DNA from: Alphaproteobacteria bacterium
GTDB lineage: Bacteria; Pseudomonadota; Alphaproteobacteria; MPNO01
Reading direction: 5' to 3'
Assembly: GCA_965248835.1 (NCBI GenBank)
Contig: CBDFLJ010000001.1
Span: 352,001-416,000 of the forward strand
DNA length: 64,000 bases
Every line of letters begins with the position of its first letter. Position 1 is the first letter of the stretch. The position numbers and the translations under genes were made by a program. A model generated the notes under the pieces. The model made no database searches and had not been told where the DNA came from. It saw only the letters and a list, made by a program, of their open reading frames with translations. Shown piece after piece: positions 1-64,000 of this stretch.

Positions 1-2127
1 TTCGGCGGCGCTTCGAACCGCATCGGCAGCGAGATGAAGAGCGTCGGAGAGGTCATGGCGATCGGCCGGACCTTCCCCGAGGTGCTGCAAAAGGCGGTGC
101 GCATGCTGGAGATCGGCGTCACCGGCGTCGATCCCGATGCGTTCGACATCGCCGACGTGCGCGACGAGATCGTGAACGCAACGCCGATTCGGGTCTTCGC
201 GATCGTGCGCGCGCTGCGGGACGGCATCCCGGTCGAGGAGATTGCGCGGCTGTCGGGAATCGATCCCTGGTTCGTCGACGGAGTGGCCGAGATCGTCGCC
301 ATGCGCGATACGCTCAAGTCCGAGGGGATCGGCGATCCGGTGTGCCGGCGCCGCGCCAAAGAGCTCGGCTTCGCCGATGTCGCCATCGACTCCCTGGCTC
401 GTGTCGCGGAGGGCGAAACCCGCCGCATCCGGCGCGCCGAAGGCATCAACCGCAGGCTGGTCCAGATCGACACCACGGCGGCGGAGTTCCCGGCCGAAAC
501 CAACTATCTCTATGCGACCTTCGGCGCGGAGGAGGACGAGGCGCCGCGGTTCGGCCGGCGCAAGATCATCGTCGTCGGATCGGGCCCCTATCGGATCGGC
601 TCCAGCGTCGAGTTCGACTGGTGCTGCGTCAACGCGGTCGAGGCGGCGGGCGATCTCGGGTTCGAGACCGTCATGGTCAACTACAACCCCGAGACCGTGA
701 GCACGGACTTCGACGTCTGCGACAAGCTGGTGTTCGACGAGATCACCTTCGAATCGATCCTCGACCTCTACGAACAGGAAGACCCCCTGGGCGTGGTCCT
801 CAGCATGGGCGGCCAGCTACCGAACAATCTCGCGCTCGACCTTGCCAAGGCGGGCGTGCGGATCCTGGGTACCGCGGCCGACGACATCGATCGTGCCGAG
901 GACCGTCAGAAGTTCTCCTCGATGCTCGACCGGCTGAACATCGACCAGCCGCGCTGGAGCCACGTGACCAGCCTGGAGCAGATCGAGGATGTGGTCGCCG
1001 AACTCGGTGGCTACCCGGTGCTGGTCCGGCCGTCCTACGTGCTCAGCGGCGCGGCGATGAGCGTCGCGCACGAGCCCCACGAGCTCGAGCGCATCCTCGG
1101 CCGCGCGTCCGCGGTCAGCCCGCGCCATCCGGTCGTGGTCTCCAAGTTCGAGACCCATGCCCGCGAGGTCGAGATCGACGCGGTCGCCGACCGGGGCAAG
1201 CTGGTGCTGTATGCGATCAGCGAGCACATCGAGGACGCGAGGGTGCATTCGGGCGATGCCACCCTCGTCCTGCCGCCCCAGCGGCTCTATATCGAGACTA
1301 TCCGCCAGATCAAGAAGGTCGCGGCCGCCATCGCCGCCGAGCTCCGCATCACCGGGCCGTTCAACATGCAGTTCCTGGCCAAGAACAACGCGGTCAAGGT
1401 GATCGAGTGCAACTTGCGCGCCTCGCGCAGCTTCCCGTTCGTCTCCAAGGTGACCGGGAACAACTTCGTCGCCGAGGCGATGCGCCGCATGCTGGGCGTG
1501 CGCCAGCCGATCGAAAACCACAGCCTCGACCTCGACCTGGTCGCAGTGAAGTCGCCCAAGTTCTCCTTCGACCGGCTGACCGGGGCGGATCCGATCCTGG
1601 GCGTGGAGATGGCCTCGACCGGGGAGGTCGGATGTTTCGGCGACGACCTGCACGAGGCGCTGCTGCACGCGATGCATGCCACCGGGTTCCGCTTCCCGAC
1701 CAAGGGCGTGCTGCTGTCGCTCGGCAAAGTCGAGGACAAGTTCTGGTTCGCCGACGAGGCGCGGGTGATCGCCGAGGACCTCAAACTGCCGATCTTCGCC
1801 ACAGAGGGCACCGCCCAGGCGCTCGATCTGGTCGGCATCGAATGCACGACAGTCTCCAAGGCGGCCGACGAGGAGCCGAGCGCAATCGCGTTGATCGACG
1901 ACGGGCAGGTCGACCTTGTGATCAACATCCCGCGCACGTTCGACGATCTGGGCCGGCCTGACGGCTATATGATCCGACGGCGCACGGTGGAGGCGGGCAT
2001 CCCGCTGATCACCGACCTGCAACTCGCCCGCGCTGTGGTCGAGGCGCTGCGGCGGCGCGACAAAGACTCGCTCGAAGTCCATGCCTGGCAGGACTACATG
2101 GAGCGTTCGCCGGTGGCGCTGAACTGA
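1..2127 (+). CDS. carB: Carbamoyl-phosphate synthase large subunit, 5'-truncated by the window edge
   Basis: Frame is open from base 1. Motifs MKSVGEVMAIGR, RIGSSVEFDWC, NPETVSTD, RPSYVLSG, HSGDA, NLRASRSFPFVSK; C-terminal MGS-like domain (ATEGTA...DLVINIP). Confidence 0.97.
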   Translation, partial: FGGASNRIGSEMKSVGEVMAIGRTFPEVLQKAVRMLEIGVTGVDPDAFDIADVRDEIVNATPIRVFAIVRALRDGIPVEEIARLSGIDPWFVDGVAEIVAMRDTLKSEGIGDPVCRRRAKELGFADVAIDSLARVAEGETRRIRRAEGINRRLVQIDTTAAEFPAETNYLYATFGAEEDEAPRFGRRKIIVVGSGPYRIGSSVEFDWCCVNAVEAAGDLGFETVMVNYNPETVSTDFDVCDKLVFDEITFESILDLYEQEDPLGVVLSMGGQLPNNLALDLAKAGVRILGTAADDIDRAEDRQKFSSMLDRLNIDQPRWSHVTSLEQIEDVVAELGGYPVLVRPSYVLSGAAMSVAHEPHELERILGRASAVSPRHPVVVSKFETHAREVEIDAVADRGKLVLYAISEHIEDARVHSGDATLVLPPQRLYIETIRQIKKVAAAIAAELRITGPFNMQFLAKNNAVKVIECNLRASRSFPFVSKVTGNNFVAEAMRRMLGVRQPIENHSLDLDLVAVKSPKFSFDRLTGADPILGVEMASTGEVGCFGDDLHEALLHAMHATGFRFPTKGVLLSLGKVEDKFWFADEARVIAEDLKLPIFATEGTAQALDLVGIECTTVSKAADEEPSAIALIDDGQVDLVINIPRTFDDLGRPDGYMIRRRTVEAGIPLITDLQLARAVVEALRRRDKDSLEVHAWQDYMERSPVALN

Positions 2128-2185
2128 CCGGCGCGGCCACCCCTGGTTCCTTGCTCTGCTCCGGTGAAGCTGCTACCAAGACCGC

Positions 2186-2851
2186 GTGTCGCACCCCTTG
2201 CGAATAGCGCCATCGATCCTCTCGGCGGACTTCGCGAAGCTGGGCGCGGAGGTGCGCGCGCTGGGCGATGCGGGGGCCGATCTGATCCATGTCGACGTGA
2301 TGGACGGCCACTTCGTTCCCAACATCACCATCGGTCCCGATGTGGTCAAAGCGTTGAAGCCGCATTCGACGCTGCCCTTCGATGTCCATCTGATGATCGC
2401 CCCGGTCGATCCCTACATCCCCAGCTTCGCCCAAGCCGGCGCCGATATCATCACGGTCCACGCCGAGTCGGGCCCGCATCTCCACCGCAGTATCCAGCTG
2501 GTCCGGGACCAGGGCTGCAAGGCGGGCGTCTCGCTCAACCCGGCCACCCCTGCCAGCGCGATCGCACCGGTCCTCGATGAAGTCGACCTGGTGCTGGTGA
2601 TGAGCGTGAACCCCGGCTTCGGCGGGCAGTCCTTCATCGAAAGCCAACTCGACAAGCTGCGCACGCTGCGGGCGATGATCGACGAGACCGGTCGCGACAT
2701 CGCGCTCGAAGTCGATGGCGGGATCAACCTCGAGACCGCGCCGCGCGCGGTTCAGGCCGGGGCCGATATCCTCGTCGCGGGCACCGCGACCTTCGCCGGC
2801 GGAGAGGCCGCGTATGCGCAGAACATCCGCGCCCTTCGAAACAGCGGCTGA
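2186..2851 (+). CDS. rpe: Ribulose-phosphate 3-epimerase
   Basis: [44 protein letters not shown] motifs; GTG start. Confidence 0.97.
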
Positions 2852-2921
2852 GACCGGCGCGCTGACCGCGACCAGCGAGTCGGCCGCCGAAGTGCCCGGA
2901 GCGGGCGGCCGGGTGCGGCCG

Positions 2922-4577
2922 ATGCAAGCCATCAACATCGCGCGCTACGCCATGCATCGGCTGACTCCCAGGCGCCTGGCCTATGCCGGCGCGATGCTGT
3001 GGTTCAACGGCCTGTTCTATCACCACACGCTGGGCGGCCGGCGCGCGCGCGGGCTCACCTTCGCGCCGCAGGAATCGTGGCCGGGCGATGCCCGCCGCGG
3101 CGGCGCGATCCTCAAGGACGAATACGTCTTCGCCGGCCATGCGGAGACCGAGCCGGCCGCGCTGTGGCGCGCCAAGAGCGCCACCGAAGACTGGCTGGCC
3201 GGGCTGCATTCCTTCGACTGGTTGCGCGACCTGCGCGCGGTCGGCGGCGCGGCCGCCCGGCGCCGCAGCCGCGACCTGGTGATGGACTGGCTGGAGCATG
3301 AAGACCGCTGGCGCCCGGTCTCGTGGCGCCCGGACGTGCTGGCGCAAAGACTCGCAAGCTGGCTGACCTATGCCGAATATCTGTTCCCTGTCGAGGGGGG
3401 GGTCGACGCCAAGCCGTTCCTGCGCTCTCTTGCGCGGCAATCCAACCACCTGTGCCGCGTGGTCGGGCTGCTCGATCCCGGGGTCGAACGCCTGATCGCC
3501 TTGCGCGGGCTGGTCTATGCCGGGGTCTGCATGGGCGAGCAGGCACGCCGGCTGCCGCGCTGGCTCGATCTCCTTGCCACGGAGGTCAACGCCCAGGTCG
3601 CGACCGACGGCGGCCACCTGACCCGCAGCCCGGCCGTCCAGTTCGCGATCCTGCGCCACCTGGTCGACCTGCGCACCCTGTTGCGCGAATCGGGCATCGA
3701 GACGCCGCAAGCGATCCAGAACGCAATCGACCGGATGGCGCCGATGGTGCGCTTCTTCCGCCACGGCGACGGCGGGCTCGCGCTGTTCAACGACACCAAC
3801 GAGGAAGAGAACTGGCTTATCGACGTCGTGCTGAGCCGCGCGGAGGCGCGCGGCAAGCCGCTGGACGAGGCGCCCCATATCGGTTTCCAACGGATGATGG
3901 TCAATCGCACGCTGGTGCTGATGGATACCGGCCCGGTGGCGCCGCGGGGTTTCGACGCCCAGGCCCATGCCGGGACGTTGAGCTTCGAGATGAGCGTCGG
4001 CCGCCAGCGGCTGATCGTCAATTGCGGCGCCTATGCGGGCGCCAGGGAAGACTGGCGGAAGGCCCAGCGCACCACCGCGGCCCATTCGACGGTAACCATC
4101 GACGACCTCAACTCGGCCGAGATCCTGAGCGGCAAGGTGATCGGGGTGCGCCCTCGCCTGGCCAGGGTCACCAGGCGCGAAGCTGACGGAAATCTTTGGA
4201 TCGATGCCGGGATCGCGGAGTATTGCGGGATCTCCGGGCTGGGCCACCGCCGCCGGCTGTACTTGTCATCGAACGGCGGCGACCTGCGCGGTGAGGACAC
4301 GCTGGTCGGCAAGGGCAACCGCCGGTTCTCGGTGCGCTTCCACCTGCACCCTTCTGTGACTGCCTCGCTCGCCCAGAACGCCGAATCAGTGCTGTTGCGG
4401 CTGGGCGACGGCGGCGGCTGGCGGATACGCGCGACCGGCGGGGTGGCGAGCCTGCAGGAGAGCGTCTATCTCGGCATGCGCGGCGAGCCGCGGCGCACCG
4501 AGCAGGTGGTCATCTCCGGCGCCCTGCAGGGCGGCGAGGCCCAGATCAAATGGGCGCTGACCAAGCTCGGCGCATAG
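2922..4577 (+). CDS. Heparinase II/III-like family protein
   Basis: LHSFDWLRDL, DGGH..RSP, FFRHGDGGLALFN, AHAGTLSFEMS, R.TAAHST motifs; usual neighbour of rpe in Alphaproteobacteria. Start uncertain (ATG 2922 chosen). Confidence 0.85.
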   Translation: MQAINIARYAMHRLTPRRLAYAGAMLWFNGLFYHHTLGGRRARGLTFAPQESWPGDARRGGAILKDEYVFAGHAETEPAALWRAKSATEDWLAGLHSFDWLRDLRAVGGAAARRRSRDLVMDWLEHEDRWRPVSWRPDVLAQRLASWLTYAEYLFPVEGGVDAKPFLRSLARQSNHLCRVVGLLDPGVERLIALRGLVYAGVCMGEQARRLPRWLDLLATEVNAQVATDGGHLTRSPAVQFAILRHLVDLRTLLRESGIETPQAIQNAIDRMAPMVRFFRHGDGGLALFNDTNEEENWLIDVVLSRAEARGKPLDEAPHIGFQRMMVNRTLVLMDTGPVAPRGFDAQAHAGTLSFEMSVGRQRLIVNCGAYAGAREDWRKAQRTTAAHSTVTIDDLNSAEILSGKVIGVRPRLARVTRREADGNLWIDAGIAEYCGISGLGHRRRLYLSSNGGDLRGEDTLVGKGNRRFSVRFHLHPSVTASLAQNAESVLLRLGDGGGWRIRATGGVASLQESVYLGMRGEPRRTEQVVISGALQGGEAQIKWALTKLGA

Positions 4578-4620
4578 AGCATGGTCCAACCGGGCCGGCG
4601 AGATCGGGTGGGGAGATGGT

Positions 4621-6318
4621 TTAGAACAGCCCCTCGATCTCACCGCGCTCATTGACCGTGATCGCGTTCGCCGCCGGCACCCGCGGCAGTCCCGGCATGG
4701 TCATGATGTCGCCGCAGATCGCCACCAGGAACCCTGCCCCGTTGGCGAGCCTGACCTCGCGCACGGCGAGGTCGTGGCCCTCCGGCGCACCGAGGAGCGT
4801 CGGGTCGGCCGACAGGCTGAGCGGGGTCTTGGCCATGCACACCGGCAGGGCGCCGTACCCGCCGTCCTGGTAGGTCTGGATCTGGCGCCTGACACGGTCG
4901 GGCGCGGAAACCAGTCCGGCCCGGTAGACCGCGCGCGCGATAGTCTCGATCTTCTCCCACAGCGGCATCTCGTCGGGGTAGAGGAGCTTGAAACCGTCGT
5001 TCGGCGTCTCGGCCGCCGCGACGACTTTCTCGGCAAGCGCGGCTGCACCCGGCCCGCCCAGGCCCCAATGGTTGCATTCCACCGCGTCTACGCCGCGCGC
5101 CGCGCAGGCCTCGGCGACCACCGCGATCTCCGCATCGCTATCGGCGACGAACCGGTTGAGCGCCACCACCACCGGCACGCCGAAGCCTTGCAGGATCTCG
5201 ACATGGCGCATCAGATTGACCACGCCGTCCTTGACCGCGGCGAGGTTTTCCGCGCCGAGGTCCGAACGGGCGACGCCGCCATGCATCTTGATCGCACGGA
5301 TCGTGCCGACCAGGACCGCGGCGTCGGGCTCGAGCCCGGCCTTGCGGCACTTGATGTCGATGAACTTCTCGCCACCGAGATCGGCGCCGAACCCGGCTTC
5401 GGTGACCACGTAATCGGCGAGCTTGAGCGCGGTCCGGGTGGCAGTGACCGAGTTGCAGCCGTGCGCGATATTGGCGAACGGCCCGCCGTGGACGAAGGCC
5501 GCGGTCTTCTCCAAGGTCTGCACCATGTTGGGCAGGATCGCCTCCTTGAGCAACGCGGTCATCGGCCCCGGCGCCATCAGGTCGCGGGCGAAGACCGGCG
5601 CTCGGTCCCTGGTCTCGGCGACGATGATGTTGCCCAGCCGCTCCTTGAGGTCGGCGAGGCTCTCGGCCAGGCAGAAGACCGCCATAACCTCGGAGGCCAC
5701 CGTGATGTCGAAGCCGTCCTCGCGCGGGAAGCCGTTGGCCACCCCGCCCAGGGAGCCGACGATCGAGCGCAGCGCCCGGTCGTTGAGGTCGACCACCCGA
5801 CGCCAGAAAATCCGCCGCGGATCGATGCCCAGCGCGTTGCCCCAGTAGATGTGGTTGTCGAGCAGCGCTGCAAGCAGGTTGTGGGCCGAGCCGATGGCGT
5901 GAAAGTCGCCGGTGAAATGGAGGTTGATATCCTCCATCGGCACGACCTGGGCATAGCCGCCGCCGGCAGCGCCCCCCTTGACGCCGAAACACGGCCCGAG
6001 GCTCGGCTCGCGCAGGCAGATCATCGCCTTCTTGCCGATATGGTTCAGCGCATCGCCCAGCCCGACGGTCGTTGTGGTCTTGCCCTCCCCGGCCGGCGTG
6101 GGCGTCATCCCGGTGGTCAGGATCAGCTTGCCGTCGGGCCGCCCGGCCAGGGTGTCGATATAGTCCAGCGAGATCTTCGCCTTGTGCGGGCCGTAGCGGT
6201 AGACCGCGTCATCGGGAATCCCCAGCCCGCCGGTGATCTCGGTGATATCGCTCAAACGCGCCGCACGGGCGATCTCGAGGTCGGACTTCACCTCGCCGGC
6301 CGGAGCCTTGCTGTTCAT
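4621..6318 (-). CDS. fhs: Formate--tetrahydrofolate ligase
   Basis: [65 protein letters not shown]; AGGAGG RBS before ATG 6318. Confidence 0.97.
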
Positions 6319-6621
6319 AACGCCTCCTCTGGACACTGGCGGGGAATTTAGAGTGGCCTGGGCCGGGGCGTAAAGCCCGGCCCGGCGGTCGTCGCCGTCG
6401 CCGGGGGCTCTCCGCGCCGAGGCCCCGCCCCGGCTTGCCGGCCTGACCGGCCGGTGACATAGTCGAATAAGACCCTTTCACGTTCCACGCTTCTCCCCGA
6501 CCGCCCGGTGCGCAGGAGCTGAGCGGCTTTCGGGTTTCATCGGGGATGCAGCCATGACCACGGGGATGCGCCGCCGGTCGATGCCCGCCGGGCCGGCTCG
6601 GTGAATGCGCCCGAGGATGCG

Positions 6622-7863
6622 ATGAGGCATCAGGCCTACACGATCTACGCCGTGCTGTGCGCCGGTTTCATCGCCAGCCAATTCTTCCGGGTCTCGAACG
6701 CGGTCATCGCCCCGGAGCTCATGTCGAGCCTCGCCATCGGCACCGCGACGATGGGCGTGCTCACCGGCATGTTCTTCCTCGCCTTCGCCGCGATGCAGAT
6801 CCCGGCCGGCATGCTGCTCGACCGCTACGGCGCGCGGCGGACGATGTCGGGCCTGTTCCTGTTGGCGGGCGTCGGGGCGATCCTGTTCGCGACCGCCGGC
6901 GGCGGCTTCGGCTTGATCGCCGGGCGCGCCGTGATCGGCGTCGGCTGCGCGCTCGGGCTGATGGGGGCGATGGTGGTGATCGCCCGCTGGTTCGCGAAGG
7001 AACGCTACGCGCGGCTGATCTCGCTGCTCTACGCGCTGGGCGGGATCGGGGCGCTCCTGGCATCCACGCCGTTGGCCGCCCTCGCCGAGGCGATCGGATG
7101 GCGCGGCGCGTTCCTGGTCATGGCCGCCCTCACCGGCCTGCTCGCCATACTGCTGTTCCTGGTCATCCGCGATGCGCCCGGCGGCGGCACCGCACCGGCA
7201 AGCACGGCATCACCCCGCCATCTTCTGGTCGGGCTGCGCGAGATTTTCGCCAACAGGGAGATCTGGTGGATCTGCTCGATCCAGTTCGTCTGTTATGCCA
7301 GCGTCCTGTCGATCGTCGGACTGTGGGCCGGGCCCTACCTCAACGACGTGCACGGGATGACCGGGATCGCGCGCGGCAACATGCTGCTCGCGCTCAACAT
7401 CGCCCTGTTGGTCGCCGTCATGTTGTTCACCCAGATCGAGCGCTGGCTGAACTCGCGCAGGACCGCGATCATCGGCGGTGGCGGCGTCTCGATCGGCGTC
7501 CTCGTCATGCTTGCGCTGCTGCCGGACCTCGGCCTGTGGTCCGCCTTCGCGCTGCTGATCCTGTTCACGGCCTCGGGCGCATATTTCATGCTGATCCACG
7601 CCCATGCGCGCGCCGTGCTTCCCGACCATCTGATGGGCCGGGGCCTCACGGCCCAGAACCTCGCGGTCATGCTGGGCGTTTTCGTCGTTCAATCGCTGTG
7701 CGGCGTGATCATCGGCGCCTTCGAGCCCGAGGCCGGCCAGGCCCCGGAGATTGCCTATCGCGCGGCGTTCGGCTTCCTCGCGGTTTGCCTGGCGATCGGC
7801 TTGGCGCTGTACAGCCGGATCAGCGACGTCGCGCCGCGCAGCGAGGGCAAGCCGGCCGGCTAA
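6622..7863 (+). CDS. MFS transporter
   Basis: About 12 hydrophobic segments; MFS motif A (GMLLDRYGARR). Confidence 0.9.
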   Translation: MRHQAYTIYAVLCAGFIASQFFRVSNAVIAPELMSSLAIGTATMGVLTGMFFLAFAAMQIPAGMLLDRYGARRTMSGLFLLAGVGAILFATAGGGFGLIAGRAVIGVGCALGLMGAMVVIARWFAKERYARLISLLYALGGIGALLASTPLAALAEAIGWRGAFLVMAALTGLLAILLFLVIRDAPGGGTAPASTASPRHLLVGLREIFANREIWWICSIQFVCYASVLSIVGLWAGPYLNDVHGMTGIARGNMLLALNIALLVAVMLFTQIERWLNSRRTAIIGGGGVSIGVLVMLALLPDLGLWSAFALLILFTASGAYFMLIHAHARAVLPDHLMGRGLTAQNLAVMLGVFVVQSLCGVIIGAFEPEAGQAPEIAYRAAFGFLAVCLAIGLALYSRISDVAPRSEGKPAG

Positions 7864-7963
7864 GGACGTCGCGCGCCTCCGGCAGATATTCTCCCCGACC
7901 GCGCGGCGGCCTATGCTGTCCCGTCGAGATACACGCCAAGAGGGGAACCGGAGGAACAGAGCG

Positions 7964-8692
7964 ATGCCAAACGCGGTCGAGTTCGATACCGAGATCGGTG
8001 AACGCTTCATCCGCTATGCGCGGCTGGTCGCAAACCGCGGCTTCATCCATAACACGTTGGGCAACATGGTGATCCGCGCGGCGCACCCGGACTTCGAGCA
8101 CGGGGTGGCCTATACCAAGCACGCCGAGATCTCGCTGGAGGAGATGTCCGTCGACAATATCGTGATCACCGACGTGCCGACCAGCGAGATCCTCCATGGC
8201 GAGGCGATCACCAGCATCGGCCACAACCTCAACCGCGAGATCCTGAGGCTGCGGCCGGATATCAACGCGGTCATCCACGTCCACGACGACGACACGATCG
8301 CCTTTTTCGGCTCGGGCGGGTTCCGCGAGGTCGGGATCATCTCGCTCGACATGCCCTTCATCCACGGCAAACCGCCCTACTACCTGCCCGCCGACATGGA
8401 TGTCGAAGCCGATGTCGGGCCGGTCAAGGACTTCATCGCCGGCACCAACTGCGTCGTCCTGTTGGGGCATGGCGTGACCACGCTGGGGCGGACGATCTCG
8501 GAGGCCTATCACCGGCTGACGGCGTTCACCTCGGAGGTCCGCCGCAACATCGTCGCCGAACAGCTCGCTGCCATCAAAGGAAGCCGCGTCCAGTACCGCA
8601 GCCAGGAAGAGATCGATCACATGCATCGGTTCGCCGAGAAGATCATCTACCCCGACCGCGCGGAGGACGTGATGGCCGAAGACGCGGCCTGA
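7964..8692 (+). CDS. Class II aldolase/adducin family protein (atypical)
   Basis: GN motif, RPD..AVIHVH and LLGHG Zn-ligand motifs; GGAGG RBS before ATG 7964. Confidence 0.8.
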   Translation: MPNAVEFDTEIGERFIRYARLVANRGFIHNTLGNMVIRAAHPDFEHGVAYTKHAEISLEEMSVDNIVITDVPTSEILHGEAITSIGHNLNREILRLRPDINAVIHVHDDDTIAFFGSGGFREVGIISLDMPFIHGKPPYYLPADMDVEADVGPVKDFIAGTNCVVLLGHGVTTLGRTISEAYHRLTAFTSEVRRNIVAEQLAAIKGSRVQYRSQEEIDHMHRFAEKIIYPDRAEDVMAEDAA

Positions 8693-8708
8693 TCGGGTCG
8701 GACCGGGT

Positions 8709-8744
8709 TCCTGCCGCGCTGCGATCGCAACGGCGCCGGCAGGA
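8709..8744. other. Intercistronic stem-loop
   Basis: TCCTGCCG (8709-8716) and CGGCAGGA (8737-8744) form an inverted repeat enclosing the palindrome TGCGATCGCA; no U-tract. Confidence 0.4.
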
Positions 8745-8776
8745 CATCGAGAACGCCTTGACGGGGAGGACGAAAG

Positions 8777-9250
8777 GTGGCGGGAAAGATCGAAGCGCGC
8801 ATGGCGGAACTCGGGATCGAGCTGCCACCGGCGGTCGAGCCCAAGGTGGCGAAGATCCTGACCGCGAAGCTCAGCGGCGAATGGCTGTTCGTCTCCGGCG
8901 CGGTGCCCCGGATCGGCGGCGAGATCCACTATATCGGCAAGGTCGGCCGCGAATTCTCCCTCCAGGAGGGCCAGGCCTCGGCCCGGCTGAGCGTCCTCAA
9001 CGTGCTGGCGGCCGCCAAACGGGCGCTCAACGGCGACCTCGACCGCATCGTCGAGATCGTCAAGATCAAGGGCTATATCAACGTCGACCCCGACTTCACC
9101 CAGATTTCCGAGACGCTGAACGGCGCCTCCGAGGTGCTGATCGACCTCTTCGGCGAGCCCGGCCGCCACGCGCGGACCGCGATCGGCGTGGCCAGCATGC
9201 CCTTCGGCGTCGCCATCGAGGTCGAGGCCCTGATGCGGGTCAGGCCGTAG
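8777..9250 (+). CDS. RidA/YjgF family protein (Rid1-like)
   Basis: LFVSG, NGASE.L..LFGE.G.HARTAIGV...P.GVAIEVE; the conserved Arg is present. Confidence 0.9.
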   Translation: MAGKIEARMAELGIELPPAVEPKVAKILTAKLSGEWLFVSGAVPRIGGEIHYIGKVGREFSLQEGQASARLSVLNVLAAAKRALNGDLDRIVEIVKIKGYINVDPDFTQISETLNGASEVLIDLFGEPGRHARTAIGVASMPFGVAIEVEALMRVRP

Positions 9251-9266
9251 CCGCGGGCAGCCCTGA

Positions 9267-10928
9267 TCAGCCGTCGGACCGGTAGGCGAGGCGCGCCGCA
9301 CCCTCGGTGACATAGCCCTCGGCGAGATCGCGGGCGATTGCCTCGTCGGCACGCGTCCGCGGGTCGCCGTATCCGCCGCCGCCGGCGGTCTCGAGCATGA
9401 AGCTCTCCCCGGCCTTCAGCGCATAGCGGCCCGAAGCCGGGGTCTCCTCGGCATCGGCGCTGCCGTGGCGGATGACGAACCGGCTGGCATGGCCGGGCCG
9501 GCCGCCGGCAAGCCCCAGCGGCGGCATCCGCGCGCGGTCGTAGCGGCGGGTGACGATCGCGTCCTGGAGCAGTTCGTAGGTGCGGCGAAAGCTAAGCCCG
9601 CCGCGGAACTCACCCGCCCCGCCGGCATCGGCGACCAGCTCGAAAGCGGTGATGCGGCAGGGAAACTCGGCCTCGAGGATCTCGATCGGGGTGATGTGCA
9701 GGTTCGACAGGTGGGTCGCCACCGCCGAGCACCCGTCATGGCCGGCCCCGCCGCCATAGGCCGAGGAGAAGATTTCGTATTGCAGGCTCGCCTGGCCCTC
9801 GCGCCCGCCGCCCAGCCAGTTGATCGCAATCGAGCCTGAAGAGCCCGAGTTGGCAATCGCGCGATCGGGCCGGAAATGGGCGAGCGCCTCCAGGATCACG
9901 TCGACCAGCTTGAGGTTGGCCTTCTGGTAGGACGAGACCGGCGCCGGCGGGCGGGCGTTGGTTACGGTGTCCTGCCCGTAGACGATGTCCACGACCTCGC
10001 GCATGCCGTCGTTGAACTGGAGATCCGGGCCCAGGCAGCCGATCAGCGAATAGAACACGCAGGCCTCGACCATCGAGGGGCGCAGGTTGATCGGCCCCTT
10101 GGCCTGGCGGTCGCTGCCGCCGACATCGACGGTGATGCGCTCGCCGGCGACGGTGACGGTGGCGTTGAACCGCACCGGGCGGTCGAGCTCGACCCCGTCG
10201 TCGTCCATATGGCCGACGGCCGAGGCCACGCCGTCCGGCAGCGCCGCGACGGCCGCGCGCAGCTCGCCGGCGGCGCCATCGAGAATCGCCTGAAAGGCTC
10301 CCAGCACGGTCTCCGCCCCGAACCGTGCGCACAGCGCCTGCATGCGCTCGACCCCGAGCCGGGTCGCGGCGATCTGCGCCTTGATGTCGCCCTCCACCAG
10401 AGCCGGCTGACGGCTGTTCGCGAGGATCAGCCGGTGGATATCGCCGTCCTCTTCTCCGCCCGCGGCGATCCGGATCGGCGGCAGCAACAGCCCCTCGTGG
10501 AAGATCTCCGTCGCGTTGGACGAGGTGCTGCCCGGGTTGGTGCCACCGATATCGGCCTTGTGGGCGATCGATCCGGCGAAGCCGAGCAGCGTGCCGTCGG
10601 CGAAGATCGGCGATGCGAAGGCCATGTCGGAGACGTGCGGCAGCCCACCCTCATAGGGGTGGTTGCAAACCAGCACATCGCCCGCCGCGAGCCCGTCCTC
10701 GCCGTAGAGCGCGAGAATGCGCCCGATCAGGTGCTTGTAGACCGGGGCATGGAAGAACATCGGCGGGGCGGTGATCAGCCCTCCGCTGCGGTCGAGGATC
10801 ACGCAGCTGAAATCGCGCGATTCGCGGATGATGGTCGAATAGCCCGAGCGGTAGAAATGGTAGTGCATCTCCTCGACGAGGCTTGCGACCTTGCCGCGCA
10901 GTACCTGGACGGTGATGGGATCAACCAC
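9267..10928 (-). CDS. Hydantoinase B/oxoprolinase family subunit
   Basis: DPIT.QV, S.IIRESRDFS, NHPYEGG.PH..D, HKADIGG, EGL.LPP, GGAGEFRGG, TAGGGGYGDP. Confidence 0.93.
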   Translation of the reverse strand: MVDPITVQVLRGKVASLVEEMHYHFYRSGYSTIIRESRDFSCVILDRSGGLITAPPMFFHAPVYKHLIGRILALYGEDGLAAGDVLVCNHPYEGGLPHVSDMAFASPIFADGTLLGFAGSIAHKADIGGTNPGSTSSNATEIFHEGLLLPPIRIAAGGEEDGDIHRLILANSRQPALVEGDIKAQIAATRLGVERMQALCARFGAETVLGAFQAILDGAAGELRAAVAALPDGVASAVGHMDDDGVELDRPVRFNATVTVAGERITVDVGGSDRQAKGPINLRPSMVEACVFYSLIGCLGPDLQFNDGMREVVDIVYGQDTVTNARPPAPVSSYQKANLKLVDVILEALAHFRPDRAIANSGSSGSIAINWLGGGREGQASLQYEIFSSAYGGGAGHDGCSAVATHLSNLHITPIEILEAEFPCRITAFELVADAGGAGEFRGGLSFRRTYELLQDAIVTRRYDRARMPPLGLAGGRPGHASRFVIRHGSADAEETPASGRYALKAGESFMLETAGGGGYGDPRTRADEAIARDLAEGYVTEGAARLAYRSDG

Positions 10929-13023
10929 CGCCGCCGGGCGCCCGCGTCAGCACGAGGTTGAGATGGGCATCGACGCAAGCCGTCCAGCCGGCGGGGACGA
11001 CTGTCGTGGCGTCGAACTGCTCGACCACCGCCGGGCCGGCGAAGCGGGTGCCGGCGGCCAGGCGATCACGATCGATGATCAGCGTATCGCTCGCATCGCG
11101 GCCGTCGAAATAGACCGTGCGCCGGCCCTTGACCGCGCCGGCCGGCAGGTCGGCGCTTGCCGCCGGGGGGTGAGCGACCGGCTCGTATTTCGGCACCGCC
11201 ACCCGCACGCGCAGGCGGTAGCTGACGATCTCGACCTCCTTCTCGAGGGCGGCATGGCCGTGAATGCGGGCATGGTGGTCGTCGAACCGCCGGCGTGCGG
11301 CGGCCAGGCCCTCGGCGTCGAGCCCGCCGGGACCGAGCCCGTCGAGCGGCACGCGGAGTTCGTAGCCCTGGCCGACATAGCGCATGTCGAACTCCCGCAA
11401 CCGTTCGGCCGCACCGGGATCGAGGCCTTCGCCGGCGAGGTCCGCGTTGGCGCGCGCCTCGAGATCGCGGAATACGGCCTCGGCATGATTGGGGCGAAGC
11501 TGGCCGAGCGGGCGCAGCCCGGAGCGGACGTAGTCGTGCACGACGTTCGAACACAACAGCCCGAGCGCCGAAAACGCGCCTGGCCGTTGCGGCACCAGGA
11601 TGCGCCCCATGCCGAGCTCCTCGGCGACGCCGGCGGCGTGGACGGCACCCGCGCCGCCGAACGGCAGCAGGGCGAAATCGTGCGGATCGACGCCGCGCTT
11701 TGCTGCGACCACCCGGACCTCATCGGCCATGCGCATGTCGACGATGCGCCGGATCCCGGCGGCCGCCTCGCGCGCGGTCATGCCCAGCCGGTCGCCGATC
11801 CGGGTCCGGAGCGCGGCCGTCGCCGCCGCGACATCGAGGCTTTGCGCGCCGCCCAGCAGATGGTCGGGATTGAGATAGCCGCACACCACATCGGCATCGG
11901 TGACCGTCGGGTCCTCGCCGCCCTTGCCGTAGCATGCCGGGCCGGGCTCGGCGCCGGCACTGCGTGGACCAACCGACAGGAACCCGGCGCTGTCGATCCA
12001 GGCGATCGAGCCGCCGCCGGCCGAGATCGTCGTCAGATCGAGCGCCGGCACCCCGATCGGGCGGCGGGCGATCACGCCCTCGGTGACCTCTAGCGGTGCG
12101 CCGCCCTCGATGAAGGCGATGTCACAGCTCGTGCCGCCCATGTCGAGCGTCACCAGCCCCGTCTCGGCGTCGGCGCGCGCGAGGTAGGCGCTGGCCTGGG
12201 CACCGGCCGCGGGCCCGGACAGCAGCGTATGGACGGTCTTGCCGCCGGCGATCGCGGCGGTGAACGGCATCACCCCGCCGTTCGACTGCATCAGAAAGCG
12301 CTGCCGGGTGGTCACGCCCTCGGCATCGAGGCCGGCGGCAAGATCGCCGACATAGCGGACCAGCACCGGCTCCAGATAGGCGTTCATCAAGGTCGTGGAC
12401 ATGCGCGGCCATTCGCGCAGCCGCGGCAGCACGTCGCTCGACAGCGAGACCGTCGCCGCGGGATGGATTTCGGCGATGATCTCCTTGGTGGCCTGCTCAT
12501 GGGCGGGGTTCATGAACGAGAACAGGTAGCAGACCGCGATCGAGGCGACGTCGGCCTCGCGCAGGGATCGTGCGGCTTCGGCGACCGCGTCGCGGTCCAG
12601 CGGGGCGAGCTCGTTGCCCTGGTAATCGATCCGCCCGGAGATTTCGCGGGTCAGGCTCTGCGGGGCGATCGGCACCGGCTTCTCGTAGAAATAGTCGAAC
12701 GGGTTGCCGTCGCGCGCCTGGGATTGGACCTCCTGGATCGCGCGGTAACCCTTGGTGATCAGCATCCCGACCTTGGCGCCGCGCATCTCCAGCAGCGCAT
12801 TGGTGGTAATCGTCGTGCCGTGGGCGAAGAACGCGATCGCGCCCGGCGCCACGCCGGCGGCGGCGAACCTGCGCACGCCCTCCAGCACCGCCAGCGCCGG
12901 GTTTGCCGGCGTGCTCGCGACCTTCTCGATCGCAATCGTGCCGTCGGCGGCATTCAACAGCACCAGGTCGGTGTGGGTCCCGCCGACGTCGACGCCCAGC
13001 CGATAGCCGCCTTGCCCGCTCAT
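10921..13023 (-). CDS. Hydantoinase A/oxoprolinase family ATP-binding subunit
   Basis: GVDVGGTHTD, HGTT..TNALLE, MQSNGG, SGPAAG, DMGGTSCD, GGGSIAW, GP.SAGA.PGPACY, FGGAG; overlaps the B subunit by 8 nt. Confidence 0.94.
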   Translation of the reverse strand: MSGQGGYRLGVDVGGTHTDLVLLNAADGTIAIEKVASTPANPALAVLEGVRRFAAAGVAPGAIAFFAHGTTITTNALLEMRGAKVGMLITKGYRAIQEVQSQARDGNPFDYFYEKPVPIAPQSLTREISGRIDYQGNELAPLDRDAVAEAARSLREADVASIAVCYLFSFMNPAHEQATKEIIAEIHPAATVSLSSDVLPRLREWPRMSTTLMNAYLEPVLVRYVGDLAAGLDAEGVTTRQRFLMQSNGGVMPFTAAIAGGKTVHTLLSGPAAGAQASAYLARADAETGLVTLDMGGTSCDIAFIEGGAPLEVTEGVIARRPIGVPALDLTTISAGGGSIAWIDSAGFLSVGPRSAGAEPGPACYGKGGEDPTVTDADVVCGYLNPDHLLGGAQSLDVAAATAALRTRIGDRLGMTAREAAAGIRRIVDMRMADEVRVVAAKRGVDPHDFALLPFGGAGAVHAAGVAEELGMGRILVPQRPGAFSALGLLCSNVVHDYVRSGLRPLGQLRPNHAEAVFRDLEARANADLAGEGLDPGAAERLREFDMRYVGQGYELRVPLDGLGPGGLDAEGLAAARRRFDDHHARIHGHAALEKEVEIVSYRLRVRVAVPKYEPVAHPPAASADLPAGAVKGRRTVYFDGRDASDTLIIDRDRLAAGTRFAGPAVVEQFDATTVVPAGWTACVDAHLNLVLTRAPGGGG

Positions 13024-13032
13024 TGTGCCGGA

Positions 13033-13497
13033 CTAGTGCCCATGATCGTGATCGTGATCGTGATCATGGGGATGATGATGGTGGTGATCCGTCGGAGCCA
13101 GGATCGATTTGGGCACGGCGCGCGCGATCTCCTTGTGCAGCGCGGCCAGTTGGTGGGGCGTGACGGTGAAGCCGAGGTCGAAGCCGAACATGCGGGCCAC
13201 GAGCACGAGCTGGGCGGATTCCATGTCGCGCATGAGGCCGATATCGGAGGTCTCGATCGGCTCGATGCTCACCTTGTCGCTGTGGCCGAAGGATTTCGGG
13301 GCGACATCCTCGCGCGCCGCCGCGGCATTCCGGCCCAGCCCGACCATATAGCGGATCATCGCGGCGAGGTCGGCGTGACCGCATTCGACCTCGACCGCTT
13401 CGCCGCCGGCGCCAAGGACCCGGAAGGACACGCGCATGCCGTCCTCGCTGATACCGGGGCGGTCGAGCCGGTCGAGGCTCATATGCTGCTGGTTCAT
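13033..13497 (-). CDS. Hypothetical 154-aa protein with His/Asp-rich C-terminal tail
   Basis: ATG at 13497 overlaps the pip stop (ATGA); stop lies 9 nt before the hydantoinase A start; ends DHHHHHPHDHDHDHDHGH. Confidence 0.8.
   Translation of the reverse strand: MNQQHMSLDRLDRPGISEDGMRVSFRVLGAGGEAVEVECGHADLAAMIRYMVGLGRNAAAAREDVAPKSFGHSDKVSIEPIETSDIGLMRDMESAQLVLVARMFGFDLGFTVTPHQLAALHKEIARAVPKSILAPTDHHHHHPHDHDHDHDHGH
13041..13088. repeat. Short tandem repeats, (GATCGT)n and (GAT)n, encoding the His/Asp tail
   Basis: catgatcgtgatcgtgatcgtgatcatggggatgatgatggtggtgat read directly from the sequence. Confidence 0.7.
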
Positions 13498-14447
13498 CGT
13501 CTCTTCCCGGACTTGAGGCTCTCCGTCGCCCTGACCAAAGCCTTGCAGATTCCCGGATCCATCGCCGAGTGGCCGGAATCGGGCACCACCGTATAGTGGG
13601 CCTCCGGCCAGGCGCGGTGCAACGCATCGGCGGTGACGATCGGGCAGACCATGTCGTAGCGGCCCTGAACGATCGTGCAGGGCAGATGGCGGATGGAGTC
13701 GATCGCGCCGATCAGCCCGCCTGCGGGCAAAAAGAGCTGGTTGATGAAATAGTGCGTCTCGATCCGGGCAAGCCCGGTCGCCATCGAATCCTCGCTGAAC
13801 GCGGCCACCGTCTCGGGGCTCGGCAGGAGTGTCGAGCACGAGCCTTCGTACCGGCTCCAGGCCCGGGCGGCGGGCAGCGATATCTTGGCATCCTCGCTCA
13901 TCAGTCGGCGATGGTAGGCGCCCAGAATATCCTCGCGCTCGTTCTCCTCGAGGATCTCCACCAGCGCCTGCCAGGCCTCGGGAAAGACCGAGCGCATGCC
14001 GTAAAGGAACCATTGGATCTCCGGCGCGGTACCGAGGAAAATGCCGCGCAGGATCAGACCCGAGGTCCGCTCCGGATAGGCCTGGGCATAGGCCAATGCC
14101 AGCGTGCTGCCCCAGGAGCCGCCGAACAGCAGCCACGCCTCGATCTTGAGCATGGCGCGGATCCGTTCCATATCCGCGATCAGATGCCCGGTCGTGTTGT
14201 CGCGCAGTTCGCCGCGCGGCCTCGAGCGGCCGGCGCCGCGCTGGTCGAAGACCACGATTCGATAGTGATGGGGATCGAAGAACCGACGATGGACGGGAAC
14301 CGCGCCGGCGCCAGGACCGCCATGGAGAAAGACCGCAGGCACGCCTTCAGGGTTGCCGGAGACTTCCCAGTAGATCCGGTGAAGGTCGTCGACCGCCAGC
14401 GTGCCGCTGTCATAAGGCTCGATATGGGGATAAAGCTGCTCGCGCAT
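13494..14447 (-). CDS. pip: Proline iminopeptidase (peptidase S33)
   Basis: LYP.IEPYDSG, FLHGGPGAG, FDQRG.GRS, GGSWGSTLAL nucleophile, LRGIFL, QGRYD..CP, GHSA. Confidence 0.95.
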   Translation of the reverse strand: MREQLYPHIEPYDSGTLAVDDLHRIYWEVSGNPEGVPAVFLHGGPGAGAVPVHRRFFDPHHYRIVVFDQRGAGRSRPRGELRDNTTGHLIADMERIRAMLKIEAWLLFGGSWGSTLALAYAQAYPERTSGLILRGIFLGTAPEIQWFLYGMRSVFPEAWQALVEILEENEREDILGAYHRRLMSEDAKISLPAARAWSRYEGSCSTLLPSPETVAAFSEDSMATGLARIETHYFINQLFLPAGGLIGAIDSIRHLPCTIVQGRYDMVCPIVTADALHRAWPEAHYTVVPDSGHSAMDPGICKALVRATESLKSGKRR

Positions 14448-14495
14448 TATCGCAAGGTGATCGACCAAATTCGAGGCAACCCTCGCTGTTTGGTC

Positions 14496-15353
14496 ATGCC
14501 GGCCGAGGGGCACAAGCGTGGCGACGCACGGCGGATTGCCCCGAGGGCCGCCACATTCTACGCAAGTGTCTTGCTATGGCAACTGGCGCTGTCGCCGGCC
14601 TGGGCGGCGGCGGCGCATGCGCCCACCCCTGTCGGGACGCCGCGCGAAGGAACCGTACAGGCTGTCGTCGACGGCGACACGGTGATCCTGACCAGCGGCG
14701 CGCACGTCCGGCTGATCGGCATCCAGGCGCCCAAGCTGCCGCTGGGCCGGCAGGGTTTCAAGGCGTGGCCGCTGGCGCAAGAAGCCAAGGCGGCGCTGGC
14801 CTCGCTCGTCCTCGGCCGGCCCGTGGCGCTATCCTATGACGGGCTACGGATCGACCGGCATCGCCGCCTGCTGGCGCATCTGAGCGTCGGAGACATCGGC
14901 GGCGGCAAGCGGCTCTGGGTCCAGGAGGAGCTGCTGAACCGCGGCTTCGCCCGCGTCTACACCTTCGCCGACAACCGCGGGCGGGCATCGGCGATGCTCC
15001 AGGCGGAGCGCGCCGCGCGGGCCGCCCGGCGGGGCATATGGTCGCGGCGTTTCTATCGCATCTTGAGCCATGATCAGGCCCACAGGTTCCTCGACACCTT
15101 TCAACTCGTGGAAGGTACCGTGGTCGATGCCGCGGTCGTCAGGGGGCGCGGCTACCTCAACTTCGCGGCCGACTGGCGGCGCGACTTCACCATCTCGATC
15201 GCACCGCGCGACATTGGCAGATTCCGCCGGGCCGGCCTGGAACCCGTCGCGCTGGCCGGGCGCACGGTCCGCGTGCGCGGCTGGCTGTACTGGCGCAACG
15301 GGCCGATGATCGATGCCACCCACCCCGAGCAGTTGGAGGTGCTCGATCGATGA
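14496..15353 (+). CDS. Thermonuclease (SNase-like) with signal peptide and C-terminal OB-fold-like domain
   Basis: VVDGDT, VRLIGIQAP, DRHRRLLAHL, AE..AR..RRGIW; C-terminal YLNF..DW..DFT...VRVRGW. Start uncertain. Confidence 0.85.
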   Translation: MPAEGHKRGDARRIAPRAATFYASVLLWQLALSPAWAAAAHAPTPVGTPREGTVQAVVDGDTVILTSGAHVRLIGIQAPKLPLGRQGFKAWPLAQEAKAALASLVLGRPVALSYDGLRIDRHRRLLAHLSVGDIGGGKRLWVQEELLNRGFARVYTFADNRGRASAMLQAERAARAARRGIWSRRFYRILSHDQAHRFLDTFQLVEGTVVDAAVVRGRGYLNFAADWRRDFTISIAPRDIGRFRRAGLEPVALAGRTVRVRGWLYWRNGPMIDATHPEQLEVLDR

Positions 15354-16840
15354 TCACAAGAGTTTCGATACCGGCAGCCGTCCTGGCGATCGCCCTGCTG
15401 GCCGTCGGCGCCGGCGGGTGCACGGTCAATCCGGCGACGGGCGAGCGCGCGTTCACGGCCGGCATGTCGAACCGGCAGGAGGTCGAGACCGGCCGCAAGC
15501 TCCACCCCAGGGTCCTGGCCGAGATGGGCGGGGCCGTTGGCGACAAGGCACTGGCACGCTACGTCGACAGCATTGGCCAGTTCCTGGCGCGGACCGGCGA
15601 ACGGACCGACATCAAATACACCTTCACGGTCCTCGATTCCGACATCGTCAATGCCTTCGCCATCCCCGGCGGCTACATCTATATCAACCGCGGCCTGCTG
15701 GCGCTTGCCGATGACGAGGCCGAACTCGCCGCGGTCCTGGCCCACGAGCTCGGCCACATCACCGCGCTCCACCACGCCCGCCGCCATGGCCAGTCCTTGC
15801 TCGCCAATATCGGACTGCTTGCCGCCGGAGCGCTCGCCGGGGCCGCCGCGCCGGGCAGCGAGCGGGACATCATGAGGCTCGGCGAGCTGGTCGCGGCGGG
15901 CGCCCTGCAGAGCTACTCGCGGAAGCATGAATACCAGGCCGACGACCTCGCCATCCGCTACCTGTCGCGCGCCGGCTACGACCCTGGGGCGGTGGCGCGC
16001 TTCCTCGCCAAGCTGCGCGCCCACAGCCGACTGGAGGCGGCGATCGCCGGCAAATCCCCGGACAGCGTCGACCGGTTCGACTACCTCGCCTCCCATCCAG
16101 CGCCCAAGGCCCGCGTCACCCGCGCCGGCGCCAAGGCAAAAGGAGTCAAGGTCAAGCAGCCGATGACCGCGCGCGCGGTCTATCTCGGCAAGATCGACGG
16201 GATGATCTACGGCGGGTCCCCGGAGCAAGGCTTCGTGCGCGGCCGCGACTTCATCCACCCGAAGCTGCGGTTCCGCTTTGCCGTGCCCAAGGGTTTCCGG
16301 CTGCGCAACACGCCGAGCGCCGTGACTGCCGAGGGTCCAGACGCATCGTCGATCGTCTTCGACATGGCGCGCAATGCCGCTCGGCGCGACACGTATTTCT
16401 ACCTGACCTCCGTCTGGGCGAAGGGCGCGCGGCTGGAGCGGGTGCGCAACATCACGGTCGACCGGTTAAAGGGCACGGAGGGGTTCACCAAGGTCCAGAC
16501 GCGGCGCGGCCTTGCCGATCTACGGCTGGTCGCGATCCGCGGCAAGCACGATCGGGTCTACCGATTCATGTTCCTGTCCCCGCTCCACCGGACCGCGCGG
16601 CTAAGGCGCGGCTTCGATGCGACGCTGGGCAGCTTTCGCCGGATCGGCAGCGCTGAAGCCGCTTCGGTCAAGCCGCGGCGGCTGAAGATCGTGCGCGTCG
16701 GAAGCGGCGAGACCCAGCGCACGATGGCCGCACGCATGGCCGTCCCCGAGCGCGCATTGGAGCGTTTCCAGGTGCTCAACGGGCTCGAGCCGAGCGAGAG
16801 GCTGCGCCCGGGTCAACGGGTGAAGATCATCACCGAATAG
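15350..16840 (+). CDS. M48 family Zn-metalloprotease, probable lipoprotein with LysM-like C-terminus
   Basis: Lipobox-like AGGC then NPATG; NAFAIPGG, HELGH, YSR..E..AD, SHP; ATGA overlap with the nuclease gene. Confidence 0.9.
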   Translation: MITRVSIPAAVLAIALLAVGAGGCTVNPATGERAFTAGMSNRQEVETGRKLHPRVLAEMGGAVGDKALARYVDSIGQFLARTGERTDIKYTFTVLDSDIVNAFAIPGGYIYINRGLLALADDEAELAAVLAHELGHITALHHARRHGQSLLANIGLLAAGALAGAAAPGSERDIMRLGELVAAGALQSYSRKHEYQADDLAIRYLSRAGYDPGAVARFLAKLRAHSRLEAAIAGKSPDSVDRFDYLASHPAPKARVTRAGAKAKGVKVKQPMTARAVYLGKIDGMIYGGSPEQGFVRGRDFIHPKLRFRFAVPKGFRLRNTPSAVTAEGPDASSIVFDMARNAARRDTYFYLTSVWAKGARLERVRNITVDRLKGTEGFTKVQTRRGLADLRLVAIRGKHDRVYRFMFLSPLHRTARLRRGFDATLGSFRRIGSAEAASVKPRRLKIVRVGSGETQRTMAARMAVPERALERFQVLNGLEPSERLRPGQRVKIITE

Positions 16841-17303
16841 GCAGCGCCTCAAGCGCCGCCGCGATCACCGCGCAGGCGCGGGCGCGAGCATCCCGCCGGC
16901 CGCTCGCACGCGGCCCGGCGACGTTGAGCACGTCGATTCCGTGGTCGCCGATCCAGGCAGCCGCGCGGGCCGCAGCGCCCATGTCGTCCTCGACGTCCAT
17001 GTCGACGACCAGACAGGGGCGGCCGAGGCGCGCAGCCATACCGACCGTCGCGCCGGTCCCGCCGCTCGGCGGACCCCAGCTCAGCACCAGCGTGCCGTCG
17101 GAATCCCGGACATTGCGCCGGGTGCGCTCGATGTAGCTGGCGCTCGGGGTCTCGCGCAGGGGGTAGCACGCCGGGATCACACCGTCCTCGGCCCGGCGTC
17201 CGCGCGGGCACCAGCCGCCGCACGGCGTGCCCGCCGCGAGCGCGGCGTCGAGCGCCCCGCGGTCGACGCCGGTCTGGCCGCCGGAGATGATGCGTTCAAT
17301 CAT
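16830..17303 (-). CDS. SLOG-superfamily protein (cpYpsA / 'putative molybdenum carrier')
   Basis: IISGGQTGVDRGALD, GGWCPRGRRAEDG.IP..YPL.E, RT..NVRDSDGTL, LNVAGPRAS. Confidence 0.88.
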   Translation of the reverse strand: MIERIISGGQTGVDRGALDAALAAGTPCGGWCPRGRRAEDGVIPACYPLRETPSASYIERTRRNVRDSDGTLVLSWGPPSGGTGATVGMAARLGRPCLVVDMDVEDDMGAAARAAAWIGDHGIDVLNVAGPRASGRRDARARACAVIAAALEALPIR

Positions 17304-17407
17304 GCGCCTGCCGCATCGCCGCGCGGTGCCGAGACCCCGCCCCTTTGTCGTGGCGGCCATCATGGCGGGCGATTGCCACTGCGCAAAGCGCATCATATCT
17401 TGCGGCG

Positions 17408-19276
17408 ATGCTGCGCGCGTTCAGATCCCCGGGTTCGCCGGCCGCGACGGCCGCTGCGGCGGGTGATGGCCGGTTCCGCCTGTCGATCTCCACCGCCCTG
17501 ATCGCCGGGATCTGCGGGCTGGTCTTCCTCGGGACGGTTTCCGTGCTGGGAATCGGGCTGTGGGGGGCGGCGCGCAACACCTTGGGCCTGGTTGCCGACA
17601 AGGCCGAACTTGCAATCGGCGGACTTGCCCGCAGCCTGCGTCAGTATCTGGACCCGGTGCGTGAAGGCAACGCGTTCCTGACCGCGTTGATCCGGCGCGG
17701 CGAGATCGACGTCACCGACACCGTCCAGCTCGTCGACTACATGATCGGCTCTATGGCCGCGACACCGCAGATTCTGGTGATGGCCTTCATCTCGCCCTCG
17801 GCCGAAATCATCCGGGTCCGCCGGTCGGACGAGGCGCTCGGGATCGATGTCCGGAACGGTGCCGACAATCCGCGGTTCATTGCCGCGGTCGCCGAGGCGC
17901 GCACGCGCGATCGAGCCTACTGGGGATCACTTGTCTGGAGCGAGGAGGGCGCGACGACGCTGGTCAATCTGCGCTCGCCGATCAAGCGTAACGGCCGCTT
18001 CATCGGCATGCTGGTCTCCACCGTGAGCGTGCGAAGCCTGTCCCGCTTCCTGCGCGAGGAGCGGGCCGGCCCGTTACCCGACGGGTTCATCCTCTATGGA
18101 CCCAACCATGTGCTGGCCCACCGGTCCCTGGCCGAGGGCGCGTGGCCGCGGTCGCCCGATATCCCGCTCCCCGGGATCGAGCAGATCGACGATCCGGTGC
18201 TCGCCAACCTGTGGAACGATGCGGCGCGGCGTGACTTGGCGCTGCTGCGGTTAAACGAACGGACCAAGGGACATCTGGTGGAGGTCGGCGGCGAGAACTA
18301 TCCGGTTCTCTACCGCGAGATCGACGGTTATGCCGACCGGCCGCTGCTGGTGGGGGCCTATGTCAGGCCCGGCTCGGCCGATGGTGATGAGTTCCTGCGG
18401 CTGCAGATCACCGGCCTCGTCGGGCTCGGGATCCTCGTCCTCGGGGTCGTCGCCGCGCTGATCCTCGGACGCGGCCTCGCCCGACCGATCGCCGGGCTGG
18501 CCGATGCGACCCGACGGGTGGGCGCGCTCGAGCTGTCCGACGTGCCCACGGTGCCGACCAGCCGGCTGCGCGAGCTCGACGATGCCGCGCACAGCTTCAA
18601 CGGCATGATCGGCGCGCTCAGGCGGTTCGAGACCTATGTGCCGCGCAAGCTGGTCGCCCGCCTGATTGCGCTGGGCCCGGATGCGGACATAGCCTCGGAG
18701 GAGCGCGAGGTGACCGTGATGTTCACCGACATCGTCCGCTTCACGGCGCTCGCCGAGGCCCTCGGCCCGGCGGAGACGGCGAATCTCCTGAACGCCCATT
18801 TCAGCCTGCTGGCCGCGTGCATCGACGACGCCGAGGGCACGCTGGACAAGTATATCGGCGATTCGGTGATGGCATTCTGGGGACCGCCCTTCGGCGGCAC
18901 CGACCATGCCGGCCAGGCCTGCCGCGCCGCCCTTGCGATTCGCGGCGCGTTGGCCGCCGACAACGCCCGGCGCCGGGCTGCCGGCCTCGCCCCGGTCCAC
19001 GTCCGGATCGGGCTCCATACCGGGCCCGCGATCGTCGGCAATATCGGCGCACCGGGCCGGATCAACTACACCCTGGTGGGCGAGACGGTGAACACCGCCC
19101 AGCGGCTGGAGCAGCTCGGCAAGACCATATCCCTGCCGGTGGACGCGGAGGAGGCGACAACGGTGCTGTTGAGCGAGGCCGTGGAAGCCCGCGTCCAGGG
19201 CAGGTTTCAGCTTCGCCGGTTGGGGCCCCAGGAGATCCGCGGCCGCGCCGAGGTCCTGAACGTCTACGCGCTGTGA
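17408..19276 (+). CDS. Membrane-bound class III adenylate cyclase (TM-periplasmic sensor-TM-HAMP-cyclase)
   Basis: Two TM segments and a HAMP (RPIAGL...ELDD....FN.M); catalytic motifs FTDIVRFT, DKYIGDSVMAFWG, RIGLHTG, YT.VGETVN.AQRLE. Lys/Thr specificity residues indicate ATP. Confidence 0.9.
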   Translation: MLRAFRSPGSPAATAAAAGDGRFRLSISTALIAGICGLVFLGTVSVLGIGLWGAARNTLGLVADKAELAIGGLARSLRQYLDPVREGNAFLTALIRRGEIDVTDTVQLVDYMIGSMAATPQILVMAFISPSAEIIRVRRSDEALGIDVRNGADNPRFIAAVAEARTRDRAYWGSLVWSEEGATTLVNLRSPIKRNGRFIGMLVSTVSVRSLSRFLREERAGPLPDGFILYGPNHVLAHRSLAEGAWPRSPDIPLPGIEQIDDPVLANLWNDAARRDLALLRLNERTKGHLVEVGGENYPVLYREIDGYADRPLLVGAYVRPGSADGDEFLRLQITGLVGLGILVLGVVAALILGRGLARPIAGLADATRRVGALELSDVPTVPTSRLRELDDAAHSFNGMIGALRRFETYVPRKLVARLIALGPDADIASEEREVTVMFTDIVRFTALAEALGPAETANLLNAHFSLLAACIDDAEGTLDKYIGDSVMAFWGPPFGGTDHAGQACRAALAIRGALAADNARRRAAGLAPVHVRIGLHTGPAIVGNIGAPGRINYTLVGETVNTAQRLEQLGKTISLPVDAEEATTVLLSEAVEARVQGRFQLRRLGPQEIRGRAEVLNVYAL

Positions 19277-19300
19277 TGCGAGGCCGCAGCGCGGCGCCCG

Positions 19301-19801
19301 TCAAGCCGCCTTGGAGAGCACGGCATCCAGCCTCTGGGTGGCGGCATTGCGGTCGATCTTCTCGACCAGCGCGAGCTCGTCGGCCAGGCGCTCCAGGGCG
19401 GCCTCGTACATCTGACGCTCGCTGTAGGACTGGTCGGGTTGGCCGGCGGCGCGGTGCAGATCGCGCACCACCTCGGCGATCGAGACCGGATCACCGCTGT
19501 GAATCTTCGCTTCGTATTCCTGCGCACGGCGCGACCACATGGTCCGCTTGCCGCGCGCACGGCCGCGCAGGGTGGTCATCGCGGTATTCATCTTGTCGCG
19601 CGAGCTGATCCGCCGCAGCCCGGAGTTCTTGACCTTGTTCACCGGGACCCGCAGCGTCATTTTTTCGGACTCGAACAAAATCACGAACAGCTTCAGGTCG
19701 AAACCGGCAACCTCTCGGTTCTCGACTCCCAGGACCTTGCCGACACCATGTGTCGGATAGACAACATAGTCCCCCTTCGAGAAGGGCAGTTTGCTTGCCA
19801 T
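19301..19801 (-). CDS. carD: CarD family RNA polymerase-binding transcription factor
   Basis: GDYVVYPTHGVG, LRVP, MWSRRAQEYEAKI.SGD, AEVVRDL, QSYSERQ.YE.A. Confidence 0.96.
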   Translation of the reverse strand: MASKLPFSKGDYVVYPTHGVGKVLGVENREVAGFDLKLFVILFESEKMTLRVPVNKVKNSGLRRISSRDKMNTAMTTLRGRARGKRTMWSRRAQEYEAKIHSGDPVSIAEVVRDLHRAAGQPDQSYSERQMYEAALERLADELALVEKIDRNAATQRLDAVLSKAA

Positions 19802-19938
19802 TGTGCCGTCTCTACCTCACGATCCCGGCCTCGACCACGCGCGCCTCCCGCCCGGCAATGTCGAGAACCGCGGGCGCAGGCAGGTCGAGGCGCAGCTAGC
19901 GCCGACCCGCCCGAACGCATCTTTCTTGACGTCGATGA

Positions 19939-19967
19939 AGTATATCAGAAAACCGCTTGAAATGTAA
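19939..19967 (-). promoter_or_regulatory. Putative sigma70 promoter of carD
   Basis: Minus strand TTACAT-N17-TATACT, about 140 nt upstream of carD. Confidence 0.5.
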
Positions 19968-20021
19968 GCAGTCCCTTGGCCCGGCGGGCAGCGGCCGGGG
20001 CGCTGGAAAGGCCTCGCCCGG

Positions 20022-20360
20022 TCAGGTCCCTTTGCCGGGGCTTTCGGAAAAGTGCTGGTTGAACTTGTCCGTGGCCTCGCGCCAGTCGTCGCCGTCTGCG
20101 GGCGGCTCGCCCTTGCGGGTGATGTTCGGCCACAGCTCGGAGTATTTGCGGTTCATCTCGACCCATTCCTCGGCACCGTCGTCGGTGTCCGGATGGATCG
20201 CCTCGATCGGGCATTCGGGCTCGCACACGCCGCAATCGATGCACTCGTCGGGATGGATGACCAGCATGTTCTCGCCCTCGTAGAAACAGTCCACTGGGCA
20301 GACCTCCACACAGTCCATGAACTTGCACTTGATGCAGATCTCGTTAACGATGTAGGTCAT
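20022..20360 (-). CDS. fdxA: 7Fe ferredoxin FdxA
   Basis: [47 protein letters not shown]. Confidence 0.96.
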
Positions 20361-20512
20361 CTTCACTCCACTCCCGATCCAATTGCCCCGTGACCGCGCC
20401 CCGGATGCGCCGGCCAGCAGGACTCTTCTTGTCAAACGGTGGCGAACTTAGACTCATTGCCGTATGGAACCAACCACTTTTAGCGCCTTGGCCGGCTCTG
20501 GTCGAGCGGTGG

Positions 20513-20980
20513 TCAACCGCGGTCCAGCCGCGCCTCGGCACGCTGTCGCGCAAGACCCCGATCGCGATCGGTGACATAGATCAGTCCGCCGATCCGGCGC
20601 ATGAGCTGGCCCTCATGGGCATCGAGATGGCCGTCGGCGAGCACCACCTCCCAAAGCATCTCCACCAGCTCGACCCGCTCTTCATAGGAGAAATTGTCCT
20701 TCACCGCGCGCGTGAAGCCGAGGATCTGAACCGCGTTCTCGACTTTGGACTCGGCGGCGGCCATCAGCGTCCGCGCGTCGTCCTCGCCGAGGGACAACCG
20801 GGTGCCGAGCAGCGCGAGGATCCGCCGGCGCTCGACCTCGTCATAGGAGTCATCGACACAGGCAGCATGGACCAGCAGCGAAGCGGCCGCCAGATTGAAC
20901 TCCTCGCGGCTGTGGCCGGAAGCGCCGGGCGCGGCGCGACCTTCGCGGGCAACGAAGAACGCCTTGATCCGATCCAGCAT
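20513..20980 (-). CDS. TerB family protein
   Basis: LAAA.LLV..A..D..Y...E, ER..LVEMLWEVVLADG.LD..E..LMRRI.GL..V.DRD. Confidence 0.85.
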   Translation of the reverse strand: MLDRIKAFFVAREGRAAPGASGHSREEFNLAAASLLVHAACVDDSYDEVERRRILALLGTRLSLGEDDARTLMAAAESKVENAVQILGFTRAVKDNFSYEERVELVEMLWEVVLADGHLDAHEGQLMRRIGGLIYVTDRDRGLARQRAEARLDRG

Positions 20981-20981
20981 T

Positions 20982-21311
20982 CTAGCCTGCCGACGGGGTT
21001 GAAGACGGGCGCGATGCGGCAAGCGGGACCGCCCTGCCCGCCCCGGTATCGGCGATTTCCTCGTACAGGGATTGCGCCTCCCGCGCCGATCCCCGGCGGT
21101 CGCCCAGCGCCATGACCCGCACGACGCGGATGGTCCGCGCTTGGGGAAAGGTCAGGACGCTGCCGGGGCGGACCGGTTGGTTGGCCTTGGTGATGACGGT
21201 CCCGTCGATGCGTATCTTTCCGTCCTGACAAAGCCGGCTCGCCAGGGTGCGGCTCTTGAAGAGCCGGGCGTGCCAGAGCCATTTGTCGACCCGCATCGTC
21301 GTTTCCGTCAT
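20982..21311 (-). CDS. hslR: S4-domain RNA-binding protein (Hsp15)
   Basis: RVDKWLWHARLFKSR.LA, RRG.A.EA..LYE. Confidence 0.88.
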   Translation of the reverse strand: MTETTMRVDKWLWHARLFKSRTLASRLCQDGKIRIDGTVITKANQPVRPGSVLTFPQARTIRVVRVMALGDRRGSAREAQSLYEEIADTGAGRAVPLAASRPSSTPSAG

Positions 21312-23830
21312 TCGGACCTCTTGAGCTCTCGGAGAATGGCGAAGGGTGAGCCGGGATCAGCCAGCCCGGCGGCCGGACCGCCGCGACCGGCGTCTTCGGC
21401 CTGCCGGCCCGAGCGCTTCGGCCGCCGGCGGGAAGGTCGGACGCGGATGTAGCGGGTCTCCTCGCCGATATCGGCTTGGCGGTAGCCCAGGGCGTTCAAT
21501 ACCGCCGGAGCCTGCTCGGCGGTCAGGCCGGTGGGCGAGATCATCGCCGCGGTGGGCGCGAACGGCCCGGCGCGCGCAGCCTTCGACAGGGCGATTGCCA
21601 GACGGTCGAGGATGTCGATCCGGATCGCCTGACCGGCCAGGACCCGGTAACCGCAAGCGGCATAGAACGCGCTGTCGACGGTGGTATCGGCCCGCACCGA
21701 GCACAGGCCCGGCGCCGGCGCCGCGCGCGGCGGCTGTCCGTTGTGGACCGACCACAGCAGCGCGCGCAGCCGCGCCGCGCGCGGTTTGACCAGGGCGGGG
21801 AGGTAGATCGCCTCGAGCCCGAACCGCACGCCCAGGCGCTGCATCGCGCGGCGGTCCCGCGGGCCGATATCGGGGAGCAGCGCGCCGACCGCGCGCCGCC
21901 GCACCGATCCGAGCGCCTCGACGAGCTGGAAGGCGAGTCCGCGCGTCGCACCGGCGAAGCCCGCCTCCCTCAGCCTGTAGAGCGGCGCGAGGCCGGCGGC
22001 GAGATGGCCGTCCAGCCAGGCCACCAGCCGCTCACGCACGCGCCCGAGCCGGTCGCGCCCGAGCGTATCCCCGGCGTTGACCTCGATCCCCGGCTCGAGC
22101 GGCGCCGCTCCGGCCGACAACCGGGCGACCTCCATTCCCTGCCAAAGGATGACGGCATCGTCGGACAGGCTGAACATGTCGTCCGCGGCCTCGGTGAGCC
22201 GTGCGGCGCGCGCGTTGATCTCGTGCTGCAGGATGCGGCTGGTCGCCGCGGTCAGAGCGCGCCGACCGTAATCGCCCTCGGCCACGTCAGGCACGAAACG
22301 GAATCCGTCGATCCGACCGACGAACTCGTCTTCGACATGGACCTCGCCCGACGGATCGACCGTGGCGAAGAGATCGGATCCGCCGCCAGCCCGTCTGAGG
22401 ATCGCCGCGCGCCGATCGACGAAGCGCCGGGTCAGGCTGTGGTGCAGCGCGTCGGACAGCCGGTCCTCGATCGCGCGCGCCCGTTCCTGCCAGGCGGCCG
22501 AATCGTCGATCCAATCGCCGCGATGGGAGATGTAGCTCCAGGTCCGGACATGGGCGATGCGCGCCATCAAGGTGTCGATGTCCCCGTCCGTCCGGTCCAG
22601 ATTGGCCATCTGGCGCGCGGTCCAGTCGGTCGGCAGCCGCCGGTCCGGCCCGGCGAGATGACCGAAGACCGTCGCAAGCAGACGGGTATGGGCCTCGACC
22701 ATGGTCTTGCGGTAGTCGGGGATCTGGCAGACCTCCCACAACAGCCGCAGCATCTCCGGGTTCTGCGCCCTGTCCGTCACTGCCTCATCACGCAGCAGCG
22801 CCGCCAGCGCGCGCTGGTCGTCGCCTTCCCGCGCGCGCGCCAGCTCGGGGCGCGGCGGCCTGGCCTCGAGGCTCGCCAGGAGCGCCGGCGGCGAGCGGAA
22901 GTCGAGGCCGCCGTTGCGCCATTGAATGGCCGTCAGCGGCTTGAAGCTGTGCGATTCGATCGCCTCGACGACCTCAGGCTCCAGCGCGCCCAGCGTGGCG
23001 ACGGTGCCGAAGGTGCCATCGGACATGTAGCGTCCGGCGCGGCCGGCGATCTGGGCGAGCTCGGCTGCGCTCAGGCTGCGATGAACCCGGCCGTCGAACT
23101 TCTGCCGCTCGTAGAACGCGACGTGGTCGAGCCGCATGTTCAGGCCCATGCCGATCGCATCCGTCGCCACCAGGTAGTCGACCTCGCCGTCCTGAAACAT
23201 CGCGACCTGGGCGCTGCGCGTCCGCGGGCTGAGCGCCCCCAGGACGATCGCCGCGCCGCCGCGCTGGCGCCGCAGCAGCTCGGCGATCTCATAGACCCGC
23301 CCGGCCGAGAACGCGACAACGGCGCTGCGCCTGGGCAGCCGGGTGAGCTTCCTGGGCCCCGCATAGCTCAGCCGCGACAGCCGCGGCCGGCCGACGAACG
23401 CGGCTTCGGGCACCAGCTTGCGGATCAGCGGGCGGATGGTGTCCGCACCGAGGAACATTGTCTCGACGATGCCGCGTGCGCCCAGCAGGCGCTCGGTGAA
23501 CACATGGCCGCGCTCGGCATCGGCGCACATCTGGATCTCGTCGACGGCAACGAAGTCGAACGGCCGCTCCAGCGGCATCGATTCGGCGGTGCACAGGAAA
23601 TAACGCGCCCGGGCGGGGACGATCTTCTCCTCTCCGGTGACCAGGGCGACCTGCCTGGCGCCCTTGAGCCGGACCACGCGGTCGTAGTTCTCGCGCGCCA
23701 GCAAGCGCAGCGGAAATCCGATTACCCCGCTGGAATGGGTCAACAAACGCTCGATGGCGAAATGGGTCTTGCCGGTATTCGTCGGCCCCAGGACGGCCGT
23801 GATTCGCTTACGCGGCCCGTTTGCGGACAT
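21308..23830 (-). CDS. Suv3/MgpS-like SF2 helicase
   Basis: GPTNTGKT, PLRLLARE, DEIQ, ATDAIGMGLN, QIAGRAGR motifs; ATG 23830 chosen as start. Confidence 0.92.
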   Translation of the reverse strand: MSANGPRKRITAVLGPTNTGKTHFAIERLLTHSSGVIGFPLRLLARENYDRVVRLKGARQVALVTGEEKIVPARARYFLCTAESMPLERPFDFVAVDEIQMCADAERGHVFTERLLGARGIVETMFLGADTIRPLIRKLVPEAAFVGRPRLSRLSYAGPRKLTRLPRRSAVVAFSAGRVYEIAELLRRQRGGAAIVLGALSPRTRSAQVAMFQDGEVDYLVATDAIGMGLNMRLDHVAFYERQKFDGRVHRSLSAAELAQIAGRAGRYMSDGTFGTVATLGALEPEVVEAIESHSFKPLTAIQWRNGGLDFRSPPALLASLEARPPRPELARAREGDDQRALAALLRDEAVTDRAQNPEMLRLLWEVCQIPDYRKTMVEAHTRLLATVFGHLAGPDRRLPTDWTARQMANLDRTDGDIDTLMARIAHVRTWSYISHRGDWIDDSAAWQERARAIEDRLSDALHHSLTRRFVDRRAAILRRAGGGSDLFATVDPSGEVHVEDEFVGRIDGFRFVPDVAEGDYGRRALTAATSRILQHEINARAARLTEAADDMFSLSDDAVILWQGMEVARLSAGAAPLEPGIEVNAGDTLGRDRLGRVRERLVAWLDGHLAAGLAPLYRLREAGFAGATRGLAFQLVEALGSVRRRAVGALLPDIGPRDRRAMQRLGVRFGLEAIYLPALVKPRAARLRALLWSVHNGQPPRAAPAPGLCSVRADTTVDSAFYAACGYRVLAGQAIRIDILDRLAIALSKAARAGPFAPTAAMISPTGLTAEQAPAVLNALGYRQADIGEETRYIRVRPSRRRPKRSGRQAEDAGRGGPAAGLADPGSPFAILRELKRSE

Positions 23831-23878
23831 GGTCTTAGGATCGTTGTTCCAGGCGCCGATTGCAAGCTTCCACGGGGG

Positions 23879-23907
23879 CTTGCACCGGCACCCGCAGCCG
23901 CACATAT
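23879..23907 (+). promoter_or_regulatory. Putative RpoH (sigma32) promoter of htpG
   Basis: CTTGCA-N16-CACATAT resembles the alphaproteobacterial RpoH consensus (CTTGAA...CCYATAT) and lies upstream of a heat-shock gene. Confidence 0.55.
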
Positions 23908-23970
23908 CTTTGGGCGAGCCGGGTGCCGGGAGGGACCGCCCGGCGTGTTCAAGGACCGGAGTTGCACCGT

Positions 23971-25839
23971 ATGGCCGAGGAGACGCTGAACTTCCAGACG
24001 GAAGTCTCCAGACTGCTTCATATCGTCGTAAACTCGCTATACAGCGAGAAGCGGATCTTCCTGCGCGAGCTGATCTCCAACGCCTCGGATGCCTGCGACA
24101 GGCTGCGCTACGAGGCGATCACCAAGCCGGAACTGACCGCAGACGACCCGGATTTCGTCATTCGCATCGCGCTGGACGAGGCGGCGCGGACCATGGAGAT
24201 CGCCGATAACGGCATCGGCATGGACCGGGAGGCGCTGATCTCGGACCTGGGCACGATCGCGCGCTCGGGCACCAGCGACTACCTGGCCGAGAACGCCGGC
24301 GATGCAGACGGCGCGCTCGCGTTGATCGGCCAGTTCGGCGTCGGTTTCTATTCGTCCTTCATGGTCGCCGACAAGGTCGAGGTCACCAGCCGGCGCGCGG
24401 GCGAAGACCAGGCCTGGCGCTGGACGTCGCAGGGCACCGGCTCCTTCACGATCGGCGATGCGGAACGGCCGGGCCGCGGCACGACCGTGCTGCTGCACCT
24501 GCGCGGGGGGGAGGATGAGTTCCTCGATCCGGAGACGCTCCGCGGCATCATCAAGACCTATTCAGACCATATCGCACTGCCGATCATGCTTTCGCACGGT
24601 GGTGACGAACAGACGGTCAACTTGGGCTCGGCGCTCTGGACCCGGCCGCGCGCGGAGATCACCGAGGAGCAGTACAAGGAGTTCTACCACCACGTTGCCC
24701 ACGCCTTCGATGAGCCATGGATGACGCTGCATTGGCGTGCCGAGGGCATACAGGAATACACCAACCTGCTGTTCATCCCCGCGCAGCGCCCGTTCGATCT
24801 GTTCAACCCCGACCGCAAGCACGGCGTGAAGCTCTACGTCAAACGGGTGTTCGTCACCGACCAGTGCGCCGAGTTGGTTCCGCAATGGCTGCGCTTTCTG
24901 CGCGGGCTGGTCGACAGCGAGGACCTGCCGCTGAACATCAGCCGCGAGATGCTGCAGGCCAACCCGGTGCTCAACCGGATGCGCCAGGCGATCGTCAAGC
25001 GCGTGCTCGGCGATCTCGGCAAGAAGGCCGACGACGACCCGGCCGCCTATGCCGCCTTCTGGGACACGTTCGGCGCGGTGCTCAAGGAGGGGCTGTACGA
25101 GGACGCAAGCCAGCACGAAGCGCTGTTGCCGCTGGTCCGGTTCCACTCGACCGCGGGCGAAGAGCTGGTCGGCCTGTCGCACTATGTCGGGCGGATGAAG
25201 GACGGCCAGGAGGCGATCTACTACATCACCGGAGAGGAGCTCGAATCGGTCCGCCGCAGCCCGCAGCTCGAGGGCTTTCGCGCCCGCGGGATCGAGGTGC
25301 TCCTGATGACCGATCCGGTCGACGAGTTCTGGGTCCCCGCGGTCGGGACGTTCGAGGACAAGCCGTTCAAGTCGGTGACACGGGCAGGCTCGGACCTGTC
25401 AGGCATCGCAACGGAGGAAAAGCCCGAGACCGGCGAGGCGGTCGATCAGGGGCGCATCGGCTCGGTGATCGCCATGTTCAAGCTGGCGCTGCACGAGGAG
25501 GTCAAGGATGTCCGGGTCTCGGATCGGCTGACCGACAGCGCGGCCTGTCTGGTGGCCGACGAGGGAGACCTCGACATCCATCTCGAGCGGCTCCTGAAGC
25601 AGCACAAGCAGCTTGACACCGCCTTCAAGCGGATCCTGGAGATCAACCCGGGCCATGCGCTGATCAAGAGTCTCGCCGAGGCGATCGGCCGGGACGGGTC
25701 GGCGGCTCACCTGTCCGATGCCGCCTGGCTGGTGCTGGATCAGGCGCGCATCATGGAAGGCGAGCCGCTGCCCGACCCGGCCGCGTTCTCCCGCCGGATG
25801 TGCGAAGCGCTGGCCCGCGGATTCGCGGTCGAAGCCTGA
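23971..25839 (+). CDS. htpG: Molecular chaperone HtpG (Hsp90)
   Basis: LYS..IFLRELISNASDA, DNGIGM, GTIA.SG, IGQFGVGFYS, DSEDLPLNISRE.LQ, LEINP.H. Confidence 0.97.
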   Translation: MAEETLNFQTEVSRLLHIVVNSLYSEKRIFLRELISNASDACDRLRYEAITKPELTADDPDFVIRIALDEAARTMEIADNGIGMDREALISDLGTIARSGTSDYLAENAGDADGALALIGQFGVGFYSSFMVADKVEVTSRRAGEDQAWRWTSQGTGSFTIGDAERPGRGTTVLLHLRGGEDEFLDPETLRGIIKTYSDHIALPIMLSHGGDEQTVNLGSALWTRPRAEITEEQYKEFYHHVAHAFDEPWMTLHWRAEGIQEYTNLLFIPAQRPFDLFNPDRKHGVKLYVKRVFVTDQCAELVPQWLRFLRGLVDSEDLPLNISREMLQANPVLNRMRQAIVKRVLGDLGKKADDDPAAYAAFWDTFGAVLKEGLYEDASQHEALLPLVRFHSTAGEELVGLSHYVGRMKDGQEAIYYITGEELESVRRSPQLEGFRARGIEVLLMTDPVDEFWVPAVGTFEDKPFKSVTRAGSDLSGIATEEKPETGEAVDQGRIGSVIAMFKLALHEEVKDVRVSDRLTDSAACLVADEGDLDIHLERLLKQHKQLDTAFKRILEINPGHALIKSLAEAIGRDGSAAHLSDAAWLVLDQARIMEGEPLPDPAAFSRRMCEALARGFAVEA

Positions 25840-25877
25840 GGCCTGTTCCGGACAGGCCGATCCGGTCGGGACATGGT

Positions 25878-26621
25878 CTAACGCCCGTCCGCCGGCAGGC
25901 TCATGGTGCCGGCACCGAGGATGGCGCCGTTGCCCGCAGCCTGCACCAGCACCGCACAGGCGTCGCGGCCGGTCGAGCCAAGGGCTTCGAGCGACAAGGT
26001 CACGTCGACCGGCCCGCCCTGCCAGGTGCCGACCGGGCTCAGCATGCGCACCACGTTGCGGTCGCGCAGCACCATGCCGCGGTTCTCTCCCGCCCTGACC
26101 TCGGTCAGGTGGGCGGTGTCGTAGAACGCGATCCAGATCGTTGCCGGTGCGCTGTCGTAGGACGGCCGGGCCGGCACCTCGATCCGGATCATCCCATCGC
26201 CCGGATGGGACAGGTGCACGTCCAGCTTGGGGCTGCGCCGGGCCTCTTTCAGCAGCCGTTCGACCTGGCCGCGCTTCGAGCCCACGGTCTCCGCCGTCCC
26301 GTCGATCACCATCTGCGGGGTGTAGACGTAGCGCAGGCCGAGTGCCGCGCCATAGGCCTTCTGGCGTTGCGACCAGGCAGGCGAGGAGAACGGATCACGC
26401 CAGCCGATATAGTTCCAGTAATCGACGTGGAAGGCGAGCGCGATGACCCCGGTCCGCCCCGCAAGCTCGCTGAAATACCGATCGGCAGGCGGGCAGGAGG
26501 AGCAGCCTTGCGAGGTGAACAGCTCGACCACGACCTGATCGGAGGCCGCCTCGGCCGGGGGCGCGGCGGCGATTGCCCAGATCAGGGCCGCGAACGCGGT
26601 GACTCGAAGGCTCTGGAACAT
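25878..26621 (-). CDS. DUF1223 secreted thioredoxin-like protein
   Basis: Signal peptide; VVELFTSQGCSSCPPAD, HVDYWNYIGW.DPF, YTPQMVIDG. Confidence 0.9.
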   Translation of the reverse strand: MFQSLRVTAFAALIWAIAAAPPAEAASDQVVVELFTSQGCSSCPPADRYFSELAGRTGVIALAFHVDYWNYIGWRDPFSSPAWSQRQKAYGAALGLRYVYTPQMVIDGTAETVGSKRGQVERLLKEARRSPKLDVHLSHPGDGMIRIEVPARPSYDSAPATIWIAFYDTAHLTEVRAGENRGMVLRDRNVVRMLSPVGTWQGGPVDVTLSLEALGSTGRDACAVLVQAAGNGAILGAGTMSLPADGR

Positions 26622-26710
26622 GCGCGGCAAGCTACGGAACGCCCTTCCCGGCGCAAAATCAATTGTCGGTGGTGCGGCCGCGAGAGCGCTGCGATCACCG
26701 GCCATCGCGC

Positions 26711-29392
<2,682 letters not shown>

Positions 29393-29604
29393 GGCCGTCT
29401 CCTGCCTGAAAGTGCCCCAAGATCCGGGAGTGCGCCGCCCGGGAACCCGTTTGGCGGGCCGTCCTGAGGTATCTCCCAAACGCCCCGCCGTCAATGCCGC
29501 CACGCGCGGCGACTGCGTCCGAATGCAGCCCGCATTATCACAAAATTGCCTTAATCCCGGCCTTTGCCGGCCACAATCAGCGGCCATCTTGATGGTCCTA
29601 GCGC

Positions 29605-29691
29605 GCCCCGGACGCATACCCTGAGCGTCCCTCCGGCCATCTGGCTGGAACCTCCCTGGACCGCCGGTGTCCCCGGCGGTCCTTCTTTCTT
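29605..29691 (+). ncRNA. Candidate small RNA with CCUCCCU motif and intrinsic terminator (suhB/MmgR-like architecture)
   Basis: Hairpins GGACGC/GCGTCC and CCGGCC/GGCTGG, an unpaired CCTCCCT, then a 10-bp stem with a pyrimidine tail. Confidence 0.45.
29658..29691 (+). terminator. Rho-independent terminator-like hairpin
   Basis: GGACCGCCGG-tgtcc-CCGGCGGTCC followed by TTCTTTCTT. Confidence 0.65.
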
Positions 29692-29748
29692 CCGCTGGGG
29701 GCGGAGCCAATTCCCCTCGAATCCGCGATCGGCTAGGCTCGCCGGCCA

Positions 29749-30363
29749 ATGAAGGGCTTCACCGGACGGGATCTGACCTGCGCGCGCGGCGACCGCCTGG
29801 TCTTCGCCGATCTCGGCTTTGCGCTGGAGCCGGGCGAGGTGCTGGTGCTGACCGGCGCCAACGGCTCGGGCAAGTCCTCGCTGTTGCGCCTGATGGCGGG
29901 CCTTGCCCGACCGAGCGTCGGACGCATCGCCTGGGAAGGCGCGGATATCGCCGAGGATCCGGCAGCTCATGCCGGCCGGCTGCACTATGTCGGCCATCTC
30001 GATGCGGTTAAACCGGCGCTCACGGTGGCCGAGAACCTGGCTTTCTGGGCGGCGGTGCGCGGCAAGCGCGCTGTCGAGGCGGCGCTTGGCCATTTCGGCA
30101 TCGGCCATCTGGCCGCCATGCCGGCGCGTTTCCTGTCGGCCGGCCAGCGCCGCCGCCTGGCGCTCGCAAGGACACTCACCGCGCCGGCGCGCCTGTGGCT
30201 GCTGGACGAGCCCACCGTGGCGCTCGATGCCGAGGGCGTCGCCGCGGTCCACGCGTCCATCGAGGCCCACCGCGCCGGCGGCGGGCTCTGCGTGGTCTCG
30301 ACCAACGTCTCGCTCAGCCTCGCCGCGCAGCGCCGGCTGGATGTCGGCGACTACGCCCGATGA
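29749..30363 (+). CDS. ccmA: Heme export ABC ATPase CcmA
   Basis: [44 protein letters not shown]. Confidence 0.95.
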
Positions 30364-31025
30364 CGGGGTTCATGGCCGTTCTGGTGCGCGAGCTCCGCCT
30401 GGCCATCCGCCAGCCGGGCGAGACGGCGACGGTGGTGATGTTCTTCGTCCTGGCCGCGATCCTGTTCCCCCTCGGCATCGGCCCGGAGCCCAACATTCTC
30501 GCCCGCATCGCGGCGGGCGTGCTCTGGGTCGCGGCACTGCTTGCGGCGATGCTGTCGCTGGAGCGGCTGTTCCACGCCGATTACGAGGACGGCTGCCTCG
30601 AGATCCTGGTGCTTTCCCCGCTCGCCCTTGAACTCACCGTGGGCGCCAAAATCCTTGCCCATTGGCTGACCACCGGCGTGCCGGTCCTGGCGGCGACCCC
30701 GGTCCTGGCCGTCCTGCTAAACCTCGATCCGGCGGGCTTCTGGGCCCTGATCGCCGCGATGGCACTGGGGACGCCCACCATCAGCCTGATCGGCGCGGTC
30801 GGCGCGGCGCTGACCCTGGGCGCCAGGCGGGGCGGCGTCCTGCTGTCGCTGCTGGTGCTCCCCCTGATCGTCCCGGTCCTGGTCTTCGGCGCGGCCGCTG
30901 TCGACGCGGCTATCGCCGGCTTTGCCCCGCGCCAGCAACTCCTGACGCTCGCCGCCATGCTCGTCGCCGCCAGCATCCTCGCCCCTTGGACCGCGTCCGC
31001 GGCGGTCCGCCAAGCGATGGAGTGA
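30360..31025 (+). CDS. ccmB: Heme export permease CcmB
   Basis: LFPLGIGPEP..L, F..DYEDG.LE, K..AHWL.TG, LL..LLVLPL.VP.L.F; ATGA overlap with ccmA. Confidence 0.95.
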   Translation: MTGFMAVLVRELRLAIRQPGETATVVMFFVLAAILFPLGIGPEPNILARIAAGVLWVAALLAAMLSLERLFHADYEDGCLEILVLSPLALELTVGAKILAHWLTTGVPVLAATPVLAVLLNLDPAGFWALIAAMALGTPTISLIGAVGAALTLGARRGGVLLSLLVLPLIVPVLVFGAAAVDAAIAGFAPRQQLLTLAAMLVAASILAPWTASAAVRQAME

Positions 31026-31322
31026 GGAATCTAACCTCATATCAAAAATTGAATATTTGATAGATTTTACAATCTTAGATAAACGTTTTGGGAGGACCTG
31101 CCCGCGTCGATGCGATTCGCGGGATTCGCTCTGATCGTCATCGACCCCCGCAACCGACAGACCGCCCATCATTTCGCGCCGGGTTGAGGCCCGTGCGCGC
31201 AGCCGATCCCCACGCCCGACGGACGGATCCACCGGCGGCTCCGACTCCGGCGCATGTGAGCAGCACATCGCAGAGGTTTGCCTTATAGTGCCCTGGCAAC
31301 ACGGATCAAGCGGCACACCTAG

Positions 31323-32090
31323 GTGACCAGTCTGCACAAGTTCGCGAGCCCCGGGCGGTTCCTGCGCCTGGCCGATGCGGTACAGCCCTGGACCTCCTGG
31401 GCGGCGGCGCTCCTGATCGGGGCAGGGCTGATCGTGGGGCTGTTCTATTCGCCGCCGGACTACCAGCAGGGCGAGACGGTCAGGATCATGTACGTCCACG
31501 TGCCCTCGGCCTGGATGGCGATGCTCGTCTACACCGTGATGGCCGTATCCTCGGCCGCCGGGCTGATCTGGCGGCATCCGCTGGCCCATGTGATCGCGGT
31601 CGCCGCTGCGCCCATCGGGGCGTGCTTCACGGTAGTTTGTCTCGCCACCGGGATGCTGTGGGGCAAGCCGATGTGGGGGACATGGTGGGTGTGGGATGCT
31701 CGGCTGACCTCGGTCCTGATCCTTCTGTTCCTCTATCTCGGCTTCATCGCGCTGGCCAACGCCTTCGATTCCACTGTGCGCGGCGACCGGGCCGCGGCGA
31801 TTCTGGCGGTCGTCGGCGCGGTCAACATCCCGATCATCAAGTTTTCGGTCGATTGGTGGAATACGCTGCACCAACCGGCCAGCGTTACCAGGGCGGCGAT
31901 GCCTTCGATTCACACCGCGATGCTGATCCCGCTGCTGGCGATGGCGGTCGGCTTCACCTGCCTTTTCGTGACGCTCCTGTTCATCCGGGTGCGCGCCGGG
32001 CTGCTCGCCCGCCGCGTCCGCGCGCTGCGGCTTGCCACGGTCCACGCGCGGCCCGATCCTGGCCTCGGCGGCCAAGTGAGTCCACCTTAG
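31323..32090 (+). CDS. ccmC: Heme chaperone loading protein CcmC
   Basis: DYQQG..VRIMYVHVP, WGKPMWGTWWVWDARLTS (WWD motif), WWNTLHQ. Confidence 0.97.
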   Translation: MTSLHKFASPGRFLRLADAVQPWTSWAAALLIGAGLIVGLFYSPPDYQQGETVRIMYVHVPSAWMAMLVYTVMAVSSAAGLIWRHPLAHVIAVAAAPIGACFTVVCLATGMLWGKPMWGTWWVWDARLTSVLILLFLYLGFIALANAFDSTVRGDRAAAILAVVGAVNIPIIKFSVDWWNTLHQPASVTRAAMPSIHTAMLIPLLAMAVGFTCLFVTLLFIRVRAGLLARRVRALRLATVHARPDPGLGGQVSPP

Positions 32091-32097
32091 GCGGGAC

Positions 32098-32310
32098 ATG
32101 TCACAAACCGCCGACATCTTTGCAATGGGAGGGTATGCGGCCTTTGTCTGGCCGGCTTACGCCATTGCATTTCTGGTGATCGGCGGGCTGATCGTCCACT
32201 GCATCGCAAGCTTGAGAGCACACGCGCGCGAGGCGGAAGAAGCCGAGGCAGCCAGCCCGCGCCGGGCGCGGCGCAGGCGCTCCGATCCGGAGGGCGGCGA
32301 TGACCCGTAA
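32098..32310 (+). CDS. ccmD: Heme exporter protein CcmD
   Basis: MGGYAAFVWPAY, one TM helix and a charged tail; located between ccmC and ccmE. Confidence 0.88.
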   Translation: MSQTADIFAMGGYAAFVWPAYAIAFLVIGGLIVHCIASLRAHAREAEEAEAASPRRARRRRSDPEGGDDP

Positions 32311-32749
32311 GCGCCGCCGCATGATGCTCGTCCTGCTCGGCACGCTGACGCTGGGGGTTGCCGCGGCGCTGGTGCTGAATGCCTTCGAGGACAGCGTGGT
32401 CTTCTTCTACAGCCCGACCGAACTCGCCGAAAAGAAGCTGCCGCCCGAGCGCCGCTTCCGGGTCGGCGGCATCGTCGTCGAAGACTCTGTGGCGCGCGAG
32501 GCCGACGGGCTGACCGTCCGGTTCCGCCTGACCGACATGAACAGCACCGTCCAGATCGCCTATACCGGCATCCTGCCCGACCTGTTCCGTGAGGGTCAGG
32601 GCATCGTCGCCGAGGGCAGGCTCGATAAAACCGGCGTGTTCCGCGCCGAGGAGGTGCTGGCCAAGCACGACGAGACCTACATGCCGCCCGAGGTCGCCGA
32701 AGCTCTCAAGAAATCCGGCCGCTGGCGCGGCGGGCAGGCCGCCGAATGA
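32300..32749 (+). CDS. ccmE: Heme chaperone CcmE
   Basis: YTGILPDLFREGQG, VLAKHDETYMPPEV. Confidence 0.97.
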   Translation: MTRKRRRMMLVLLGTLTLGVAAALVLNAFEDSVVFFYSPTELAEKKLPPERRFRVGGIVVEDSVAREADGLTVRFRLTDMNSTVQIAYTGILPDLFREGQGIVAEGRLDKTGVFRAEEVLAKHDETYMPPEVAEALKKSGRWRGGQAAE

Positions 32750-34722
32750 TCGCCGAGATCGGCCACCTGGCCCTGGTGCTCGCCCTGCTGCTGGCGCTGG
32801 TCCAGGGGATCGTGCCGATGTGGGGAGCCGCGCGCGGCGATTCGGCGATGATGGCGATGGCTCGTCCGGCGGCCGTGGGCCAGCTTGTGCTGTCGGCGAT
32901 CGCGTTCCTCGCCCTGATCCAGCTTTTCGTGACCTCGGACTTCTCCGTCGCCCTGGTCCACAGCCATTCCCATACGCTCAAGCCGCTGCTCTACAAGATC
33001 ACCGGCGTGTGGGCGAACCACGAGGGCTCGATGGTGCTGTGGGTGCTGATCCTGGCGCTGTTCGGCGCGATGGTCGCTTGTTTCGGCGCCAACCTGCCGG
33101 CCAGCCTGCGAGCCCGGGTGTTGTCGGTCCAGGGGCTGGTCGCGGCGGGGTTTTTCGCTTTCATCATCTTCACATCCAACCCGTTCCTGAGGCTCGATCC
33201 GGCGCCGCTGCAAGGAAGCGGGCTCAACCCGCTGCTCCAGGACCCCGGCCTCGCCTTCCACCCGCCGTTCCTCTATCTCGGCTATGTCGGGTTCTCGATC
33301 GCGTTCTCTTTCGCCGTCGCCGCCCTGATCGAGGGCCGCGTCGATCCCGCCTGGGCACGCTGGGTGCGCCCGTGGACGCTGTTGGCGTGGTGTGCGCTCA
33401 CCGTCGGGATCGCTCTGGGGAGCTGGTGGGCCTATTACGAGCTCGGCTGGGGCGGCTGGTGGTTCTGGGACCCGGTGGAGAACGCATCGTTCATGCCCTG
33501 GCTCGCCGGCACCGCGCTGCTGCATTCGGCGATCGTGGTGGAGAAGCGCGACACGCTGAAGGGCTGGACGGTTCTGCTGGCGATCCTCACCTTCGGGTTT
33601 TCGCTGCTCGGCACCTTCCTGGTGCGCTCGGGCGTGCTGACCTCGGTCCACACGTTTGCCGCCGATCCCTCACGCGGCGTGTTCATCCTGGCGCTCCTGG
33701 TCGTGGTCATCGGCGGCGGGCTCGCGCTCTATGCCGTGCGCGCGCCGGCGCTCAAGGGCGGCGGGCTGTTCGCCCCGGTCTCGCGCGAAGGCGCCCTGGT
33801 GCTCAACAACCTGCTGCTGACCACCGCGGCGGCGGTGGTGCTCCTGGGCACGCTCTACCCGCTGGTCCTCGATGCGCTGGGCGGCGGCAAGGTCTCCGTC
33901 GGCCCGCCCTTCTTCGAGGCGACATTCGTGCCCATCGCCGTGCCGCTCCTGCTGGCGTGCGCGGTCGGCGCGATGATGGCCTGGAAGCGCGGCGACCTGG
34001 CGGGCGTGCTCGGCCGGCTCAAGGCCGCCGCGATCCTCGCGCTCGCGGTGATGGCAGTCGCCGCCTGGCGGGCCGGGATCGAGGACATGCTGGCGGCCTT
34101 CGGGCTGGGTGTCGCGGCCTGGCTGTTCGCCGGCGCCCTGATCGAGCTGGCCGAGAAGATCGGTCTTTTCCGGCTACGCGGGGCCGAGACCGCTCGACGC
34201 GCCGCCGCGCTGCCGCGCGCGGCCTGGGGGATGACGATCGCCCATGCCGGGCTCGGCGTCATCGTCGCCGGCATGGTCGCGGCCTCGGCCTGGCAGACCG
34301 AGCGCATCGTGTCGATGACCCCGGGCCAGACAACCGACCTCGCCGGATACCGGGTCGTTTTCGAGGCCGTCGGCCGGACGCGCGGACCCAACTACGAAGC
34401 GGTCACCGGCCGCTTCAAGCTGATGGACGGCGGCCGGACGGTCGCCGACCTGCGGCCCGAGAAACGCTCCTATCCGGCGGAGGAATCGCAGACCACCGAG
34501 GCGGCGATCCACACCACCTGGCTCGCCGACGTCTATGTCGTCCTGGGCGACCGCTCGGCGGGCGGGGCCTGGGCGGTGCGGCTCTACCACAATCCGCTGG
34601 TGCCCTGGATCTGGATCGGCGCGGTCGTGATGGCAGCCGGCGGGCTGGTCTCGCTCACCGACCGGCGGCTCCGGGTCGGCGCGCCGCGCCGCGCCCGCGC
34701 AGCGGTCGGGGAAGCGGCCTGA
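32746..34722 (+). CDS. ccmF: Cytochrome c heme lyase subunit CcmF
   Basis: W.NHEGS, LNPLLQD, HPP.LY.GY, WAYYELGWGGWWFWDPVENASFMPW, SVHTFA. Confidence 0.97.
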   Translation: MIAEIGHLALVLALLLALVQGIVPMWGAARGDSAMMAMARPAAVGQLVLSAIAFLALIQLFVTSDFSVALVHSHSHTLKPLLYKITGVWANHEGSMVLWVLILALFGAMVACFGANLPASLRARVLSVQGLVAAGFFAFIIFTSNPFLRLDPAPLQGSGLNPLLQDPGLAFHPPFLYLGYVGFSIAFSFAVAALIEGRVDPAWARWVRPWTLLAWCALTVGIALGSWWAYYELGWGGWWFWDPVENASFMPWLAGTALLHSAIVVEKRDTLKGWTVLLAILTFGFSLLGTFLVRSGVLTSVHTFAADPSRGVFILALLVVVIGGGLALYAVRAPALKGGGLFAPVSREGALVLNNLLLTTAAAVVLLGTLYPLVLDALGGGKVSVGPPFFEATFVPIAVPLLLACAVGAMMAWKRGDLAGVLGRLKAAAILALAVMAVAAWRAGIEDMLAAFGLGVAAWLFAGALIELAEKIGLFRLRGAETARRAAALPRAAWGMTIAHAGLGVIVAGMVAASAWQTERIVSMTPGQTTDLAGYRVVFEAVGRTRGPNYEAVTGRFKLMDGGRTVADLRPEKRSYPAEESQTTEAAIHTTWLADVYVVLGDRSAGGAWAVRLYHNPLVPWIWIGAVVMAAGGLVSLTDRRLRVGAPRRARAAVGEAA

Positions 34723-34734
34723 CGGAGCCCGGCG

Positions 34735-35274
34735 ATGAAACTCTCCACGATCCTGCCCGTGGCGCTTTTCGCCGTCCTGGCCGGGGTGTTCGGCGTCTAC
34801 CTCTTCCAGGTCGGCTCCGGCAAGAACATCCAGGAGATCCCCTCGGCGCTGATCGACAAGCCGGCACCCGCGCTCGACCTGCCGCCGATCCGGGGGCGGA
34901 ACGACGGGCTCTCGTCCGCGCAGCTCGCCGGCAAGGCCTCGCTGGTGAACGTCTTCGCCTCCTGGTGCCCGCCCTGCCGGGTCGAGCATCCATTGCTGAT
35001 GCGCCTGGCCGGCGAGGGGGTCCCGATCTACGGCATCAACTACAAGGACAGGCCCGAGGACGCGCTCGGCTTTCTCGACCGGCTGGGCGATCCCTACCGC
35101 GCGATCGGCGCGGACGCGACCGGGCGCACCGCAATCGACTGGGGCGTCTACGGCTATCCCGAAACCTTCGTCGTCGATAGGACCGGGCGCATCCGCTACA
35201 AGCACATCGGACCGATCATGCCGCGCGACCTGGAGTCCCGGATCCGGCCGATTCTCCAGCGGTTGGCGCAATGA
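34735..35274 (+). CDS. ccmG: Thiol:disulfide interchange protein CcmG/DsbE
   Basis: NVFASWCPPCRVEHP, GINYKD, GVYGYPETF. Confidence 0.96.
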   Translation: MKLSTILPVALFAVLAGVFGVYLFQVGSGKNIQEIPSALIDKPAPALDLPPIRGRNDGLSSAQLAGKASLVNVFASWCPPCRVEHPLLMRLAGEGVPIYGINYKDRPEDALGFLDRLGDPYRAIGADATGRTAIDWGVYGYPETFVVDRTGRIRYKHIGPIMPRDLESRIRPILQRLAQ

Positions 35275-35753
35275 GACGCGGCATCCTCCCGCTGGTCCTG
35301 TTGGTGGTCCTCGGCGCGGTCGGCGCTCATGCGGTCGAGCCGGGCGAGATCCTCGACGACCCGGTGCTCGAGGTCCGCGCACGCGAAATCTCCAAGGAGC
35401 TGCGCTGCCTGGTGTGCCAGAACCAGTCGATCGACGACTCCGATGCCCCGCTGGCGCGCGACCTGCGCATCCTGGTGCGCGAGAGGCTGGTGGCCGGCGA
35501 CGCCGACGGCGCGGTGATCGCGTTCATCGCCGCACGCTATGGCGATTTCGTGCTGTTGCGCCCGCCGTTCAAGCCCACGACCTACGCGCTGTGGCTGGGC
35601 CCGGCAGCGATCTTCCTTGCCGGCGCGATCGGCGTCGTCGTGTTCTTGCGGCGACGCCGCGGCGCGTTGCCGGCGGCCGCTTCCGCGCCGCCGTTGAGCG
35701 AGGAGGAGTCCCGCCGACTGGCGAAGCTGATGGACGGGGATCGGCAGCCGTGA
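35271..35753 (+). CDS. ccmH: CcmH/CycL
   Basis: LRCLVCQNQSIDDS.A.LA.DLR, RYGDFVL..PP. Confidence 0.96.
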   Translation: MRRGILPLVLLVVLGAVGAHAVEPGEILDDPVLEVRAREISKELRCLVCQNQSIDDSDAPLARDLRILVRERLVAGDADGAVIAFIAARYGDFVLLRPPFKPTTYALWLGPAAIFLAGAIGVVVFLRRRRGALPAAASAPPLSEEESRRLAKLMDGDRQP

Positions 35754-37123
35754 CGCTGTGGATCCTGCTCGCCGTGATAGTGGTGGGCACGACAGCGGCG
35801 ATTCTGATCCCGCTGCTGGTTCGCCAGCGCCCGGCGCAACCCCGCGCCGAGCACGACCTGGAGATCTATCGCGACCAGCTCGTCGAGGTCGAACGCGACC
35901 GGGCACGCGGGCTGATCTCGGAGGACCAGATCGAGGCGGCGCGGACCGAGATCGGCCGCCGGCTGCTCGCGGCCGAGGACGCGCTGTCGGCCGAAGAACC
36001 GGCGCAACGCACCGATACGCGCGCCGGCTTGGCCGTGGTGCTTGCGCTGGTCGTGCCGCTGGCCGCATTCGGGCTCTACGGCTTGCAAGGCTCTCCCGGA
36101 CTGCCCGGCAACCCGGCTGCCGAGCGCCCGCCGCCCGCCGCTGCGGATTCGGCCACAACTCCGCAGATGGACGACATGGCGGGTCTGGTCGACCGGCTAG
36201 CCGAAAAGCTGCGCCAGAACCCGGCGGATGCCAAGGGCTGGACACTGCTGGCGCGGTCGCTGTCCACGCTCGAGCGCCATGACGAGGCAGCCAAGGCCTA
36301 CGCGCGGGCCGCCGCGCTGCTGCCCGATGATGCCGGCGTCCGCGCGCAGTACGGCGAGGCGCTGACGGCAGCGAACCAGGGCCGGATCGGCGCCGCGGCG
36401 CGGCTCGCCTTCGCCGAGGCGCTGAAGCGCAATGCCGCAGAGCCGCGAGCCCGGTTCTATATGGGCCTGGCGGCGCTGCAAGCGGGAGACCGTGCCGGCG
36501 CGCTGGCCCAATGGCGCGCGCTCGCCGCCGATTCCAGGCCGGACGACCAATGGATGCCGATGCTGCGCGAGCGAATCGCCGGTCTTGCCGAGGCCGAGCC
36601 CCCGCCCCCACCCCGGCCGCCGGCCGACCGCGGGCCGAGCCAGGAGGATGTGGCTGCCGCACAGCTTATGTCGCCGCAGGATCGGATGGCGATGATCCGC
36701 GGCATGGTCGCCGGCCTCGCCGAACGCCTGGCCGAGCAGCCCGACGACGCCGATGGCTGGGCGCGGCTTGCCCGATCCTACCGCGTGCTCGGCGAGAACC
36801 AAAAGGCGCATGACGCCTTGGCCCGGCTCGCCCGGCTCCGGCCGAACGACGTCGGCGTGCTGACCACCTATGCGCGCTCGATAATCCAGACCGCCGAGGG
36901 CAAACCGCTGCCGAGAAGCTTGGCAACCGTCATCGGCCGGGTTCTGGAGCTCGATCCCGACAACCGGTCGGCGCTGTGGATCGCCGGCCTTCTCGCCGAG
37001 CAGACGGGCAGCGCGGAGGAGGCACGGGGTTACTGGCGGCGCCTCCAGGCCAAGCTGCCGGAAGGGTCGCCCGAACGGGTCGATCTCGACCGGCGGCTCG
37101 ACGCGCTGGACAAGCCGAGGTGA
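35750..37123 (+). CDS. ccmI: CcmI/CycH TPR apocytochrome chaperone
   Basis: YRDQL.E..RD..RGLI, EI.RRLL, and two 'L..RL...P.D..GW..LARS' TPR modules; GTG 35750 overlaps the ccmH stop. Confidence 0.92.
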   Translation: MTLWILLAVIVVGTTAAILIPLLVRQRPAQPRAEHDLEIYRDQLVEVERDRARGLISEDQIEAARTEIGRRLLAAEDALSAEEPAQRTDTRAGLAVVLALVVPLAAFGLYGLQGSPGLPGNPAAERPPPAAADSATTPQMDDMAGLVDRLAEKLRQNPADAKGWTLLARSLSTLERHDEAAKAYARAAALLPDDAGVRAQYGEALTAANQGRIGAAARLAFAEALKRNAAEPRARFYMGLAALQAGDRAGALAQWRALAADSRPDDQWMPMLRERIAGLAEAEPPPPPRPPADRGPSQEDVAAAQLMSPQDRMAMIRGMVAGLAERLAEQPDDADGWARLARSYRVLGENQKAHDALARLARLRPNDVGVLTTYARSIIQTAEGKPLPRSLATVIGRVLELDPDNRSALWIAGLLAEQTGSAEEARGYWRRLQAKLPEGSPERVDLDRRLDALDKPR

Positions 37124-37207
37124 CCGCGGCGTGATGACCGATCTTGCCGGCCGCGGCCGCACGCCGTAACGTCTGTCGGCCAGGATCAAGCGAATGGGGA
37201 GAAGGCC

Positions 37208-38275
37208 ATGCCGGTCAACGGATTCGACGTCTTCGATGCCGACGGCCACGTGCTCGAGCTGGACGACGAGCTGATCGAGTACTACGAGGGCGATCTGGCC
37301 GACAAGAAGCGGATGAAGACGATGCCGATCTTCCCGGCGCTCGACGGCTGGTCGCGCGGCCCGATGATCGCCAAGGAGGATTCCAACCGGAAATACTGGC
37401 ACACCGACGCGGCGGTGTGGTCGGAATGCCTGGCCGATATCGGCGCCGACGGCAGCGTGCTGTACCCGACCGCGGCCCTCGCGCACGGGCTGATGCGCGA
37501 TGTGCGCTTCGCGGTCGCGACCGCAATTGCCTACAACAACTGGCTGGAGGACCGATACACCTCCCAGGACGAGCGGCTTTACGGCGCGGGTGTGCTGGCC
37601 GTCCAGGACCCGCAGGCCGCGGCGGCCGAGCTGCGCCGCTGCGCGAAGAACCGCAAGCGGTTCCCGGCAATGGTGCTGCCCACCGTCACCAAGCTGGGCA
37701 AGACATACGGCGATCGGTTCTTCTGGCCGATCTTCGAGGCGGCGGCCGAATGCGACATGGCGCTGGCGCTGCACGGCGCGCCGTCCGAAGGCTTCGGCTT
37801 CGACCACTTCACCCGCTACATCGCCTCGCACACGCTCGAGCACCCGGTGCCGCTGTTCATCAACCTCACCGATATGATGTTCGCCGGCGTCTTCGATGCC
37901 TTCCCGACGGTCCGGTTCGCCTTCCTGGAAGGCGGCTGCTCGTGGATCCCGTTCATGATGGACCGGATGGACTACGAGTTCGATTCGATGCACGGGATCG
38001 CCTCGCGCAAGGAGCTCAAGAAGCGCCCCTCGGACTATTTCCGCGAGGGCGAGAGCATCTGGGTGGCGATGGAGCTGGGTGAGAGCTCGCTGCCGCTGAT
38101 CGTGGACATGATCGGCTCCGAGCGCATCGTCTACGCCTCGGACTACCCGCACGAGCCGTCCTTCGAGGATCTGACGACCGAGTTGCCGGAGTTTCTGAAA
38201 TCCGGAGCCCTGTCCGCCGAGGCCAAGGCCAACGTCGTCAACAACAACGCGCGCCGGCTCTACCGGATCAACTGA
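37208..38275 (+). CDS. Amidohydrolase_2 family metalloenzyme (decarboxylase/hydratase type)
   Basis: DADGHVLE, AYNNWL, LHG, FLEGG..W.P, YASDYPH. Confidence 0.88.
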   Translation: MPVNGFDVFDADGHVLELDDELIEYYEGDLADKKRMKTMPIFPALDGWSRGPMIAKEDSNRKYWHTDAAVWSECLADIGADGSVLYPTAALAHGLMRDVRFAVATAIAYNNWLEDRYTSQDERLYGAGVLAVQDPQAAAAELRRCAKNRKRFPAMVLPTVTKLGKTYGDRFFWPIFEAAAECDMALALHGAPSEGFGFDHFTRYIASHTLEHPVPLFINLTDMMFAGVFDAFPTVRFAFLEGGCSWIPFMMDRMDYEFDSMHGIASRKELKKRPSDYFREGESIWVAMELGESSLPLIVDMIGSERIVYASDYPHEPSFEDLTTELPEFLKSGALSAEAKANVVNNNARRLYRIN

Positions 38276-38304
38276 GGCCGCCGGCCGAGCCGAGCCGCAA
38301 CAGC

Positions 38305-39183
38305 TCACGCGCCTTCGAATCGATCCTCGAAATCGATGATCTCGTCGAACCCCATCAGCGTATTGAAGTCGCCGAAGGGGTGAAGATCGGCATCCGCGGC
38401 CGAGGAGGCGCCGTGGTCGCGGAGCGCGCGGTAGATCCGGGTCAGCGCCTCGGTCGCGGCGAGGAAGCCCGAGGCCGGGAAGATCGCGACCTGGAAGCCG
38501 AGCGCGGCAAGCTCGGCCGGCGTCAGCACCGGGGTCAGCCCGCCCTCGACCATGTTGGCCATCAAGGGCGCATCGAACAGCCGGCCGGCCTCGGCCATCT
38601 CCTCGGTATCGGCCGGCGCCTCGTAGAACAGGATGTCCGCGCCCGCCTCCTGGAAGGCCTCGAGCCGACGCAGCGCTTCGTCCTTGCCGGCAGCCTTGCG
38701 CGCATCCGTGCGGGCGATGATCAGGAAGTCGCCGCTGATCCGCGTGTCCAGCGCCACCTTGATCTTGCGCACCATCTCCTCTTTCGGGACCAGCTTCTGG
38801 CCCTGGGTGTGGCCGCACTTCTTCGGAAACGCCTGATCCTCGATCTGGATGGCGGCAACGCCCGCACGCTCATAGCCCTGGACGGTGTGGCGGACGTTGA
38901 GCGTCCCGCCATAGCCGGTGTCGGCATCCGCGATCAGCGGCGTCGCGGTCCCGCGCGCGATTTGCGCCGCGCGCGAGACCATGTCGGTAAAGGTGGCGAT
39001 CCCCGCATCGGGCAGCCCGAGATGCGAGGCGACCGTGCCCGAGCCCGTCATGTAGATCGCCGGGAACCCCATCGAATCGGCGATCCGCGCCGAGATCATG
39101 TCATAGACCCCGGGCGCGGTGATGAACTCGCCCGCCCGCAGGCGGTCAGCAAGGCTCTTGGACGTCTCGGCACGGCCATTCAT
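38305..39183 (-). CDS. Isocitrate lyase/PEP mutase family C-C lyase (methylisocitrate or dimethylmalate lyase-like)
   Basis: PGVYD, GLPD.G, DADTGYGG, IEDQ..PKKCGH, ARTDA, NMVEGG.TP. Confidence 0.9.
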   Translation of the reverse strand: MNGRAETSKSLADRLRAGEFITAPGVYDMISARIADSMGFPAIYMTGSGTVASHLGLPDAGIATFTDMVSRAAQIARGTATPLIADADTGYGGTLNVRHTVQGYERAGVAAIQIEDQAFPKKCGHTQGQKLVPKEEMVRKIKVALDTRISGDFLIIARTDARKAAGKDEALRRLEAFQEAGADILFYEAPADTEEMAEAGRLFDAPLMANMVEGGLTPVLTPAELAALGFQVAIFPASGFLAATEALTRIYRALRDHGASSAADADLHPFGDFNTLMGFDEIIDFEDRFEGA

Positions 39184-39225
39184 TGCTCGGGGCTCCCTGT
39201 CGGTCCTGCGTGTTCGGGACCTGCG

Positions 39226-39870
39226 TCAATCGGCGGCGAAGCAATAAAGCAGCCCCGCACCCCCGGTGCCGACCAGGCCCGCCTGGCTGCATCCCCTGGA
39301 CCCGTGCGCGGCATTCCAGGACGTGTTGCCGCCGCCGTGCCGGTCGTGATGCCCGACGGTTGCGCTGCCCTTGTCGTTGCTGGTCCAGCTGCTGCAGGTC
39401 TTATCGCCTTTTTCCCAGGGGAAATAGGTCGTGCCGTCGGCCTTCGTGCCGGTCAGGATGTCATGCTGGTTGGGCTGGTCGCCGCGCCCTTTTACGCGCT
39501 TGCCGTTCTCATCCAGGGCGGTTCTCTTGACGATGTTCGGGTTCAGATGGAGCGCATCGAGGTCGGTTGCGATCAACTCGCCCGTGGCGTTGTACCACGG
39601 TCCGATGCCGATCCGGTCGCGCGCTGAAATACCGCGCTTCCCCGCAACCTGAGTGCTGAGATAGGCGCGCCATGTGCGCCCGGTCGAGCCGGCGGCACCG
39701 GCCAGTTTCGTGCAATGGGCGTCGGCGCCCGCCAAGCCGCCCAGATTCGCGCCATCGCCGATCCCGACGCTGGTGACGAAGAATCCCATCGGAGGATCCG
39801 CCGCCAGCGCCACCGGCGCGCTCACCACGAGCAGGATGCCTGCCGCCGCTATCGAAGTCATGAGTCTCAT
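39226..39870 (-). CDS. Secreted lectin/endostatin-like protein
   Basis: Signal peptide; FFVTS, NLGGLAGADAHC..LA, WRAYLS, ARDRIG.GPW.N, TC..WTS, GHHDR, LYCFA. Confidence 0.75.
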   Translation of the reverse strand: MRLMTSIAAAGILLVVSAPVALAADPPMGFFVTSVGIGDGANLGGLAGADAHCTKLAGAAGSTGRTWRAYLSTQVAGKRGISARDRIGIGPWYNATGELIATDLDALHLNPNIVKRTALDENGKRVKGRGDQPNQHDILTGTKADGTTYFPWEKGDKTCSSWTSNDKGSATVGHHDRHGGGNTSWNAAHGSRGCSQAGLVGTGGAGLLYCFAAD

Positions 39871-40241
39871 CGCGATTCCCCTGTCCTGATTGTCGATGTC
39901 CCAACGGCCAGGCCATCCGAGCTTCGACAGGCTCTTTTGTTTGGCCGCAGGTCCTTCTCGGACGCGTTACAGGCGAAATTCTATGCCCGTGCCGAAGCCG
40001 AGTCTATCTGGGCCGGAGGTTCGGGGATGCACACCGCGATGGGCCGTCACCGCCCTGTCTCGCCGGGTATCCATTGCCCGATCGCCGCGTTTAGAATGTG
40101 GCGACGGAGGCAGCGCCACAGTCCGGCAGCGGGATCTGAGCGGATCTCGTTCAACCGGGTGACCGTGTCCCGAATCTACGGCCGGCACCGCCTGGGGCTA
40201 GCGCCGCAGGGCCATTCCTGAGCAGCGGGGAGACCGTTTCC

Positions 40242-41231
40242 ATGCCCAACAAGCTTCGCCTTACGCTCGCCACCGGCGATTACGAAAGCATCCGCGCGCT
40301 CAAGGAAGGCGCAGTCGTAGTCGATGGGGTAGAGCTCAACGTTCTCACCGACATGGACTCCTCGACCCGCCACTGGCGGATGCTCCGCAACCGCGACTTC
40401 GATGTCTGCGAGCTGTCGCTGTCCTCCTACCTGGCCGCCAAGGACCAGGGCTACGACCTGGAGGCGATCCCGGTCTTTCTCCACCGCCGCTTCCGGCACG
40501 GCTTCATCTTCATCAACAAGGCCGCCGGCATCACCGGGCCCAAGGACCTCCTCGGCAAGCGGATCGGCATAAAGACCTTCCAGACCACGGCGATCCTGTG
40601 GATGCGCGGCATGCTGGAGCAAGAGTACGGCGTGCCGCACACCTCGGTGGGATGGATCTCCGAACTCGACGAGGACGTCGCCTTCACGCCCAAGCCGGGG
40701 CTCCGGTTCGAGCGCGCGCCGGCCGGAAAGACGGTCGAGGGCATGCTGGCCGAGGGCGAGGTCGAGGCCTGCATGCACGCCGACCTGATCGACCCGATTA
40801 TCGAGGGCGATCCGCGGGTCGGCCGGCTGTTCGAGAACTACGCCGAGGTCGAGCGGGAATACTACAGGAAGACCCGTATCTTCCCGATCATGCACGTGAC
40901 CGCGATCAGGGCCGAACTGGTCGCATCGCACCCCTGGCTTGCCCAGAACCTGATCGACGCCTTCGAGGCCTCCAAGGCCGCCTCATACCGCCGGCTTGCC
41001 AACCCCCGCGTGGTGCCGCTGGCCTGGTACCGCAGCTACTGGGACGAGGAGACCGAATTCTTCGGCGGCGACCCGTGGGCGTACGGCCTGGGCAACGACA
41101 ACCGGCACAATCTGGAGACCGCGATCGGCTATTCGCACGACTGCGGCCTGATCGGCAGGCGCCTGTCGGTCGATGACATCTTCCTCCAGCCCGAGGTCGA
41201 TGCCGGCCGCGTCAGACGCAAGCGGTTGTAG
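40242..41231 (+). CDS. 4,5-dihydroxyphthalate decarboxylase-like (PBP2-fold) protein
   Basis: LTLA.GDY, FDV.ELS.SSY, AIPVF..R.FRH, W.RG.L...YG, FPIMH, DPW.YG; no signal peptide. Confidence 0.8.
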   Translation: MPNKLRLTLATGDYESIRALKEGAVVVDGVELNVLTDMDSSTRHWRMLRNRDFDVCELSLSSYLAAKDQGYDLEAIPVFLHRRFRHGFIFINKAAGITGPKDLLGKRIGIKTFQTTAILWMRGMLEQEYGVPHTSVGWISELDEDVAFTPKPGLRFERAPAGKTVEGMLAEGEVEACMHADLIDPIIEGDPRVGRLFENYAEVEREYYRKTRIFPIMHVTAIRAELVASHPWLAQNLIDAFEASKAASYRRLANPRVVPLAWYRSYWDEETEFFGGDPWAYGLGNDNRHNLETAIGYSHDCGLIGRRLSVDDIFLQPEVDAGRVRRKRL

Positions 41232-41244
41232 GCAATCGTCGGGG

Positions 41245-41859
41245 TCAGCGCGAGTAGTACTCGATGACCAGGTTCGGCTCCATCTGGACCGGGTAGGGGA
41301 TCTCGGCGAACTGCGGCACGCGCAGGAATGTCGCCCTCATCTTGTTGTAGTCGACCTCGAGATAATCCGGCACGTCGCGCTCCGGCGAGTCCATCGCCTC
41401 CAGCACAAGCCCCAGCTCGCGGGACTGCTCGCGGATCTCGATCACGTCCTCGACCCCGACCCGGTAGGACGGGATCGTCACCCGGCGGCCATTGACCAGG
41501 ATGTGGCCGTGGTTGATGAACTGGCGCGCGGCGAAGACGGTGGGCACGAACTTGAGCCGGTAGACCACCGCATCCAGGCGTTGCTCCAGGAGCCCGACCA
41601 GGTTCTCGACCGTATCGCCGCGGCGGCGGACGGCCTCCTCGTAGGTGCGGCGGAACTGCTTTTCGGTGATGTTGCCGTAATAACCCCGCAGCTTCTGCTT
41701 GGCGGCGAGCTGGGTGCCGAAGTCGGAGGTCTTGCGCCGTCGCTGGCCGTGCTGGCCCGGCGGGTATTCACGCTTGTTGACCGAACTCTTTGGCCGGCCC
41801 CACAGGTTCACGCCGAGCCGGCGGTTGATCTTGTACTTCGAGCGCACGCGCTTGGTCAT
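41245..41859 (-). CDS. rpsD: 30S ribosomal protein S4
   Basis: [44 protein letters not shown]. Confidence 0.98.
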
Positions 41860-41965
41860 TGCCAGGTCCTTGCGTCCTGTTTCTGGGTGTTTTTGTCCCG
41901 ATAGGCCGTCCCGGACGTGCCGGGACGACGGGGCATTCGGCCCGCGTTCTCGGAAATGCGCGCGG

Positions 41966-41993
41966 AGTATAGGGATCGGCTGCGCGGAGTCAA
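41966..41993 (-). promoter_or_regulatory. Near-consensus sigma70 promoter of rpsD
   Basis: Minus strand TTGACT-N16-TATACT; the -35 element overlaps the trmJ stop codon. Confidence 0.7.
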
Positions 41994-42784
41994 ACATCGC
42001 GCTTTCGCTGCGCGCGCCGCCCGGTGAGTCCGACGATGATCCCGCGCAGTGTGCGAACCTCCTGGTCGGTCAGCTCGGCGCGGGTGAAGATGTTGCGGAT
42101 GTTGCGCACCATGCGCGGGCGCTTGGCCGGCGGGTAGAGGAAACCGCAGGCATCGAGCTCGGTTTCCAGATGGTCGAACAGGTCCTGGATCTCCGCCTGG
42201 CTCGCGGCCCGGGCGCCCTTGCGCATCAGCCGCCCTTCGGCCGGCGGAACGGCCGCGCCGGCCTGGTGCCACTCATAGGCCACCAGCAGCACCGCCTGGG
42301 CGAGGTTGATCGAAGCGTAGGCCGGGTTCGCCGGCACGATCACCAACGCCTCGGCAAGAGCGGCGTCCTCGTTGTCGAGCCCGCTCTTTTCGCGCCCGAA
42401 AAGGAGCGCCGTGCGCTCGCCGCGGATCCGATATTCGCGCATTCGCGCCGCGGCCTCGTTGGGGTTCAGGACCGGCTTGACCATGTCGCGCACCCGGGCG
42501 GTGGTGGCGAGCACGTGCGAGACATCGCCAAGTGCCGCTGCGGTGGTCTCGAACAGGCGCGCATCGGCGAGCACCGCATCGGCACCCGAAGCAGTGTTGA
42601 TCGCCTTCTGGTTGGGCCAATCCCCGCGTGGAGCGACCAGGCGCATTTCGGTCAATCCGAAATTGAGCATCGCGCGCGCCGCCGCACCCACATTCTCGCC
42701 GAGCTGCGGCTTGACCAGGACGACGATCGGACTATTCGGATCGGCCGCCGCGACCGCCCTCCGGCTGCGGTCGGTCCCAGCCAT
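41990..42784 (-). CDS. trmJ: tRNA 2'-O-methyltransferase, TrmJ/LasT family (SPOUT)
   Basis: [41 protein letters not shown]...LRG. Confidence 0.88.
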
Positions 42785-42835
42785 CAAGCCCTTTCCCCGT
42801 GCGGTGGCGCTGGTCGGGCTGAACACCGCAACGGT

Positions 42836-44431
42836 CTATGCCGCCGAAGCGCCGTCGCGGAGCAGCTTGTAGGTGATCGAGTCGTTGAGCGCGTTGTAGG
42901 AGGCATCGATCACGTTGGTCGAAACCCCGATCGATGACCAGCTTTGCTCGATCGGGTCGGCGCTTTCGATCATCACCCGGGTGACCGCTTCGGTGCCCGC
43001 CTCTGGCGTCAGAATCCGGACCTTGTAGTCGACTAGGCGCATGTCCGCGAGCCCGGGATAGATCGGGATCAGCACCTTTCGCAGCGCGTTGTCGAGCGCA
43101 TTCACCGGGCCGTTGCCTTCGGCGACCGCCATATGGCGGTCGTTGCCCATGTCGACCTTGACGGTGGCCTCGGACAGCGTGATCAGCTCGCCCCGGGCGT
43201 TCCAGCGGCGCTCGTCGAACACCCGGAAGCCGTGGAGCTGGAAGTATTCCGGCACCTGGCCGAGCACCCGACGGGCCAGAAGCTCGAAGCTTGCGCCTGC
43301 GCCGTCGTAGGCATAGCCCTCGAACTCGCGGCGCTTGACCTCCTCCAGGAGCCGCGGGACCTTGGCGTTGCCGGGATCGATCTCAAGCCCGATCTCGCGG
43401 AACCGGGCCAGGATGTTCGACCGGCCGGCCTGGTCGGAGACCACGATATGGCGCTGGTTGCCGACCAGGGCGGGATCGACGTGCTCGTAGGTTCTGGGGT
43501 CCTTTTCGACCGCGGAGACGTGCAGCCCGCCCTTGTGGGCGAACGCGGATTCGCCGACATAGGCGGCGTTCCTGGCCGGCGCCCGGTCGAGCCGCTCATC
43601 CAGCAGGCGGGAGACCGCGGTCAGACGGGAGAGCCCGTCGGCATCCAGCCCGGTCTCGAAGCCCATCTTCAGCATCAGGGACGGGATGATCGCCACCAGG
43701 TTGGCGTTGCCGCAGCGTTCGCCCAGGCCGTTGAGCGTCCCCTGGATCTGGCGCGCGCCGGCCCGGACGGCGGCCAGGCTGTTGGCGACCGCGTTCTCGG
43801 TGTCGTTGTGGCAGTGAATGCCGAGACGGTTGCCGGGAACCATTTCGGCCACCTGGCCGACGATCCGCTCGATCTCGTCGGGCAGCGTGCCGCCGTTGGT
43901 GTCGCACAACACGATCCAGCGGGCGTCGGACTCATGGGCGGCTTTGACACAGGCCAGCGCGAATTCGGGATCGGCCTTGTAGCCGTCGAAGAAATGCTCG
44001 GCATCGAACATCACCTCGTCCTTGTGGCGGCCGAGGTGGGCGACGCTGTCGGCGATCATCGCGATGTTCTCGTCCTTGGAGATGCCGAGCGCGACGTCGA
44101 CGTGGAAGTCCCAGGTCTTGCCGACGATGCAGGCGACCGGCGCCCTGGCGTCGGTCAGCCCCGCCAGCCCGGGGTCGTTTTCGGCGCTGCGCCCGGGGCG
44201 CCGGGTCATCCCGAAAGCGGTCAGCCGCGCCCGCGCGAGGGCCGGCGGGCCGGCGAAGAACGCATCATCGGTCGGGTTCGCTCCAGGCCAGCCGCCCTCG
44301 ATATAGTCGATCCCCAGCCGGTCGAGGGCCCGCGCGATCGCCACCTTGTCGGCGACTCCGAAATCCACCCCTTGGGTCTGCGCTCCATCGCGCAGCGTGG
44401 AATCGAACAGGTAAACGCGGTTGTCCGACAT
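42836..44431 (-). CDS. cimA: Citramalate synthase
   Basis: DSTLRDGAQ, EGGWPGANP.D, FDAEHFFDG, LCDTNGG, H.HND, AFAHKGGLH, GPVNALD.ALRK. Confidence 0.93.
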   Translation of the reverse strand: MSDNRVYLFDSTLRDGAQTQGVDFGVADKVAIARALDRLGIDYIEGGWPGANPTDDAFFAGPPALARARLTAFGMTRRPGRSAENDPGLAGLTDARAPVACIVGKTWDFHVDVALGISKDENIAMIADSVAHLGRHKDEVMFDAEHFFDGYKADPEFALACVKAAHESDARWIVLCDTNGGTLPDEIERIVGQVAEMVPGNRLGIHCHNDTENAVANSLAAVRAGARQIQGTLNGLGERCGNANLVAIIPSLMLKMGFETGLDADGLSRLTAVSRLLDERLDRAPARNAAYVGESAFAHKGGLHVSAVEKDPRTYEHVDPALVGNQRHIVVSDQAGRSNILARFREIGLEIDPGNAKVPRLLEEVKRREFEGYAYDGAGASFELLARRVLGQVPEYFQLHGFRVFDERRWNARGELITLSEATVKVDMGNDRHMAVAEGNGPVNALDNALRKVLIPIYPGLADMRLVDYKVRILTPEAGTEAVTRVMIESADPIEQSWSSIGVSTNVIDASYNALNDSITYKLLRDGASAA

Positions 44432-45816
44432 TATTGGCGCCTCCAGTCGGTCGTTCCGTCCGGACGGTCGAGGACGACGACGTTGTGCTTTTCGACGAGC
44501 TCCTCGCGCAGCCGGTCCGCTTCGGCGAAATCGCGGGCGGCGCGAGCGGCCGCGCGGGCGGCGACCAGGAGGTCGATCTCCGAGGACGCGCCGTGCTTGA
44601 GCCAGGCTTCGGGATCCTGATCCAGCAAGCCGAGCAGAGTGCCGGAGAAGGCGAGCGCGGCCTTGAGCCTCGCGCGCTCCTCGGCCGAGGCGGCCTTGTT
44701 GAGCGCCGAGGCGATCTCGTGCATTCCCGCAATTGCGCGCGGCGTGTTGAGGTCGTCCTCGAGCGCGGCGACCACCGGAGCGGCGCGCTCCGGCACGGCC
44801 CGGTCCTCAGGCGGGCCCTGGATGTCGCCGGCGTCGGCCAACGCGCCGTAGAGCCGGTCGAGAGCCGCTCTGGCGCGCGCGATGCCGTCGAGGGAATAGT
44901 CGAGCGGCTGGCGGTAGTGGGCGGCAAGCAGGCCGAGCCGGATCGCCTCGCCGGGGGCGCGGTCCAGGAGGTCGTGTACGGTGAGAAAGTTGCCGAGCGA
45001 CTTCGACATCTTCTCGCCGTCCACCGTCACGTAGCCGTTGTGCATCCAGTGGCGCACGAAGGTCTTGCCGTGGTGGGCGCAGGTCGACTGGGCAATCTCG
45101 TTCTCGTGATGGGGAAAGATCAGGTCCTGGCCGCCGCCGTGGATGTCGAAGGTCTCGCCCAGGTGTTTCCCGGACATGGCCGAGCACTCCAGGTGCCAGC
45201 CGGGCCTACCGCGGCCCCACGGGCTGTCCCAGCCGGGTTGGGCGGCATCGGCGGGCTTCCACAGGATGAAGTCGGCGGGGTCCTTCTTGTAGGGTGCGAC
45301 TTCGACCCGGGCGCCGGCAATCAGCTCGTCCCGGCTGTGGCGGGACAGCGCGCCGTACGCCGCCATCGTCGCGACCGAGAACAACACATGGCCGTCGGCA
45401 GTGTAGGCATGGCCCGAGGCGATGAGCGTTTCGATCATGGCGATCATCTCGGCGATGTGATCGGTCGCCTTGGGCTCGATGTCGGGAGGCAGGGCGCCGA
45501 GCGCCGCCATGTCCCGGCGGAAGGTCTCGGCGAAACGCGTCGTAATCGCCTCGATCGGCTCGCCGGTCTGCTGTGCGGCGGCGATGATCTTGTCGTCGAT
45601 GTCGGTGATGTTGCGGACATAGGTGACATGCGCCGCCCCATAGAGATGGCGCAGCAGGCGGTAGAGCACATCGAAGACCACGACCGGGCGCGCGTTGCCG
45701 ATATGGGCGAAGTCGTAGACCGTCGGCCCGCAGACATAGACCCGGACGTTCCCGGGATCGAGCGGCGTGAAGGGTTGCTTTGCGCGGCTGAGCGTATCGT
45801 AGAGGCTCAAGGCCAT
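44431..45816 (-). CDS. cysS: Cysteine--tRNA ligase
   Basis: YVCGPTVY, HIGN, NITDIDDKI, GRPGWHLECSAM, DIHGGG.DL.FPHHENE, KMSKS. Confidence 0.98.
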   Translation of the reverse strand: MALSLYDTLSRAKQPFTPLDPGNVRVYVCGPTVYDFAHIGNARPVVVFDVLYRLLRHLYGAAHVTYVRNITDIDDKIIAAAQQTGEPIEAITTRFAETFRRDMAALGALPPDIEPKATDHIAEMIAMIETLIASGHAYTADGHVLFSVATMAAYGALSRHSRDELIAGARVEVAPYKKDPADFILWKPADAAQPGWDSPWGRGRPGWHLECSAMSGKHLGETFDIHGGGQDLIFPHHENEIAQSTCAHHGKTFVRHWMHNGYVTVDGEKMSKSLGNFLTVHDLLDRAPGEAIRLGLLAAHYRQPLDYSLDGIARARAALDRLYGALADAGDIQGPPEDRAVPERAAPVVAALEDDLNTPRAIAGMHEIASALNKAASAEERARLKAALAFSGTLLGLLDQDPEAWLKHGASSEIDLLVAARAAARAARDFAEADRLREELVEKHNVVVLDRPDGTTDWRRQ

Positions 45817-45818
45817 GC

Positions 45819-47484
45819 TCAGGCCCTGCCCTTGAAGGCGTTCACGATCGGGTAGCGCCGGTCGCGGCCGAAGGACCGGCGGGTGATCTTCACGCCGGGC
45901 GGTGCCTGGCGGCGCTTGTACTCCGCGCCCAGCAGCATGCGCCAGACCCGCAGCACCAGCGGGCGCTCGAACCCGGTGTGCTCCATCGTCGCGTCGACGC
46001 CCATGTCACGCTCGATCAGGCAGTCGAGGATGGCATCGAGCACGTCATAGGGCGGCAGCGTGTCGTCGTCGCGTTGATCCGCCTTGAGCTCGGCCGAGGG
46101 CGGCTTGGTGATCACCGTCTCGGGGATGACGGCGCCGGCCGGGCCGAGGGCGCCTTGGGGGCGGTTCTCGTTGCGCCAGCGGCAGAGCGCGAAGACCATG
46201 GTCTTGTAGACGTCCTTGAGCACCGAATAGCCGCCGCACATGTCACCGTAGAGAGTCGCATAGCCGACCGACATCTCGGATTTGTTGCCGGTCGAGACCA
46301 CCATCGCGCCGGTCTTGTTGGACAGCGCCATCAGCGCCAGCCCGCGGGCGCGTGCCTGAATGTTCTCCTCGGTGGTGTCCGGCGGCAGGTTGCCGAAGAC
46401 CGGCCGCAGCATGGACTCGAAGGCCTCCATCGCCGGGCCGATCGAGATGGTGTCGAGCGCGACGCCGAGTGCGGCGGCGGTGGCGGCCGCGTCCCGCAGG
46501 CTCTCGGCCGAGGTATAGGGCGACGGCATCATCACGCAGCGCACCCGGTCCGGGACCCAGCGCATCGGCCGCGACCGCAGCGGTCAGCGCCGAGTCGATG
46601 CCGCCGGAAAGCCCGATGATCACGCCGGGAAAGCCGTTCTTGACGACGTAGTCCCGCAGGCCGAGCGTCATCGCCTCGTAGACCGAGGCAAGCCCCGTCT
46701 CGGGCGCATGGCGCGCGGCGGTCTCGCAGTTCCAGGCGCCGTTCTCGCGGGCCCAGCGCGTGGGCAGCAGCGCCTCGCGCCAGCTCGGCGCCTGGGCGCG
46801 GAGCGCGGCATCGCCGCCGAGCACGAACGAGCCGCCGTCGAAGACCAGCTCGTCCTGTCCGCCGATCTGGTTGACGTAAATCATCGGCAAGCGCGATTCG
46901 ATCACCCGCGAGACCGCGAGGTTGAGCCGCTGGTCGGTCTTGTCCACCTCGTAAGGCGAGCCGTTGATCACCACCAGGATCTCCGCGCCCGACTCTTCGA
47001 GGCATTCGACGACCTCTTCGGTCCACATATCTTCGCACACCATCACGCCCAGGCGGACCCCGCGGAAGTTGATCGGTCCGGGCAGAGGGCCGGCGGCGAA
47101 GACGCGCTTTTCGTCGAACACGCCGTAATTTGGCAGGTCGTGCTTGCGCCTTATGTCGGCGATCCTGCCGTCATCGAGCAGGACGGCGGCGTTGTAGACC
47201 GCACCGTTCTCTTCCCACGGCGTTCCGACCAGCATGCCCGGCCCGCCCGCGAGGGTCTCGGCGGCCAGCGCCCGGAGCTCGCGCAGGACCGTCTCCTGGA
47301 AGGACGGGCGGACCACCAGATCTTCGGGCGGATACCCCGACAGCGCCAGCTCGGTGGTCACCACCAGGTCGGCGCCCATGTCGGCCGCCTCGCTCCGCGC
47401 GGCGCTCAGCCGCCGGGCATTGCCCACCACGTCGCCCACCGTCGGATTGAGCTGGGCAAGGACGATTGTCAGCCCGTCGGTCAT
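45819..47484 (-). CDS. nadE: Glutamine-dependent NAD+ synthetase, split by an apparent +1 frameshift near 46552
   Basis: Nitrilase domain with E-K-C triad and GLSGGIDSA in ORF 46243..47484; ENIQAR.RG, STGNKSE, YATLYGD, PSAEL, EYKRRQ in ORF 45819..46565. Removing one base restores DALGPDRVRCVMMPS. Confidence 0.93.
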
Positions 47485-47508
47485 CGTCGAACGGCGTTTC
47501 CGGCGTCG

Positions 47509-48897
47509 CTATTCCGCGGCAACGGTGTGGCGGGCGGTGCCATCGGCCCGGTCGCGTTCGGCTTTCAGCGCCTCGGCCACCAGGAAGGCGAGCTCGAGCG
47601 ACTGGCTGGCATTGAGCCGCGGGTCGCAATGGGTGTGATAGCGGTCGCCGAGATTGGCCTCGGTGACGGCCTGGGTGCCGCCGATGCACTCGGTGACGTT
47701 CTGCCCGGTGAGCTCGACATGGATGCCGCCGGCATGCGTCCCCTCGGCGCGGTGGACGGCGAAGAAATCGCGCACCTCCGACAGCACGGATTCGAAAAGC
47801 CGGGTCTTGAAGCCGTTCCCGGCCTTGACGGTGTTGCCGTGCATCGGATCGCAGGCCCAGACCACCCTGCGCCCTTCGCGCGCGACCGCGCGGACCAACG
47901 CGGGGAGCTTGTCGGCGACCCGGTCGGCGCCCATCCGGGCATACAGCGTCAGCCGGCCGGGCAGGTTCGCCGGGTCCAGCCGGTCGATCAGCCGCAGCAG
48001 GTCATCGGCCTGGAGCGTCGGGCCGGCCTTGAGGCCCAGGGGGTTGGCCACCCCGCGCAGGAACTCGACATGGGCCTCGTCGATCTGGCGCGTCCGGTCG
48101 CCGATCCACAGCAGATGGGCCGAGGTGTCGTACCAATCCCCGGTCGTCGAATCGACCCGGGTCATCGCCTCCTCGTAGCCGAGCAGCAGCGCCTCGTGCG
48201 AGGTGTAGAAATCGGTCTCACGGATCTGCGCGACCGTGTCCGAGGTCAGCCCGCAGGCCGCCATGAAGCGCAGCGTCTCATCGAGCCGGTTGGCGAGGTC
48301 CGCATAGCGGTCGGCCATCCCGTTGGCAACGAAATCGAGGTTCCAGCGGTGGATCTCGTGGAGGTCCGCATAGCCGCCCTGAGCGAAGGCGCGCAGCAGG
48401 TTGAGCGTCGCCGCAGACTGGTTGTAGGCCTGGATCATGCGATCGGGATCGGGCACGCGGGCGGCGGCGGTGAACGGCATGTCGTTGATCATGTCGCCGC
48501 GGTAGCTCGGCAGCTCCACCTCGTCGACGGTTTCGGTATCGGACGAGCGCGGCTTGGCGAACTGGCCGGCGAGGCGGCCGATCTTGACCACCGGGACACC
48601 GCCGCCGAACACCAGCACGACGGCCATCTGCAGCAGCACTCGGAAGGTGTCGCGGATGTTGTCGGGGTGAAACTCCGCGAAGCTCTCGGCGCAGTCGCCG
48701 CCCTGCAGCAGGAAGGCCCTGCCGTCTGCGACATCGGCGAGTTGGCTTTGCAGCCGGCGCGCCTCGCCCGCGAAGACCAGCGGCGGATAGCCCCGAAGGC
48801 GGCCTTCGGCAGCCTCCAGCGCAGCCGGATCAGCGTATTCCGGCACCTGGCGGATCGGCTTGGAACGCCAGCCGTCGGGGGTCCACTCCCCGCTCAT
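47509..48897 (-). CDS. Class II DAHP synthase (plant-type)
   Basis: [60 protein letters not shown]. Confidence 0.96.
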
Positions 48898-49020
48898 CAC
48901 ACCTGTCTCCCTGCAAAACCCCGTACGAGCGGTCGAGCGCGCCGCCCTATACGCGATTACCGGCGATTGTGCCAGCAATTCCTCGCCCGCTCAAACCGCG
49001 GACAGGCGATGCTCGGTCGC

Positions 49021-50397
49021 CTATTCGGCCGCCTGGGCGTCCGGCTCGGCGAGCGGCGTGCGCATGGTCACAAACTCCTCCGCCGAGGTCGGGTGGATGC
49101 CGACCGTGGCGTCGAACTGCGCCTTGGTCGCCCCGCATTTGAGCGCGATGCCGAGCCCCTGGACGATCTCCCCGGCGTCGGATCCTGCCATATGGCAGCC
49201 GAGGACCCGGTCCGTGGCGCGGTCGACGACGATCTTCATCATCGTACGGTCGGCCTTCAGCGTCATGGTATGCTTGAGCGGGCGGAACGTCTCGCGATAG
49301 ACGTCGATGGCGCCGTAGCGCGCCCGCGCGGCCTCTTCGGTAAGACCGACCGTGCCGATATTGGGGTTGGAGAAGACCGCCGTCGGGATGTCGGCATAGT
49401 CCATCGACAGGTCCTTGCCGTCGAACAGATTGGCGGACAGGACCATCGCTTCGCCGATGGCGACCGGGGTGAGTTGGATCCGGTCGGTGACGTCGCCTAT
49501 GGCGTAGACGTTGGCAACGCTGGTCCGGAAATATCCATCGACCATGACCGCGCCGTTGTCGCGCTGGGCGATACCGGCGGCCTCGATACCCATGTCGGCG
49601 ACGTTGGGCACCCGGCCGACGGCGAGCATCACCTGGTCGGCCTCCAGCGTCTCGCCGGTGTCGAGCCTGACCGAAAGCGCGCCGGCGGTCTTGTCGATGC
49701 GCTCGATCTCGGTGCGCCAGCGGATGTCCACGCCGTGGCGCGCCATCTCTTCGGCCAGATGGGTGCGCAAATCGATGTCGAAGCCGCGCATGAACAGCGG
49801 GCCGCGGTAGAGCTGGGTGACCTGCGCACCGTAGCCGTTGAAGATACCGGCGAACTCGACGGCGATATAGCCGCCGCCGACGATGATCACGCGGTCCGGC
49901 CGCTCGGGCAGGTAAAACGCGTCGTCGGAGACGATGGCGTGCTCGATCCCCGGAATGGACAGAAGCTGCGGCCGTCCGCCGGTCGCGATCAGGATATTTT
50001 CAGCCGTCACCGTCTCGCCGCCGACGTCAATCATGTGGGCGTCGCGCAAAACCGCGCGGGCCTCGATGATCCGCACCCGGTTGGTCTCCAGGATCCGCCG
50101 GTAGACGCCGTTGAGCCGCTCGATCTCCTTGTTCTTGTTGGCGATCAACCTCGGCCAATGCAGCTTCGGCGCACCGAGTGTCCAGCCGTAGGCGGCCGCA
50201 TCCTCGGCGTCCTCCGGGTAGTGCGCGCCATAGGCAAAGAGCTTTTTCGGAATACACCCGACATTGACACAAGTCCCCCCGAGGAAGCGCTCCTCGGCGA
50301 TTGCAACGCGCGCGCCATAGGACGCCGACATCCGGGCCGCCCTGACCCCGCCCGACCCCGCGCCGATGACAAACAGATCATAGTCGTAGGCGGCCAT
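49021..50397 (-). CDS. gor: Glutathione-disulfide reductase
   Basis: GAGSGG, GGTCVNVGCIPKK, GGGYIAVEFA, LTPVAI, HPTSAEEFVTMR. Confidence 0.96.
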   Translation of the reverse strand: MAAYDYDLFVIGAGSGGVRAARMSASYGARVAIAEERFLGGTCVNVGCIPKKLFAYGAHYPEDAEDAAAYGWTLGAPKLHWPRLIANKNKEIERLNGVYRRILETNRVRIIEARAVLRDAHMIDVGGETVTAENILIATGGRPQLLSIPGIEHAIVSDDAFYLPERPDRVIIVGGGYIAVEFAGIFNGYGAQVTQLYRGPLFMRGFDIDLRTHLAEEMARHGVDIRWRTEIERIDKTAGALSVRLDTGETLEADQVMLAVGRVPNVADMGIEAAGIAQRDNGAVMVDGYFRTSVANVYAIGDVTDRIQLTPVAIGEAMVLSANLFDGKDLSMDYADIPTAVFSNPNIGTVGLTEEAARARYGAIDVYRETFRPLKHTMTLKADRTMMKIVVDRATDRVLGCHMAGSDAGEIVQGLGIALKCGATKAQFDATVGIHPTSAEEFVTMRTPLAEPDAQAAE

Positions 50398-50439
50398 GCG
50401 CACCTCCCGCGGCCTAGGTGCGACGCGGCGGGCCGGTTG

Positions 50440-51891
50440 TCAACGCGCCAATGTCAGCGACAAGCCGGGCTTGCTGATATGGATGCGGTTGCAGTCGCTG
50501 CGCTCGGTGAGCGCGCGGACCAGGCTGACCAGAGGGTGCCGGCCGGTCGGGTAGTCGGCAGGCGGCGGAGCGGCCCTCATCGCTGCGACGTCGTCTTCGC
50601 CGAACAGCCAGCGCAGCACCATTTCCTCATCGGAGATGCCCGCACCGCCGTAGCGGGCGCGCATCGCGGCCAATGTCGGCGGGGGCGCATCCGGACGCGT
50701 CACCTCGGCGGTTCGCGGACGCTGGAGGATGCGCTGGCGGATTTCAGGATCCATCGCCGCGATCGCCTCGGTGCCGTAATAGCCCAGCGCGTACGCGATC
50801 ACCTGGTCGCTAACCTCGCGGTAGCGCTGCCCGGTGATCACGTTGATCGCCGCCTGGCTGCCGACGAACTGGGACAGGGGCGTGACCATCACCGGATAGC
50901 CGAGCTCGGCCCGGACCCGGACCGTCTCCTCCAGGGTCTCCGGCAGCCGATCCGCCATGCCCACCAGGTCGAGTTGATGGGCAAGGTTGGAAATCATCCC
51001 GCCCGGAACCTGGTGGCGGTACTGGGCGGCGTCATAGCGCAATGGCGCGCCGACGGGCAGGCCCTCGCGCGCGGCAATGGTTGCGAAATGCGCCGAGACC
51101 TCTTCCAGGGCTTCCAGATCGACCGCCGGCTCGTAGCCCAGCGCGCGGGCGTTCGCGGCGACATCGAAGACCGAAGGGTTGGACGCGCCGTCCGAGAGCG
51201 GCGGGATCGCGGTGTTGACGATGTCGATCCCGGCCTCGATCGCTTCCAGGCAGCATAGCGGGCCGAGCCCGGTGGTGCAGTGGGTATGGAACTCCACCGG
51301 GATCTCGCCGGCATTGGCGAGCACGATCGGCGCAAGGGAAGCGGTCCGCTTTGGAGTCAGGAGCCCGCCCGGGTCCTTCAGACAGATCCGATAGACCGGC
51401 AGGGCGGCAGCGAGCCGGCAGCGCTCGGCGTAATAATCGTCGGTGTGCACCGGCGAGATCGAGTAGATCAGGTTGAGCACCGGCTTGAGCCCGGCATCGT
51501 TTGCCGCATCGACGCGGCGCTTCCAGCCTTCGAGCCCGTTCCACGGGTCGGACAGCCGGACCTCGGCGATGCCGTTCTTCGCGCACAGCGCGAGGAACAG
51601 CCCGAACATCTCCGGCGGCTCGTCCTCGAAGGTGTTGATGCGGCCCGCGACCAACCGCAGCGGGGTGTCGGGCGTGCGCCCGGCAATCAGCCGCATGCGC
51701 TCGAACGGATCGTCCTTCAGGTCGCGGACGGCCTTGCCCAACTGTCCGTCGGAGATGAGCTCGATCGCATCGAAGCCCGCGCCGTCGAGCCGCGCCGCGA
51801 CCGGCATCATCATCGCGGTGGTCATCGACGAGGCCCACAGGCTGAGCGGGCCGTCGCGGAGCGTGCAGTCGACGAAGCGGATCGCACTCAC
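50440..51891 (-). CDS. Pyruvate carboxylase/oxaloacetate decarboxylase-type carboxyltransferase, divergent, with no fused biotinyl domain
   Basis: D.TLRDG, YS.SP.HT, LKDPGGLL, FHTH.TTG, HQVPGGM.SNL, VR.ELGYP.MVTP.SQ.VG.QA; GTG overlaps the BCCP stop. Confidence 0.88.
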   Translation of the reverse strand: MSAIRFVDCTLRDGPLSLWASSMTTAMMMPVAARLDGAGFDAIELISDGQLGKAVRDLKDDPFERMRLIAGRTPDTPLRLVAGRINTFEDEPPEMFGLFLALCAKNGIAEVRLSDPWNGLEGWKRRVDAANDAGLKPVLNLIYSISPVHTDDYYAERCRLAAALPVYRICLKDPGGLLTPKRTASLAPIVLANAGEIPVEFHTHCTTGLGPLCCLEAIEAGIDIVNTAIPPLSDGASNPSVFDVAANARALGYEPAVDLEALEEVSAHFATIAAREGLPVGAPLRYDAAQYRHQVPGGMISNLAHQLDLVGMADRLPETLEETVRVRAELGYPVMVTPLSQFVGSQAAINVITGQRYREVSDQVIAYALGYYGTEAIAAMDPEIRQRILQRPRTAEVTRPDAPPPTLAAMRARYGGAGISDEEMVLRWLFGEDDVAAMRAAPPPADYPTGRHPLVSLVRALTERSDCNRIHISKPGLSLTLAR

Positions 51892-52349
51892 GGCGCCGGC
51901 TCGATCCCGAACAACGGCTGACCGTACTCGACCGATTGGCCGTCGGCGACGAGGATTTCCGCGATCACGCCGGCGGAGTCCGCGGCCACGGCGGTGAAGA
52001 CCTTCATCACCTCGACCAGCCCGACGGTGGTACCCGGCTCCACACGCGCGCCCTTTTCGACGAAGGGCGCCGCGCCGGGGTTGGGACCCGCATAGAAGGT
52101 GCCGACCATGGGCGATTGCACGGCGACCAGCCCGGGCCGCAACGCGGCGACGCTCGGTGGCGGCGGCGGTGACGGCGCGGATCGGGCGGCCGGGTGCGTG
52201 GGTTGACCGGCCGGCGCGGCGGTTGCCGGCCGGTAGCCGCCTTTGGCCACCGAGAGCTTGAGCGAGCCTGTCTCGAGTTCGAAGAAGTCGAAGTTCGACC
52301 TGTCGATCAGCTCGAGGATCTCGCGGACCTCTTCTTCGGTCAGCTCCAT
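51888..52349 (-). CDS. Biotin carboxyl carrier protein (AccB-like)
   Basis: AccB-like N-terminus, Pro/Ala linker, SPMVGTFY, biotinylation motif EVMKV, VEYGQPLF. Confidence 0.92.
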   Translation of the reverse strand: MELTEEEVREILELIDRSNFDFFELETGSLKLSVAKGGYRPATAAPAGQPTHPAARSAPSPPPPPSVAALRPGLVAVQSPMVGTFYAGPNPGAAPFVEKGARVEPGTTVGLVEVMKVFTAVAADSAGVIAEILVADGQSVEYGQPLFGIEPAP

Positions 52350-52358
52350 GCCGTCCGC

Positions 52359-53399
52359 CTAAAGCACCGCCTCGGCCAGCAGGCGCAGCGCCTCGATCGA
52401 CGGCTCCTTGGCGATCAAAGTGTGCACGTGGCCCTTGGCCGCGGCCTCTTTCCAGGCGCCCAGCCGGTCGCGGATGCGCGCGGGCGGGCCGACCAGGGCG
52501 ATGTCGTCGACCAGTTGATCAGGGACCGCCGCCGCCGCCTCGCGGTGCTTGCCGTCGAGGAACAGATCCTGGATCTTCACCGCCGCGTCTTCGTATCCGA
52601 GCAGCTTCGCGTAGTCGTTGTAGAAGTTCTTGCGGCGTGCGCCCATGCCGCCGACATAGAGCGCCATGTGGCGCTTGACCTCGGCGCGGCAGGCCTCCAG
52701 GTCTTCACCCGGATGGATCGGCACGAAGGGGGCGATTGCGAAATCCGCCAGCGTCTTGCCGCCGCCGGCCTTGGCGAAGCCCTCCTCGATCGGTCCTGCG
52801 AACAGGTCGAACCGGTCCGGGTTCATGAACACCGGGAAGAAGCCGTCGGCGAGCTCGGCCGCGGTGCGAACGCCGGCCGGGGTGAACGCGCCGGTGAAGA
52901 TCTTCAGCGGCGCGAAGGGATGGAGGATGCTCTTCAGCGGCTTGCCGAGCCCGGTCGTGCCGGGCCCGGTCGCCGGGATGCGGTAATGCTCGCCCTGATG
53001 CTCCAACGGAGCCTCGCGGGCGAAGACCTTGCGGATGACCGAGATGTATTCGCGTGTCCGGGTCATCGGCTTGCCGTAGGGAACGCCGTACCAACCTTCG
53101 ATCACCTGCGGTCCCGACGGGCCGATGCCGAGCACGAAGCGGCCGCCGGAAAGCGCCTGCAGAGTCATCGCCGCCATCGCCGCGGCGGTGGGCGTGCGCG
53201 CACCCATCTGGATGATCGCTGTGCCGACGGTGATCCGCGAGGTCAGTGCCAGCATCCAGGACGCGGGCGTGATCGCATCGCTGCCGTAGGCCTCCGACGT
53301 CCAGATCGAGTCGTAGCCCAGACGCTCGACCTCGCCGACCGCCGCGGAATCGACCGAGAATCTGGACCCCGAATAGCCGAACGTCACGCCGATCTTCAT
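52359..53399 (-). CDS. Luciferase-like (LLM) oxidoreductase, probable F420-dependent subfamily
   Basis: ERLGYDSIW.SEAYGSDA, ARTP...AM.A.TL..LSGGRF.LG.G.SGPQVIEGW.G, LY.GGMG....NFY; resembles the Rv3520c-like group. Confidence 0.85.
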   Translation of the reverse strand: MKIGVTFGYSGSRFSVDSAAVGEVERLGYDSIWTSEAYGSDAITPASWMLALTSRITVGTAIIQMGARTPTAAAMAAMTLQALSGGRFVLGIGPSGPQVIEGWYGVPYGKPMTRTREYISVIRKVFAREAPLEHQGEHYRIPATGPGTTGLGKPLKSILHPFAPLKIFTGAFTPAGVRTAAELADGFFPVFMNPDRFDLFAGPIEEGFAKAGGGKTLADFAIAPFVPIHPGEDLEACRAEVKRHMALYVGGMGARRKNFYNDYAKLLGYEDAAVKIQDLFLDGKHREAAAAVPDQLVDDIALVGPPARIRDRLGAWKEAAAKGHVHTLIAKEPSIEALRLLAEAVL

Positions 53400-53663
53400 T
53401 CCCTGGCCCCTGCGTCGATCTGAAAACTCGCCATCGCATCGAGAGCGCCGTTCGCGGTGGCCGCGATCAGACGCACGCGCCGCGGAATCGCGGGAACTAT
53501 TCGCATTCGGTCCGGCCCTCACGGTCGGGGTAAGATAGCAGGCATAACCGTTCCGGGCCGGGCGCGGCAAGCCCGACGGAAAGGCGCCAGTCCGGCCGTG
53601 TACCGTCAAGGAGGCGTGGCGGGCAAGTCCGTGTGAGCGGCGATATCGGTGGATGGTTGAGCG

Positions 53664-55136
53664 ATGCGGTTCCTGACCCGCGCGGTAAGCGGCCTGTTCC
53701 TTGCCGTGATCACCTTCGGGCTGATCGGGCTCGGCATCTGGCGGCTCCAGGACGCGATCGGCGCCCGCGAAGCCGGGCAGGCCGAGCCGGCGCGCGAGCG
53801 CTCCTACGCGGTCGAGGTCACGACGCTGCGACCGCAGACCGTCCGGCCGGTCATCACCGCCTACGGTGAGGTCCGCGCCTGGCGCATGCTGGAGATTCGC
53901 GCCGGTGCCGCCGGGCCGATCACCGAGCTGTCGGCCGGCTTCCGCGACGGGGCGAGCGTGGCCGCCGGCGAGCCGCTGTTCGCGATCGATCCGACCGATT
54001 ACCGGCGCCGGGTCCGCGATGCAAAGGTCGGGCTCGTCCAGGCCCGGGCCGATCTTGCCGAGGCCAGGGAAGCCTTCGTCCTGGCGGCCGAGGAAGCGCG
54101 CATCGCCAGGCGCCAGCTCGGCCTCAAGGACAGCAACCTGGTGCGCAAGAAGAAGCTGATGGGCAAGGGCATCGTCGCCCAGGCCGCCCTCGATGAGGCG
54201 CGCAACGCCGTCGCCAACGCCCAGCAGACCCTGAATACACGCCTGAAGGCCGAGCTTGCCGCAAGGACGCGCATCGGCACCGCCGACCTCGCGGTCCAGC
54301 GCGCGGCGATCGCCCTGGAGGACGCCGAGAAATCATTGGCCGACGCCCGTTACCGCGCGCCGTTTGCCGGACCCTTGACCGGCGTGGTCGCGACGCTCGG
54401 CCGCCGGGTGACCCGGAACGAGGTGCTCGGCACCCTGATCGACAGGTCGACGCTGGAAGTCTCGTTCCGGGTCACCGACGCGGCCTTCGGCCGTCTCCTG
54501 GCCGAGGGCAGCGGCAGCGCGCTCAAGCCGCTGAAGGTTACCGCGCGCCTGGCGCTCGGCGAGCGCCGCATCGCGGTCGCGGGCACGCTGGAGCGCGCCG
54601 GGCCGCTCAGCAAGCTCTCCGAGGGCGGGCGCATGGTCTTTGCACGCATCGAGGCCGCGGACGAGACGGCGCTGCGCCCGGGCGACTTCGTCACCGTCGA
54701 GGTGGAGGAGGAGGCGATCCAGAACGTCGTGGTGATCCCGGCCGAGGCGGCAACCCAGGACGGCAAGATCTTTCTGCTCGACGCGCACGACCGATTGGAG
54801 GAAGTCACCGGCCGCATTCTGCGGCGCCAGGCCGACACGCTGGTGATGGCGGGCCTGCCGTTCGGGCGGCGCTATGTCAGGGCGCGCCTGCCTTATCTCG
54901 GCGCCGGGGTCGCGGTGACGCCGCGCGAGGCCGGCGCGGTGCCGGAGACCGCGGCACCGCCCGCGATGATTTCGCTCGACAACGCGCGGCGCCGCGCGAT
55001 CATCGCCTTCGTCAAGGCGCGCACCGGCATGCCGTCTGAAATAAGGGCGAGGATTCTGGCCGCGCTCGCCAAGCCGCGTGTTCCCGCGGCCATGGTTGAG
55101 CGGCTGGAGGCCCGCATCAACGGCGCCCGACGGTGA
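53664..55136 (+). CDS. RND efflux periplasmic adaptor (MFP) with extra C-terminal helical domain
   Basis: N-terminal TM anchor, lipoyl halves (G..V..GE.LF.ID; RAPFAG), long alpha-hairpin, LRPGDFV.V. Confidence 0.88.
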   Translation: MRFLTRAVSGLFLAVITFGLIGLGIWRLQDAIGAREAGQAEPARERSYAVEVTTLRPQTVRPVITAYGEVRAWRMLEIRAGAAGPITELSAGFRDGASVAAGEPLFAIDPTDYRRRVRDAKVGLVQARADLAEAREAFVLAAEEARIARRQLGLKDSNLVRKKKLMGKGIVAQAALDEARNAVANAQQTLNTRLKAELAARTRIGTADLAVQRAAIALEDAEKSLADARYRAPFAGPLTGVVATLGRRVTRNEVLGTLIDRSTLEVSFRVTDAAFGRLLAEGSGSALKPLKVTARLALGERRIAVAGTLERAGPLSKLSEGGRMVFARIEAADETALRPGDFVTVEVEEEAIQNVVVIPAEAATQDGKIFLLDAHDRLEEVTGRILRRQADTLVMAGLPFGRRYVRARLPYLGAGVAVTPREAGAVPETAAPPAMISLDNARRRAIIAFVKARTGMPSEIRARILAALAKPRVPAAMVERLEARINGARR

Positions 55137-58100
55137 GGACGCCGAGCACGGACGCCGACGGCGGACGGCTCGCCGGACTGTTCCGCTACTTCGTCGATCA
55201 CCGCACCGCAGCGAACCTGCTGATGGTGGTGATGCTGCTGGCCGGCCTGTTCTCCGCCACCCAGATACGCTCGCAGTTCTTTCCCGACGTCGCCATAGAG
55301 GTCGTGCGCGTCAACGTTGTCTGGTCCGGTGTCGGGCCGGAGGAGATCGACCGCGCGGTCGTCGCCCGGCTCGAGCCGGGGCTGCGCGCCGTCGACGGCC
55401 TGGAGACCCTCCGCGCCTCCACGCGCGAGGGGCGCACCACGATTCGCCTGGAGTTCGTGGCGGGCTGGGACATGGAGGCCGCGGTCGAGGAGGTCAAGGC
55501 CGCGGTCGAGGAGACGCCGGACCTGCCGGGCGATATCGAAGAGCCGACGATCCGCCGCGCCCGGTTCCGCGACCTGGTAACCGACGTGATCATTTCCGGA
55601 CCGGTCTCGCTCGCCTTGCTGCACGACTATGGCGAGGAGCTGCGCACGCGGCTTTTCCGGGCCGGGGTCACCAAGACCCGCCTGATCGGCGTCAGCGCGC
55701 CGAAAATCCGGATCGACGTGCCGCCCGATGCGCTGGAGCGCCACGGCCTGACGCTGCGCCGGATCGCCGATGCGGTCGCCGCGGAGACCGGCATCCGGCC
55801 GGTCGGCGATTTCGCCCAGGGCACCGCGCGGGTCCGCACCGATGCCGGGCGCGAGACCATCCGGCGGATCGCGGCCATCGCCGTCCGCTCGCTGCCCGAC
55901 GGCAGCAAGCTGCGCCTGAGTGACTTCGCCAGGGTTCACGAGGAGGGGCTCGACCGCGGTCAGGCGCTTTTCCGCAGCGGCAAGCCGGCGGTCCGGGTCC
56001 GAATTGAGCGCGACGCCAAGGGCGATTCGATCGCGCTGCAGCAGACGGTTGAGGATGTCGTGGCCCGGATAGCGTCGAGCCTGCCGCAAGGCATCGAGAT
56101 GACGCTTACCCGCACCCGCGCCCGGGCGATCACCTCGCGGCTCGACCTGCTGATCAACAACGGTTCGATGGGTCTCGCGATCGTCCTGGTGCTCCTGTTC
56201 CTGTTCCTGTCCGCGCGGACCGCGTTCTGGGTGGCCGCCGGCATCCCCGTCGCGATGGCCGCGACCGTCGCCCTGATGTACGTCGCCGGGTTCACCTTCA
56301 ACATGGTTTCGCTGTTCGCGTTGATCCTGTGCCTGGGCATCGTCGTCGACGATGCGATCGTGGTCGGCGAACACACGGACCATCTAGCCGGGCAGGGCCT
56401 GTCGCCGGCCGACGCCGCGACGCAAGCCGCCCGGCGCATGGCGGGTCCGGTTTTCAGCGCTTCGATCACCACGGTGATCGCCTTCGCCGCCATCATCCTG
56501 ATCAGCGGACGGTTCGGTCGGCTGATCGCCGATCTTCCCTTCACCGTCTGCGTGGTGGTGATCGCGAGCCTGATCGAATGCTTCATCATCCTGCCCGCCC
56601 ACATGCGCCACGCCCTGCAGTCCGGCGCGCGCAAGCGCTGGTTCGATGCGCCGGGCCGGATGGTCAACCGCTTCTTCGTCCGGTTCCGCGAAGGCGGGTT
56701 CCGGCGCTTCATCCGCGCCGTGATCCGGTTGCGCTATCCGGTCTGGGGGATGGCCTTGCTGCTGCTCGCGGTCTCGGCCTCGGCGGTGATCGACAGGACG
56801 GTGCGCTGGCGGTTTTTCGTCGCACCCGAACGCGGCACGGTGACCGCCAATATCGCCATGCTGCCGGGCGCGGTGCGGGCCGACACCAAGGCGATGCTGG
56901 ACGAGCTCGACCGCGCGCTGGCGGTGGTCAACGACCGCTATGCCGCGAAATACGGCCGCGCGCCGGTCGAGCTGTCGATCGCCAAGCTCGGCGGCACCAC
57001 CGGCCGCGGGCTGACCGGTGCCGATACCATGGACCCCGACCGCCTGGGCGGCTACGACATCTCGCTGATTGATCCGGACGAGAGACCCTATACCGGCTTC
57101 GCCTTCCTGGCCGATTGGCGGGGCGAGATCCGCCGGTTGCCGAAGCTCGAACGCCTCGCGCTGCGCCGCGAGCGCCGCGGTCCGGGCAGCGGGGATATCC
57201 ATATCCAGCTGTCGGGCGCCGACAGCCAAACGCTCAAGACCGCCGCGCTCGACCTCCAGGCCCGGCTCGCGCGGTTCCCGGCGGTCAGCGGGCTGGAGGA
57301 CGACCTGGCCTACGACAAGCCCGAGTTCGTGGTGCGGCTGACCCCGCGCGGCGAGGCGCTGGGGCTCAGCACCGCCGCGCTTGCCCGCACGCTGCGCGAA
57401 CGCCTGGACGGCATCGAGGCGGCGTCGTTCGCGCGCGGCACCCATGAAGTCGAAGTCAGAGTCCGCCTGCCCGAAGACGCGCTGGGCCGGTCCTATCTGC
57501 ACCGTGCCAAGCTGCCGGTAGCGGGCGGCGCCTTCGTGCCGCTGTCCTCGATCGCGACCCTGGAGCAAAAGCAAGGCTTCTCCGTCATCCGGCGCGAGGC
57601 CGGTGAGCAGGTGGTCACCGTCTCCGGCGACCTTGACGACGACGCGGCGGCGCGGACCGCGGTCGGCGACGCGCTGGCCGGCGAGATCCTGCCCGAGATC
57701 GCGCGGCGCTACGGCATTCGCACCTCGCTCGGCGGGCTTACCGAGCAGGAGCGCGACTTCCTGTCCGACGCCAGACTCGGCCTGGCTTTGTGTCTGGTCG
57801 GGATCTATCTCGTGCTGGCCTGGGTGTTCGGATCCTGGTCGCGTCCGATCGTGGTGATGCTGGTGATCCCGTTCGGGCTGATCGGGGCGATCTGGGGCCA
57901 TCACCTGCACGGCATCCCGCTATCGATGTTTTCGGTCGTGGGCCTGTTGGGGATGACCGGGATCATCGTCAACGATTCGATCGTGCTGGTGACCACCATC
58001 GACCGGCGGCTCGAAACGCAAAGCGCGGTCGCCGCGGTGATCGACGGGACCTGCGACCGCCTGCGCGCCGTGCTCCTGACCACGCTGACCACAATCGGCG

Positions 58101-58306
58101 GGCTTGCGCCGCTGTTGCTCGAGACCAGCCGCCAGGCGGCGTTCCTCAAGCCCACCGTGCTGACCCTGGTCTACGGGCTCGGCTTCGGCGTGGTGATCGT
58201 CCTGATGATCACGCCGGCCGCGGTGGCGATCCAACAGGACATCGGGCTGCACTTGAAAAGCGCGCGGCGGATGATCCGCTGGCGCGCGCGGCGATGGACA
58301 GGCTGA
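55133..58306 (+). CDS. RND efflux permease (AcrB/AcrD/AcrF family)
   Basis: 1057 aa; AANLLM, GIVVDDAIVVGE, IE...ILP.H, GIIVNDSIVL, RLRAVLLTTLTT. Confidence 0.94.
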   Translation: MRTPSTDADGGRLAGLFRYFVDHRTAANLLMVVMLLAGLFSATQIRSQFFPDVAIEVVRVNVVWSGVGPEEIDRAVVARLEPGLRAVDGLETLRASTREGRTTIRLEFVAGWDMEAAVEEVKAAVEETPDLPGDIEEPTIRRARFRDLVTDVIISGPVSLALLHDYGEELRTRLFRAGVTKTRLIGVSAPKIRIDVPPDALERHGLTLRRIADAVAAETGIRPVGDFAQGTARVRTDAGRETIRRIAAIAVRSLPDGSKLRLSDFARVHEEGLDRGQALFRSGKPAVRVRIERDAKGDSIALQQTVEDVVARIASSLPQGIEMTLTRTRARAITSRLDLLINNGSMGLAIVLVLLFLFLSARTAFWVAAGIPVAMAATVALMYVAGFTFNMVSLFALILCLGIVVDDAIVVGEHTDHLAGQGLSPADAATQAARRMAGPVFSASITTVIAFAAIILISGRFGRLIADLPFTVCVVVIASLIECFIILPAHMRHALQSGARKRWFDAPGRMVNRFFVRFREGGFRRFIRAVIRLRYPVWGMALLLLAVSASAVIDRTVRWRFFVAPERGTVTANIAMLPGAVRADTKAMLDELDRALAVVNDRYAAKYGRAPVELSIAKLGGTTGRGLTGADTMDPDRLGGYDISLIDPDERPYTGFAFLADWRGEIRRLPKLERLALRRERRGPGSGDIHIQLSGADSQTLKTAALDLQARLARFPAVSGLEDDLAYDKPEFVVRLTPRGEALGLSTAALARTLRERLDGIEAASFARGTHEVEVRVRLPEDALGRSYLHRAKLPVAGGAFVPLSSIATLEQKQGFSVIRREAGEQVVTVSGDLDDDAAARTAVGDALAGEILPEIARRYGIRTSLGGLTEQERDFLSDARLGLALCLVGIYLVLAWVFGSWSRPIVVMLVIPFGLIGAIWGHHLHGIPLSMFSVVGLLGMTGIIVNDSIVLVTTIDRRLETQSAVAAVIDGTCDRLRAVLLTTLTTIGGLAPLLLETSRQAAFLKPTVLTLVYGLGFGVVIVLMITPAAVAIQQDIGLHLKSARRMIRWRARRWTG

Positions 58307-58353
58307 GCCGACGGCGGCACAATGGCGCCCGACGCGGTCAACGGAGCGGAACC

Positions 58354-58773
58354 ATGGCAAAGCTGCGCCATCTCGCCATGCAGGTGCCCGACCTGGACAA
58401 GGCGGGCGCGTTCTACAAGTCGGTCTTCGACATGGAACAGGTCGTGCGGGCCGACACCCCGTTCGGCAACGTGCTGATGCTGACCGACGGGGTGATCAAC
58501 CTTACGCTGCTCAATTTCCCCGAGGGCACCAAGGGCATGATCAACGGCCCCGACTGGGCCGGGCTTCACCACATGGGCTTCGTCATCGAGGATGAACAGG
58601 AGACGATAGGGCGGATCGAGGCCCACGGCGGCGAATACTTCACCACCCTGCCCGACGGCTACGAGGGTATCCAGGCCGAGGTCAAGTACAAGGACCCCAA
58701 CGGCGTGGTCTTCGACATCTCCGAGCACGGCTGGCTGACCCGGGCGCTCGAAAAGGCCGAAGCCGCCGAATAG
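58354..58773 (+). CDS. VOC (glyoxalase/bleomycin-resistance/dioxygenase) family protein
   Basis: LRHLAM.V.D...A..FY..VF, L.DG.INL.LL, GLHHMGF, E.KY.DPNG..FDIS. Confidence 0.88.
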   Translation: MAKLRHLAMQVPDLDKAGAFYKSVFDMEQVVRADTPFGNVLMLTDGVINLTLLNFPEGTKGMINGPDWAGLHHMGFVIEDEQETIGRIEAHGGEYFTTLPDGYEGIQAEVKYKDPNGVVFDISEHGWLTRALEKAEAAE

Positions 58774-58837
58774 CCCGACCGTCCGGCGGCGCGCTTCTGA
58801 CGCGGACCGGACTCCGTCTCACGTCGGAGGGCTTGGC

Positions 58838-60142
58838 ATGAGCGATCTCGACGCCGACGCGCTGCGTGATCTGGTGCGCCCCGACCGGGTGCACCGCGAT
58901 TTCTATGTCAGCCCGGCGGTCTTCGAGCTGGAGATGGCCCGCATCTTCGCCCGCGCCTGGTTGTTCGTCGGGCATGCGAGCCAGATCCCCGCCCCCGGGG
59001 ATTTCATTACCACGCGGATCTGCCGCCAGCCGGTGATCATGAGCCGTGACGACGACGGCGAGATCCATCTGCTGTTCAACCGCTGCACCCACCGCGGCGC
59101 GCAGATTTGCACACAGTCCAAGGGCAGCACGCAGCGCTTCGAGTGCCCCTATCACGGCTGGGCGTTCAGGACCGACGGCAGCCATGCCGGCGCGCCCTAC
59201 CCCAAGCGCTACGCCAAGGAATTCCTGGACGGCGGCGGGCTCGACCTGGCGCGGGTGCCGAGGATGGCGGTCTATCGCGGCTTCGTGTTCGGAAGCCTGA
59301 GCGCCGAGGGGCCGGCGCTGGAGGACTTCCTGGGGCCGATGCGCGCCCACATCGACGACATGGTCGACCGCGCCCCGGACGGCGAGGTCGAGGCGAGCGC
59401 GGGCGTCTTCCGCTACCGCTTCGCGGCCAACTGGAAGATCCAGATCGAGAACCAGAACGACCTCTACCATCCGATGTTCACCCACGCCTCGACGACCGCG
59501 GAGGACGGCACCCAGTTCCGGCGCCAGGGCGCGTCGCAGGACGAGGCGGGCTCGGTCAAGCTGCTGTCGTCCGGGGCGGCGCTCAACGAGGCGTGGGAGG
59601 ATCTGCCGGTCGGCGGCTGCCGCTACGGCCACACCTATTCGGGCCGCTTTCCCATGGACAAGGCCAACAGCGGCCCGGTCTTCGAGCGCTACGCCGCCGC
59701 GCTGGAGGCCGGACGCGGCAGGAAACGCGCCGGCGAGGTCATCAACCTCACCCGGCACAACAGCATTTTCTATCCGCAATTCTCCATCCAGTACCTCACC
59801 CAGCACATAAGGGTGATGAACCCGATCTCGGTCGATTGCACCGAGAACACCATCATCCCGCTCAAGCTCAAGGGCGCGCCCGAGGAGATGTGGCGTGCGG
59901 CCTTGCGCAGCAACAACAACAGCCATTCGCCCGCCGGCATGGTGATGTCCGACGACATGGAGGTCTGGACCCGCTGCCAGAACGGGCTCGCCACCCAGGG
60001 CGAGGACTGGGTGGTCTTCGCCCGCGGCCTCGGTGAGGAGGCGACCGACAACCAAGGCAACTATGAAGGGCGCGGCACCACCGAGACCTGCGCGCGCCAT
60101 CAGCACCTCGCCTGGCTGGACTATATGTGCCGCGAAGGCTGA
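58838..60142 (+). CDS. Rieske aromatic ring-hydroxylating oxygenase alpha subunit
   Basis: Rieske motif NRCTHRG...CPYHGW; mononuclear Fe ligands NWK..EN..D.YH....H and DDME. Confidence 0.94.
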   Translation: MSDLDADALRDLVRPDRVHRDFYVSPAVFELEMARIFARAWLFVGHASQIPAPGDFITTRICRQPVIMSRDDDGEIHLLFNRCTHRGAQICTQSKGSTQRFECPYHGWAFRTDGSHAGAPYPKRYAKEFLDGGGLDLARVPRMAVYRGFVFGSLSAEGPALEDFLGPMRAHIDDMVDRAPDGEVEASAGVFRYRFAANWKIQIENQNDLYHPMFTHASTTAEDGTQFRRQGASQDEAGSVKLLSSGAALNEAWEDLPVGGCRYGHTYSGRFPMDKANSGPVFERYAAALEAGRGRKRAGEVINLTRHNSIFYPQFSIQYLTQHIRVMNPISVDCTENTIIPLKLKGAPEEMWRAALRSNNNSHSPAGMVMSDDMEVWTRCQNGLATQGEDWVVFARGLGEEATDNQGNYEGRGTTETCARHQHLAWLDYMCREG

Positions 60143-60633
60143 GGACGAAAGCGGCTGCCTTGGGTTCGGACATCGAGAGTTTCCTGATCCACGAAGTACG
60201 CCTCCTGGACGAGCGCCGCTTCGAGGAATGGATGAGCCTGTTCGCCGAGGACGGCTATTACTGGGTGCCCGCCGCACCGGACCAGACGGACCCCTATGAG
60301 GCGGTGTCGATCTTTTTCGACGACCGCGAGATGATGAGAACGCGGCTGGCGCGGCTCGACCACCCCAAGATCCATTCCCAGATCCCGGCCAGCCGCACCT
60401 GCCATTTCGTCTCCAACATCGACATCGAGGCGGCGTCGGGCGCGGACGACGGGATTCTGGTCCGTTCGAACCTGCTGATGCTGGAATACCGGCTCGACAA
60501 GCAGACCGCTTACGGCGGCCATTGCCGCCACCTGCTGCGCGTCAAGCCCGACGGCGGCTACGAGATCGCCTGGAAACGGGTCGATCTGATCAACTGCGAC
60601 GGCATCTTCGAGGTTCTGTCGGTGCCGTTTTGA
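60127..60633 (+). CDS. Ring-hydroxylating oxygenase beta subunit
   Basis: FL..E..LLD.RRF.EW..LF..DG.YW.P, R..RL, RT.H..SN, I..KRVDLIN. Start uncertain. Confidence 0.92.
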   Translation: MPRRLRTKAAALGSDIESFLIHEVRLLDERRFEEWMSLFAEDGYYWVPAAPDQTDPYEAVSIFFDDREMMRTRLARLDHPKIHSQIPASRTCHFVSNIDIEAASGADDGILVRSNLLMLEYRLDKQTAYGGHCRHLLRVKPDGGYEIAWKRVDLINCDGIFEVLSVPF

Positions 60634-60646
60634 GCCGACCGGCCCG

Positions 60647-61470
60647 TCAGACCGGCACCTCGCCCTCGACGGCGATGCGCCGCAGCAGGCGGCGTTCGCC
60701 GGGATCGAAGGCGGTGCGGGCGTGGAGCGTGCAGCGGTTGTCCCAGATCAGCAGGTCGCCGACGCGCCAGCGGTGCTCGTAGACGAACGCATCCCGCTCC
60801 ATGTGGTCGAACAGCTCATCGAGCAGCGCATCGCTCTCGGCCCGCTCCATTCCCTCGACCGACTCGGTGATCAGCCGGCAGACATAGAGCGCCTTGCGGC
60901 CGGTCCGGGGGTGGGTGCGCACGATCGGGTGGGTCCAGCGCGGCGCCTCCGGCCGGGCTGCGGCGCTGCGCTTGCAGGGGTTGCGCAGGTAATCGTAGAC
61001 GTTGAGCGCACGCCGCCCTTCGATCCGGTCTCTGGTCGCCGGCGGCAGCGCGTCATAGGCCGCGTAGGTGTTGGCGAACCGCGTGTTGCCGCCGGCCGAC
61101 GGGACTTCGATCGCGTGCAGGCTGGTCGCCGAGGCCGGCACCTCGAAATAGCACTGATCGGAATGAAACCAGACCTCGCCCTCGGGCAGGATCGCGTCGT
61201 CGCGCACGTTCGAGACATAGAGCACCGCCTCATGCTCGATCTCCATGCCGAATTGGACGCGCGCGGTCTGGTTCTGGATGGTGCCGAAATTGGCGCAGAA
61301 CGCGATCTGCTGGTCGTTGTCGAGCGTCTGGCCGCGGATCAGCAGCACCTGGTGGTCAAGCCACGCCCGCTCGATTCCTCGAACGTCGCCCGGTCCAGCG
61401 GTTGGGCGAGATCGACGCCGCCGACCTCGCAGCCGAGGGCATCGGACAACCGGGTCAACGTGATCGCCAT
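60647..61470 (-). CDS. TauD/TfdA family Fe(II)/2-oxoglutarate dioxygenase, split by an apparent -1 frameshift near 61376
   Basis: N-part MAITLTRLSDALGCEVGGVDL with GGAGG RBS; C-part HSD, GGNT.FAN, HP.VR.HP.TGRKALY, WDNR.TLHAR. Adding one A restores FEEIERAWLDHQVLL. Confidence 0.88.
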
Positions 61471-61562
61471 GGCCGTGCCTCCGTAATGCCGGGCGCCGAG
61501 TCTAGCGCAGCCGCGCCCCGTTGCCGAGCCGGGTTCCTGCCGCACTCGGCGCGGTTGGGGGA

Positions 61563-61591
61563 TTGCGGCGATTTGGCCGCACGGCTAGGCT
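61563..61591 (+). promoter_or_regulatory. Putative promoter of the riboswitch-btuB transcript
   Basis: TTGCGG-N17-TAGGCT ending just before the riboswitch 5' end. Confidence 0.45.
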
Positions 61592-61595
61592 TCGC

Positions 61596-61780
61596 CCAGT
61601 GACGGTTCCCTTCGGGGAGGCAAGAGGGAACAGGGAACGGCGGCACCCCGAAGAGGTGCGTCGAAGCCCTGGCTGCCCCCGCAACTGTGAGCGGCGAGCG
61701 CGCGCCCGACCGATGCCACTGGGAAACTGGGAAGGCAGGGCGCGAGTCGAGACCCGCGAGCCAGGAGACCTGCCGGCACA
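61596..61780 (+). ncRNA. Cobalamin (B12) riboswitch
   Basis: GGTTCC...AAGAGGGAA..GG, GCTGCCCCCGCAACTGT, GCCACTGGGAAACTGGGAAGGC, B12 box GAGCCAGGAGACCTGCC; sits upstream of a TonB-dependent receptor. Confidence 0.96.
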
Positions 61781-61880
61781 GCGTCACCCAACCGCCGGCC
61801 GGGGTGTGTCAGTGGGGACGGAAGCCCCGTCGGCGGTGACGCGCGGAAACGTGTCGTCACCGAAGGTTGGGGAAACCGTC

Positions 61881-63824
61881 ATGACAATCGATATTCGAAC
61901 CCTGGCAGCGGCCGTGCTCGCCGCGAGCGTGGCTACCACTGTCCGGGCGGCGGACGATCCGGTGCGCGGGCAAGCCGACATCGTGGTCTCGGCGAGCCGG
62001 ATCGAGGTGCCGGCCGAGGAGATCGGCACCGCGGCGACGGTGCTCGACCGCGAACAGATCGAGGACAGCCAGACGCGGGTGACCTCCGACATCCTGCGGC
62101 AGGTCCCGAGTGTGGCGGTCAACCGCAGCGGCCCGGTCGGTACCTTCACCCAGATCCGCATCCGCGGGGCGGAGGCCAACCAGACCCACGTGCGCATCGA
62201 CGGGATCGAGGTGAGCGATCCGGCGTCCAGCAACGAGTTCGATTTCGCCAACCTCCTCGCCACCGACATCGAGCGCGTGACCGTCCTGCGCGGTGCCCAG
62301 AGCGCTCTCTACGGCAGCGACGCGCTGGCCGGCGTGATCGACATCCGCACCCGGCGCGGCGAAGGCCCGTTTTCGATCGAGGGTTTCGCCGAGGGCGGCT
62401 CGTTCGCGACCACGACCGGCAATGTCAGGCTCGGCGCCGGCAACGAGCATCACGACTACGCGCTGTCGGTGACCGGGCTGCGCAGCGACGGGATCAACAT
62501 CTCGCAGTTCGGCGACGAAAAGGACGGCTATCGCAACCTGTCGACATCGTTCGTCGGCGCGGTGCGGCCGCGCGAGTCCGTCGAGATCGAGGCCGCAGCC
62601 CGTTACACCCGCTTCAGGCTCGAGACCGATGACGACGACTTCGCCTCTCCGGCCACCCCGACCCAGGGGCTGGTCATCGACACCGACGACGATTCCAAAG
62701 GGTGGTTCTTTTACGGTCGGCTGGGCGGCGCGGCAGAGCTGATCGAGGACAAGTTGACGCAGAAAGTCGAGGTCGCATTCACCGACACCAAGCGCGAGGG
62801 CTTCGCTGCGGGCACCCGCGAGGTGCTGCGCAAGGGCGACCGGCTGAAGGTCGGCACCCAGTCGCTCCTGTCCTTGCGGACGCCCGGGATCGCCGATGCT
62901 GAGCACCATTTCGTTGCCGGATACGAGTACGAACGGGCGCGCTTCGACAAGTCCGAGTTCGGCGTCGCCCTGGAACGAAAGATCGTCGAGCACAGCGTCA
63001 TCGGCGAGTACCGCATTGGGCTGATCGACAGGGTTTTTCTGTCTGGCGCGGTCCGGCGCGACTGGAACGAGTTCTTCGACGACGCGGCCACTTGGCGGGT
63101 GACGGCCGCGATCCTGGTGCCGGAAACCGAGGCTCGCATCCATGGCAGCTACGGCACCGGGGTGACCGATCCGACCTTCGATGACCTGTTCGGCTTCGAT
63201 CCCGATTCCTTCGTCGGCAACCCGTCGCTGCAACCGGAAGAGTCCAGGAGCTATGATGTCGGGGTCGAGGTCTCGCTGGCCAGCGGTCGCGCGGTCTTGG
63301 ATGTGACCTATTTCCACGCCACTCTGGAGAACGAGATCGTCCCGACCTTCGATCCCGCCACCTTCCTCGGATCGGTCGTCAACCTGGCCGCGGACAGCAA
63401 GCGGCGGGGCGTCGAGGTGAGCCTGACTGCGCGTCCGATGCCCGGCCTGTCGGTGACCGGCAGCTACACGTACACGCGGTCGCGGGACGGCACCGGATCG
63501 GCGGAGATCCGCCGGCCGCGCGACCTCGTCAGCCTCAACGGGGCCTACCGTTTCATGAACGACCGCGCGATGATCAACCTCGGCATCGACTATAACGGCG
63601 ACCAGGAGGACAACCGGTTCTTCGTGACCATGCCGCCGAGGCGGGTGACGCTCGATTCCTACACCTTGGTCAGCCTCGCGGGATCCTACAGACTCGGCGA
63701 CGGCGTCGAGGTTTTCGCGCGGGTGGAGAATGCGCTCGATGAGACCTATCAGGAGGTCTTCTCGTCCCGAACGCACGGCATCGCCGGCTTCGCCGGCGTT
63801 CGGGCCAAGCTCTGGCCCAACTGA
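61881..63824 (+). CDS. btuB: TonB-dependent cobalamin receptor
   Basis: Signal peptide, TonB box (IVVSASR), plug domain (IRGA....T.V.IDG, IER..VLRG.QSALYGSDA.AGVI.I), NP.L.PE.S; downstream of the B12 riboswitch. Confidence 0.9.
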   Translation: MTIDIRTLAAAVLAASVATTVRAADDPVRGQADIVVSASRIEVPAEEIGTAATVLDREQIEDSQTRVTSDILRQVPSVAVNRSGPVGTFTQIRIRGAEANQTHVRIDGIEVSDPASSNEFDFANLLATDIERVTVLRGAQSALYGSDALAGVIDIRTRRGEGPFSIEGFAEGGSFATTTGNVRLGAGNEHHDYALSVTGLRSDGINISQFGDEKDGYRNLSTSFVGAVRPRESVEIEAAARYTRFRLETDDDDFASPATPTQGLVIDTDDDSKGWFFYGRLGGAAELIEDKLTQKVEVAFTDTKREGFAAGTREVLRKGDRLKVGTQSLLSLRTPGIADAEHHFVAGYEYERARFDKSEFGVALERKIVEHSVIGEYRIGLIDRVFLSGAVRRDWNEFFDDAATWRVTAAILVPETEARIHGSYGTGVTDPTFDDLFGFDPDSFVGNPSLQPEESRSYDVGVEVSLASGRAVLDVTYFHATLENEIVPTFDPATFLGSVVNLAADSKRRGVEVSLTARPMPGLSVTGSYTYTRSRDGTGSAEIRRPRDLVSLNGAYRFMNDRAMINLGIDYNGDQEDNRFFVTMPPRRVTLDSYTLVSLAGSYRLGDGVEVFARVENALDETYQEVFSSRTHGIAGFAGVRAKLWPN

Positions 63825-63827
63825 GCG

Positions 63828-64000
63828 ATGGCCGGCCAGCCGGCTGCGATAGCCCTCGCCTGCGCGATAGCGCTCGCAGCCGTGCCGGCCGCGGGGGCGA
63901 AGCCGGCGCGCATCGTTTCGATCAATGTCTGCACCGACCAGCTCGTGCTTATGCTGGCCGAACGAGCCCGCATCGTTTCACTCAGTTTTCTGGCGACCGA
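63828..64000 (+). CDS. btuF: Cobalamin ABC transporter substrate-binding protein, 3'-truncated by the window edge
   Basis: Hand translation MAGQPAAIALACAIALAAVPAAGAKPARIVSINVCTDQLVLMLA... shows a signal peptide and the P.RIVS.N.CTDQL motif. Confidence 0.8.
   Translation, partial: MAGQPAAIALACAIALAAVPAAGAKPARIVSINVCTDQLVLMLAERARIVSLSFLAT

Follow-up and report, generated by a model that had tools for sequence, protein, structure and literature searches.

A divergent biotin carboxyltransferase and its carrier protein encoded behind an F420-type LLM: a candidate carboxylase for a non-pyruvate carbonyl substrate

Introduction

Biotin-dependent carboxylation of unactivated carbonyl compounds was shown just recently, for lignin-derived aryl ketones. 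Two sources (PMC9618137; bioRxiv 10.1101/2022.04.28.489975) present HpeCBA of Rhodococcus rhodochrous GD02, AcvCDE of Sphingobium sp. SYK-6 and XccABC of Aromatoleum aromaticum EbN1 as three-component biotin-dependent carboxylases. Their substrates are given there as (phospho)hydroxyaryl methyl ketones, HpeCBA acting on phosphorylated aryl ketones.

The alphaproteobacterial locus studied here lies in a 64-kb window (the whole stretch of DNA that was analysed) and carries, one behind the other, genes for an LLM, a biotin carrier subunit (BCCP) and a carboxyltransferase (CT). Three questions follow: what class of substrate the CT would act on, which biotin carboxylase (BC) would serve the carrier, and whether the LLM belongs to the same pathway.

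Results

The three genes form one compact putative transcription unit

The trio and its control region are laid out as follows.

53400-53663, no strand: intergenic stretch from which the LLM and the HlyD/AcrB efflux genes diverge, the sole room for an operon promoter
52359-53399, minus strand: LLM, 346 aa, F420-type, with its ATG at 53399; first gene of the transcription unit
52350-52358, minus strand: LLM-BCCP spacer, 9 nt from the LLM stop TAG to the BCCP ATG, too short for a promoter of its own
51888-52349, minus strand: BCCP, 153 aa, AccB-type
50440-51891, minus strand: CT, 483 aa

The original prediction described three tightly linked genes, with a 9-nt gap and then a GTGA overlap, just upstream of gor. 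The junctions read that way: the TGA stop of BCCP and the GTG start of the CT share a GTGA, and gor starts 36-42 nt past the CT stop. A longer, TTG-started LLM reading frame (to 53609) would add only a low-complexity leader. The LLM-BCCP gap is 9-13 nt across all trio loci (10-13 nt in L006, L007, L009, L010 and L011, from relatives). A promoter and terminator scan of 48900-53800 returned zero sites of either kind, including none that resembled a sigma-70 promoter, a result that is uninformative in 68% GC DNA, and an Rfam search of 48500-55500 gave no match. Since BCCP and CT have no promoter space, both are predicted to ride on the LLM transcript.

The CT departs from the pyruvate-type enzymes

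The CT combines an HMGL-like barrel (PF00682, 53.5 bits) with a PYC_OADA domain (PF02436, 102.8 bits). It matches PycB 5KS8 (E 1.8e-64, residues 4-422), OadA 2NX9 (E 1.8e-60) and transcarboxylase 5S 1RQB (E 9.8e-52), with which it shares the fold, the metal ligands, the catalytic Thr motif and a QVPGGM motif. All the same, it scores under every NCBIfam cut-off: the best model, a PycB domain, gives 316.7 against 402, the next-best equivalog models give 283 against 718, 280 against 756 and 275 against 734, and the 5S equivalog gives 204 bits against 827. Its landmarks are these.

51841-51858, minus strand: R12-D13-G-P-L16-S17; Arg and the Asp metal ligand retained, Leu in place of the Gln of RDAHQS
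51364-51378, minus strand: K172-D-P-G-G; the Lys aligns with the one that is carbamylated in pyruvate enzymes, where the motif is KDMAG
51280-51288, minus strand: H202-T-H204, predicted metal ligands
50872-50883, minus strand: T337-P-L-S340, aligned with TPTS(K/Q) of pyruvate carboxylase
50443-50586, minus strand: C-terminal tail, resembling the N-terminal domain of AccB-type BCCPs

The residues of the predicted metal site (D13, K172, H202/H204) and T337 all align with pyruvate-type CTs; in pyruvate carboxylase the TPTS(K/Q) motif includes the catalytic Thr. Two residues that contact pyruvate in those enzymes are altered: the RDAHQS Gln is Leu16 here, and the LLRGQN Arg is shifted by two positions in the alignment, to AGR-IN. 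The alignment agrees with the claim that metal ligands are retained in the CT while RDGPLS and KDPGG take the place of RDAHQS and KDMAG. Together with the Leu16 exchange, the sub-cut-off scores and the tree placement described below uphold its description as a divergent biotin carboxyltransferase of non-pyruvate type.

The maximum-likelihood tree separates OadA from the superclade that holds the CT (UFBoot 100) and places the CT clade as sister (support 100) to CTs of Rhizobium, P. putida and Sphingobium that lie in kinase-BCCP-BC-CT-phosphatase clusters. By tblastn the CT is 36-39% identical, over 99-100% of the query, to these plasmid homologues, which are matched to the Hpe, Acv and Xcc systems by context and are not the characterised proteins; matches annotated as OadA reach 30-33% over 77-91%. 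We call the plasmid loci Hpe/Acv-type by gene context, the tree having been built without the characterised HpeCBA, AcvCDE and XccABC proteins. The nearest relatives outside the trio loci (support 100) include a CT in a Sulfitobacter plasmid accB-accC-CT operon and another that is followed by an AMP-forming ligase gene, with thiolase-like genes close by. The CT has 5206 database homologues, many of them in its clade. As placed by sequence, it belongs to a large clade in which we found no characterised member, and it is not OadA, PycB or 5S. The biotin enzyme had been predicted to be undescribed, which has to be qualified for the wider type, the nearest CTs having contexts like those of HpeCBA, AcvCDE and XccABC, which are already described (PMC9618137) and which the original prediction did not take into account. 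Source annotations call the homologues "oxaloacetate decarboxylase alpha subunit".

Position 16 tracks gene context across the clade, being L, M, S, A/T or Q, and the second motif is nearly fixed: KDPGG or KDPGA stands in 80 of 81 clade rows, the exception having KDQGG. Rhizobium, P. putida and Sphingobium CTs have KDPGG or KDPSG, and OadA and pyruvate carboxylase have KDM[AS]G. The C-terminal tail is kept in the clade and in Hpe/Acv-context CTs, not in OadA. It aligns by hhalign with BCCP N-termini (probability 83%, E 9e-6, 33 columns) and is probably an assembly element.

The carrier has no dedicated biotin carboxylase

BCCP passes TIGR00531 marginally (116.4 against 115.2), also matches PF00364, and consists of an N-terminal domain, a Pro/Ala linker and a biotinyl domain with the following site.

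52002-52004, minus strand: Lys116 codon in the EVMKV motif, the predicted biotinylation site

The residues E113, M115 and K116 do not vary among 15 sequences. BCCP is 40-43% identical to BCCPs that accompany CT homologues, against 35% to the genome's own AccB, and its N-terminus aligns from residue 1 with carboxylase-linked BCCPs. A full-length AccB-type BCCP and a CT tail that mimics AccB fit an assembly with a BC.

No such gene is close by. The 64-kb window holds no accC, oadB or 12S-type gene, in keeping with the reported lack of these genes near the trio, and none of six trio loci has a BC within 7 kb. PF02785 matches the genome at C2:2579514, C1:1971077 and C1:39985 only (C1 and C2 are contigs). 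The genome's BCs are AccC, PccA and a full-length single-chain pyruvate carboxylase, AccC being the sole free-standing one. Any BC partner would thus be encoded elsewhere, as had been proposed, and the accC paralogue count that had been suggested as a check yields three BCs with no spare dedicated one. Each of the five other trio-bearing genomes has 2-3 BC homologues, so that a fourth is absent from all six, and none of the 31 relatives searched has more than three. The idea that one relative has an AccC on the trio's contig was dropped, tblastn giving no BC in L006-L011. PF01039 matches pccB, accA and accD, none of which lies in the window; OadB (PF03977) has no match in a genome scored 100% complete. 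Hpe/Acv-type kinase subunits, the Tm-1-like protein and the HAD phosphatase likewise have no tblastn match in the genome at E 1e-8, so the Hpe analogy names no substrate.

An adjacent accC is the exception among CT homologues generally, with an accC-like gene adjoining in only 10 of 79 loci, and linkage to the LLM is not peculiar to this genome, since it recurs at six further loci; the pattern that was to have refuted the original prediction, a usual accC neighbour with an LLM linkage unique to this genome, is not what we found. The CT-only arrangement is the rule in Binatia, where four of four genomes have just two BC homologues and each has at least two CT paralogues. A small ORF before the CT in amidase-context loci, considered as a hidden BCCP, is a cupin-like protein. 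Lack of a dedicated BC is common in the CT clade and is most simply accounted for by a shared AccC.

We give about an even chance to the reading that BCCP (as carrier) and CT (for carboxyl transfer) belong to an ATP-dependent, multi-subunit carboxylase, broadly similar in kind to the three-component Hpe, Acv and Xcc ketone carboxylases, that acts on a non-pyruvate carbonyl substrate and borrows AccC. Biotin on Lys116 would be carboxylated with ATP and bicarbonate, presumably by the housekeeping AccC and not by a dedicated subunit. The CT, through D13/K172/H202/H204 and Thr337, would then carboxylate the alpha-carbon of a carbonyl compound other than pyruvate, perhaps a methyl ketone, or else an oxo acid that has a non-polar side, to yield a beta-keto acid; the direction of the reaction would be carboxylation. 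Both subunits would be transcribed together with the upstream F420-dependent LLM, which may produce the carbonyl substrate by oxidising a secondary alcohol or may reduce the product.

The LLM is of F420 type and only partly tied to BCCP and CT

The LLM was predicted to be of F420 type, and it scores above the cut-off of TIGR03559, F420_Rv3520c (377 bits against 335), besides matching PF00296. Its nearest solved relatives are F420-dependent (Mer, 103 bits; Adf 1RHC, 40 bits); that it is closer to the Mer reductases than to the alcohol dehydrogenase Adf counts against a link through alcohol oxidation. The genome has the F420 biosynthesis genes fbiC, fno, cofE and cofD at C2:1372979-1377645; a cofC query found no match in it at E 1e-8. 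We found no TIGR03559 member with an established substrate, the papers in which Rv3520c occurs not naming it in title or abstract, and no paper that joins a biotin-dependent carboxylase, a ketone and F420. A search on Defluviicoccus and F420, judged by title and the start of the abstract, returned nothing relevant.

The original prediction also coupled the biotin enzyme to a flavin or deazaflavin redox step, and this part is doubtful. We put a functional link between the LLM and BCCP-CT at somewhat below an even chance. It is about as likely true as false that the two belong to separate pathways, BCCP-CT being a dispensable module between LLM and gor that uses the LLM promoter and the LLM having an independent, family-wide F420 role; this alternative competes only with the coupling part of the preferred reading. 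Of 18 family genomes, 17 yielded the LLM and 10 the CT, the latter not being found in G014, where gor adjoins the LLM, or in genera g2-g5. A genome of the window's own genus (G007) is syntenic (cysS-nadE-aroG-gor-LLM, then HlyD-AcrB) and keeps LLM and gor around a deletion scar, to which BCCP contributes roughly its initial 100 nt and the CT its final 39 nt. Of the 80 loci with an LLM orthologue, only 4 have the BCCP-CT pair and 76 lack both genes. In 13 of the 80 the orthologue lies inside a proteobacterial F420 biosynthesis operon.

Three observations speak against such independence. The gaps of 9-13 nt are kept despite divergence of the CT to about 70% identity and despite changed flanks, which are an ABC transporter, transposase or glyoxalase gene upstream and UbiD or gor downstream. 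A second, independent co-occurrence of the CT with an F420-type LLM is found in 17 Binatia-type loci; in all, 23 of 79 CT-homologue loci have such an LLM, from one of two subfamilies, no more than 7 kb from the CT, and the other 56 have no LLM in the flank. LLM orthologues also stand next to genes of a non-homologous, acetone-carboxylase-type enzyme in 7 of the 80 loci. Linkage of TIGR03559 to biotin enzyme genes is limited to one alphaproteobacterial family.

Discussion

The preferred reading, a carboxylase that borrows AccC, has to be weighed against a shuttle that needs no BC. Here the CT would move CO2 from a beta-keto acid to BCCP, and the carboxyl group would then pass to AccA/AccD to give malonyl-CoA, or to PccB in a transcarboxylase-like cycle, or would be lost, which would make the system a decarboxylase. 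All six trio-bearing genomes lack a dedicated BC, pccB, accA and accD are all at hand, an AccB-like BCCP could in principle dock on AccA/AccD, and 5S and OadA are homologous to the CT. We nevertheless consider the shuttle unlikely: OadB is absent genome-wide, the 5S equivalog score is far below its cut-off, tree relatives have accB-accC beside the CT, and both the CT tail and the AccB-like N-terminal domain suggest an assembly that includes a BC. The characterised HpeCBA, moreover, spends one ATP per carboxylation (PMC9618137).

An ordinary pyruvate or oxaloacetate enzyme, that is, the B subunit of a split pyruvate carboxylase or the alpha subunit of oxaloacetate decarboxylase, is very improbable, for although the best NCBIfam and PDB matches and the annotation of homologues point to one, the CT is below every equivalog cut-off, has Leu for the Gln of RDAHQS, has its LLRGQN Arg displaced and stands apart from OadA in the tree (support 100), and the genome is already equipped with a full single-chain pyruvate carboxylase and lacks OadB. 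Just as improbable is a decaying remnant that lost its BC and is on its way out, as the G007 scar, the patchy presence of the CT and the missing BC might suggest: neither reading frame is broken, no catalytic or biotinylation residue is missing, the window's genome and 10 of 11 sister-genus genomes (68-72% identity) retain the pair, and a CT without a neighbouring BC is usual in Binatia.

The closest known systems are the Hpe, Acv and Xcc carboxylases. They share with the trio a PycB-like CT of about 480-500 aa without a fused BCCP and a separate AccB-type BCCP; CTs from Hpe/Acv contexts further share the C-terminal tail and sister-clade placement, and part of them the KDPGG/KDPSG motif. The trio differs in that BC, kinase, phosphatase and beta-ketoacyl-CoA ligase genes are not adjacent and in that an F420 LLM precedes BCCP. 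From the PycB, OadA and 5S systems it is set apart by the absence of the PycA, OadB/G and 12S partners, and its CT by the three altered motifs and the lack of a fused BCCP.

Sharing of a BC has a precedent: in actinobacterial acyl-CoA carboxylases a single BC-BCCP alpha subunit works with several CT beta subunits. As proposed for the trio, one ATP-using BC is there shared by several carboxyltransferases. The actinobacterial CTs have the crotonase fold and acyl-CoA substrates, whereas the trio's CT is HMGL-like, its carrier has a gene of its own and only the BC would be shared. If AccC is indeed borrowed, counting BC genes cannot give a genome's biotin-enzyme repertoire.

A more specific and rather speculative extension would be a third route of ketone carboxylation, in which a secondary alcohol is oxidised by the LLM to an aliphatic or aryl methyl ketone that is not phosphorylated, and BCCP, CT and AccC convert this ketone to a beta-keto acid. 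If true, it would be the first link of deazaflavin redox chemistry to a biotin enzyme. It would also open up a large, unassigned CT clade whose residue at the position of the pyruvate Gln changes with gene context. This clade, sister to the Hpe/Acv-context CTs, is far larger and is environmentally abundant, in soil and wastewater Binatia and in Beta- and Alphaproteobacteria. For the substrate search, G007 with its BCCP-CT scar is a natural knockout. Should the F420 link hold, it would provide a function for one of the LLMs that proteobacteria keep beside their F420 biosynthesis genes.

Organization of the LLM-BCCP-CT genes

The three linked genes lie just upstream of gor where the original prediction had placed them, as a re-reading of their coordinates, gap and overlap showed:

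52359-53399, minus strand: LLM (F420-type oxidoreductase), 346 aa, from ATG
51888-52349, minus strand: BCCP (biotin carboxyl carrier), 153 aa
50440-51891, minus strand: CT (carboxyltransferase), 483 aa

The LLM stop and BCCP start are 9 nt apart, BCCP ends and CT begins within an overlapping GTGA, and gor starts 36-42 nt beyond the CT stop. In a family scan, the LLM scored 377 bits with TIGR03559 (F420_Rv3520c; cut-off 335) and the BCCP narrowly passed the AccB model (116.4 versus 115.2). The CT carries HMGL-like and PYC_OADA domains and fell under all curated cut-offs (pyruvate carboxylase B, OadA and 5S). Its motifs RDGPLS, KDPGG and HTH, claimed from the sequence, were borne out by alignments to solved structures and 91 homologues. 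In the same alignments Thr337 is kept within a TPxS motif and aligns with the catalytic Thr of pyruvate carboxylase.

Relatives and gene contexts of the CT

The protein database returned 5206 CT matches (E ≤ 0.001); the top 120 of these are all 423-513 aa and, where named, appear as "oxaloacetate decarboxylase alpha" or "hypothetical". A scan with one genome per species gave 79 loci whose CTs are 51-72% identical to that of the window, in several contexts with differing residues at the pyruvate-Gln position.

Gene contexts of CT homologues (79 loci) and residue at the pyruvate-Gln position
LLM-BCCP-CT; 6/79 loci, all MAGs labelled Defluviicoccus or Alphaproteobacteria; Leu
Amidase - small cupin - CT - DUF2459, after prpC/prpD/prpB-like genes; ~16 loci; Leu
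CT - gentisate-dioxygenase-like bicupin; 17 Binatia-type loci; Met
CT near Amidohydro_2, TIGR03619-type F420 LLM, DUF2848 and a nitrilase-family gene; ~19 loci; Ser
CoA-transferase III - citryl-CoA-lyase-like - CT - BCCP - BC (biotin carboxylase), with TRAP or TctC transport genes; Beta- and some Alphaproteobacteria; Ala or Thr at most loci

This residue-by-context pattern is what differing substrates would give. CT-BCCP-BC genes with TRAP or TctC transporters occur at betaproteobacterial loci L051, L060, L067, L073, L076, L079, L080 and L082 and on a Sulfitobacter plasmid (L098); the betaproteobacterial loci also encode a family III CoA-transferase and a 255-aa citryl-CoA-lyase-like protein, and the gene set looks like a complete carboxylation pathway. 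Single Binatia-type genomes (L012-L050) hold at least two CT paralogues in differing contexts (bicupin; Amidohydro_2 with F420 LLM, DUF2848 and nitrilase-family gene), with neither BCCP nor BC adjacent to them and only two BC homologues per genome.

Among plasmid sequences, the next-best relatives (36-40% identity over full length) come from two kinds of cluster. The first (Rhizobium, P. putida, Sphingobium) reads kinase - BCCP - BC - CT - HAD phosphatase - acetoacetate-CoA ligase; a Rhodococcus plasmid has dikinase-type kinase - BCCP - BC - CT followed by thiolase and a tyrosine-type phosphatase. The second (Burkholderia, Arthrobacter) consists of CT - accB - accC operons. In a maximum-likelihood tree of 38 CT sequences (LG+G4, rooted on the genome's own pyruvate carboxylase domain), OadA is split from the window's clade and the plasmid CTs (UFBoot 100), and the Rhizobium/P. 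putida/Sphingobium CTs are sister to the window's clade (support 100). Both sides of the latter split share KDPGG and a conserved C-terminal tail, which OadA and pyruvate carboxylase lack.

The LLM and its possible tie to the BCCP-CT pair

Several lines, beginning with the TIGR03559 score, show that the LLM is F420-linked. Among solved structures it is closest to Mer (103 bits, full length), followed by Adf (40 bits) and FGD (26 bits), whereas FMN enzymes gave partial matches only. The genome has fbiC, fno, cofE and cofD. At 13/80 loci (L111, L114, L117, L132, L136, L143, L150, L152, L166 and others) the LLM orthologue lies within an F420 biosynthesis operon (fbiC, cofC, cofD, cofE, fno); these proteobacterial loci often have a second LLM paralogue in tandem.

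The predicted coupling of redox and carboxylation is doubtful, and the LLM may have no functional tie to BCCP-CT. Only 4/80 best LLM-orthologue loci carry BCCP-CT, and among 18 family genomes LLM was found in 17 and CT in 10. The ten CT-bearing genomes fall in one sister genus (10/11 members); in the window's own genus, CT was not found in either of two further genomes. One complete genome of this genus, G007, is syntenic (cysS-nadE-aroG-gor-LLM, divergent HlyD-AcrB), and its gor-LLM interval retains only the first ~100 nt of BCCP joined to the final 39 nt of CT, with the spacer (L212, G007:C1:3341000-3353000, 6976-7140). This deletion scar shows that BCCP-CT was ancestral in the genus and was later deleted, with the LLM retained. 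G007 is a natural knockout of the pair. The tie is weaker than the 9-nt gap would imply. Against independence, however, the tight LLM-BCCP gaps are kept across ~30% protein divergence with both flanks variable, and 23/79 CT loci have an F420-type LLM, from one of two subfamilies, no more than 7 kb away. In addition, LLM orthologues stand beside hydantoinase A/B-type, acetone-carboxylase-gamma-containing gene sets at 7/80 loci (L116, L128, L133, L140, L144, L153, L174; gammaproteobacterial MAGs, divergent to LLM, with acyl-CoA dehydrogenase and enoyl-CoA hydratase genes), sets that score far under the acetophenone-carboxylase cut-offs. These three observations would be accounted for if the LLM were a secondary-alcohol/ketone oxidoreductase that supplies a ketone carboxylase with its substrate; we regard such a role as tentative, somewhat short of an even chance.

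Supply of biotin carboxylase

An adjacent accC is not the norm among homologues, as the original prediction required: BC lies beside CT at only 10/79 loci (BCCP at 17/79). That prediction also placed the missing partner elsewhere. No BC was found within 7 kb at any of six trio loci, OadB had no match in the window's genome (4.89 Mb, two contigs, completeness score 100%, contamination 9.5%), and AccC is the candidate partner. Three BC homologues occur in this genome: a free-standing AccC adjoining AccB, PccA adjoining PccB, and a complete pyruvate carboxylase in a single chain. Its crotonase-type carboxyltransferases are limited to PccB, AccA and AccD. The five trio-bearing genomes examined have 2-3 BC homologues each, all 31 relatives searched have at most three (AccC, PccA and pyruvate carboxylase types), and Binatia genomes with at least two CT paralogues have just two in 4/4 cases. 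In-trans supply of BC thus appears to be normal for the CT clade.

The BCCP has the full length of the AccB type, its residues E113, M115 and K116 are invariant, and it is 40-43% identical to BCCPs that accompany CT homologues and BC, versus 35% to the genome's AccB. The final ~45 residues of CT are similar to the N-terminal domain seen in these CT-accompanying BCCPs (hhalign probability 83%, E 9e-6, 33 columns); in E. coli AccB, this domain contacts BC. Together with the in-trans pattern, these features favour a putative BC-containing holoenzyme with AccC as a borrowed subunit. Its rivals are a less likely carboxyl shuttle or decarboxylase working without BC and, both improbable, a decaying remnant and an ordinary pyruvate enzyme. 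The CT differs from pyruvate enzymes in substrate residues, curated scores and partner genes. The single-chain enzyme already fills the pyruvate role and, with no further BC or OadB, BCCP-CT has no BC of its own.

Other genes in the window and genome

A glutamine-dependent NAD synthetase gene (45819-47484, minus strand) is broken into two ORFs that overlap but differ in frame:

46243-47484, minus strand: CN_hydrolase and start of NAD_synthase
45819-46565, minus strand: remainder of NAD_synthase

It is a single 553-554 aa ORF in two relatives (L212 1139-2803; L213 2212-3873), and the split is a frameshift or assembly error. Amidohydro_2 and PEP-mutase/isocitrate-lyase-family genes (37208-39183) lie 11 kb from CT; both families recur beside CT homologues elsewhere, and their proximity here may be chance, with housekeeping genes between. 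The window also has a hydantoinase A/hydantoinase B (oxoprolinase-type) pair (9267-13023, minus strand) without an acetone-carboxylase gamma subunit. At least eight UbiD-family decarboxylase paralogues occur at several places on contig C2 of the genome, and the window lacks the UbiD gene found after CT in four related loci.

Proposed carboxylation and known systems

HpeCBA and AcvCDE are described in two reports as enzymes that use ATP and biotin to carboxylate phosphorylated hydroxyaryl methyl ketones, with a CT distantly homologous to PycB (PMC9618137; bioRxiv 10.1101/2022.04.28.489975). The first plasmid cluster kind has their arrangement; plasmid loci were called Hpe/Acv-type by this context, and the comparison is with these loci. 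By analogy, BCCP-CT may work like the three-component carboxylases HpeCBA, AcvCDE and XccABC. Unlike them, it has no dedicated BC and no kinase or phosphatase, and its CT clade is sister to, not inside, the context-matched plasmid CTs. We found no published account of such a CT clade or of an F420-biotin link.

Family-level synteny around the locus includes Rieske oxygenases and VOC/glyoxalase genes, with a UbiD-family decarboxylase in four trio loci, which hints at aromatic compounds as a possible substrate class. The window's genome lacks the Hpe/Acv kinase and phosphatase, which counts against this hint.

In the proposed mechanism, the dedicated BCCP would be carboxylated by AccC at its Lys116-bound biotin. 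CT would then hold a carbonyl compound other than pyruvate at its metal site and move the carboxyl group onto the enolisable carbon of that compound. We give this mechanism roughly even chances.
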